Shown: positions 1-64,000 of the stretch, one piece after another
Layout of the letters: the number at the start of each line of letters is the position of its first letter
Numbering within the stretch: the stretch's first letter is position 1
Program-made: the position numbers and the translations under genes
Source: Eutreptiella sp. 'Long Island Sound 2002'
Taxonomy: Eukaryota > Protista > Euglenida
Assembly: GCA_964036045.1 (NCBI GenBank)
Contig: OZ038378.1
Coordinates: 180,916,001 to 180,980,000, forward strand
Length of the DNA stretch: 64,000 nt
Direction of reading: 5' to 3'
The notes under the pieces: model-generated
Told to the model about the DNA's origin: nothing
The model's database searches: none
The model's input: only the letters and a program-made list of their open reading frames with translations

Positions 1-904
1 GCACCCTGTTGCCTCTGTCGCACCCCTCTGAAGTCCCCTGCTCATGAACAACGGCTGAATATGTCAGTGCCCAACACCAGCTCCCGCACATTGACCATTT
101 TGGCCCCCATCTGAAGCCCCCATCCTGAGCCATTGGCGCCAACGGCGAGCGTTGAAAGTTGGCGCCGCAAAGTCTTCGCTCACCCGGCGGACGCAGATTG
201 ATGAACACAAACCTTTTCCCGGTCTAGAGGCGCCCTCAAAGACGCCCTCGTTCCTGTCCAACTGCCGTCTGCTACCCTCGGCGGTCAAATGCGGTCGGTC
301 CAGAGGTTGAAGCAACCGTCCCTGGCCCGACAGTATTGTGTGAATGAGTTGACCGGCCCCGGTGGTGTGTCGAGAGTGGGATGTTGATCCCACTGCTCAC
401 TGCACTGTACAGTGCCCCGTAGCACCCACTCCCGCACAGGCGCCGGCAGAGGCTTCACGCGCCGTCAATCACACGGCCGTGAAGTGCGGAGGGTGCTCTC
501 CACCACGTCTCATTTGAGAAGCGTAACACACGGCCCGATGGCTTGGGATCCATATCCAGCCCCCGTTTGCGCAGGAGGGCAGGTGTCTGGCCGTCCGCAG
601 TCCAGCACAGCGTGACCAACGGACCCCCCTGGCCGCCTCCTGCACCGGATGCAATGATTCGACAAGTGCCCTGGCAGGCCCAATGTGTCATAGAATGCCT
701 CTCCGTTCAGTCCCCTCACAGCCACGCCACATTGCCCGATCAACGCAAGGCCGGTCAAGGATGCACTTGAGGGGGGCTGGAGGCGGAAGGCGGAGTTCAA
801 AAAACGGTTGCGGTTACTGGCGGTTGGAAAAGCAGCTGGGGTGGGTCTGGCGGTCGGTGCGCCGGTGGGCCGGTGGGGGTGGGGTGGCCCCTCGGCCGCT
901 GTGA

Positions 905-1941
905 TCAGATCTGCGGGTTCTGCAGCAGCTCCTGGTCGTCGCTCTGCTGCAGGTCCATCACGCTGTCGTGGCCCTGCCCCAAGTGCCACGGCACCGGGTC
1001 CCCGACGGACGACGCGGACTCCGAGCCCCCGGGGGTGGGGCAGCACTCCGCACACGCCCGCAGCCCCGGGCCCCGCGGCCGGGCCAGGGGGCGGCGGGGC
1101 CGGTGGCGGCGCGCGGGGCAGAGGAGGTACAGCACGAGGCTGCCCAAGAGGAACGCCGCGGTCCCCACGTTCACGATCAGCATGTGCGGCCCGGCGCCGC
1201 AGCGCGACGGCGTGGAGTTGTACACGGCGATCTCGCACACGGAGAACGCCGCGAAGCTGCCGACGAACTTGCGGCGCAGGCGGTCGTGCCACGCGCCGCG
1301 CGCGCACAGCGCGGTCGTGTACGCCAGCATCCACAGGCCGCCCAGCAGCAGCTCCCCCCACAGCAGCAGCGGCACCAGCGGCGGGCACCGGTCCAGGCGG
1401 TCGCGGTCGCCCGCGAGGCACCGGCCGATCGTGAGCAGCTTCTCGGCCCAACAGCCCCAGACCAGGAACGGCAGCGCGGTCGTGGCGGGGCTTGGGAGAG
1501 CGTTGGGGTGCTGGGGCTCGGAGTCGAAAGGCTGCACGCGGAGGCTGCGCAGGTACTTCTTCCGCAGGGCCGCGCCCGACAGCGCCTCGGTGCAGATCTT
1601 CGACAGCACAAGGCCGTTGTCGGTGCCGATGGCCAGCAGGTACCCGTCGGTACCCGCCCCCGCCCCAGCGCCCCCCCCGCCCCCCGCGCCCCCCGCGCCG
1701 AAATCCGCGGGCAATGCGGTGCAGGCCAGGGCCCAGGCGCGGCCCATCTCCGGCACGCGGCAGTAGTAGGCCTTCTGCAGCGTGGCCTCCTGGGACACGA
1801 GGACGCTACCGTCCTCGGCCCCGCTGACGACGAGGTGCGGGATCAGGCACAGCGCCGTGATGGGCGCGTCGTGCGCCGGGAAAATGCGCAGCACCGCCGC
1901 CCGCCCGGGGGCGGAGGCGTCCCAGACGATGACCACCGCGT
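905..1941 (-). CDS. F-box/WD40/TM protein, exon 2 (WD40 repeats + 2-3 hydrophobic helices); spliced product 620 aa
   Basis: Acceptor ctctccacag|AC at 1942. The phase-1 join restores the WD repeat LLSCAD-DAVVIVWD. Hydrophobic segments PLVPLLLWGELLLGGLWMLAY and MLIVNVGTAAFLLGSLVLYLLC. Stop at 905-907. Confidence 0.85.
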
Positions 1942-3682
1942 CTGTGGAGAGCGTTGCAGAGGGTGGGCGGGGGCAAGAGTGCCGTGCGGGGCTGCAGAGG
2001 GAGGCGGCGGATCAGAGGGAGCGCGGGTGTTGGCCAAGGGGTGAGGAGAGTTCCACGGCGTCGGGCAGAAGGGGATCTGCCTTGGCGATGCTTGCCAGTG
2101 AACGGTTGTACCCCCAATGACCAGGAATATTTCAGTGTTCACAGGGTCGTTGGTAGACCGTGTTAACGGCTAAAAAAAACCGGCGTTTGACGAGGGGGCG
2201 ATCGTTGCGCAAAGCAGTCATTGCGCCCACGGCAACAAGAACCCGGATGTGTGTGACAGTCATGGGAGGCATGACAACATTTGCCATGACTCAGAATCAT
2301 ATCTAATCCAACAGAAGTGGGTTGCAGTGTACAGCTGTACACGTCTACATGTTGCTATGAGCAGAAACAAGTTTTCACAGGCAGGAACCAGCCCCTCCTT
2401 CCCACTACGACCAGCTGACAAACATGTCTTCTTACCTTCTCGGCCACCAAAAACTGCGGCTGCAAAAAAGTGGCCAGAGGGCGTGTGTATATGGCCCTTG
2501 TAAGTGCAATCCCACCCCAAAATCAAGGAAGTCTGTGAGACCCTGTGAGAGTGCATTGCGACCCTTCATTGTCCCATATCAGCACGTCTGGAGGAGTTCC
2601 TGGTGCTGGCTCCGCAAAACGTCCCTAGACTCGGGTGAAGAGCCCGACATCATGGCTGGAACCCGATCATTGGTACGGACACAATGGTAGAAAAGCATGG
2701 GCACCAGGCCCCAGAACAAAGACATGGTAAATCCCGGCGGAGGGACAGCAAATTTTATGTGTCATTTGGCCATTAGTGACACAACAACGTGCAGAAAGAG
2801 GCAGAATGAAGAGGGAGTTGCATGGACCCCACCACAATACACCCCACAACACCGCGCCCTTGGGCCTGAAATGGGGCAAAAAGCAGTGCCCACATGAACC
2901 GACAAACAAAAACTTTGCACAGTGCGCTCACGCTGTGAGCGCTCTCGCACAAATATTCTCGTAGGTAAGAAACATATAACACTACATTTGGAGCCCTTAC
3001 TGACTTTAGTCGTTTCCGATGGTGTTGAAAAAGGCTTGAAAATGGGGCTCCTCGCTGTCTCTAGTGTTTTCAGTGGTGTTGGCAAAGGCTTGAAAATAGG
3101 GCGTTGCCGGAAGCCCTTGAAACCAATTGCTGCCTGGAATCCACCACGCACCGCATGCACGCCACCCGGAGGCACGCCTTCACGCAACGTACCCGAGTGC
3201 GTTAAACTGGCAGTACCATCTGGCACACGCACTCCACATTTGTGCCGAACCACCCCCGCCGCCAGAACCCCCAGAACCCCCTGGTAGAATCACGTGATGC
3301 AACAGACATGACACTGGGGGGGGCGGGGGTCCCGGTCAGGCGATTGCTCAATGACCCGGGGAGGGGGGGGGGGTCGTTTGATGCCCTGGCCAGCCCCGGC
3401 TGACCCACCCACCCACACCAGAAAAATAACTCATCAAAGCGACCGGAAATTTGAACCGGAAATTTGAGGCCGATTTTCGGTCCACAAACTGTTTTCTGGC
3501 CTCTGACCCCCCCCCCTCCTCCCGGGGGTAGGGTGCCCGTCACACTAAGCAATAGCATGGTCCCGGCCCCGATTTCAGCCCACCCCCCCACCCCCCCCAC
3601 ACACACACATAGGCCATGCGGACGGTGACGGAGGGGGTTGCAGAGAGCGCGGTCAGGGCCGCACGCGGGGACAGAGCGTTAC

Positions 3683-4508
3683 CGTCGGCGCACGACAAGA
3701 GCCATTTCTTCGTTTCGGAGTACTTGACGCTGTTCACGCACTTGGTATGGCCCCGCAGCCGCCGGGCGCTGGCCGTCCCCCCGGCGTCGATGGTCCACAG
3801 GTGGATTTCGCTCTGCAGCGTCCCGCTGGCAAACTGGGCCCTGTCCCAAGGGCAGGGGCACAGGCACATGACCGCCTGGTAGTACCCGAACCGGAACTCC
3901 TGCACCGCCTTCCACTCGGCCTCGGGGTCCAACAGCCGCATGCAGCCGTCACTGCCGGCGACCAGCAGCCAGTACCGCCGGTCGGCCTCGCCCTCGTGCG
4001 CACCGGTCCCGGTGTCCAACGGGGCCTGGATGACCGCCATCGCCCGAATGCGGCCCTTCATGATGCGGGTCGTGCTGGTGCAGGCCATGCGCTGACCCAG
4101 GTCCAGCACCGAGATCCGGCCGCTGTCGTCCCCGCAGATGACCTCGTTGGAGAAGGGGGAGAACAGCGCCGCCCGGATGGGGAAGTCCGTGGGCGTGACG
4201 GACCCGAGCATCTTGTCCGTGACGTAGTTGTACAGGCACACGGTCCCGTCGTAGCAGGAGCACAGGAGCGTGGGCTGTAAGTCGTGGAAGGCGACGCACT
4301 TGATGCGGTCGGTGCTGACCACGCGGTGCGGCTGCAGCTCAACCCGCGGCGCCTGCAGGATGGTCTGCCAGCATTGCCCGTTGTGTGCGGACACGGCCCT
4401 CCACGCGCTGCAGACCCTCTCGACGGTGGTCACGACCTCATGCGCCCCCAGGAAGGTGAAAATGGTGGACAAGACGTCCGGGGGAAGCGGAAAGCATCCC
4501 CAGTCCAT
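3683..4508 (-). CDS. F-box/WD40/TM protein, exon 1 (F-box + beta'-COP-like WD40 repeats)
   Basis: F-box motif PLPPDVLSTIFTFL..VERVCSAW. STDRIKCVAFHDLQPTLLCSCYDGTVCLYNY resembles the first beta'-COP WD repeat. Donor GAC G|GTAACG at 3682. High GC3. Confidence 0.85.
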
Positions 4509-5050
4509 GCCCCAAGGGCACCTCCCGTCACATGGACGTCGCAGTACAGCACGGGGTGAACGACATGGGCTGCAAAATACAACAAATGCGTAAGAAACAG
4601 GATGATGAGGTGAGGTTCAAAATATAGTGGACTGAATGCAAATGGCTCACTCATTATTGTGCCTCTGGACATGCATGCCTGCGCTGTGGTGCTGTGGCGC
4701 TGTCCTACTCAACCCTTGCCTGCGGGCCCTGCACACTGACACAAAAGATTGCCACTCATCCACACACTGCCCTTCACGGATTCGCCATCATTTAAACAGC
4801 CTGAAAACCTACGTCTGCAGAGATATCATTTGAGCGGTCCAAAGACAACAAAGTGGATTTCACAGCTACTGGAAAGTGTGGCTCATTTATCCCCAACATC
4901 GATAGCCGCATACAGACACTGCACTGCGTACAAGGACTGCAGCACCCGAATAAAGAGAATGTGAACCTGAACCATCTTTCAGCGATTTCCTTTAAAGATA
5001 CATGCATGACATGAATTTTGGGAGGGGGTTCAGACCCAGGTAACTTGGAA

Positions 5051-5393
5051 AAGCCCCACTCAATAACACTCACTCCAACAATTTGCTGTGTACTCACTTT
5101 CGATCAAATTGTGGCCCCAACGGTGGTTTTTTCTCGGCTGTCGAATTTCAGTCACACCTTCACACACTGGGGCTTTCTCCCCTGGCTACACCTCGGTCCC
5201 CTTCGACCAGCATCAGCTCTGGTCGCACACGGAGTTTCTCTTTTTCGGATTCACTAGACTCAGCTTCGGACACTATACCAACGCTTTTTCCACAGCTTTT
5301 CACTAGGCTGCTCCACCGAATGAAGTGGGTGCAGCTCAGGGTCAGAAACAAATTAGCTTGCCACAACCCCAGAACATTTTCGGCTTCTCTCCC
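5051..5393. repeat. ~343-bp dispersed repeat, copy 1 (direct repeat of 11945-12291)
   Basis: Near-identical sequence from aagccccactcaataac to ttctctccc, with only a few substitutions and small indels between copies. Confidence 0.9.
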
Positions 5394-7986
5394 CCGCCAC
5401 AACCCCTTTGCGAATCTTTTACGCTAGATCTGGCGTGGCATTTCCACTACGGCTGTGACATCTAGTTCTCTCGACTACATATGCAACAGATTGATCTTGG
5501 GATGCTTCAGCGTGGATGTGCACTGCACTACCATGCACCAGAGGAACCTGCAGGCACAGGTCCATGTTCTCCCCACAGGGCACACGATTCATTGCATGAC
5601 CACACTGTGCCCTGCAGCACTGGTGTAGAGACCGGCACAGGCCTGATGTAAAAAAAATTGAGGGTCGTTTCGTAGCGTCTTTTGCTCCACCGAGAACGTG
5701 CCTGTCAATCACCACAGCAACCAGGCCACAGATGGGTCTGCAGTGAGTGCTCCCAGGCTGAAACGCCATATTAAATTATTGTCGCAGGTTGAATCTCGGA
5801 TCTCGAATCTCGAATCTGCACAAAAAGATGTTGTACAAAGGGACCATACTGTCTATGGTCTTGTCTAAGCTATAGTACGCAAAGCGACGATATGAATGTT
5901 TGACGTTTTTGTACAAATTCTGAGTGTGATGCCTTCCTTCCTCCATCTTCCCTCTCATCACATTGTGATTTCTGCATCACCTCACTCACGAGGAGGTGCA
6001 GTATAAATGTTTTGGATGGAGGGGCATCGCCATCTTGATCCCACCTAGACTTTTGATTTTTTGGCATCCCAAATGCCTGGGCTTCTGCCCCATCTAAACC
6101 GATATGTTCTTGATATCCCCACGTCATGGCTCCACTGCCTTGCCCGTGGTTGGAGTCCACAAAATGTCCATGGAGGCAACATTTGTTGCCTCACCTCTCC
6201 AACCTGCAACGGTGAATAGGGTCTTTGCAAACAAAAATGTACCCACATAGTAAGCTTAGACAAGGTGGGAGAGGGTATTGATATGGCAACCAGTTCAATT
6301 CGGCATGAAATGTAATGGGAATGCCATTCACACAGTGTTCACACAGTGCAAAGTTTTGTTTGTCTGCAGCTACTTGAATTCTAGTTTGATTGTAAAATGA
6401 GCTTGATTCAATTGATGACATGTATTTCATTGGGATTTGTGTGAAAAGGGGTTAAAACCATGTCCCTCCGGTCCGCTTCTTTACCCCTTGTGCTCCCTTG
6501 TCGGTGGAGGTTGCACAATGATCACGGGGAATCACCCGATGACGAGTACAGGTCATTCTCTCTGCTTTGGAGTTCTCTGATATGGCAAAGGTTGCATAGC
6601 CACCTCATGTTCGCTCAACACAGAAGGGGTTGCGTAGTCAAAGACAAAATTGATCAAGCATGTGCAGCCGCAGCATCCCGCAGCACCAAAAAATTTGCTT
6701 TGTACATGGTGATTGGCAATTGTCTGCCTGCTCCGTTTGCTCCGCCTGCTCTGTTTGCACGGGAGACATTCTGTCTGACCCACGTCTCCCCAGTATCAAC
6801 ACCAACCAACACCAACCGATCTGGATGGTGAAAGTGATTAATTTGGCTCAACAGCGTGGTGCATGTTGTCTCTTGTTTGCGAGTTCAGGTTCCTACGGAT
6901 GCCTAGGTGCCCACATGTGCAGGTAGAAGCATGCCGCAGCATGCTGCAGCACAAATCGCAGCATAGACCTAAGCACACATCAAATATAGTCTTTCATGGT
7001 CATTTTGTGCATGTATGGCTCTGTCTGCGCTCTGTTTTGGCTCTGTGCAAGTCTTGATGTGTACCACATATTCCCTGTTTTTCCCTTTGGGACACAATCA
7101 TCATTTCCACTGCAACAGTACTGGGGTGACTCGGATATGTACAGCACATTGGTGTTGGTATGGTACATTCCGTATGCTGCCCGTGGGCAACAAAGTCTGT
7201 TGAATGTCATGAAGATATAGATGGCAGCATCTGCCAGATACTCACTGCCTGCATGCGACCACAAGGGTGGAGACAGCTCAGCTTGTGGGGCTCAATGCAC
7301 CCATTCGGCCAGACTGAACTGGTTCCTATTGTCACGCAATGTGGCTAACCGGCATGTCTCTTGCAGAGGTGTGGCGCGCATGCACGTGTGCCGTGTGTTT
7401 CGCTTAAATTCGCTTAAATGTACAATCGGAGGGCGGTGTTGCACGCAGCCTCGTAGTGTTTGTGGCATCGCCGTATGTAGCTGCTCAGCCTAGCCCCCCA
7501 GTGTGTGAATAGGTGACGTTGTTTGAGGACTAGACAAACGTCGCGTCTGCACAGGTCAAGTGCGCGCATCAGTGGGGTGGCGCATCAGTGGGGTGCAGTG
7601 CTCAAGTAGGACGGTCGGTGTAGGGGCGGCGGCAGGCAGGACATGGTATTGTACCTCCAAACGACTCCATCAATGCTTAACAATTCTGTCAGCTTGACCC
7701 CTTCCCTACTTCCCGAAGATGATACTCGCGAAGCCCGTGTATTCTGAGACACAGGCATTGTGAGACACAGAGAGACACAATGGACGCGGACAGCGGGCTG
7801 CCATGGGAGGGCCTTGGACGAGCAGACTTGGTCTCTGCGTCTATTGCGACGTGTTACATGGGGATAGCGTATGGGGTTGGAGTGCAGGTACCCCGCTCCC
7901 CAACTCCGCAGTTGGCCCCTTACAGAACAGCGATTTGGACTTCAATAAGCTCGCGCCCTCCCGAAAATGATACTCGCAGGCCCGTT

Positions 7987-8181
<195 letters not shown>

Positions 8182-9067
8182 GGAGGGAGGGGGGGAGAGA
8201 GAGAGAGAGGGGATGGTCACAAACAACCGCCCAGCGGTGGGGTGCCTCCCATTATGCAACGCAAAATCATGTAAAACCATGCAAAATTGTGTACGTGAAA
8301 CAAAGCAAAGAAGAGGCACAGCAATTTATGACACCCTCCTCCGATCCATCACTACAACTGTCACCCTCCTCCACAGTCGGCCTCTTTTTGTCTGATGTGT
8401 CTGGTTCCTCATCACTGTCACTATCATCAGACTCTCATCATCCTGTTTTTTTGGGGGGGTTCAGGCCGTGGCAAGCTGGCGAAGCCCACTCACAATGCAT
8501 TGGAGAAATTTCTCGGAATCAAGGATCAGAGCTGTCCAATGCTACAATTGCCCCACAAAGCAAGGTGGTGGCGGACATAACATGTCGTGAGCACAATGAT
8601 GAAAAGGGCAAACAGCTGTGACAAAAGGGAACACACACAACAGCAAACAGAGTGCCAACCGTGGAACCAGCGTCAGATTCATGGTTGTATAATTGTGCAA
8701 ACTTATGCAAAATTATGCAAATTAAAGCCCAAAGCCCCAATATGCAAAAACTTTGTATGCAATTATGCAACAATATGCGTTTGCGTAATTCCCCACCTCT
8801 GGCTGGGGGCAGTTGGCATTTGGCAATTGTGCAAATGTGAATGCGTGAGAGCATGGCATAGGTGAATGCATTCACCTATGCAATGCTGTTGGAAGAGTGC
8901 CTCGAGTATTAGCCTCAAATAAGCATCCCTCTGTGCCTAAAGTGCAGGAGGGGTCTGTAAATCTTCGACTATGATCTCTCAGCAACGGTACCCTATTGCC
9001 AGCGCTCTCACCCCACCACATTTCAGACCATGAATTAGAGGGTGTGCACCCGCCAGTGTGGCATCAA

Positions 9068-9793
9068 TTATCTGTGCCAAATGCCAACTGCCGGTGGGAA
9101 ATTACGCAAATGAATTGCATAATTTTTCTTTGCATATGGAGGCTTTGGGCATTCAGGGGACGAGAGCAGATGAAGAAAAACTGCCACCCACCAGTGCCCC
9201 TGCTCGCCACAGACCAAAATAAACCAATCGAGGTCAAAGCAGTTTTCCTTCTGTGGCAAGCTCTTTTTCCGCCAAAGGGTAACAGGCCAGACCCTTCGCT
9301 GGAGGCCGAGTTTCCGATGGAGCAGCAAATTCATGAGTTGCACTCGAATTTCAATTAAATTATCTCCGATCCAACGATCACCCCCCAATTGTTCCGTTAT
9401 TTCACGGTTTGTCAACAAAATGCCTAGGACTCTGATGCCATCTACCCCAGATGCAGGGCCCTCGGCAGGAGATGGGGTGTCGTCGGCATCAATATATTCC
9501 GGGTGAGGAGGTGAGGAGGTTGAAGTTGGCTCAGGGCTAATGGGTCCGTGCGGCGCAGTGGTGCCGGGGTTAGCAGCTTGCATGGGCTCCGGAGATTCCA
9601 CGTCGGCCATTGATGGCCACCAAACGTGTTCACGTGGCCAAAGAGCAGGGTCATCCCCTAAATCTTCCCCCCGTGGTGCAACGAGGCCGTTCAATTGAGC
9701 CTCGTACAGCCGTCGGCTATCCCCACAAAGGATGTCTTTCGCCCCATTGATTCTTTGAATGACACTGATGTCAAACCTCTGAGCCCACAGCAC
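9068..9793 (-). pseudogene. Ulp1/C48 SUMO-protease-like fragment, probably transposon-derived
   Basis: WIGDNLIEIRVQLM resembles the C48 WLNDEVINFY motif. FDLDWFILVCGEQGHWWVAVF resembles the His-Trp strand motif. The ORF stops before the Asp/Cys region. Confidence 0.55.
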
Positions 9794-10878
9794 CAGTTTC
9801 CGATACCGTTTTTTAACGACGGCAAGTTTGCATCCCCCGACTGCACCACCGGCAGCACCTCCAGACGGTACCCGGGAAGCAATCCCGATGGGTCAACGAT
9901 ATTGAGGATTCGATCAGTCGTCAGCCCCGGATAATACAAAGTGTTGGGAGTCCCGTAGAGCTCGATCCACAAATCGTAAACCTCCTGCGTCACGACACTT
10001 GTGGCACTGCGGTCGTTGTCCTTGAAGAACTGCGCCACTTGCCCCGTCTTTGCAATGTACTCGTCGAACACACTGTTATTGAGGACGCGCCCCCCGCCGT
10101 ACTTCTCCCACGTTGGCAGGAAGGCACCCACCGCCTGCTGCTCGTCAAACCCCTGGACGAACTGGACAAAAGGGACCAGATCCTGGAACGGCAGGGGAAG
10201 GAGTGTCAAGTCATTCGTGCCCCCCGTCAGCGCCCAGACGAGCGAGGCGACGGCCTGCTGCAGCGACCGGAACGTGCTGAGTTCTCCGGTGTCGGGGCTC
10301 GAGGAGTACCGCTTGGCGACTTGGTTGGGGTTCGTCTTTGTGAGCCAGGCCGCCAGGCTGTGCGCGTCGACATAGCTCTGGTAGAGGCGGTAGCCTGCGC
10401 CTCCGGGCAGCTGCTCGATGGTGACGATGTGGTCCACACTGCCGGTGTGCTGCAGGTGGAAGATCACTAAGTCGTCGGGATACTGGGTGCGGTACGTGGA
10501 AAACAGCTGCTGGATTCCGCTCCCCACATCGGCTCCGCCAGTCACGGCGGTGTACCTTGCAGCTTGCCCGTTGAAGAAATTGCCTGCATTGCGGTATTCT
10601 GTGTACTGACTGCCGAGGCCTTCGAAAACTTCTGTGACCCAGGAAAGCGTGAGACCACAGGCCCAGGCAGTACCAGTGGCAGGTTGCGCCAGCATGGCAC
10701 TCACAAAGGCATGGGAGGTCGCGGAGGATTCTGCCGCGGCTTTCTTCTGGTTGATTCTGCTGCCTAGTTGGCGGTCATACACCGACAGCTCACGGATGAC
10801 GTCGAGGCACTCTTTCTTCGCTGAGGCGGGTGCCATGCTCGTTAAAACAAGCAGCACGAACAGCAGGGTCACCAGCAT
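9691..10878 (-). CDS. Secreted papain-fold Cys-His-Gln protein, Cif/CHBP-like deamidase candidate (~395 aa, intronless)
   Basis: Signal peptide MLVTLLFVLLVLTSMAPASA|KK from ATG 10878 (alternative ATG 10914). ACGLT (Cys codon 10657-10659), DHIVTIE (His 10429-10431), YRLYQSY..HSLAAWL (Gln 10378-10380). Strong GC3 bias. The last ~45 codons are uncertain. Confidence 0.8.
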   Translation of the reverse strand: MLVTLLFVLLVLTSMAPASAKKECLDVIRELSVYDRQLGSRINQKKAAAESSATSHAFVSAMLAQPATGTAWACGLTLSWVTEVFEGLGSQYTEYRNAGNFFNGQAARYTAVTGGADVGSGIQQLFSTYRTQYPDDLVIFHLQHTGSVDHIVTIEQLPGGAGYRLYQSYVDAHSLAAWLTKTNPNQVAKRYSSSPDTGELSTFRSLQQAVASLVWALTGGTNDLTLLPLPFQDLVPFVQFVQGFDEQQAVGAFLPTWEKYGGGRVLNNSVFDEYIAKTGQVAQFFKDNDRSATSVVTQEVYDLWIELYGTPNTLYYPGLTTDRILNIVDPSGLLPGYRLEVLPVVQSGDANLPSLKNGIGNWCCGLRGLTSVSFKESMGRKTSFVGIADGCTRLN

Positions 10879-11551
10879 GCTGGACAGTACACTGCAGATG
10901 GCAAATCTGTACATGTGGTGGGTGTTTGTTTGCGTGTGTGTGCGCGCGTGTGTGTATTTGTGTGTGCCACTGGCCAATGGCCCCACCAGGTTGCTCTGGT
11001 TCTCGCCTGCGGCAGTCCTTGACGGGCGGAAAGTTGCCCCAAGGGACCATGAAGCAACGGATACTCAGCTACCGAACGCCCCTGTGTCACAGGCGACCAG
11101 TCACAGCTCGCAATTGTTCTGCTGCACTGCAGCACTCCCAAACCAGTACTGAATGTTGCCTTGAGTTCGCCCATGGGCTATCGAATGTCTCTTAGGCTGG
11201 TTTGGGTCAGCTCGCTCACCTTCCTGGAGCCCGGCATGGTCAAAAACCTGGGGTGGGCCGTGACAGCACACGTGCCCGCGTTTCAGCGATGACAACACAC
11301 AATTTGTGCAAATTGCCCCAAAGGGGTGGGGGGTTGTATGAGCCCCCCCCCCCCTGGACCCCAGGGGGTGGGGGGGTGCAACAGGGGCTCCTCTGTCACG
11401 AGCCTTGCTTTTGGTCGTTTTTTGGCAAAAATATTGTGTAGTTTCTTTCATCAAAAGCGGGTGGGGACAAACGACCACTTTTGTTACTCCCCTGAATGCG
11501 CTGATTTCAAAAATGCCATTTGCATTCCTTCTTCTTCTGCCTTCTACCTAG

Positions 11552-11870
11552 CAAACAAACAACGTGGCTGAACTGCAAGCAGCACTGCGTGCCCTACAAA
11601 TCTGCAATTACCCTAAAATTGCCCTATGCACCCACTCAGAATACGTCTACTTGGGAGCTACAGGCGCGGCTCGCCACTGGAGAGCCCCTGGATGGCATGG
11701 CTCCCCGAGCCCTGTGCCCACACCTTTTCTCTGGGAACAACTCCCGCACGAATTGGACCGCCGTGGACGGGTGGTGGAATGCGTCAAAGTACCTTCCCAC
11801 AGTGGGGTGCGAGGGAATGAGGAGGCTGACAAGCTGGCTGAGGAGGTTAGGCTATCTAGCCCGCTCTGCC
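11552..11870 (+). mobile_element. Retroelement-type RNase HI domain relic
   Basis: QTNNVAELQAAL...IALCTHSEYV...LWEQL...VKVPSHSGVRGNEEADKLA. The catalytic Asp of TDS reads His, and there is no intact upstream RT. Confidence 0.8.
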
Positions 11871-11944
11871 CCCACTCCTGCCCCCACTACTGCCCCCACT
11901 ACCACACTATCGACAGCCCGCCACCTGAAATAAAAAAACCACGC

Positions 11945-12291
11945 AAGCCCCACTCAATAACACTCACTCCGACAATTTGCTGTGTACTCACTTTCGATCA
12001 AATTGTGGCCCCAACGGTGGTTTTTTCTCGGCTGTCGAATTTCAGTCACACCTTCACACACTGGGGCTTCCTCCCCTGGCTACACCTCGGTCCCCTTCGA
12101 CCAGCATCAGCTCTGGTCGCACACGGAGTTTCTCTTTTTCGGATTCACTAGACTCAGCTTCGGACACTATACCAACGCTTTTTCCACAGCCATGCTTTTC
12201 GCTAGGCTGCTGCACCGAATGAAATGGGTGCAGCTCAGGGTCAGAAACAAATTAGCTTGCCACAACCCAGAACATTTTCGGTTTCTCTCCC
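11945..12291. repeat. ~343-bp dispersed repeat, copy 2
   Basis: Direct repeat of 5051-5393. Confidence 0.9.
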
Positions 12292-14199
12292 GCCGTCCGA
12301 ACCTCACAGGAAACAATTCAGTATGGCCCTGGCTCAATGTGCAAAGCATGGTTAACCCCCCCCCCGCCTTGCGAGAGCAACACCAAAATCCCAAAATTTG
12401 ATGAAAACAACACCGACCGCTGCTTTAACAAGGGAGCTTGTTTATAAAGGGCAAAGTAGGACATGATTCCAAAAGTTGCGGAAACAACACCTACCGTTGC
12501 TCTGACAAGGGTGCTGCTCTCGCAAAGAGGGGGGGGGGGGTAGTTAAGTGCACATCTATTCTTCTAGCTGACGTATCCAATGGTGAGCAACAGGGCGTTA
12601 CCACCCATTCTACTGGACAAATTTGGGGCCAGGGCATGAGTGCTGTGCAAGAAGAGGGCAAAAGAGAGGTGTGGTGTGTTGGCCTTTTTCATCTCGCATG
12701 TGCAGAGGGTGGATTGCCGTGTTTGGTGGTTGGATTGACAGTGGTGGGGTTGTCTATATACATTAATCATTCGGAGGAAGTCTATGTCTCGATGCAACCT
12801 TAACTTAACTCCAACGTCCTTGCCCTTTTTTTTCATCCTCCACTTGGGTGACACGAGCCACCATTTGGACAAAGCACAGAGCTCAAGAAATTGTGAGGGG
12901 TGCCTATCCATAATGGACCTTTCTTTCCTTGTTGGAATTTTTGGATTTGTGTAGCTTCGCCACTTCACGTAATGCCATTAAGAAAACTTCCGGACCCTTT
13001 GACCGGTTGCTTTCACATGTCACCATTGTGCAGGTCACTGGACACCGAGGGTAGTGCCCTAGGGGGAATGTTTGCCCGGCGCGCTACTTTTCTATTAACT
13101 ATCCCGACTTCAGCCCTAGATTTACCCTCTCATGGAGAAGCCCCCCAAGTAGACCACGTTGCACTGCACACCTTCCCTACAAAGCACGTTGCATAATAAA
13201 GCAATATCTGTGAATTCAGCAACTCCAACTGTCATCTGCATTCTACTTAACAAACAACATTGGTCCCACAAGTGTGGGTGTCAATACATTCAGTACAATA
13301 GTGCTCCTTACACTCATCATAAACTACGACGGTGGAGCGCTTCTGGCAACACAACACACACACTTCTGCCTCATCCTCTGCCTCATCTTGCGTGCCACAA
13401 CCGAGCAAACAGCTGCTCAATGCGTGCCCTATACCACCCGTGCACGTCATTGTAACATTGTTGGCGGGCTGTCAAAGTGCCATTCTTTCTTCCAATGAAT
13501 GGCACAATGACATGAATCCGGCCCTTATAAGCACCATCATGGCCCCCAACTTCAAAAACAAAGAAATCACCTCGGGTACGAGAAGGTCCATACCCATCCC
13601 AAATCAAAACATCTGCTAATGTCCCGGGGGCTCAGGGGCAAATCCATATAATGTTGCCCAACATATCAACAGCAACAGTCCACCGGTAGGGCACGGGTCA
13701 CAAAAGATGCCCGGCGCGCGCCCGGCGCGCTAACGCTCCCCCCTAATCCACAATAATTTGTCAACTTACAAGCACGGCTGCTCGATACCCATTATGTGCA
13801 GCGGCAAGCGCCACATTGAACGGCATTGTAAACCATAGTGCATACTGAGAGGATGCTAGCATTAGCAAGGGCGACCTTGTACACCATCCTGCCTTGCTGA
13901 TGTGAGAAGGTGGTGTTCTTGTTCTCCTTCATTCGATGCTTCAATTGTATCTCCAATTTGACAATTGTGTCTTCATTTTCCTGCAAGGTTTTTGTGCAAT
14001 TCCACAATCTTTATCTTGGAGAATGGAGACATGAATCAACTCTATATTGATGATCCACACCATCTCAACATCATCATGATACCAATCCCATACACGAACG
14101 GAAAACGGGGGTTCAAAATGGAGCAGAATTGAAAACTTTCATATCCAACAGGAGCATGAAGCATGCATCTCATGCACTGATAACGAAAAATATGCACAC

Positions 14200-14236
<37 letters not shown>

Positions 14237-14760
14237 GCGCGCGCGCATGCTCGCGCGCATACACGCGCACTCAACAAGAGGCCCACTCGAAACCACCAAG
14301 GCAGGAATTTCTAGAGGCTTTTAGATGCTTCCTGAGTGCTTCGTATGACACATGGTTCCTTTGACTTGTTGATGCCTTCTGGGTTGTTGTTGTTACTCCA
14401 TGATGACCCCCTTGGGGTTGCTGTTCATTCTTGGTGGCTTCTGAATGGTTGCTATTCTTTCTTGAATTGATATGGATTGGTATGGATGGCTTCTTACCCA
14501 GAGCCACAAGCTCTGCATTGAATCAGGGCTGAGGCTGCCAAGCCAGTTCCTCACTGGGAATGCAAGTTGAAACTTCACTTGATTCCGGTGGCACGTGACT
14601 GGGGATTGGGACTGATGTGACAGTAGAAACCATGGTTATCAGGGTGACCCACGACAAAGACATGGTATGTGTCATGTGGCCAATACTGTCACAGCAGAAA
14701 TCGTGCGGGAAGAGTAAGAGGGAGCCCCACCACAGCACACTTCACACAACACTGTGATAT

Positions 14761-14802
14761 TGGGCCTGAAATGGGGCAAAAGCAGTGCCCACGTAAACCG
14801 AC
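14761..14802. repeat. Short dispersed repeat shared with 2861-2903
   Basis: tgggcctgaaatggggcaaaa(a)gcagtgcccac..aaccgac at both positions. Confidence 0.8.
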
Positions 14803-16489
14803 TTTGCACGGCCACACAACCCCTCTCGATCGTAGCCACACAAGGAGTGGAACCAGGAGCGGCTGCCAGAACAAGAGTGCACTGCTGCGGCTCGGCCGCC
14901 CTTGGGGTTCACCATTGAAGCAAGAGGGGTGGGCCCATGGGGTGGCATAGTTGTGTCAACCTAAGGTGTCCTTCCATGCACCAACGCAAAGCAACAAGCA
15001 ACAATGCAGCACCCAGAATGCATTTGCAAGCTCAACTAGCCGGTGAGCACAGTCGCCAATGATGCCATACAGTTCCCTCCCAGTGTTGTGTTTGCCTTAA
15101 CATCACACCAACTTCAAATGCAAAGCGGGCTGAAAACTTTGTGGTTTCCTCTGCCACAACAATGCCTGACGTCGCGCTGAGTGACTGTGCAACGGGGGCA
15201 AGGGGCCAGGTCGCGCATCTGACACTTGAAAGAAAGCTGCTGTCTAGCCGAGTAACCATCTGTGTAATGCCCCCGGTTACAGCATCTCCTGCTGAGCGAG
15301 AAAGCCTGCTGCATGTGCTGCATGCCTTCCGTGCATGATCCCTGCAAGTAGTCTACGCGACCAAGATGGGTTCTAAAATCTTGAAGAATGGATTCCCCAT
15401 TCCAAAAATAGCGCGGGGGGGGGGGATTGCTTGTTGGCTGTCGACTCCTCAAGGTTGGTCCCACCAACCGCTCCCCTGCCCCTTCCCCGCGCGAAAACAC
15501 CAACGTATGGGTGGGAAACTACAGCACATTTACTCAGAAATCGAGCTCTCAATAAAAGGGTAGTGTACTGCACCTCTGGTCTGGTCTGGCACATCCTTTG
15601 CTCCCTGCGTTCTCCTGCCAGGACCACCCCACGACATGGAATCCCTGCATATATAGGCGGCTGTCCTTCAACGAACCTGGCAGTGGTGCAGAGTTTTGCA
15701 TGTGCTGCCCGGTGGGGGCCAGCCCAGCATGCTCCAAAAAATGAGAAAGAGCCGTCAACAAGTCATGGCTGACAATCAAGGCACCACAGGGTTGCCGTGT
15801 GTAGACATGGCAGTGTTTACCCCGCCCCCCCTCCCCCCCGTGTCCAGCGAACAATAAAGTCCTCAAAAAAATACGATCCGAACTGCACACGCCGTTCGTT
15901 ACCTACTTACTTCAGTACCTAAACCTGGTGCCTAACTCATCAGGTCCCAACAAACACGGTCCGAATGGAAGTGCTTGTTGGACAAGACATTCGTTGGACA
16001 CGGGGGCGAGGGGCAGGACAAGGAATGGTGCTGAAGACATGTGCGCTTAGCCCATGGGGACGAGGCTCAGGGCCCAGTCATATATTGGTGACTCCGATGC
16101 TCTGCCCCCCTGCCCCCTGTTGGCTCAATATCAGGTTATGTCTGTGGGTGTGGGCTGACAGAAGCGACGCCGCAATACATGACGGCTGCTTCTGCCAGTC
16201 CTGAAATTTATAGATCAGTCGTGGTGCAGATTGAAGAGCGCTCGTCGAATGAACAAAGGGGCCTCCCAGCCACTGCACCGATGGAGGTGCTCCAGTGCTC
16301 AGCCATGAGTAGCATGGAATGAAGGTGAGGACCAGCGATAAAAGACTAAGGCAATATTGCCACTCATGCCGGTTAGAGGGTAACCGACAGCGGTTTGTCT
16401 GCAACAGGCGGCGGCCGTGGGCAGTTGCCAGCGATTGATGGGTAACTGGCAGTCGTCGAAGGGTCACCGATAGCCATTGACAGATAACA

Positions 16490-16856
16490 CCCCGCCCCCC
16501 TGTCCAAGCTACGAAAAAGTTCCATATTAACACGGTCCCTACGCCTACTGTCGCTTAGACAGGGCCGTAGCTTACGTGGAGCACAGGGAAATGGGAATTG
16601 TTGCGCTGGTGCAAGCAACAGGTCAGGATAACAGGAGAATGCTCATGGCCCCTCGTATGAAACATTTGTGGGTACCATTGGGCAAACAAGAACAACTCAA
16701 ATGCCCCTTGGCCCACCAAACGTGACATTTTGGCCCCAAACCCTTGTCTTATGGGTTGCAGCAAAATCGGTACCCAATCAAATTAGGCGCCAAATTAATA
16801 TGGTCCCTACGCCCACTGTAGCTCGGACAAGACCGTAGCTTGGACAAATAGGGGGG
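16490..16856. mobile_element. MITE of the pogo-like family (TIR: C-run + tgtccaagctacg)
   Basis: cccccc-tgtccaagctacg at 16491-16513 is inverted with cgtagcttggacaaataggggg at 16834-16856, followed by TA. Internal ggtccctacgcc.actgt motif occurs twice. Confidence 0.7.
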
Positions 16857-17931
16857 TAGTTATAGCGGTAGTTACGTGGGGTGTTAAGAAAAAACGTTGT
16901 GCATGTTCTTGAAGACTATTCTGTTGTGCAATACAGGACGTCAAACTCCGCATCATCAACAACCAGGGGCGGTACCAATATGGGGGGGGGTTGATGTATG
17001 TGAGCAGAAAACATGACAGCAAAAACAAATTCTTGGCAGAGGGAGAAAGAAGGAATGCATTGTTAGGAGCGCAGCCCTTGCGCTGCTGGGTGTTGCACCC
17101 CCCCCTCGAGCTGTCCTGAGTCGGATAGCATGAGAGAGGCAGGGGGAGAGTTAGACCAGGTCCTCTCAAGCCCCGGATGGCACTTCATTATATGCGTGGT
17201 TTATTTCTCCGATGTTCCTGAGGGAAATACCACAGAGCAGTCTCATCCACAGCCAAACAGTGCATTGGCACGAAAAACTGCTGTGACAACGCAAAGCAGC
17301 GGAAACTGATGTAACTGCAGTACAGAGCAGCACAAAGGAGGCCTGTGCGTGACAGTATGCGGCACTTTGGCATGGAAATGCCACAGGGATACATCAGTGG
17401 CGCCAAAGTGCCGCCAACATTGTACTGCCTCGTAGAATCCTGTAAGACCCTTCATAAAAAAAAGATCGCACAAAATCCGTCACAAGAGGAGGAAACTAGT
17501 ACACGAAAAATTGTTCCACAGAATTTCTGCCCGTGGAAAGTTCCCTCACAATTTGCCCCCCTTTTTTTCTAGCCCCAGCATTTAATTGCAGGCACTGAAC
17601 CGTCATCCATTTGCAGCTGATATCTGTAGACAAGAGGAAAGGGCCCTTATATTACACCCACACCCAGAACTATAGCCGTTATGTTCCATGTGCTTTCACA
17701 CAATGTAGGACTGAGAGAACTCAGGCTCTGTAACTCCAGGACTCGTTTATTGCTGGGCGACTGGACGGAGGGCAGAGGGGGTGTCCTTGCACTGCACGCG
17801 CACTGCGCGCTACTTTTAGACTAGGTTCTCCTCGAAGAGCCCCTAGGCACAGCCCTTCCAAACACCCCTAAATTTAGGTCACCCAAACTAGCCTAGCTGA
17901 AGACAAATGCAAGCTACCTTCCCTGCACATA

Positions 17932-19338
17932 CCCCCCCCCTTGTCCAAGCAACGGTAAATGACCAGAAATTGACGGAACCAACGCCCAGTGTTGCGTTTC
18001 TTACGCGCCGGAACTTGCATGGTACACATAGACCGTCCTGAGGGGGTTTGAAGCGGAGATGGTGGGACACAAGCAAAAGGCTGACATGTGCAACATAACA
18101 CTCATGAGCAGTGATCATTGGGGAGCAAAACTGGTACGCTCAGTTTGAAAACTTCGAACATTACGGGTTCACAGGCTCAGAAATGAAGCCCTTCTTGGTC
18201 AAGCTATAACGCATTGTGAACTGCTAGACGTGCTTCTTCTTCTTGCCCTGTGCCTCACCCTTTGCCGGAGGTTTGGGTGCAGGTTTTGGGGCTGGTTTTG
18301 GGGTTGGTTTTGGGGCTGGTTTTGGGACAGCAATATGTGAAGGGATGCAAGCATCATCCACCAGATCTCTGGTGAATTACAACTTTCCGTTGAAGACATG
18401 CCCCAAACCACAAATGCCTCTATCCGCTTTTGCCCACACAATATCCACAACTCGTCGTTCTTGGCTCTCTTTGCGGGAGCCACCTCTGAATCCCCACCAC
18501 TAGTGGACTGAGAATCAGATTCAGGATCAGAGTCGGAATCAGAATCTGAATCCTCATCAGAACTTGATCCATCAGAGCTGGGGGCCATGCCCAGATCCGA
18601 ATCAGAATCTGACTCCGGATGTGGCTCAAACTCAAAATTCATTGCATGCCCTTCGGTGAAAAATCCAACATCCTCAAACTGTGACAGTTTGAGGCCTCCG
18701 GGGAAGTATGCCTTTTTAAATGCCTCACGAATGGCAGCATCAGAAATTTGTGCACAAACTGCAGCCACCATGTTTGCAGACTCCTGATTGTCTGGACAAG
18801 GGATGGGACTCTTGTCAGACAATTTCAGCTCATCAATTTTGTCACTAATCCATTCACAATATTGTTGCGACATCCACCTATTGAAATTCCCATTTATCTC
18901 AACCTTGTCGCATGCGGCAGCCCAAGGGGTGCCATTGGGAAACGGATCTTGTCCAACAATGCAGACTCATGTGTTAGATACTCAATTGCCAAGTAATCTG
19001 CACCTCTGGGAGAGGGACCAATGACAACACTGCGACTTTCTGCACCACTGGACCGCGTGTAGTACAATGGCCAACCTGGCTTTATCCAAGACATGGTGTA
19101 CTATTCTGAAAACCAAGAGGCAAAACACGCTACAAATGCCCTCTTGGCCAACAGAGCTGCTTTGACACAAAATATGAACGTTGTGCATCTCAAAATCACG
19201 GTATCAGGAAGTAGACACGGCACACAGTACAATGAATTAAAAAACGCACCGCCAAAATCAACGGTGCAAAAATTGATGGAACCAACGCCTAGTGTTGCTT
19301 GGACATAGGCGTTGCCTGGACAGGGGGGGGGGGGGGGG
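17932..19338 (-). mobile_element. Internally deleted pogo/Tigger-like (DDE_1) DNA transposon with TIRs
   Basis: TA then C9-ttgtccaagcaacg at the left; cgttgcctggaca-G-run at the right. Minus strand encodes FPNGTPWAAACDKVEINGNFNRWMSQQYCEW...ISDAAIREAFKKAYF, which resembles the third-Asp region and C-terminal helix of pogo transposases, followed by an acidic tail. Confidence 0.7.
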
Positions 19339-21597
19339 TTGACACAAGGCCTCGGTATCTGAGGGGGGGGGGGGGCAAGACATCATGCAAAATGCGGAAA
19401 GCCTCGGGTGTGCCCCTACACACAGAGCCCAATGCTTGCCACAACCCACCATAGGTCAAAGACATGAAAGGAGAAGAGGAGTGAGTCTCTAGGGCGAGGC
19501 TCTCAAATAGCGCCAACCCTTAGGCTTTATCTGCAAGCAACTCAACTAGCCTCAGCAGTTCACCTTGGTAGTTCTGGGACAAGTATTTGACCACAACAGA
19601 GTTCAAACGCCCATGGGGCAAAAGAAATGCTGAGCAGGACTCCCAGGTGGCCTCATCCACGCCATACCCTTCCCAGGGGTAAGGAAGCGCCAACCTTGAC
19701 AGTAGCAATGGCGGAGTACTAACTTCACCAAGTAGAAGCCTTCCTTAGCCATTTCTTCGGCGTGCCTGTGAGGGAGAGTTTCTTCAACTTCATTAGGGCT
19801 GGCAGCACCCTATAAGTCTAACGCCGCTACCTCCTCATCATTGAGCTCCCATTCTTCCCCCTGATGCACAAAGTACCACAAAGTACGGGTTTACTACGGC
19901 CGGACGCCCAAATATTTGCACTGCGCGCGCACTGCGCTTAGAGCGCAGTGAGAGAATGCAGAGAAAGGAGAAGGGAGAGGTGGCCTTGTGGCACTGGCAC
20001 TGATGCAGCACCGGAGTGGGCTTGCCACGTTGTTTAGCTCTACACCCCCCATTGTGTTGCATCAGGCGCATCCATCGCACAAGTGGTGTTTCATGTCCCG
20101 GTTCAGGGGTTGGTTGTGAAGAACATGGGATCCCCACACAAAGCAGGGCTGCTGGCGAACCCCATGCTGCCGGCGAACCCCATGTTACAACGGAAATGCA
20201 CACCCCCAACATCCAGTTTCGACCACAACATTTATGCCCCCCTCCTGGAGCAAACATGACCCAGGTTCCAGAAACCGACGATACCCTGCTTAGACAATGC
20301 CGTGCGAACATGCGGAGAAGAGGGTGCATGTTGAATATTAGCCAAGGCTCCCAATCATACCAAAACCAACCAAAATCGCTCTCCAGAAGCACAACGCTGT
20401 GATGGGCACAAACAGGGGGGAGGCAGTTCCTCGAAAAATCGGCAAAATCGAAAAATCACTTCCCGGGTATTTTCAAACTGCGGGGTTTGGGGGGTTGAGG
20501 GCGTTTGAGGGCAATGGTGCTCTCACAGGCTTTTGAAATAATTCTAGGCTGCTTCTTCTGATGGCAGTAACCGGCCCGGCCCATGCAGGATAGGAGATAC
20601 CACATGGCACGACACTGTCACGCCCCAACCATTGAGAAAAGGGGTCCTGCATCCAAAAACCCTTTCGACAACCCCCAAGAGGCATTTTTAAAACAAGAGG
20701 GAGGGGGTTCACAGGTCCCGGCATGGTGTCCAGGTTCTGAGCCCCCCCCCCCCCCCCATGGGGGACAAACAAGTCGTACACGCATGCCCCAGCCTCGCTT
20801 TACCGGTGCTCCCATACACAATGGACTCACATTCTTGCAAATTTACATTCCGCGCCCAAAATTGGCGGTCCTAACAATCACGGCACCATCAGGCCACCAG
20901 GCCAGACGCAGGGGCAGTCCACAAGGGCAAAACGGAACCTTCCCCCCTTGGGCCAACAAGCTGTTAGCGCATGAGGATGGTGAAACGATGAGAACGGGGC
21001 ACGCTACGTGCTGACTATCATCCGTTCAGAGGCACCTGGCTGCCATGCATTTACAGCTGATATCAATAGACAGGAGGAAAGGGGTCTTATATTCCGCCCA
21101 CATCGGAGCGAGAGCCCGTCTGCTACGTGTGCGATCACACAACTGTAACTCTAGGGCTCGATAGTGCTGGGCCAAGCCCACGCTGGTGCTGCATCAGTGC
21201 GCAAGGCCACTCCATGTCCCTTTGTCTGCAACCTGCCGTCTGTCCAGCCGCATGCCCTGTCCCTTATGTCAGCCTGTCTCCGTACCAGATCGCACCCTCA
21301 GCCACACGGGTGCCGGAGGCACAGCTGGCGTACGCTCAGCTCGCGTACGCCCAGCTCAAAACCAACCAGCTGCTTCCCAGCGGAAGACAGAAGTAAGAGG
21401 GTAAGAGAAGCGGGGGGTCACGTTGCGTACAACCATCACATTTGCCTCCCGTTGCCGCTCCTGCTCACCTGACACTCACGTTATATACGGTGCTTCCATG
21501 GGCATGTGCGTGCGCGCGTGTGTGTGCAGTTGCAGGCGTGCTCAGCACGTAGATACGTCTCCCAGGTGATGAGATAGGAATCAGCCACATCCATGAT

Positions 21598-23380
21598 ATG
21601 GCATGGCAAAGCCTCCCTTGGGGCGGGATGCGGCAGAGAGTATCGATAGTGTCGCAACCTCAAGAAATTCGGATGTGCAATGGTGCGACAGCCTGCTCAT
21701 TCTATTCAACTGCCATATCTGGCGTTGGACCGAATCCCGGGCCACGATTGAGTATCCCGGGCGGGGACAGACGTTGTTTTAAGGTCGCTGGTGCTATTTG
21801 GATAACTATTGCAAGCGTTTGGGGACTGGTGCCAGGGAAATTGCGGCCCATGTGAAGCACCGCTGCTCCCTGCCTTTGCCGTGCAAGGAGCAAGGACGAC
21901 GCGAGAATGCCGCCTCACACCCACATCCACCTGCTGGGCCGTACCGCGGGTTCAAACCCAAGCTCATGCCCGGCGAGAGGCACCGGGCCGCCATTGAATG
22001 TAGCCGCCGAAAGCAGCTGCAATGTGCCCACCGTAGTACCCAGTAGGACCGTGTCACCCGTGCATACACAAACCGTCACTTATTTTGTTGGATGTGCTCT
22101 GCATGCACTGTCTCAGGATTCATCGACAGCGGACAGTGACAGTACTGTCTGTTGCAGGCACCAGTAATTCGGGGCATGAGTTGGTTGCTTTAAGATGCGC
22201 GCAACGCTCATGCAACCACTGGGACACCTGAAGATTTAGCACGTGCACAAGGTTGGGCACATGTGTTCCGATGTAAGGAGGAAGGATTGTGCAAGTCTGG
22301 TGATGGATGACATATGGGGCCGCTTGACAGACGACGGATCCTGCGAAGGCGACTGAGCGGCGGGCCGACAGGCCATAGAGGCTGGTGTTGCACCACGTGC
22401 ACCGCTACAACACTCATAACAGACACCCGGTCTTTGACACGCAGAAAGTCTCTGTGCGTATGCTGGGCTCTGGGCCAGCCTCTACTTCCAGCTGTCAAGG
22501 GAGGGGGGCGGGTTAAAGCGTGGAGCTGTGAGGCAGTGCCGTGCGGTGGCATGTGGTGCACACACAGTGCAGCAGCATTGCCATACAGATCAATTGGCTT
22601 CGGGGTGATTTATCGACCCCGCTGCTTCTACCCCTTCGGGACGGCCAGAACATAACCCCCCCCCCCCCCTGCGCTTGCGCAGACAATGGCAAAGGCACTG
22701 AAAGTTGCGGAAACAACGCCCAGCTTTCTTTGGGCGAGGGCGTGTTGTCTCAGACTAAGCCAAGTGACTTTGGCATTGGCTGTGTTGGAGAACATGTTGA
22801 CATGCATGAGGTTGTGAAAAGGGCCTGTGGAGGCGCAGCAAACAAACCATCACCCGGACCAGCAATCCATGCCAAACCATACCAAAGATACCAACCAAGC
22901 AATGGAGCCGCCAAAAGCTATGCTTCCACCAGTCACGGAAACAGCGCGCTGATCATTCTGAGGAGCGTGCCATGCAGTAGGGAAAAAACTTGAAAACATA
23001 TTCAAACCAGCACAAATCTTCAGCAATTCCGTTTCCATCCCCAATGGCCCCTTTCCCCCGCAAATGAATACTTCAACTCATCAGAGCTCATTGTGCAGTT
23101 TCTGCGAATAGTGGCATTTGGCACACACCCCAGGACTGTCAAAGTGCCTCCTCAGGCAAGAGAAGCATCAGCCCCACTGAAGGCCACGCAGGCGAATCCA
23201 CGCCTGTGCGGACCCTGATGTAGGATACGGGGTGTGCGCATCCCGTGCGATGGTCTCAGTTGTGGATACTTTGCTGTTGGATAACCTGCCACCTGAACCC
23301 CGCAGATCACCACTCGCCATTGCAGTCTTTTTTGGTGTGCAGACGCTCTTAAACCTACCATAGGTCCTCAAGATGTCAGC
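21598..23380 (+). mobile_element. Highly degenerate non-LTR retroelement relic with a 2A-like NPGP motif near its 5' end
   Basis: SGVGPNPGP at 21718-21744. Fragmentary downstream frames end in a Cys/His-containing stretch near 23200-23340. Many stops. Confidence 0.3.
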
Positions 23381-23497
23381 ATATTGGGCTCAGAACGGCA
23401 GTCGTCTACCCAAGTCAAGCACTTCAGGGAACATCTTTTAGTGCTGCTAGTGCCTGAACCCCAATCTCTCCCACTGAGTTTCAGTGAAAGTTGAGCT

Positions 23498-24542
23498 TCA
23501 GTGCACTAAAGTGCTCATGTCTCCCACTGCATTGCCACCAAGATTGAGGGTAAGATTATGAAGTGATGGGGCATCCTTCAGTGCTGCAAGTGCCTGTGTC
23601 CCAATATCTCCCACTACATTACAACACAGATTGAGGGTAAAAGTATGCAGTGTCGGGGCATCCTTCAGCGCTGCCAGCGCCTGTGCCCCCATGTCTCCCA
23701 CTGCATTCCTCTGGAGATCCAGGGTAAGCGTATGTAGAGAGGGGGCATCCTTCAGTGATGCCAGCGCCTGTGCCCCCGCAGTTCGCACGGAATTCCCATG
23801 CAGATTGAGAGTGAGTGTATGCAGGAAGGGTGCGTCCTTCAGCGCTGCAAGTGCCTGTGCACCCATGTCCCCCACTACATTCCCCTGAAGATCGAGGATG
23901 AAAGTCTGCAGACAGGGGGTATCCTTAAGTGTTGCAAGGGCCCGTGCCCCAGGGGTTCGCAAACAATTGCCCCCAAGATTGAGACTGAGTGTATGTAGGA
24001 AGGGGGCACCCTTCAGTGCTGCAAGTGCCTGTGCACCTATGTCTTCCATGGCAGTGCCCTGAAGGTTCAGCGTTAGTACATGCAGTGAGGGGGCATCCTG
24101 CAGTGCATGCCAGGACTCAAATGCCAGGAGCCCCATCTGCCCCACTGGGCTGCCTTGGAGATTGAGAGTCAGTGTATGCAGTAAGGGTGTGTGCCTCAGT
24201 GCCTGTGCCAGTGCGTATACCTCTGCCCGACACATGTACATGTGATGGTATGTTGTGTGTGCTGCATCCAGCTTCAGCGTGTGCAGATTTGGTGCCGCTT
24301 TCAGCACAGCAGCTAAATCGGTCGGGTACGGGGAGTTTTGCACCGTCAGTTGCAGAGATCGAATGTTCTCCCAGGAAACAGCCGCGTGCTTCAGACTTTG
24401 GTCAGCCTTGCACATCAACGTGACGTGACTCCACTCAAATGTTTCCCTGAGCCTTCGACAGACTTGACCCAATGATACTGTACTTGCGAAGTCCGCAATG
24501 ACATCCCACACTTCCTCAGGTAATTGAAATACTGCCTGGGAC
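23498..24542 (-). CDS. F-box / 28-residue RI-like leucine-rich-repeat protein (main exon; 5' exon not found, 3' end frameshifted)
   Basis: F-box QLPEEVWDVIADF..LGQVCRRL. Tandem repeats of LHTLTLNLxGNxVGDxGAQALAALKDAPx. Acceptor ctctctgcag|G at 24543. A further repeat fragment (VGEIGVQALAALKDVP) lies out of frame after the stop. Confidence 0.8.
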
Positions 24543-24899
24543 CTGCAGAGAGGCAGGACGGGGTGTGGGCAGTGGCTCTTGAGAATATTGGAGGCTGGGT
24601 TTTGGCTGTTTCAGAGCACCAAACCCTTACAATGCAATTCCACAGGACGGGCGGAGTGCAAAGCTCGACCTCCTCTGGGGTGTTAGATCCAGTGCCCCTG
24701 AGTACTCAGCTGAAGAGGCAGGGCCACACGCCTTGCCACGTCCAGCCAAGGCCAGCCATGTGATTGCATGGGAACGAAACAAAGGGAACCGGAAATACAG
24801 TGACGGGGGCCCTTAGGGCACATGCAACTACTGGGCATCCAGTGCCATGCACAAAAGGTCACTGTCCGGACAGATTCACCCGTTTTCTTGTGTTTAGTC

Positions 24900-25200
24900 C
24901 CGTATTTTTGTTTTGTGTTGCATTGGGAGAGGATGGAGTCCTTGTGAAGTGCTGTATCGTGTAAATAACTCGGGTACCCAGTGGCGGACAGTACTTCTCC
25001 TTGTAGTACCAAAGGCAATGCATTGCTGCCCACTTTCCACCCCCTTGTGATCGAGCCGCCCATGACAAATACCCCCTTCCACAACACCTCGCAATACTCG
25101 TGGCCCATTCTGTGGATCACGGGCCTCAGAGGGTCACCTGTTTGATTCCCAGGCTGGGCCCTGTGGCCAAATCCAGAGCCATAAAGAGCATGAAGCGCCC
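24900..25200 (-). mobile_element. Possible Penelope-like RT relic
   Basis: GDPLRPVIHRMGHEYCEVL resembles the Penelope RT P.RPIV..G.P.Y motif. Single-motif evidence only. Confidence 0.25.
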
Positions 25201-25587
25201 CAAAGAAATGGTTTGAGAGTCCCATAACCCCCTAAGAAGAGTTGTAGGTGATGGCGTGCTACGGAAACGTACTAGGCAATGTACAAAGCCAATGCATTCA
25301 CCCTGGCCTCGTCATTTCCTGCTCAATTTTGCATGGGATATGGACCTTTGCTGTTTCTCTGACAATTATGCGCAGGAGGGAATAATTGCCCTGTCCACAC
25401 ACTGCACAACCTTGCGAGTTGCCACTTCCGGCAACTTTACCTAGAAAATGCCCCCAAATGGATGTATCAAAGACAGGGAGGGTATCTCTACCAAAACACA
25501 TGCACAGGCAGCCTTCTGTACAATGCGTGCACAGCATTTCCAATGCACACTTTCTGAGGAAAATCTTGGATTGGTGGTAAACTTGTA

Positions 25588-26921
25588 CCCTCTACCCCCC
25601 TTGTAAAAGAAACACCTCCGCGCGACGGTTCCCTCACACCCCCGAGGGAACGTACCCCAAGTGACGGTTCCCTCGCCCCCCCGCTTACTATGTAAGGGAC
25701 GCACGACACACAGCAAGACAGGCAAATAACGGGGCATATGAACCACTGAACGACCTGAAAAAGGCCTGTTGACATGCATGCTTAGGTCCACTGAGACACA
25801 TGCTCTATGTGCCACTTTTTTTGGCATGAGTATTCGACTTTGAAGAGCTACACATGCTCAACAGGGGTCACAGGAATGGGCTCTCCGGCTGCAGGCTTGG
25901 CTGCCACCATAGCAGCAGGTTTGGCTGTAGCTCCACTGAGACACACGCTCCGTGTGCCACTTTTTCTGGCAGGAGCTTTCGACTTTGAAGAGCTGCACAT
26001 GCTCAACAGGGACCACCTGAAATACTAATACACCTGAAAATTGCTGTTTGCGAGAACCCCGCTTCACCAACGCCTCAAGTTGTGGGCGGATCTTCTGCCA
26101 ATCGCTCAAGGGCTTAGCCTTGGCGGCTGCTCGTTGGCTGAGTTGGGTGTCAGCGTATTGAAGGCACGCTAATTTTTCAGTGGCCGTACGGGTGCGCCTC
26201 AATGGCTGGGCCAACCGCAAGGCCTTACACCATCGCTTGGCAGGCTTTTTCAAGCACTCAACCAACAGCGCATCGTCGGCGGCGGTGGGGGACTGTGGCC
26301 GTTTTGGGGGGCTAGATTCACTAGTGAGCTGCACAGCATCGGACTCATCCACAGGAGGGGGTGCTAGGAGGGGGTGCTGGGGGGCGTAAAAAAGTGTCCA
26401 ACTTCAACTGCACCTTCTTCCCGGTAGGGCGCCTTCTCTCCGATCGGTTGGCAGTTGAGGGAGGTGTGACGGGGCGTGGGGGTGAGGGGAGAGACATCCG
26501 TGCTATGGGGGCACAGTTATGCGTCACCAAGAGCCAGACCGCTCATATGTGATAGACCGATACTCAGCACCACGCTCTGAAGGGCCCAGAATCTTTGCAA
26601 GCACAACAGTGCCTTCGGAACGCTTGAAGCTGACAACCGTACCAGGTGTGTACGTGTCAATATGCTCAACATCCATGGCTGAAATTGCAAAAAACTGAGA
26701 GGTCTGCATGATACAGGGTCCAATATAGTGCCTTGGATGCAAGAAAGATCAAGAACACAGCAATGCACAAATGCTACTACCTTGTCCAACCAACAAACAT
26801 GCGGCAGAAGCTCAATATCGAACTTTTCTATAAATTTGGGAAAGTGAAGGTGACAGTTCCCTCGCCCCCCCCCCCCCCGCTTACTATACAAGGGCATTTC
26901 TTGTTCAAGGGGGGGAGAGGG
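25588..26921 (-). mobile_element. Non-autonomous TA-flanked TIR element carrying a disrupted non-transposase ORF
   Basis: 25-bp TIR ccctctaccccccttgtaaaagaaa / tttcttgttcaagggggggagaggg (3 mismatches) with TA on both sides. Subterminal direct repeat gtgac.gttccctcgccccc..gcttactat. Internal ~82-bp direct repeat (25789 and 25933). ORF pieces 26524-26742, 26345-26530 and 25858-26352. Confidence 0.7.
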
Positions 26922-27693
26922 TAGATTTACAAATGCGCACACCGCCATGGAGAAAGCAACCGGACACTAAATTTCAAATCATCCACTGATACATCTATCT
27001 GAACTTTGTCACTGGTAAGAGATGCCATATGAACCTTCACCTGCAGTTGGGCTTCATGAACAAGAATTCTGTTGCCTTTGGCACGACACCTCGAAGGGGG
27101 TTGGGAGCACATAAGGACATGGAACATTGTGGGGGCTCAGCTGTATGCCGCACAAATACGCCCCAAAAATGCCAAAAATTGACCACAACGAATGGAGAGG
27201 GTTGCATTGCATCTGCGCAAAATATGTATTGTGTATTCGCATTTCGCATTTCGCATTTACCCTATGCAGTTGAATACCGAAAGCTGAGACCCCGACCCAA
27301 TGACTACAGGGGGGCTTCTGGCAGTTCACACAGCGCCCAATCGTGGCTTGACTACACAGAACTCACCTCAAAACCACCAACCACTCAAAATCCTGCATGC
27401 ACGGGCCAAAATCTCAAAAAAAAAAAAGAAAAGAAAAAGAAAAAGAAAAAGAAAGAAAGGTGATATGAAGCAGTACACCATGCTCTCCACGGTGTCTTAG
27501 AACAGAACCCCTGCTATATTGCGGTCCCATCTCCCCTGTCGTATCAGTACCCGCCTGCCCGCAGAGCATGAATCAAAATGGCACCCAAACACCCCAATAA
27601 ACGTACACCCATGGCATCAATACATTACCATTCAAAAAGACAAGGAAATGGATGCACCAAAATGCACCTCTGGTGGCCGATGCTCCCGTCGCT

Positions 27694-28057
27694 CTAGCCT
27701 TTCTGTTTGTCTAGGGGGTCCAAAACGGTAGAACTTGCGACAGCCCACCGTGCACTCCTCCCATTGGATGCATTGGGACCACACTTATCACGTGCATACC
27801 TGTTGGGCCCTTCGGCTTCTGCTCTGTGCCGTTCCTCGTCTGCAATGTGCACACCATCCAGCACTCGAAGTGTTGTGATGCGTGCAATCACATAGAGTCG
27901 CTGTTGTGCATACTCTGCGGCAGAGCAATGGTTGAAGTCATTCAAACAGGCCTCGTTGTTGAGCATGCTCAGCCACCTCAGCTGTGGACAGCTCCTCTTG
28001 ACCATGTAGACAAAGGAAACCAAATCTGAAATCTTGTTGTTGTTCACAGACAAATAC
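27694..28057 (-). CDS. LRMDA/U2A'-type LRR protein, exon 2
   Basis: Acceptor ccttcaccag|G TAT, giving a phase-2 join (..PSLR-YLSVNNNKI). LSMLNNEAC...RLYVIARITTLRVLDGVHIADEER is an LRR-cap typical of LRMDA (C10orf11)/U2A' proteins. Confidence 0.85.
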
Positions 28058-30914
28058 CTGGTGAAGGATGACAGGGAAGAATGCCCAACGGCACGATGTA
28101 TCCTTGTGAACCATCTTGCACGACAATATGTCTGAGTATCGGACGAAATGTGACAGAGTGCCGGGCAGACGTCCGTCAGTTTGGAAAACTATTGCACTGT
28201 ACACTACTGTGGAGTCCTGTTTCCCTAAATGCCGTGTGAAACTTGCCCATATGTGCACATCAATGCTGAAATTGTGCACAGAACCTACATGTATCATTTC
28301 GTTGTGGCTCTGTGATCTCTTGTGCTTGGCACGGCCCTGGGCGCCGTTCAATCGCCCCATGCTGTCCTAAGGGCCACCATCACTGTCCTCCCGGTGCACT
28401 TTGTTTCCTTTGCATGCAAGTGCATGCCTGGCACAGACTGGAAGTGGCAAGGCATGTAAGCTTGCAATACCAGCTGAGAACTGGTTGCACCACCCTGAAC
28501 CCCAAGAGACCGCTTCCTGGAAGCCAATCCCCTTCAGCCATTCATAGGGACAACTCTACTGGACTGGAATCGGATACCGTAGACACGGCCTGTGGCTCCT
28601 GCAGTGCTCCAAAAGCTCTCTTACATTGCACCATCAGCCCACAACGGTCTTTTGTGATGCGGAAGCATTGAGAATGGCCACCGATGCGGCAGGGGGCTTA
28701 GGGGTCAACATGGGATACCCTGCGAGAATGCCTGCGAACGGTTCCACGTATGGCACCCGGTGCACATCTACTTGAGATTGATAGATATGCAGCAACACTT
28801 TTTTTTTTTTGCAATCCCCGACTGTCAGGCACCCGGCTTATGGACAGAGCTGGAAAGGCCATGGCTGGTGAAACTGCTGGGGTCTGTCCAGCCGCCTACA
28901 ATTCCGTCGACACTCCCGCCGACGAAGCAAAAAAATATTCGAGATCAATGCTGCTGCATGCTCCTTGGCCCTGTGACATGCTTGCCTCTCCGCATGAGGC
29001 CCGAATAGGCCTTCGGTCTGCTTCTAGGTTCGTTTTGTACAGCAACTCTCTTGGCAAAGAGGAAGTAGAACCAAGGAACCAGATATAATACCTGCACCCC
29101 TCCAGTGTCCTGGGAACAGACACCATCATTGGACGCGGCTGGCACTTCAGGGGCTTTCCGGCCCAAAACAAATGTGCACGCTTACGCACGTTTGGACAGG
29201 GAGATGGCGCACGCTTACGCACACTTACCACCCGCACTGCGCACCCTTGTGCCCGCTTAACCCTGGCCTGTGCGCACACTTCGAACCACAGGTCTGGCCC
29301 CCTGTCTGTCCTGAGGTATGCAACAAAATGATGCTTGTGAAGGGGGGCTGTTTGGGAACGTTTCCAATTGTACTGAGATTAAGCCTGGTGCACCGGGCCA
29401 CAACTTCTTGCTGGCACCTCTACCAGAACCAATCAGCGTACCAAAGAAATGGGCGCAGAGGTTCATGGAGGGTCCTGATGAGCCTGGCGCACAGCCACAT
29501 ACCGAGGGTGCTATGCTATCTGCGAAACCTGCCTGCCACACGACATTGCCAGGAAACAGAATACTACCAGCAAATGCGGGGAGGATGCACAAAGAATTGC
29601 TAACTGGCGCTTGCTTTGAGAATGGCCACTTTGCATCCTGACCCGAAGGCTGCATAATGCCTGAGGCCAGACTGTGGGGGCTCTTACATCACTTTGGTGT
29701 ACGCTGTAAAGGAAATAAGCAGGCGAACAACAAAGATGTTGTTCTGTTGACACCATCACTCTCTACAAAGGAGAGACTATGGCCTTGGCTTTGCAAAGTT
29801 TGGTAAGGAATCCCACCCTTCTACTGTGGTCAAAGAGGAGGGATGTTGGAGAAGCAGAGCCCCAATGCTATCCTTTCCCCTTGGATCAGGCAATAGGTAT
29901 CAGTGTATCTGAATCCTTTACTATGCTATGGCTGTGTGCAAGCGGATTAGTGTGTATATGTCGTAGCACTACATGGTTGTCCTGTACACATTGAAAAAAG
30001 GGGGTGCTTTTTCGCCGCAGGTGTGCGGTGTGTCGCACAACTTTGTCCCATCCCCCACCATAGCACAACGTCGTCCCCACCATCACATGTTGTTGTCTGA
30101 TGCCCAACATCGTAGGGTGCCCTTTCCCATGACATGGTCAGTTGGTTGCTTCATTCTGGATAGTGATGGTCATTGTCAGTCTTCTGGAAAATGTTGGCAC
30201 TGACGGATCATGCGACAAAGCGGGGGCTTCCGGGTTTCAATTTTTTGGGGGAGGGGGGTAGAGCCCCAGGCCAACTCCCCCAAGGGCTCCATTGACCGCC
30301 ACCCCTGAATGCCCCTCAGGTTGGCCCAAATGTGACCTCGACCCCTGCCTTTGGTGCCAGATTTCATAGTGACTGAGTAATGGCCCTGGCTACAAAAGCC
30401 CGGCCCAAACCCCGGCCCCCACTTCTTAGAAAACGTGCCTTTTGGAAAGGCATAGCTGGAGGCTTTTAGGAGAGCAGTGGCGTTGCGAATTCGTAGCAAC
30501 CCACCTCCTTGGTAGGGGGAGGCACATGTGGCTTCTGTCCCAGTGACAACAAGGCACGTGAAGCTGTGAGCCATGTGCTCCCTAAACCCCGACCCCAACT
30601 CAGCTTTCCTGGTTTTTTCGTGTTTACACCCCACACGCAACAGTCATGGATGACCCAATGCATCCTCATCACTGCCAAGTGATTCTCCATGCTCTTTGCT
30701 GTAGACCAGTAGCTTCTGGATCGCAGGGGCACAGTGGACACCCTATTGCCAAGGACAAGCTCGGTTTCCTGCCTTGCAGTTCGAAGTCAGGAACCGTTGA
30801 GGAGCAATTCAGCTGCATGACCAGGCTCTTGTAACCCTGGTGCCGCGAATGTCTTCTGCCCAGACGCCAGCAACCAGCTTTGCCTGATACAGGCCTGCCA
30901 GCAAAAGGCCACAC

Positions 30915-31165
30915 CTTAAACTCGGCAAGCACGGAATTCTACAGCTACTTTGCAACACGTTGTTGTCCACAATCAAGGTCTCCAGTGCTGCGCAATTCTT
31001 CAGCGGGCTGAGGGATGTAAGTTGGTTCTGGGAGGCATCAAGCGATCTCAGCTGCCGTGCCGCAGCTTGAAACTGGGGGGGGAAAGTGGCCCAGTCACGG
31101 TAGGCCACCGATAGACGCTGGAATCCATCAGGTTCAGGCGTCCAGGAGTTCCAAGAATACCTCAT
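30915..31165 (-). CDS. LRMDA/U2A'-type LRR protein, exon 1 (spliced product 204 aa)
   Basis: ttttcgttttcag 4 nt before the ATG. LRSLDASQNQLTSLSPLKNCAALETLIVDNN. Donor AG|GTGTGG at 30914. Confidence 0.85.
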
Positions 31166-32044
31166 CCGTCTGAAAACGAAAACAGTGGTGGGAGAGATGA
31201 CAGAAACACCAATCCCAATGCAATTTACTTGTGTTTGGTGATGACCTACAGACCTATGCGGCAGGTGCAAACGCACACATAGCGCATGTAGGTGGGTAAG
31301 GGACGCACTGTTCGTGCGGTGAATGGCTATAAGTGACATTTGGGCCTGTTGAATTGACCACAAAAGTACGTGTGACTGGGCACCTGCTGCCTGTGAGCAC
31401 CAAATGCGCCAGCTTTTGGCAACTGCCCCTGAAATTGGCCCCCTTGTTGAACCTCCACAGAAAGCTGCCAAGCTGAAAGACTCATCACCATGTGGAGAAG
31501 ACCCAACAATGCATGCTGTTCCAATCATTAGTGCACATATTGCACATACATGTGAAGAAAGTACAAGAGCAATCAATATACAATGGACAAGAAATTGGCC
31601 CTCCAATTAAACAACCATATGGGCAACCATTTCTCTAGGCACCAAAATCATTTCGGCATCAATGCATTGGTTCACACACCCCAGCCCCCCACCCCTTTTT
31701 GAGAATCCTCCCAAATGGCTGGATGTAGACCGCTAATTCAAATTGACCCCCCGTGTTCTGTCTCATATAATCGCGGTGCATCACATGACCAATGCGCCCA
31801 TAGTTGCCTCCAGTTCCGGACTTCACCATTCAATGCTGTTGTTTGATCAGTGGTTACCTCAAACTTTGTAGTCCAGTCCTTAACGCGCCATTCTCAGTCA
31901 GCTCATCCCCCTCCCCAAGCCCCTTAACCTCCCTCATTCCTCCACCATTGACCACTTCCCTTTTCCTTGCATGCCACTTGTGCCATCACTCAATCATGTA
32001 CCCCCCCCCACTCCTCATAAAAGCTGCGCAAAAGTCCCAAATTA

Positions 32045-33150
32045 TTACGGTCCCTATGTCTACTGTAGCTTGGACAAGGCCGTAGCTTCCACGCAACACA
32101 TACAACTACCAAAACACATGTGAGTGAGCGCATGGTATGAGTGCACCTTAACCTCCACCCACGTTCCCAAAGGCATGCAAATACAAGAAAGTGTTTGAAA
32201 CATGAAATTTCAGGTTCACACCCATGTTCTCATAAACAATGAGGCATGAGAAACCAACAAATGTTCGGCTTGAAAACCCTTCTTGCGATCATAAACCATG
32301 TGGAACAACTGCACATGGGCGGGAAGAAAATTGCTCTGCGGGGGGGGTGGGTGACACGGAAGCCCATTTTCCCAACCCCCCCCCCTCCCTCCTTGGCCGC
32401 CGTGACGGGAGGGGGGGGTTCAGGGCGGGGGCGCCCGACCTGCCGTGCCGGGAGGGGGGGGGGGGGTCAACCCAACATCTATGGCTCAAAATAATACCCA
32501 CATCGCGCTGATCATTTTGACTACTCAAATGTGGGGGGGGGAATTATTGGTGGAAAAAACTTTTTCGGGCCAAATTTTGTGTTCCTGTGCCTTTGGCGCC
32601 AACATCCGTTCTTACACAAAACAAAGGGCCCGACACGGAACCCCATTTCTCCAAACCCCCCCCCCCTCCTTCGGCGGGCGTCCATGTCAGCCCCCCCCCC
32701 CCCCCCCGCAGAGCAATTTTCAGGTTGCCATGCCCACCACTTGAAGATGCCTTTGAAGATGCCTTTGCCCGAGGTTTATGGGCTGGTTTGGGCTCAGGCA
32801 ACTTCAAGGTCTTGGGGATAAAATTGCCTTACATGTAGTCTCTTGTAAAGTACAATTTCCCATAAAATACATTGACCATTCCCCACACACCTCGGGCAGC
32901 CTTAGCCCAAACAACTTCAGTGGGAGCATCGTCGGAGTCACTAGAATCATCACCTGAGGAAGCGGACTCAGAAATGCAACCATCCTCATCAGTGTCCGCC
33001 CCAAATTCAGAATCAGAATCACATGTTGAATCAGAATCAGAATTAGCAAAATAGTTCAAATCCTCAAGCTCCAAAAACTTCATCCCTTCAGGGAAGTAAG
33101 CTGCAAGGCCCTCATATCATCCTTGGTGATTGCATTAAATGCCTCCAAGG
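32045..33150 (-). mobile_element. Second degenerate copy of the pogo-like element (transposase C-terminus + 3' end)
   Basis: AYFPEGMKFLELEDLNYF matches AYFPGGLKLSQFEDVGFF of 17932-19338. Shares the acidic tail, the cctttgcc.gaggttt..ggctggttt stretch and the terminal gtagcttggacaag motif. Confidence 0.65.
32326..32721. mobile_element. ~400-bp MITE nested in the pogo relic
   Basis: Perfect inverted gaaaattgctctgcgggggg / ccccccgcagagcaattttc. Internal direct repeat gacacggaa.cccatt..cc.aaccccc. Confidence 0.7.
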
Positions 33151-35720
33151 GCGTAACTTTTACACGGGGGGGGGGGGGGATGTGCAGAGTAGAGGCAGTG
33201 ACTACTGCCCGCTAGCACATGAGTGACATGACCAACAGACCAACAACAGATGGTCACCCAATATTGTACCCTAATGGCCTCTGTATAACCAATCAAACAA
33301 AAAAAAGCAACATGATAGGCGGAAGGTGCACAAAACACCCCAATAGCTGTGAGGTGTTCCAAAACACCTCCAGCACATCCCACCTCCTTGCATGCCATCA
33401 CCAATGGCATCCAAAGCGTCCAAGGAGCCAACCGTCAATAGTCGGCGCTCTAGATCACTCTTCTTGCCTTGAAGTGGTTTTGGGCCCCAACTTTCGTCTT
33501 CAAGTTTGCCAATTGGCTCAGGAAGATGCCTAAGAGTGACTAACGGTTGTTTCTCACCAAGGAGGTTGGCAAGCCTCCACATCATTTACTTTATGTGCAA
33601 GGCGCTATGCTCCTTGATTCACTGTCAAACCAAATCTCAAGCATATCTCCCTGTACAACGGAACATTTATACTGTGGGGGTTGAACATTGATAACCAAAT
33701 AGACTTGCTCGTATAGACACGGGCCGCCATTGACACCAAACAACGTACACAGCAAAGTTCCACACAAGGAAGGCTGGTGTATGCTGAAAATGTCATAGGA
33801 CATTACTACCATGGGAGAAAAGAGAGAGAGCTACAACTACACCGCCGCACCTACATAGGAATGCCCCCCTCCCATTCTACGAGTATTGCACCAATCTGCT
33901 CCCATAGATCCACATTGGAGAGCAAGCCTACAGGCCACACCCATCCTTGTGACTTCCATTTGTGCACCTTTTCTATTGGGTGCTGGGGTCATGCATGCCG
34001 CCGTCCATAGACGGTGGGGAAATGTGCTCCTGGGACTCTTGGGTGCACACACTGGTTGGTGTCTTTGGAAACAAATTGTTTACATTCCTTATTTCAAACC
34101 ATTGGGGAAAATTACTTTTATTGGGAGTGGGACAGGTGTCCCTCTACTTTCTTAAGGTGGGGTGGGGCAAATCATATTGAGACACCATCAACGTCCTTGC
34201 ATCCCTTACCTTACCACAGCAAGGGCATGAAGCTGTTCATGTACGCCCCCACCACCGCCTGCATCTGGATGGGCTTGGGTTTTGGGAGGACCCGGAGACG
34301 GCAGGGTTCATGTTAGCAACTGCTCTTTTCTGTCCCAGCTCTGGGGCGACCAAGACGGCAGGGGTTATGTGGGGTAAGTGCATAAATGCCTGCCATCAAT
34401 CCATAACCAGAATGGAGTATTGGGATCGAGCTGGCGGCGAAGGGAAACAGTGCAGAAGGCATACTGTGCACACTGCACATTTTGTATTCTACACTTGGCA
34501 CATTGTGCGGTCAGCCAACTGCACACACAGCACACACTGCACACTCTGTGCAATGCACACGGCGCACTTTGCACAGAACAGAAGGAGTTTGGGGGTGTTG
34601 GCCTTCCTCCTCGGAAAACATACTTGCAGTGCAGGGCAGCAGCCACAGGAGATACATATACACAGACAGGTTAGCTGCCATGTCATATAACGTGTCATCT
34701 ACGTCAGACCCTGAAGAGAAACCTGCTGCTACTGATGATGAACTTGAAGATGACATTCATTTATCTGCAAGCAACTCATAATTGCCTGGAATGTTTTCCT
34801 CGCCAAAGCTACCATTCTCATGGAATTGCTTTTTCCTCAATAGTGCCGGAAAGTTTGATCATGCCAAGCAATGACAAGGGCTTCTAAATTGCTCTTCCAA
34901 GGTGTCTCTGTGGCTGGCCAACATACCCACAGTGACTTGTGCACCGTGTGTGCACAATGCAGGCGCTCCACCAAGGTTCAATGGAGGTTTAGAGGTCAGA
35001 GGTAATTCTATGTGGATCAGTGCAAACCCCTCCTCTTAAACGACCATCAGACACGAATCTTGTGCTTAGACACACCATAGCGTACGCACATGACCAACAA
35101 AGGCCTGATCACAGACATTGCACCCACCCGAGTCTGAGAATAAGTTAGGGGGCTAGGCCTGACAACTCCCGGCTGCTCAAGGGACGTACATGTCATGGTG
35201 GTGGTGGTGGGGGGGGGGGGGGGGGGTTGCGCGGCGAATGTCAGGGGGTCACCAACCCCTGTGCCTCAATGCCCTCGCCGGTATCTGAATGCCCAATCCT
35301 GTGTAGCTCCCCCGTTCCAACGCAATCCCTGCCGCCCTGTCCCTTAGACAGGTGTATGCTCTGTGCACCCAGACGGGGCGGGACGGGTGCACACATCGAT
35401 TGTCAAATCCCCTGAGTGCTCTCGTGTGTCCATCCATGTGGTTGGCCTCTTCCTTCCCACCGTTTGGTCTCCCAGGAATGTGCTCTATGGCTGGAGGGAC
35501 ATGAGGGCAGATTGGCATGGGGCCTGGAGACCAACACGTCCACCAACTTTGCGCGCCTCGGGGGGGGGGGGGGGGTCAGTCAGCCGTTCTGCTCCCTGGT
35601 CCTGGTTTTGAGGTTGAACCGTGGCTATTGGGCAGAGGTACCGATGGTGGATGGCAGCGCCGGTGCTGTGATGCTGAGCACTTACATCGGCAGACTGCAA
35701 GAACGCTACGGATGGGGGTC

Positions 35721-37107
35721 TCAGCCAAAGCTTAGCCTGCCGGAATCGAACGTCCTTGTATCCGTCGACGTCCTTGTGGAGGTGTACGAGGGGGTCCGTG
35801 TCAGCGTCGCGGTCGGCGAGGGCGTCATCGACGGCGTCTCCGTCCCCGACGGAGGCGGAGTGCCACTCGCAGTACCGCTCACGGTCCGATCCGGCGACGC
35901 CGTACCCGTCCGCGTCGCAGACCACGTAGCCGTCCGGGTGCCTGTGCGCGTCGCCGTCGGCGTCACCGTCGGCGTCACTGTGTCCGGCTGCTGGGCCGTC
36001 AGCCCAACCGGCACACACACGGCGGCGGCCACAACGCCCGTCACCACAGCCCCCGCCACCAGCGCCCCCGCCACGAGGCTCGTTCCCGTCGCCCCCGCCA
36101 CCGCGCCCCCCATCCCCGCCGACACCGCCGCGTCCGCGACGCGCGCGCCCACGAGCCCGAGGTCCCACGGACCGCCCTGGAACGGCGCCGCCAGCCCCGC
36201 CTCCGGCAGCTCCGGGAACGCGTCGAGGCCGGGCCCGGCGTCCCGCACCCCGAGAAGGTCCGACCCGCTCCGTCTCCCGAACCCTTCCAGCGCGCGGACG
36301 TCTGCCTCGGTGTAGAGCCGCAGGCCGCGGCCCCAGGACACCACATTGGTACCTCCGAGGCCGGGGTTGGGGGGCGGGAGGACCACATGGACGTCGGGGG
36401 ACAGTAGAGGTCGCGGTCGGGTGCCCGGGCCATCCCCGGACTCCAGTCCGTGGGGTCCCCCCTGTTGGCGCATCCCTGGGGGCTCGCAGGGGCCACCCCG
36501 GACCCTCGGGCGCCACGCACAATCTGCCGGGTCCTGCCCCACTGGGGGCTGAGACCCGGACCCACGGATCAGCAGCGCTGCGGCATGGCTGCTGCGACAC
36601 GCGCCTCCGGGAACGTCCGGGAACGGCGGCGCACGCGACACCGCCCAGCCGCAGCGGGCCGCGTTCCCGGCGCTGCAGAGCTCCGATGCGCGTCGCGGCC
36701 CCTGCTCCGGCACGTCCGGGGGGTCGGCACACCCCCAGTGCGTCCGAAGGCCGTACGGCAGCAAGGGGGGGCCGAGGCCGTACCAGGGGTCGGGGGTGGA
36801 CTTGCCCTGGGCGGCGGTGGCCTGCAGCTGAGGACCGGGGGGGGCTCCAGCAGCACGGGGCCCTACCCAGAGATCAGGGGTCTGTTTTAGGGCCTGTGGG
36901 TGGTCCTGCACGGGATGTGTCTGCGGTCGTGAGGGGGGCACATGGGGCACGGACAACGGGGCATAGCCGGTCGTCGCAGGCACGCGGGCGCGGGGGGCTG
37001 GTGGGTCGACGGGGCAACTGTGGCCGCTGCGGCGGTCGGCAAGATCCCGTCGTTCGCACGCGTCGATGTGGATCAGGACCTTGTTGGCGAGCTCCAAATA
37101 GTCATCC
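35721..37107 (-). CDS. EF-hand/ART gene, probable last exon: Pro-rich linker, TM helix, Thr/Ser-rich stalk
   Basis: Acceptor cacag|G GAT at 37108 matches the phase-2 donor at 38407. The frame stays open for 1387 nt. Hydrophobic SLVAGALVAGAVVTGVVAAAVCVPVGL is followed by TPTVTPTATRT repeats. Whether it is joined to the ART exons is inferred. Confidence 0.6.
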
Positions 37108-38407
37108 CTGTGCAATTGTGCGTTGGAAGCAATGGGTCGGCCGCGGCCCCAAAATCCCCCCCCCCCAAGTCTCTTAGCAATAGGCTGCATCTAAATCCAA
37201 ACAGAAATCTCAACCCGAATCATGTTTCTACTTCCAATGCGGCTGCACTTGCAGCATCCCCATTTGGCACATTCGATTCCACGCCTTCTGCCCGTCTTCA
37301 ATGCCATTGACCACACAACTACCCCCACCAGAAAACATGCCCTTTTTAGGGGTTGAAAGCCACAAATCTTTTGGAATTTCGCAATTTCGAATCGAAAAAG
37401 TCACCTCGAAGAAGATACAGGATCAAAAGGAGGTGCAGGCTGAGATTCGAAACCCTCTGTCCTGGTGCGCTTCCGAACCCGCATCTACGATCGGCGAAGA
37501 ACCTTGTTCTGGAAGCATGCACGCTCGATGCCATTGTCCCCTCACCTCATGACTGTGGAGTTGGTCACAATCGAAAAGGGGGGGCGGGGGTCCCGATGGG
37601 GATCAATGGTCAACAGCAAGGTCTGATCGACGTGCTGCGGGTTTGGGTAGTGGAAGGGGTAGTGTGCCGAGGCCCATACACCAACCGAATGCCGAAACTG
37701 TGCTGGCCCTGCATGTTCCCTGGTTTTGTGATTGCTGCCCGCCACGAGCTTCATGGAAATGGCACCTCAGCACTACAAACCAGAGCAAACATCAGAGGGA
37801 CACATGGGAAGGGACTGCCTAGTTCGGGCTGCAAGAAAAAAGCAGTAAAGCTTGATGAAGATTGGGAGGCAGAAAAATACAACTGATTAGTCACACTGTG
37901 TGCAGAAGTGGATGCACTGGCAAAGGTGGCCGTCGAGAACAATGACAAGGAAGTGATCCAGGCCCAACACTAGACTCAGCACACAAAATCACTGCTTTAA
38001 AGCCTCTGAGATCTAAATGGACGGTTGATTGTGCCTGGGACCCCTCCTCCAAAAGCTCCATTGACCAGACCCTCCAAAGCCCCCTTCCCCCCCAGGTCGC
38101 CTGCGGGTGTCCCAGACCCCAACTTTCAGAAAAAATGAAATGTTGTTTTTGGAATCAGGTCTGGCAAAACCATCAGTCGTCTGGGATTCAGACCATTTTG
38201 GACCAAAAAATGTTTCTTTGGCACCGGATTTCATAGTAACTGATTGATGATCCTGGTCAATAGGGTCCCTGAGCCCCCACCCTCCCTCGGGCTCCATCTC
38301 CCCACCCTCCCAGCCCCAGCCCCCGCAATCGAAAATCCGCTGTGCCCTGGGATCTGAAGTGCTTTGGGGGCTTGGCTGACAACCGGACGCTCGGCACACT
38401 GACGCAC

Positions 38408-38646
38408 CGAATAACAGGGGCATTGTGCCGGAAATCCCACAGATGGTACACACGGAAATCGTAAATCGCCTTGCCTTGGGCACCGTCCAGATCTTGGTGC
38501 TTTCCGGAGTGGCGACTCTGCACTTGGGGCACCAGGATGGCATTACTGGGCAACAGCACCTCTGATTCACTGGGGTACTGAGACACCCATTGCAGGTCTG
38601 CCCCATTAGTAAGCAGCCCAGTGTCATCCTGAAGGTCCTGCCCAGT
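38408..38646 (-). CDS. EF-hand/ART gene exon with the catalytic E-x-E loop
   Basis: Acceptor ctttccag|ACT (phase 0). GADLQWVSQYPSESEVLLP. Candidate donor CG|GTGCGT. Confidence 0.8.
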
Positions 38647-39357
38647 CTGGAAAGCGATAGAACGGGTTACCCGGAGGGTATATGGAGGGCATGGCACATG
38701 GGCGTACAGGGGGTATACGGAGGGCATACGGGGGCATACGGAAGGCAAAGAGAAGGCAAAGAGAAGGGCATCGGGGGGCATACGGATGGCTTCCAAAAAG
38801 CATGTGGCGGCCATGCGGAGAAAATACACAGGACACATCCAGAACCTCTACCCTTTGATTTTTTTTGTTCCGGCACACCAAATCAAAGTGATCTCTCGGG
38901 CAACAGCCCGGAGTAGCGCATATAATACAAATTTTAAAAATAAAGACATATAATTTTTTCCCCACGGACAATGTGGTGTGAAGTTTAAGCTCTTTCGGCC
39001 CGCACAGGTCATCCCTACGCGGGGCTTCAGGTCACAAAAAATTGCCCATGCACCCCAACAACCGACTGGCATTTCACTCACACGGCATTTGGATGTCTGA
39101 GTATCCCATTTGCTGCGTGTTGCGGCAGGTTGACTGGATATGCGACCTTTGGTGCATCCAATAATCAAGTGGGGGAAACCGTGCTTGCCTCTGAAGTAGC
39201 CCTTTCACAGGGAACAAGGGCAGGAAATGATGTGTGACCCGCAATCAATGGCGCAAGCAAATTGGGGTGCTGCTGTGGAGCTTGTCACATTGCACTTTGC
39301 AGTTTGGACACACATGCACACATACATCTACACACGCACACAGCCACACACATGCAC

Positions 39358-40150
<793 letters not shown>

Positions 40151-41218
40151 ATCGTATGTACGCGGGCCCCGTAGCCCTCTTACCTAGAGGCATCTCATTC
40201 TGTGCGATTTTGGATATCAGAGCCGATGACCTGCAGAGCAGGTGAGGATGCATGTAAAGAAAAACTGGGCCACGTTAAAAACCAACTCAAGAAAACAAAA
40301 GAAAACAGCAAAAAAAGAAAAGAGTCGAAAAGGTGCAAAAGTGGAAAAAGAAGAAGATCTCCCCTCCTCACTACCTGGACCACCTCAATATGCAAAGCAT
40401 AGGCAGGGAGCAGCAACACAACAACAATACTCACGGTTGCACAAGCCAGTGCAGCACCCCTTATTCCAGTGTTTGTTGTCTGGTTGACGGGTTGACGGGT
40501 TGACGTCATGAGCTGGATGCAGGCCCCGAGACCACACTCCATCGCCCACACGCATCCCAAGTGCCATCGCAATGCGCTTGCTACGGCGCTTACAGCTTCT
40601 GGTGTGGTTGTGTGCCGGATGTGTGTGCCGCACCCCAGGCACAGGCACATCTTAGGCATCTGCAAGGACTTCCTGCAATCGGTTACAACGTCCACAAGCA
40701 GTCGCATGAACACCTCGCAGTCCAGATTCCAGAACTATAATCTACATGACCTTACCGGATCGACCTTTTGAGCCAAAACTCACTGGCTGTTGCCGCTTTT
40801 TGGATGTCGGGAATACATCAAGGAAAAGCAGGGTCTTGGAGCTGCTTGAGGCAAGCGGGGGGGGGGGTGAACTTTTTTGGGTCCCTGCTGCCAAAAACCT
40901 GCTGAAATACTAGTGACCCGCTCAAGTTCGACGCATCATCCCGCCTCCCTCCGTCTCGTTTGAGCCTTGGACCTGATTTTTTGGTTTCATTTTCTCCGTA
41001 TCCAAAACCTGGCGGGGCGTGGAGGGGGGATATGGCTTTTAGCCAACATCTCGCCAATGTCGGGGTACCAAACCAAGAAGGGCCCGAAAGTCTCGCCTCA
41101 CAGTCAGGGGACTCTGCGCCAGGGACCCAAATGGCACTTCAGGGTACGCATGTGGGCACCCACATGGCTGCTTACTCCCCCGCGGGGTCCAGAGACAGCA
41201 AATACACGCTGCTTGCAC

Positions 41219-41450
41219 CTGTAAAGTGAACAGCACGGGACCCCCAAAATCCGGCCCCATTGCCGTTTGCGGGTCCATGGTGGTGCTGACAAACCCCGGG
41301 TCTGTGATCACGATGTCAGCAAAGCGGATGCCCCGGTACGTCCGATACTTGAACCGCCATCGCGGGTGCATTTTCTTGCGAAGTCCCCTCAAAAGCCGAC
41401 GGCAGGAGTTGCGTGAAGCCAGCTTCCCCACAGCACTGTCAATGGCATAC
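41219..41450 (-). CDS. EF-hand/ART gene exon with the NAD-binding R and STT motifs
   Basis: tttgcag|G TAT...CAG|GTGCAA. YAIDSAVGKL..RRLLRGL...DPGFVSTTMD..AM...GGPVLFTLQ. Phases match both neighbours. Confidence 0.85.
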
Positions 41451-42705
41451 CTGCAAATCAGGGGGGTTATCGATCAGGGACGGGACCTGCAAGGGCGGAC
41501 AGGTGGAGTGTCCGGCAATCTCGGGCCCTCAGCACAGCAGCATGGCTATTCCACCTCTCACTGATGAGTAAAGAAATCCAGCGTCCCCTGTTCAACGTAA
41601 TTGGGTTGGTGGGTGGGTCGGTGGACCCCAAGAAACACCATTTCATCCCCTTCCTGCATGGTAACGAGTCTGTATGGAGAACTGCATTCCCCATTGCTAA
41701 GCAAACCACCTTCTTAAACCAATTCGCCTCAATCGGTGGTGCACTGCTTTTCCAGGCATTTTACAGCGGTGATATTGGAGTGTGCTCCCTGTGCCATCAA
41801 ACAGGTGATCCCAGCCGGTTCTGTTCTCAGGCTGAGGTTCTGTACACCCTGGAGCTTGGGCACCCGAGCGGGAGATGCGAATGGACTATGTTGCAACAGC
41901 CGTATTGGATGTTCCGATAACTTTGAACTCTGCCAAGAACAAATGCTCAAGTTTTTGTTCCACCCATGACTGCTTTGGCGCTGGGAACATGGGAGCCAAT
42001 TAGCCCTTGCCTACAGACCGTAACCCATCACTTGGCCTATCCCCTTGCTGATGGGACCAGCCCCTTTCAAGAAAAAAATCATGCACCCAGCCCAAACCGC
42101 ACCGAAGCAAAACTTGACCATTGAGGCCATGAGTGCAACAAGTGGGGCCAAAAATGACTTCATCGAATGCCTTTGATTCCTTGCTCATTTGAGTAAAGCC
42201 TTCGGGCTAATTGGAAGCACTGAGTGTGTTCCTCCACGTAAATCCACAAAAAAGCGGCAAAAACACTGATTTTTAGGCCAAAAAATGGCAATTGTTGGGG
42301 TTACTTTTGGGCATTGTGATACACCAGTTTCTGGATTTATGAAGCCAAAAAACCAGTGTAGTAAATCGCACATAGCATGGCAATCACCAAAATGGAATAA
42401 CCACTGCATTCTCATATCCTGACGAAATTTAAAGCCGGCAGGTCATTCAAAGACATGGCACTGGACCCCTCATTGTACACCACGGTACCCAAAGAACCTG
42501 TCTGGACCCCCACGGCAAATTTTGTGATGTACTTCCATGGCACGCTGAATGTAGACCGGGTTTGCCCCCCTTGCTTTTGGTACCAGCTTCAACCCCCCAA
42601 TCCCACATCCCAATCCACGATGGGCACCCCCAGGCGTTGGGTTTGCAGGGGTGGCCGGCGGACAAGCAATGCAAACAGCATTGGAATCCGAAACATGGCA
42701 CATAC

Positions 42706-42892
42706 TGCGTGACAGAGAAACGCCCACTGTCTGCCCTGAGGCTCTTGTTGAGGGGCTCGTAGCCTGGGCCTGTGTACAGGCGAAGGGCTATGACCTCAGC
42801 GCGGGTCAGGCCAGCAGCTCGAGCCGAGGGATGGCAGAGGAAGTCTTCAAGAGTCATCCCCTGATGCCCTTCGTCGCGCACCGTGAAGCCCC
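42706..42892 (-). CDS. EF-hand/ART gene exon (N-terminal helical part of the ART domain)
   Basis: ctgcag|GG...CA|GTATGT. AGLTRAEVIALRLYTGPGYEPLNKSLR. Confidence 0.88.
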
Positions 42893-43404
42893 CTGCAGAG
42901 CATCGAAGGCGCGTGCGAAGGAGCAAGGTGGGCCGCACGCAACATACGGTAAGCCATTTGGGCACTACGAGGCGGTGCATCAAAATCCACCATCGGGATG
43001 AAGTAGAAGTGGGGCGCCGCATCCAACAGATGCTGCACTCGAGTGGGTTGAGGTCGCAATGTCATACAACTTCCAAGAGGAACGTTGCGGACCATACATC
43101 GCATATGCTCACCGACAGGCCTGCCCATGGGTGGTGCGCTATGCAGCCCTCGCCTGCGATCCTTCAAGCCTCCTCCCAGTCACGCGTCCTGCGACAAACT
43201 TGAGGGTTCTCCCGACGAACAGTCACGGAGGTCGTGGGGCTGGCTCAGGCCACAGGCTTCACCGGGATCAGTACAATACCTCAGTCTATTCAGTTCATGT
43301 GGATCGCAGGACATGCAGAGCCATCAGACACAAGGCGCACCCGGCGGCACCCTGACATGGCACCCGACACGCCCCCCACACGGTCAGTCGCACGCAGTCG
43401 GCAC

Positions 43405-43544
43405 CGTTGTAGTCAGGGAAGCGCCGCGCGGCCTCCAGGAAGGGGATTGGGTTGATCACGTAATCCCAGTGCACCCTCAATTTGGCCAGCGTAGACCACT
43501 CCCTTTCCATGTGGTGCTCCAGCCAGAGAGCGCTTGGGGGGTGC
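43405..43544 (-). CDS. EF-hand/ART gene exon
   Basis: ccacag|G CAC...AAC G|GTGCCG. LEHHMEREWSTLAKLRVHWDYV. Phase-consistent on both sides. Confidence 0.75.
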
Positions 43545-44769
43545 CTGTGGGACAGTGCAGGGCATGCGGGGGAACGCGGCGGAAAGCGACAAAAGGGGAA
43601 CGCCACTTTGGACCCGTGGAAAACCAGTGATGGGCGAGTGGAAGACGAGTGGCGCGGGAGCAGGGCGTGACGTGTGCACGAGAACAAGCTCGGGATTGCC
43701 TCCGGACCATTCCTCCATATCCACATTGCACATCCACGCATGGTATGTGCATAATTCAATTTCTCCGTGGCCCGCACTCCTTTGCGCAGATGCTACGACG
43801 CTTGTCGACGGCCTCTTTGGATGTCTGGATGTGCATTTTGGATGACCGGGGGGGTAGCGGGGCCGTGCAGGCAACCCTCATACTCACACAGGCCTCCATG
43901 CAACGAGATCTGGCCCAGCTGAGGGTTCACGTTGGTTGGGGCTTTCAACATCACAGCAAGGGCTTGGAGACGCCCTTGTCGGTGTCTATCGGGATGTCGC
44001 TATGTATGGTGTTGCTACAACAATAGCGACTGTAGCAACAACAACAAATACAGCAGCAGCACTGGCAACAACCGCGACAACCACAACAGCTGCTACAACA
44101 GCAGCAACTACGTGGGTTCGAGGGGTTGACCCAAATGCGATGTAGCATAAAGCATGCCATCGCAATAACATTACAAAATCCAATAGCTGAACGCTTCAAG
44201 GGCTTGTGTCCTTGGAAAACGTCTCAAGGGATTCATATGCTGATGTTACTTCGAGTTATCACTGCAATCAGTCCAACGGTGGGTCCAACAGTCCAACAGT
44301 CCAACAATTTGCTCAACTCACCCTGGATTAAAGACACCCAGCAGGGGTTCCCTTATATGTGTACCTTAGAGTTCCAGGTACTGTGTCCACAGGAGAAACC
44401 CAGACCCGAACCCAGGAAAGTCCTATTCCCCCCGGTGGGACGACTTCCGGACTGTCTGGCCCACTCATCCAGCTCCAACCCCTCACACCCACCCACCCCA
44501 CCTGAAGCAATGGCCTGCGCCAAACCGACATGGTCGTCATCAAGAGTGGAAATTAAACAATGTTTGGTTGTCAAACCTACGACATGGGGGCTGGCCAACC
44601 CTTTTCAACCCCCCCCCAACCAACCTGCAACCAACCTCCAACAAACTCCAACAACCAACAAACAATCTTCAAACAACGACCCTTTTTTGCACGAACCAGA
44701 TCAGTGGTGGCACGTGCCCTCCGAAGCGCACAGCCCTGGCCGTTGTGCAGGGTAGAAAGGCAAGCGAAC

Positions 44770-44918
44770 CTCTCCCCGGTCTCGTTCAGCAGGCGGCAGA
44801 AGAGGTCACGGCAGCATGCAAGCTTGATGCCAGCCAGCAACGAGGGGTACTCCAGGTAGCGAGGATCCCCTTTCTTGCCCTGTGTGATATAATCAGAACC
44901 CAGCTGAGGGGCCATGGA
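44770..44918 (-). CDS. EF-hand/ART gene exon (linker)
   Basis: caaccag|TCC (two other in-frame CAG acceptors lie just downstream)...GAG AG|GTTCGC. High GC3. Phases match. Confidence 0.65.
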
Positions 44919-46371
44919 CTGGTTGCGAGAGGCCAAAGGGTGCTGCCATGGAGGGTGATTCAGTGCAGGTCTGGACCTCAACACCCGTACTGTGGAGGGC
45001 TCTAACTTGCAACGCACACGACTCTGCATGTAGGGCACTGACTCAACATTTCTCACTCTTGCATTAGACCAACGACCAAATGCCAACTTGTTGTCAAAGG
45101 TGGTGCGCGGCAAAAGGCAAAACAAGAGCGGATCACTGGACCATAGCTGCAGACACAACGTACAGGTGATAGTAGGTAGTGGTAGACTCTGCTCAGCCAG
45201 CCCATCACCTGTTGGCAAACAGGCGAATGCATTGAGGAGCTATCTAGGCAGTGTAAGAGCCTGACTCTCCTAGTAAGGGCATACACTCTTGTTGCCAATA
45301 TAACTGCATAGTGTACACACGACAGCACTGGCACAAATACTTCGCTGCAATCAGCAATTTTCCCAAATTTGTGGGGCTTGCGGTCTGGTTTGGCAACTCC
45401 GAAAAGGGATTCCTTGAATTTGGACACGGGTTCTAGTATGCTAGTGGTTGCGGTTAGTGCACCTAAATACCCCGAACGTGTTGCTTGCATACTGAGCATT
45501 AAAATAATTTGATGACCAAAAGTGCTATGGAAGCTATTTCAAATATAATTGGGCACCACACCCTGAGCTTACAACACACTGCTCACCCACGGAAAGCTCC
45601 CATTCAGATGTTATAAAAGCTGCTCTATACCATATGCCACTCAGTAATGTCGGCTCCTGTCGCCGGAACTCAGGAAGCAGCAACTGCGTCCTGTGTCAGA
45701 CTCAATTGGACCCAACCGTGTGCAGGGCAGATACCCTCTCTGTACCTCAAACAATGCAGGCAGAAGATAACCGGCAGCATTGGGCAAGCGGCACCCACAC
45801 GACAGCGGGCAGGAATAAGGCAATGATGGAGTTGGTGGACGAAATGAGAGCAGACTTGGCACTAGTGTCCGCCCGTCTGCATGCGGAGCACAATCCATTG
45901 TGGCCCACTGAGCAGATTTATGGTTTCAGCTTCGCAAATTCGAGGTGCGGAAATCACGATTCCTGGCCACTCCTCCAGATTTTCGCAGCGATGAGGTGTG
46001 TGCAGGCCAGGTACTTCCTCAAAAGTAGAGGCGGTTGCGTATTCAGGAAGGCAGCCAAACACCACCCCCTATGAATCATTCGGGGCAACCAACGCTTGTG
46101 GGTCAACAGTTGTGGGTCAACTGACGGTGGTGGAGGGCACCAGATATGTTGTGAAATGTTGAAAGGGATCTGTTCTGGGAACAAACGGATGCCAAAAGCA
46201 AGCATGTCACACAAAAAAACACAGCACTGGAGCCTTGTGCTACAAGGTGCCCTACCAGCCTTTATGAAGGCCATATTCTACCAACGTTGTCCATACTGTC
46301 AACCGACAGTATCCACCTTTGCAACCGCTCTTAAAGCTTCTTCAAGCTCAGCCCCCCTGAAGGCTCAAGGT

Positions 46372-46661
46372 AAGGTAAGGTAAGGTAAGTTGCTCGGGCG
46401 ATCTCCGAACTCCAGCGTATCAGTGATCCCTACCTGTCCCTCGCAGCATCCCTTCCGGCTCGCGGGGTCACCGACACCCTAGCGCCTAGGACACTGCGTT
46501 CGGCCCCCACCGGGATTTGAACCGACGCAGCATCCCTTCCGGCTCGCGGGGTCACCGACACCCTAGCGCCTAGGACACTGCGTTCGGCCCCCACCGGGAT
46601 GCGAACCGAGCACCTTTAGTTCAGGCGTCACGTGCATGACCGCTGAACTACGAGACCTTCT
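46372..46661 (-). mobile_element. tRNA-derived SINE with (TTACC)n tail, internal 84-bp duplication and 15-bp TSD
   Basis: TSD ctgaaggctcaaggt at 46357-46371 and 46662-46676. Minus-strand head GGTCTCGTAGTTCAGCGG...GGTTCGCATCCCGGTGGGGGCC (A/B-box-like). Tail aaggtaaggtaaggtaag on the + strand. Confidence 0.85.
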
Positions 46662-46749
46662 CTGAAGGCTCAAGGTCAGCTGTGCAGGGCAGCAGGGGGG
46701 AAACCCCTCCAACCCTTCAAGCACATGGCCTCTGGGTAACATCGCATAC

Positions 46750-46890
46750 CGCAGGCAACTCAGCTTCATGCAGAGCTTGGAATGCTTGAAGCTGGCCATA
46801 AGTCACTTTCCCATTCTTCTCGGTATCCAGCAGGCCAAACACCAGATCAAGCTCGGCTTCTGACGCGCACCAACCGAAATGCTGCACGAA
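46750..46890 (-). CDS. EF-hand/ART gene exon (EF-hand 2)
   Basis: gcttcaag|TTC...GCG|GTATGC. ELDLVFGLLDTEKNGKVTYGQL. Confidence 0.8.
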
Positions 46891-47850
46891 CTTGAAGCAA
46901 AGTACAAGAGGAACATTATGACACCCGCCCCGAGAGACAACATAGGGACGTACAGGGTCCCACGGGCTAGACAGCACAAGCCGCACTCCAACACAACACA
47001 CAGCTGAGACCCAAAACGGATGGTGGCTATGCAGAGCCGTGTTGGCCCTTCCGGGGGTCTAGACATCATCTTGCACCATCCCTCATTAGCTCATCTGACC
47101 AAGCGTCAAAGAGGTTTGCACGCCGTTGCGGCTGGATGCCGTTGACACCCCACCCCCATGCCCGCGGCTGGCCAAGGTCAGCAACCGCCAGGAACCGCCA
47201 GCCAAATTGGCAGACTGGGCCACACCTAGCCACAGCTACCGGGCCGCCTGGCGGGCTTGGCGGCTGGCTGGGGGTGGCTGGCCATGGAAACCCCCCACCC
47301 TAAAGCCCCAGCCCGCTCCAGTGGCCAGAACACCCTCCGTGGGGAGCCCACCGGTAAGGGGACCAAGCAAGTTTCCCTGCGCCCATTCGCTACTCGCGAG
47401 ACCGTACGCCGTTGTAAAGAAGGGGGGGGGGGTAATTTGGATTTAGCGGCGGAACACGAAAGACAAACGCAACTTTAGGCAAGGAGCAAGCCATGGGATG
47501 CACCCTTCCGACCGTTTCGGCTTCTGTGAATGCCCATGAATCACGACCGATTGTTGTGTGCGCTAGCCCCTTTCTTCTGAAACAACCATCGCGCAACCCG
47601 CACCCTTGTCGACGTGAACGGTGAGCGCTGCTAATGCATTGGCCTCGAATCCTTATTTCCACCAAAGCACGAGCACCCTCCTATTCCGCTTGTCACCAAA
47701 GGCCACCGAGTCATCAGGCACGTGGCCCAATCCACGCCTGTGTGCGCCCTCACATGGACGGGGAAAACAACGGTTGCCCACATTCCACCCGTACAATGCA
47801 CGCGCAACTCCCTTGGGGGGCGAGGTGCGCCAAACCACCTCCATCCGCAC

Positions 47851-47972
47851 CTGCTCCTTGTAAATGTACCCGCTATGTTCCACATCGATGTCTTGGAACG
47901 CCGCTTGCAATAAGTGCCGGCGAAATACGGGGTTGATGGCCGTTTCCAATCGCACACTAGGCGCCGCATCGT
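47851..47972 (-). CDS. EF-hand/ART gene exon (EF-hand 1)
   Basis: cttgtag|AC...CAG|GTGCGG. LQAAFQDIDVEHSGYIYKEQ joins FVQHF of the next exon to complete the EF-hand. Confidence 0.8.
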
Positions 47973-48963
47973 CTACAAGCGCCTTCCAACACGGGGTGAG
48001 GGACCACAATGTCCCACACACTGCAAATGTCCGAAGGCAAATGTACAAACGGGGTGTTCAATTTGTGCATTTGAAAGCAATCGCGAGGTTATGTGTCACA
48101 TGGGCACGCAAGCGCACACATACGCGCGCGCGTAGACAGAGAATAAACTTGATAGCCTTTCGAATATGTGCACGCTTCCCAGCCGTGTGTCTAGATTGGC
48201 AATCGTGTGCACATAGACAATTACACAAAGGAATCCTAACATGATGCACGCTGGCGCCAACAAAAATATGACGTCGTACGCGGGATGAAACCTTTGCACT
48301 ATTTTCTTAGGCCGGAAAGAGACATGCAACCGCGTTTTGTCCGCGTTTTTGTACACAACCAATGTAAACGTTATTTCACTCGACGTCTTGACGGACACCG
48401 ATGGTGCCCCTTGCCATACGTACGTCCCTCCCAAAGAGGGCCTACACTCCATTCCTTGCCGAAGGTGCTCCGGGCGGAAGCTCAACTCGCCGTGCACTTT
48501 TCCATTTCGCCCCTATTGTGAGTATGGCAAGGGCCTCACCTCCCATTGCCCTTAGCCTCACCTCCCATTGCCCTTAGCGTGGCGTTCGACGCATAACAAT
48601 CAGGAACCCAAATTGCATGAGCACCGAGCTATAATTGCAACAAAACAAATCATGCACATCCTGACCAAGTGGGGTTGCATCAAGTGGGCTTTTGGGGCTT
48701 CGGCACCTGCCTGCACCACCAATACTCAATGCAAGCCCGTGACGAGTGTGTAGAATTGCTTCATAAGCGTGGCACCACAGGTGCAAGGGTGCAAGGGTGC
48801 AAAGGGGATTTGTAGTGGCATCCACTCTCTTTGCACTTGGATTTGCTCCCTCGTTTTGTTGTGAACAAGATTCTTGGGATGGTGCCAAACACGAGGGATG
48901 GCGACCGATAGAGTCGTCGTGTTTTCGTACACCAATAATCACAACGACACCTATGACACTCAC

Positions 48964-48970
48964 GCTTCAT
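48964..48970 (-). CDS. Candidate first micro-exon of the EF-hand/ART gene (ATG AAG C)
   Basis: Consensus donor C|GTGAGT gives the phase 1 needed by exon 47851-47972, and an AG lies 9 nt upstream of the ATG. Speculative. Confidence 0.3.
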
Positions 48971-49453
48971 ATAGTCGTCCTCAAATGCGATGATAATATG
49001 TGCAAGGGGAGAGGTGGGTAGTAGCGACGGAGAAACGGAGAAAGCACGAGAAACCACGCGACAACAACGTGGCACCGCCGTTTGTTGTTTTGTTTTCGGG
49101 TTGTCACCAAGTCCGAAGCAAAGCATGGTGACGGAAGAACTAGCAGTGATTTTGTCGGGATGGTTTGATTCTCGACCTAATTAGATAATGCCGGGTTTTC
49201 TGGTGTGGTTCTCAGACGTTGTTTCGGAACATTTCCCACGGTACAATCCGGCAATAAACATGAAGGATGCAATTTTCCCTCTCCGATGCCAACCTTGCTC
49301 TTCCTTTTGTGTTGATTGAAGAATGGTTGCAACGCAAAGCACATATTCCAACACGTACCTCGCGCCCGCATTGGCGACTCATGAGGTTGCCATGTTGCAG
49401 TCCGGAACTCCGTGTGCGGGTGTTCGTGTGTACGAGACAACGACCTCCACCTA

Positions 49454-50075
49454 CTCCGTCCCCCCCGACTGTAGACCCGGGTCTTATAATTTTTTCACCC
49501 TGAGCCATGTCGGGTGGGTGTTTCATAGTGGTCTTTTTGAAGTGGGTCTTATACTTCTTTGTACGGAGCACACTGTGACCTGTTTTCTCAGCCACCAAAG
49601 AATGCCGGTTTTGGTGACGCAACTTTTATCCGTTTTTATTCTTCAACCGAAAAAACCTGTTTTTGGGGGCAATGACATCATCATTATGTCACCACACATT
49701 TTCACATAATGAATCGAAACATTGATGTATGAAGAATTTTGAGGTTCAACAATCCTGGTCTTTGCCGAGAGCAAAAAGTATAGGACATCCATCCAAAAAG
49801 CACCTCATCCCGTGGCGGTTGCACTCTACCAATGGTATCTACAGCTCCCGGCGGGTCAACGGTTTTGTCGTTTTTTGGGTTGGGTTTGAGGTTGAGGACA
49901 ATTTTGCTTCATTTCATTGTGCTCCGCAAAAATTTCCCCGGTGGGTCTTATATAGAGGTCTTTTTGAAGTGGGTCTTATAGCTGTCTTTGCCGAGGAGGG
50001 GCCCAAAAAAGGGGTGGGTCTTATAAATGGTCTTTTGCTGGTGGGTCTATAGTCGGGGGGGGGGGGGGGGCGGAG
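49454..50075. mobile_element. Tc1/pogo-type MITE with TA TSD and subterminal gggtcttata repeats
   Basis: TA|ctccgtcccccccgactgtagaccc ... gggtctatagtcg(G-run)cggag|TA, with multiple gggtcttata copies near both ends. Confidence 0.8.
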
Positions 50076-52289
50076 TAACCACCCTTGCCACGAAGCCACA
50101 CTCCATGTGCACCATCATGGACCGATGCCGCGATGCAAACACACTTTTCCATTTCTCAACAACTTGATAGGTGGCATGCGTTGCAAACCGACTTCGTAGA
50201 CATCGCCCAAGAAACCCTAACGAGGTGCCATAAACGTTGGTCCAGGGCTAATCCGAAGAGACAATGATCACATCGCACATTGCTCGGTTTTACGGTTGGT
50301 TGCATGGCGGCTATTGTGTTGTTCCTTTGTAGCTTCATGGCCCCCCATGCTTCCTTGTTGAAGCGGTTGTTCGATCGTATGCCATTATCGATGCTCACTA
50401 GTGAGTTATACGTGGATGGGTAGTCTCGTCAACGGGCACGAATGAACAAGCATGAAGGCAACCAGAAGTGGCTTACGCCCATACACAAACACTATGCTCG
50501 GTTAAATTGTCGGATACTAGTGTGCCGCAGAGGTGTGTGCATAGGAAATGGAGCACAAGAATCTTCAGTGGATATGCACAACACTATGCAAACACCGCCG
50601 TCCTCCAAAGGAGAGGCAAGTGGACCTTGTCCTTCTACCTTGGTGGCTTTGATTGTAGTGCCCGTGTGCAAATGTGGCAATTGGTCACAGCGCCACGGTT
50701 TCTACAAACCCAACACCACCTTCCGTCGAACACTCGCGCACAAAGAGCCAATTGAAGTTTCCGCATTAAACATTTGAACCTTGTTTGCTACTGTGCTATT
50801 ACGATTTTGAATCTGAAACCATCTGTTTTTCTATCGGTTGCCGGGTTCGGCTCCATGTCAAATTAGGGCCAGGCTTTCAAGGTTTTACAAAAAAATGTCC
50901 AATCATGTCCTAGCCGAAATCAAGCCACTTGGGACATTTCAAGACTTCTCGGCCATCCATTGGGAACATTAAGAGACTTCCCTCTGTGGGTTGGTTGGAA
51001 CCATTTGCGACTGTACGAGATAGTTGGCACAGCAAAGCGAGGCAACAAAGCGATTATCAAGCAAACATGAAATATGCAAGCTTTAATACATGGGTGACAT
51101 GAGCGCTTTCATGCATGGCGTGTGCAATTGCATGGATGCATCACCATTCACATGCATGCATGCACTCGTATGGGCGATATGTTATTATGGTCCACTGAGG
51201 GTCCCCAAATTGTAATCTGGGCGCCCTACTATGCGTGCAGTGTGTGCTCCATTCCCCTGTGTTGGACCCATGCGTGGAGCTGGGCTTGCTGTTCCGTGGG
51301 GAAACCAAACCGCATGAGGCTTGTCTTGAAAGACCCCTCCCACTAGCGTCCTGGGCTTTTAGAGGTTGTACTGTGTGAGGTGTGCCTCTCGCATTTGTAG
51401 TGTTGAACCATGGCTTTCTTCTTGCAATTTCAATCCATAAACGGCTTCAAACAGCGCCTGTACTTTATGCGAATGGAGACGACTAGGGCAATGCTCATCG
51501 TGTTGTCGCGGAAGCGGAATGGACGGTGGGGAAGTAGTACAAGGTTGATGTGTTTGGACACTTGTAAGAGGTATAGCGGGCTGTAAAAGGCGTGTTCTTT
51601 GTCCACACGATAGAGGCATGATAGTTGGGCAGACTAAGCTCCCTAGTTGCAACAGTCATTGTGAGGGTCATTCGGGAAATTGCCGAGAATTTTTTCTGTG
51701 ACATTATTGGACATTTTACTGTAGAGGGGGTAGGCTGGGGAGGAGAGTAAGCAAGTATTCAGTCAGCGGTGAAAAGGGCACCCCGAGAAGGGAGGGGTTA
51801 TGTAGCCACTTCTCATTTTGTCCCCTTCTTGGGGAATCCCACGGCAGGGGTTATGTAGCCATTCCGCCCTTAGGCCGTAAAAGGATTCACATCTTGAAGA
51901 TGATCTTCACGCTCAGGGACCAGAACGAAGGCGCCTCGCAGCACCAGACGGGCTTGGGTCCAACCCCGTCTTATGCAGCTTCGTTGCCTTTGCTTTCTCC
52001 CCCCGGCATGTGCACTAGGGGGAGTAGGGTGATTTGCCAAATGCCGGCGCAAAAAGGCCCGTCCCTCACGGTGGCAAGGATTTCTCTTGGAATTTGTGGA
52101 TTTTCCTGGATTTTTTACAAATCTGTAGATTGAGACCCAGGCTACTCACCTATATAAAAAGTTCCAGATTTGGTGCCAGATTGCCAGAAGGTGAGACCTT
52201 CGGCGATGCGCTAAAAACGTTGCCAAATGCCAAAAAGACGCGCGCACTGCTCAGACTGCTGCCAGAGTGCTGGCTTCTTCACTCCACTA

Positions 52290-52874
52290 CTCTAGTTTGC
52301 CAAATAGAAGACCGGTGACTAATAACAGACCGGGGCCGGTTTCTGAGGCCTTGCACGGGCACTTCACGTTTGCAACCGGGTTCCTATTAAGAGACCGGGT
52401 TGTCACCGGAGGAGAGGCGAGCAACAAATTATGCAATGCATGGGCAACAACACTTGGCGGATTTGTCATCTTGTGTGTGACCTTGGTAGAATAGAGCAAA
52501 CACATCCGGGGGCAATATTAATCTTAGACCAAGCACCACCATCTCCGGCGAAGGAGGGCAGTGGTGATGGATAGGTGCCATGGAACCCGTTGCCAGATGC
52601 TTGGGCTTGCCTCTACCGGGTCTCGGACTTTGCTTTGGCTTTTTTGGGGCCGCATTGGCGGCGGGTTTGGCTGTAGGGGCACTTGAGCTTGAGGAAGCAG
52701 CATCTTGTGATGCTTGTGCGAATTGCGAGCGATCGCCAAATCGATCTAATGCAGCGCATCCATCTGGCGCAGCGCGTCAAGGACCGGCGACCAGGTTCCC
52801 AATAAGAGACGAGGGCCGGCTCAAGACCCCAAAAATTAATAAGAGACCAGGGACTTCTATTTGGCACACTAGAG
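52290..52874. mobile_element. ~585-bp MITE with ~24-bp TIR
   Basis: ctctagtttgccaaatagaagacc is inverted with ggacttctatttggcacactagag. Repeated aataagagac motif inside. Confidence 0.7.

Positions 52875-64000: not shown

Follow-up and report, generated by a model that had tools for sequence, protein, structure and literature searches.

A euglenid gene from an undescribed exported family with a predicted Cif/MavC-like fold

Does a eukaryote encode an exported member of the enzyme group formed by Cif, CHBP, MavC and MvcA? These proteins are textbook cases of bacterial rewriting of ubiquitin and NEDD8. To our knowledge, every described case is an effector injected by a pathogen of animals, insects or amoebae, and we know of no Cif relative that is extracellular. 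The question is raised by a gene on contig OZ038378.1 of Eutreptiella sp. 'Long Island Sound 2002', for which a first-pass annotation had proposed a secreted protein with a Cys-His-Gln signature like that of Cif, CHBP and MavC. We analyzed the gene within the surrounding stretch of 64,000 nucleotides (the window). The evidence as a whole is probably best explained by a gene of an exported Cif/MavC-like family, with the catalytic triad in register with that of Cif and with a glutamine-directed chemistry that would take place outside the cell.

The gene and its repeat-derived 3' end

The features of the locus are collected in Table 1. The first ATG of the open frame, at position 10914, yields a product of 407 residues (ORF 9691-10914, minus strand), and all residues are numbered here from this codon. 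The Met at 10878, used in the first-pass annotation, lies 12 codons inside this ORF, and residues C86, H162 and Q179 correspond to C74, H150 and Q167 counted from it. The signal peptide assigned earlier does not depend on this choice: both ATGs yield a hydrophobic leader that ends in A-S-A and is followed by KKEC, the leader being 20 residues long if translation starts at 10878. The predicted cleavage after A-S-A falls immediately before the conserved N-terminal cysteine C36; the conserved region starts at KKEC, and the family profile starts within the leader.

Table 1. Coordinates of the gene, its parts and the neighboring repeats in the window
Feature	Position	Strand	Basis
Open frame	9691..10986	-	ORF list
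Signal peptide, residues 1-32 from the first ATG	10819..10914	-	sequence; family profile start inside the leader
Predicted mature Cif/MavC-like domain, residues 33-364	9823..10818	-	AlphaFold model; VIA-align; family HMM
C86 codon (TGT), candidate nucleophile, motif A-C-G-L-T	10657..10659	-	conservation; Cif alignment
H162 codon (CAC), motif D-H-I-V-T-I-E-Q	10429..10431	-	conservation; hhalign to Cif
Q179 codon (CAG), motif Y-R-L-Y-Q-S-Y	10378..10380	-	conservation; hhalign to Cif
Repeat-derived C-terminal tail, codons 365-407 and stop	9691..9822	-	profile end; GC3; repeat junction
Internal 672-bp piece of a longer dispersed element present in high copy number, abutting and truncating the gene 3' end	9152..9823	.	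contig depth
CA/CG-rich microsatellite directly upstream of the ATG at 10914	10916..10968	.	sequence
Very-high-copy short dispersed repeat, ~110 bp upstream of the start codon	11024..11225	.	contig depth

The gene is eukaryotic and nuclear, is present in a single copy, lacks introns and encodes about 330 mature residues. No paralogs were found in the six frames of the 64-kb window, and searches with the window protein gave no match in Pfam, NCBIfam or PHROG and no sequence match in the PDB; the same searches with all family members produced no usable match either. Homologs do exist: a word search identified 7, all 35-41% identical and mostly myxobacterial, and an exhaustive profile search identified 141 representatives at 50% clustering. 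The window protein matches the resulting family HMM with an E-value of 1e-94 and retains all 30 positions that are conserved at 85% or more in the family. The family profile is collinear with the protein over residues 13-360 with small insertions only, and hence there is no intron within the gene, in line with the earlier reading. The codon bias described in that reading was also recovered, with a GC3 of 0.75 and a GC2 of 0.43 in the homologous part; this GC3 value lies within 0.54-0.90, the span of the GC3-richer ORFs of the window.

The 3' end of the ORF is not that of the native gene: codons 365-407 derive from a repeat, which had been overlooked. Several observations define this repeat fragment: (i) its contig depth is 1000-19000 versus ~45-49 for the gene and the unique flanks, and both of its junctions are sharp, (ii) longer contigs (1756 and 1924 nt) continue with unrelated sequence beyond both 9152 and 9823, and (iii) it shows 10 differences in 672 nt, that is, a divergence of ~1.5%. 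The ORF at 9068-9793 of the fragment has no Pfam or PHROG match. The repeat upstream of the gene is present at an even higher depth (~24000-39000 versus ~45-49) in many variant contigs with loose ends; second copies of either repeat (9152-9823 or 11024-11225) were not found within the 64-kb window. The microsatellite at 10916-10968 counted as a repeat and was left out of the depth comparison. The family profile match ends at residue 360, close to the repeat junction at 9823, and the last 43 codons (nt 9694-9822) lie within the fragment, have no counterpart in the family and lack the codon bias of the gene body (GC3 of 0.56 versus 0.75). Missing from this copy is the conserved C-terminal segment of the family with its near-invariant Cys-x-x-Asn, a loss of ~25 codons, whereas the last core beta-strand (YRLEV) is retained. 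Neither a displaced last exon nor a remnant of the lost C-terminus was detected in six frames of the 64-kb window.

Two states are conceivable for this copy: a variant that is tolerated, or a gene put out of action recently. We consider it unlikely, though a serious alternative, that it is a pseudogene in which the repeat removed the C-terminal cysteine segment together with the native 3' end and left a 43-codon chance read-through. Such an origin is suggested by the junction at residue 364, by the disappearance of the Cys-x-x-Asn motif from the window and by the absence of codon bias in the tail, as well as by the lack of a transcript-derived identical protein in a collection of 5.8 billion proteins, where its cluster consists of a single sequence; two Myxococcus species also carry remnants of genes of this family. 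Yet the 364 retained codons are uninterrupted, keep the host codon bias and the complete set of highly conserved residues, and include the last core strand, and the repeat copy is so little diverged that the time since the event may be too short for a verdict. Because the C-terminal cysteine segment is lost and the gene sits on a long branch (1.27), this copy may be inactive. In either case, the locus provides a dated example of a repeat clipping the 3' end of a conserved gene.

Predicted fold and candidate catalytic residues

An AlphaFold model built from a 77-sequence alignment reached a pLDDT of 94.2 and a pTM of 0.92; an earlier model from 8 sequences was poor (pLDDT of 59), and its Foldseek matches were a mere hint. 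The modeled domain consists of N-terminal helices, a catalytic helix, a three-stranded sheet with the His and Gln residues, a helical region specific to the family (~165 residues; model 150-316), and the final core strand YRLEV. Structural comparison covered 48,161 PDB representatives and 619 chains ranked by Foldseek. A Z-score of at least 8 was reached by 33 PDB chains, every one of them Cif, CHBP, MavC or MvcA (Z 9.2-12.2), and the next best chain has a Z-score of 4.5. In the VIA-align search of whole-PDB representatives, MvcA (12.1) was followed by CHBP (11.1) and the Cif proteins of Yersinia (11.0), Photorhabdus (10.6) and E. coli (9.2), after which the scores drop to 4.4. Foldseek, the check proposed in the first-pass annotation, ranked the same proteins first when given the good model, but at an insignificant E-value of 0.2. 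A shape search of the ESM atlas yielded only a TM of 0.30, to a ShET2 cluster, and an ESM feature search produced weak leads to Peptidase_C58 and Toxin_15. The predicted fold therefore strongly matches only the papain-like enzymes Cif, CHBP, MavC and MvcA, as had been anticipated for the first three, and on the strength of the model this branch appears as a distant yet structurally unmistakable relative of the Cif/MavC group.

The three motifs on which the original proposal was built, ACGLT, DHIVTIE and YRLYQSY followed by SLAAWL, are all found at the residues given there. In the model, C86 is the first residue of helix 54-66, H162 is the first residue of strand 130-137, and Q179 lies at the end of strand 142-146, with S180 and W190, both of which have Cif counterparts, coming after it. 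The three putative catalytic positions are conserved in the homologs, which bears out another element of the proposal: the nucleophile position is occupied by Cys in 42 of 51 homologs (82%) and by Ser in 6, the His position by His in 50 of 55 (91%), and the Gln position by Gln in 45 of 51 (88%). The neighboring S180 and the downstream W190 are found in 49 of 52 and 49 of 51 homologs, respectively. Since 9 of the 51 homologs lack the cysteine, some family members may be non-catalytic.

Comparison by hhalign with 21 natural Cif proteins yielded one collinear alignment of 168 columns (P 0.016), which places C86, H162, Q179 and W190 on Cif C109, H165, Q185 and W201, and S180 on Cif S186. The pairing of H162 with H165 was obtained from both the single-sequence and the profile comparisons. 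In E. coli E2348/69, cif is naturally a pseudogene that has lost the C-terminus; its intact piece served, unaltered, as a search query only. The hhalign score to Cif is 25.2, and one of 30 column-permutation controls reached 24.4; among 77 family members searched, none matches PF16374 (CIF) even at E-values up to 10. Taken alone, the sequence-level link to Cif is weak. The structural alignment with E. coli Cif (3efy) starts at model residue 52 and chain residue 107, two residues upstream of the cysteine in both proteins, and hence puts model C54 on C109. Residues Q185, S186 and W201 of Cif are listed as family-invariant (PMC2654923). By alignment and model together, C86, H162 and Q179 are predicted to stand in register with the Cys-His-Gln triad of the Cif group, and the same holds for the conserved Gly, Ser and Trp that flank them. 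The agreement of the active sites applies at the level of secondary structure, where the triad positions fall at a helix N-terminus, a strand start and an adjacent strand.

Comparison with the known systems revealed both shared and distinguishing features. Proteins of the Cif/CHBP type (PF16374; 3efy, 3eir, 4f8c, 4fbj, 3gqj) align with the model at Z 9.2-11.3 over 145-190 of ~182-250 residues, their fold being a papain-like head with a helical tail. They have the same order and a similar spacing of the Cys at the helix N-terminus, the His at the strand start and the Gln on the next strand, and share the local motifs C-G-x-T, Y-Q-S and x-W-[LM]. Their identity to the window protein is only 9-13% in structural alignments, and they differ from its family in four further respects: (i) the family has a Sec signal, lipobox or GPI-like tail, whereas Cif/CHBP has a type III secretion signal, (ii) in the family, the Gln strand is followed by an extra helical region of ~165 residues before the last strand is reached, (iii) ~20 more residues separate Cys and His, and a terminal Cys pair is conserved, and (iv) the family occurs in eukaryotes and Myxococcota and not in enteric or Burkholderia pathogens. 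The best structural matches are the Legionella proteins MavC and MvcA (Lpg2147/Lpg2148; 5tsc, 6k11, 7bxf), with Z 10.5-12.2 and 14-18% identity over 174-184 aligned residues; they have a similar total length and a Cif-like main domain. In MavC and MvcA, a UBE2N-binding insertion domain (MavC residues 128-226) lies between Cys and His (PMC7156659). The window protein lacks this insertion, its Cys and His being 76 residues apart and joined by two short helices and one strand; its extra helices come after the Gln, whereas the MavC/MvcA insertion precedes the His.

The papain-like site could in principle serve another hydrolysis, in an exported protease or amidase; one example would be the cleavage of gamma-glutamyl bonds in the cell-wall peptides of bacteria that are grazed or preyed upon. 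YopT/AvrPphB (Peptidase_C58) and ShET2/EspL (Toxin_15) belong to the same broad papain-like superfamily and are the feature neighbors in the ESM search; distant structural neighbors at Z 3-4.4 (AvrPphB, CHAP endolysins and Tse1) include cysteine proteases, deubiquitinases and peptidoglycan amidases, one family member has a weak CHAP match (E 0.03), and the Cys-to-Ser swaps at the nucleophile position point in the same direction. We nevertheless regard this activity as improbable given how far the Cif group (Z 9-12) stands above all other papain-like folds (Z of 4.5 or less), and given the third triad residue, which is Gln as in Cif and not Asp, Asn or His. YopT/AvrPphB and ShET2/EspL are weak neighbors (language-model features 0.81, shape TM 0.30/0.52, AvrPphB Z 4.1) and, unlike the window family, are proteases with a Cys-His-Asp triad; they match far less well than Cif and show no sequence match.

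Export of the family and its proposed activity

Nearly all full-length homologs possess an N-terminal hydrophobic leader of the Sec type. Of 8 myxobacterial members, 5 have a lipoprotein box, and ~10 protist members end in a hydrophobic (GPI/TM-like) tail. The Sec-dependent secretion first suggested for the window protein thus extends to the family, whose members are predicted from these sequence features to be extracytoplasmic. The conserved pair of N-terminal and C-terminal cysteines probably forms a disulfide. As the members are exported, the producer's own cytosolic ubiquitin or NEDD8 is unlikely to be the substrate, and likeness of fold alone does not fix the substrate.

By analogy with the Cif/MavC group, the only relatives that have been characterized, we infer an extracellular reaction of the glutamine deamidase or transglutaminase type; in MavC, the same fold supports both transglutamination and deamidation (PMC7156659). 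In the proposed mechanism, a thioester would arise from the attack of Cys86 on a protein substrate, at a gamma-glutamyl carboxamide or isopeptide. The thioester would then be resolved either by water, resulting in deamidation, or by a lysine amine, resulting in transglutamination. Since the protein leaves the cytosol, its substrate would be an extracellular or cell-surface protein of the cell itself, the matrix, prey or a competitor.

A delivered effector was also considered, in which the secreted protein is taken up by prey, host or competitor cells and deamidates Gln40 of NEDD8 or ubiquitin, much as Cif does. In its favor, the enzymes matched in fold and triad have no known substrates other than ubiquitin and NEDD8, and myxobacteria and many protists are antagonistic to other microbes. 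We give this scheme a small chance: the protein has no translocation domain, no secretion-system genes were found beside the myxobacterial copies, whose neighborhoods are mutually unrelated, and the many members with an apparent membrane anchor, either a lipobox or a GPI/TM-like tail, are a better fit to surface enzymes than to translocated toxins. The effectors MavC and MvcA reach the cytosol by Dot/Icm translocation and have Lpg2149 as their dedicated inhibitor, whereas no conserved partner or immunity gene was found beside the myxobacterial homologs, the downstream ORFs being unrelated. An enzyme acting at or outside the cell surface is the reading that we retain.

Distribution and origin of the family

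The gene belongs to an undescribed exported family that is absent from Pfam and spread over diverse protists and myxobacteria. The protist homologs include proteins of the euglenid Rhabdomonas and of Chroomonas and Mucochytrium, so that cryptophyte and labyrinthulid groups are represented, and one homolog sits on a contig with eukaryotic gene context. The scan for related loci was run with an 8-sequence alignment and is therefore biased towards close myxobacterial relatives. The myxobacterial members form a small, patchy clade that is sister to the window gene with a support of 96/98. This position agrees with the horizontal acquisition considered in the first-pass annotation, but a clade of the window gene with the euglenid Rhabdomonas homolog was not rejected by the AU test (p 0.27), and the suggestion stands only in part.

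Bacterial contamination or mis-assembly was rejected as a very remote prospect: the closest named homologs are myxobacterial, but only 35-41% identical, the GC content of the gene (0.60) is well below that of the high-GC myxobacterial genomes and its GC3 is host-like, its read depth (49.4) matches that of the unique host flanks (45.5 and 49.2), a host high-copy repeat borders it on each side in contigs assembled from a number of runs (a second organism label and estuary metagenomes among them), and the neighboring ORFs are eukaryotic (F-box/WD40 and LRR). The sequencing runs that contain the locus all look like DNA, with flat depth, and none of them is an RNA run.

We tentatively suggest that this is the first recognized eukaryote-encoded branch of the Cif/MavC group. 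Its members may be ancient surface or secreted protein-glutamine deamidases or transglutaminases of protists, exchanged with predatory myxobacteria, and the injected Cif and MavC proteins would then be possible offshoots that were retargeted to ubiquitin and NEDD8. No Pfam model exists for the family, and its definition would annotate well over 100 sequence clusters. An exported, non-injected branch would widen both the chemistry and the biology ascribed to the Cif/MavC fold, and it draws attention to an extracellular activity, glutamine-modifying or related and so far unexplored, at the surfaces of protist and myxobacterial cells. With members in euglenids, cryptophytes, labyrinthulids, other protists and myxobacteria, the branch offers an entry point to the origins of these effectors.

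Predicted fold and candidate catalytic residues

The minus strand carries a single open frame at 9691..10986, in which the first ATG (10914) yields a protein of 407 residues; the ATG at 10878, used by the first-pass annotation, lies 12 codons downstream. From either ATG the product starts with a hydrophobic leader that ends in A-S-A immediately ahead of K-K-E-C. That annotation had described a secreted, codon-biased protein with Cys, His and Gln motifs like those of Cif, CHBP and MavC, and these observations were confirmed: the three residues lie at the codons indicated (see the table), and the homologous part of the gene has GC3 0.75 and GC2 0.43, its GC3 being within the range of the window's more GC3-rich ORFs.

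Features of the gene and its surroundings (window positions; residues numbered from the Met at 10914, earlier numbers in brackets; conservation over the 77-sequence alignment)
Feature	Position	Strand	Basis	Conservation, depth or copy number
C86 (C74), in A-C-G-L-T	10657-10659	-	sequence	42/51; Ser in 6
G87				38/51
H162 (H150), in D-H-I-V-T-I-E	10429-10431	-	sequence	50/55
Q179 (Q167), in Y-R-L-Y-Q-S-Y, then S-L-A-A-W-L	10378-10380	-	sequence	45/51
S180				49/52
W190				49/51
Internal fragment, 672 bp, of a longer dispersed element	9152-9823		contigs of at least 1.9 kb, other runs	tens to hundreds of copies
Second short repeat, just upstream of gene	11024-11225		depth	very high copy; ~24000-39000 vs ~45-49 in unique DNA
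Microsatellite, just upstream of gene	10916-10968		sequence	

An AlphaFold model from eight sequences was poor (pLDDT 59); that from the 77-sequence alignment, covering window:9823-10818:- with the leader and repeat tail removed, reached pLDDT 94.2 and pTM 0.92. A structural search of the latter against 48,161 representative chains gave five matches at Z ≥8: MvcA (Z 12.1, 174 aligned residues, rmsd 3.3 Å), CHBP (11.1, 182/246, 3.6 Å), Yersinia Cif (11.0, 186, 3.9 Å), Photorhabdus Cif (10.6, 187, 3.9 Å) and E. coli Cif (9.2, 145/182, 3.2 Å). The next match scored 4.4 and was followed by other papain-like enzymes. Foldseek alone ranked Cif/CHBP/MavC/MvcA proteins at the top, without significance; after rescoring of the Foldseek-ranked chains, all 33 at Z ≥8 were Cif, CHBP, MavC or MvcA, the next best being 4.5. 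The modeled protein is thus papain-like with strong matches to these proteins only, and the core of the earlier proposal is supported by matches (Z 9.2-12.1) confined to the Cif group and by a triad in register. C86 starts a helix, H162 starts a strand and Q179 ends the neighboring strand, a predicted papain-like arrangement; the E. coli Cif alignment starts at model residue 52 and chain residue 107, which places model Cys54 (C86) on Cif C109.

The Cif triad is C109/H165/Q185, and G110, S186 and W201 are among the invariant residues (Jubelin et al., PMC2654923); each has a counterpart in the window protein. The intact part of the E2348/69 cif pseudogene, used unchanged as the query, retrieved natural Cif proteins, and 21 full-length PF16374 members were aligned. 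Profile-to-profile comparison gave one collinear 168-column alignment (P 0.016) pairing C86, H162, Q179 and W190 with the Cif Cys, His, Gln and Trp; a single-sequence comparison had already paired the His. This signal is weak by itself, because control scores (reversed alignment, 18.8; 30 column permutations, 11.9-24.4) reach 24.4 against 25.2 for the real alignment; its weight lies in giving the same register as the structural result, which was obtained independently. The triad is also conserved among homologs, and all 30 positions of at least 85% conservation are kept in the window protein. Its assignment to the Cif superfamily, taken alone, is in our judgment highly probable.

The repeat-derived 3' end

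Logan contigs from four runs were placed on window 8600-11600, and the flat depth over the locus identifies these runs as DNA; a search for RNA runs containing the locus found none. A 1267-nt contig spans the gene body (9810-11076) with zero differences at depth 49.4, the unique flanks being at 45.5 and 49.2. Depth is 1000-19000 across 9152-9823, and contigs of 1756 and 1924 nt from two other runs extend beyond both ends into unrelated sequence; therefore this segment comes from inside a dispersed high-copy element and differs from the contig copies by ~1.5%. The element's ORF 9068-9793(-) had no match in Pfam or PHROG. The short repeat upstream of the gene occurs in many sequence variants and is SINE- or MITE-like.

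Unique DNA encodes the window protein through residue 364 and no further, and the copy is 3'-truncated by the repeat. A non-native end is consistent with (i) the family profile match ending at residue 360, (ii) the absence of the near-invariant C-terminal segment (Cys, then Asn three residues on), (iii) the 43 repeat-derived codons having GC3 0.56 and no codon bias, and (iv) no remnant of the lost end being found anywhere in the window; no paralog was found either. Family members conserve one Cys directly after the leader and one near the C-terminus, a pattern that suggests a disulfide. The truncated copy could be a fresh pseudogene, which we regard as a minority possibility and one compatible with the family assignment. 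The annotated E. coli E2348/69 cif pseudogene (L013:6762-7415) likewise lacks its C-terminus and is followed by a transposase fragment; its 3' truncation by a mobile element resembles that of the window gene.

Distribution and ancestry of the family

Searches of Pfam, NCBIfam, PHROGs and the PDB sequences returned nothing for the window protein or its family. A word search found seven homologs of 35-41% identity, three metagenomic and four named myxobacterial (Archangium, Corallococcus, Sorangium and a Myxococcaceae MAG), and an exhaustive profile search found 141 cluster representatives at E ≤1e-3, 40 of them <1e-30. Named eukaryotic members come from Rhabdomonas costata (euglenid), Chroomonas (cryptophyte) and Mucochytrium quahogii (labyrinthulid); an AT-rich member on a 50-kb contig adjoins ArfGAP, kinase and split alcohol-dehydrogenase genes, a eukaryotic context. 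Seven long repeat proteins from the profile search (P0094, P0100, P0113, P0114, P0143, P0145 and P0148; motif like F-H-E-N-W-A-K-N) match only profile positions ~220-295, in 3-7 tandem stretches, and their similarity to the helical region of the family is probably spurious or very local.

When one genome of each prokaryotic species was scanned with patterns drawn mostly from myxobacterial sequences, which bias the scan to close relatives, the family was found in Myxococcota only: two Corallococcus species, a Cystobacter MAG, a Myxococcaceae MAG and two Myxococcus species. Both Myxococcus copies, in Myxococcus llanfairpwll... (L010:2728-3297) and Myxococcus eversor (L011:2821-3444), are short remnants; one ends after the His region, and the other has two internal deletions, of the His strand and most of the helical region. 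Their sequences suggest ongoing loss in this genus.

An unrooted maximum-likelihood tree built on 37 full-length rows places a tight myxobacterial clade (99/95) as the sister (96/98) of the window protein (branch length 1.27), both falling within a radiation of protist-type sequences that is poorly resolved. Grouping with the euglenid Rhabdomonas homolog was not rejected (AU test, p 0.27). Since the tree is unrooted, it does not give the direction of transfer; the protist sequences diverge deeply, whereas the myxobacterial clade is shallow, patchy and partly decaying, so that passage of the gene from a eukaryote to myxobacteria is no less likely than the opposite route. The horizontal acquisition considered earlier is half supported by this sister relationship. 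The homolog on the 50-kb contig is likewise an uninterrupted ORF, so the lack of introns may be common to the family, or reflect ascertainment, and need not point to recent acquisition.

Export and proposed activity

Nearly every full-length family member starts with a Sec-type leader; 5/8 myxobacterial members have a lipoprotein box, and about 10 protist members have a hydrophobic GPI/TM-like C-terminal tail. In contrast, Cif and CHBP are type III substrates, and MavC and MvcA are Dot/Icm substrates acting on cytosolic ubiquitin, NEDD8 and UBE2N (PMC7156659). The family also differs from MavC in lacking the insertion domain between Cys and His and having instead ~165 mostly helical residues between the Gln strand and the last core strand. 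No conserved partner gene was found beside the myxobacterial copies. The small ORFs following two of them (L002:9367-9753 and L003:9107-9682) have no Pfam match and are mutually unrelated, and gave no evidence of an Lpg2149-like partner.

Another hydrolytic activity on the papain-like fold, such as that of a protease or cell-wall amidase, appears unlikely beside the triad and the Cif-group matches. A delivered anti-ubiquitin/NEDD8 effector, as the known relatives are, is somewhat less likely still. Contamination is very improbable for a gene at the depth of its flanks in a window with eukaryotic neighbors (F-box plus WD40 at 3540-4508, and LRR ORFs).

A literature search found no published description of an exported protist and myxobacterial family of this type. 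Taken as a whole, an exported Cif-like protein with Cys-dependent extracellular glutamyl chemistry, here in a truncated copy, is the reading we favor, with some reserve. The predicted fold, the register of the triad, its conservation, the export signals and the truncation are shown, whereas the chemistry is inferred: the Cys would attack an extracellular or surface protein at a gamma-glutamyl amide or isopeptide and, by analogy with the characterized relatives, might lead to deamidation or cross-linking. Among proteins of the Cif/MavC type, the family forms a previously undescribed, exported branch of protists and myxobacteria.
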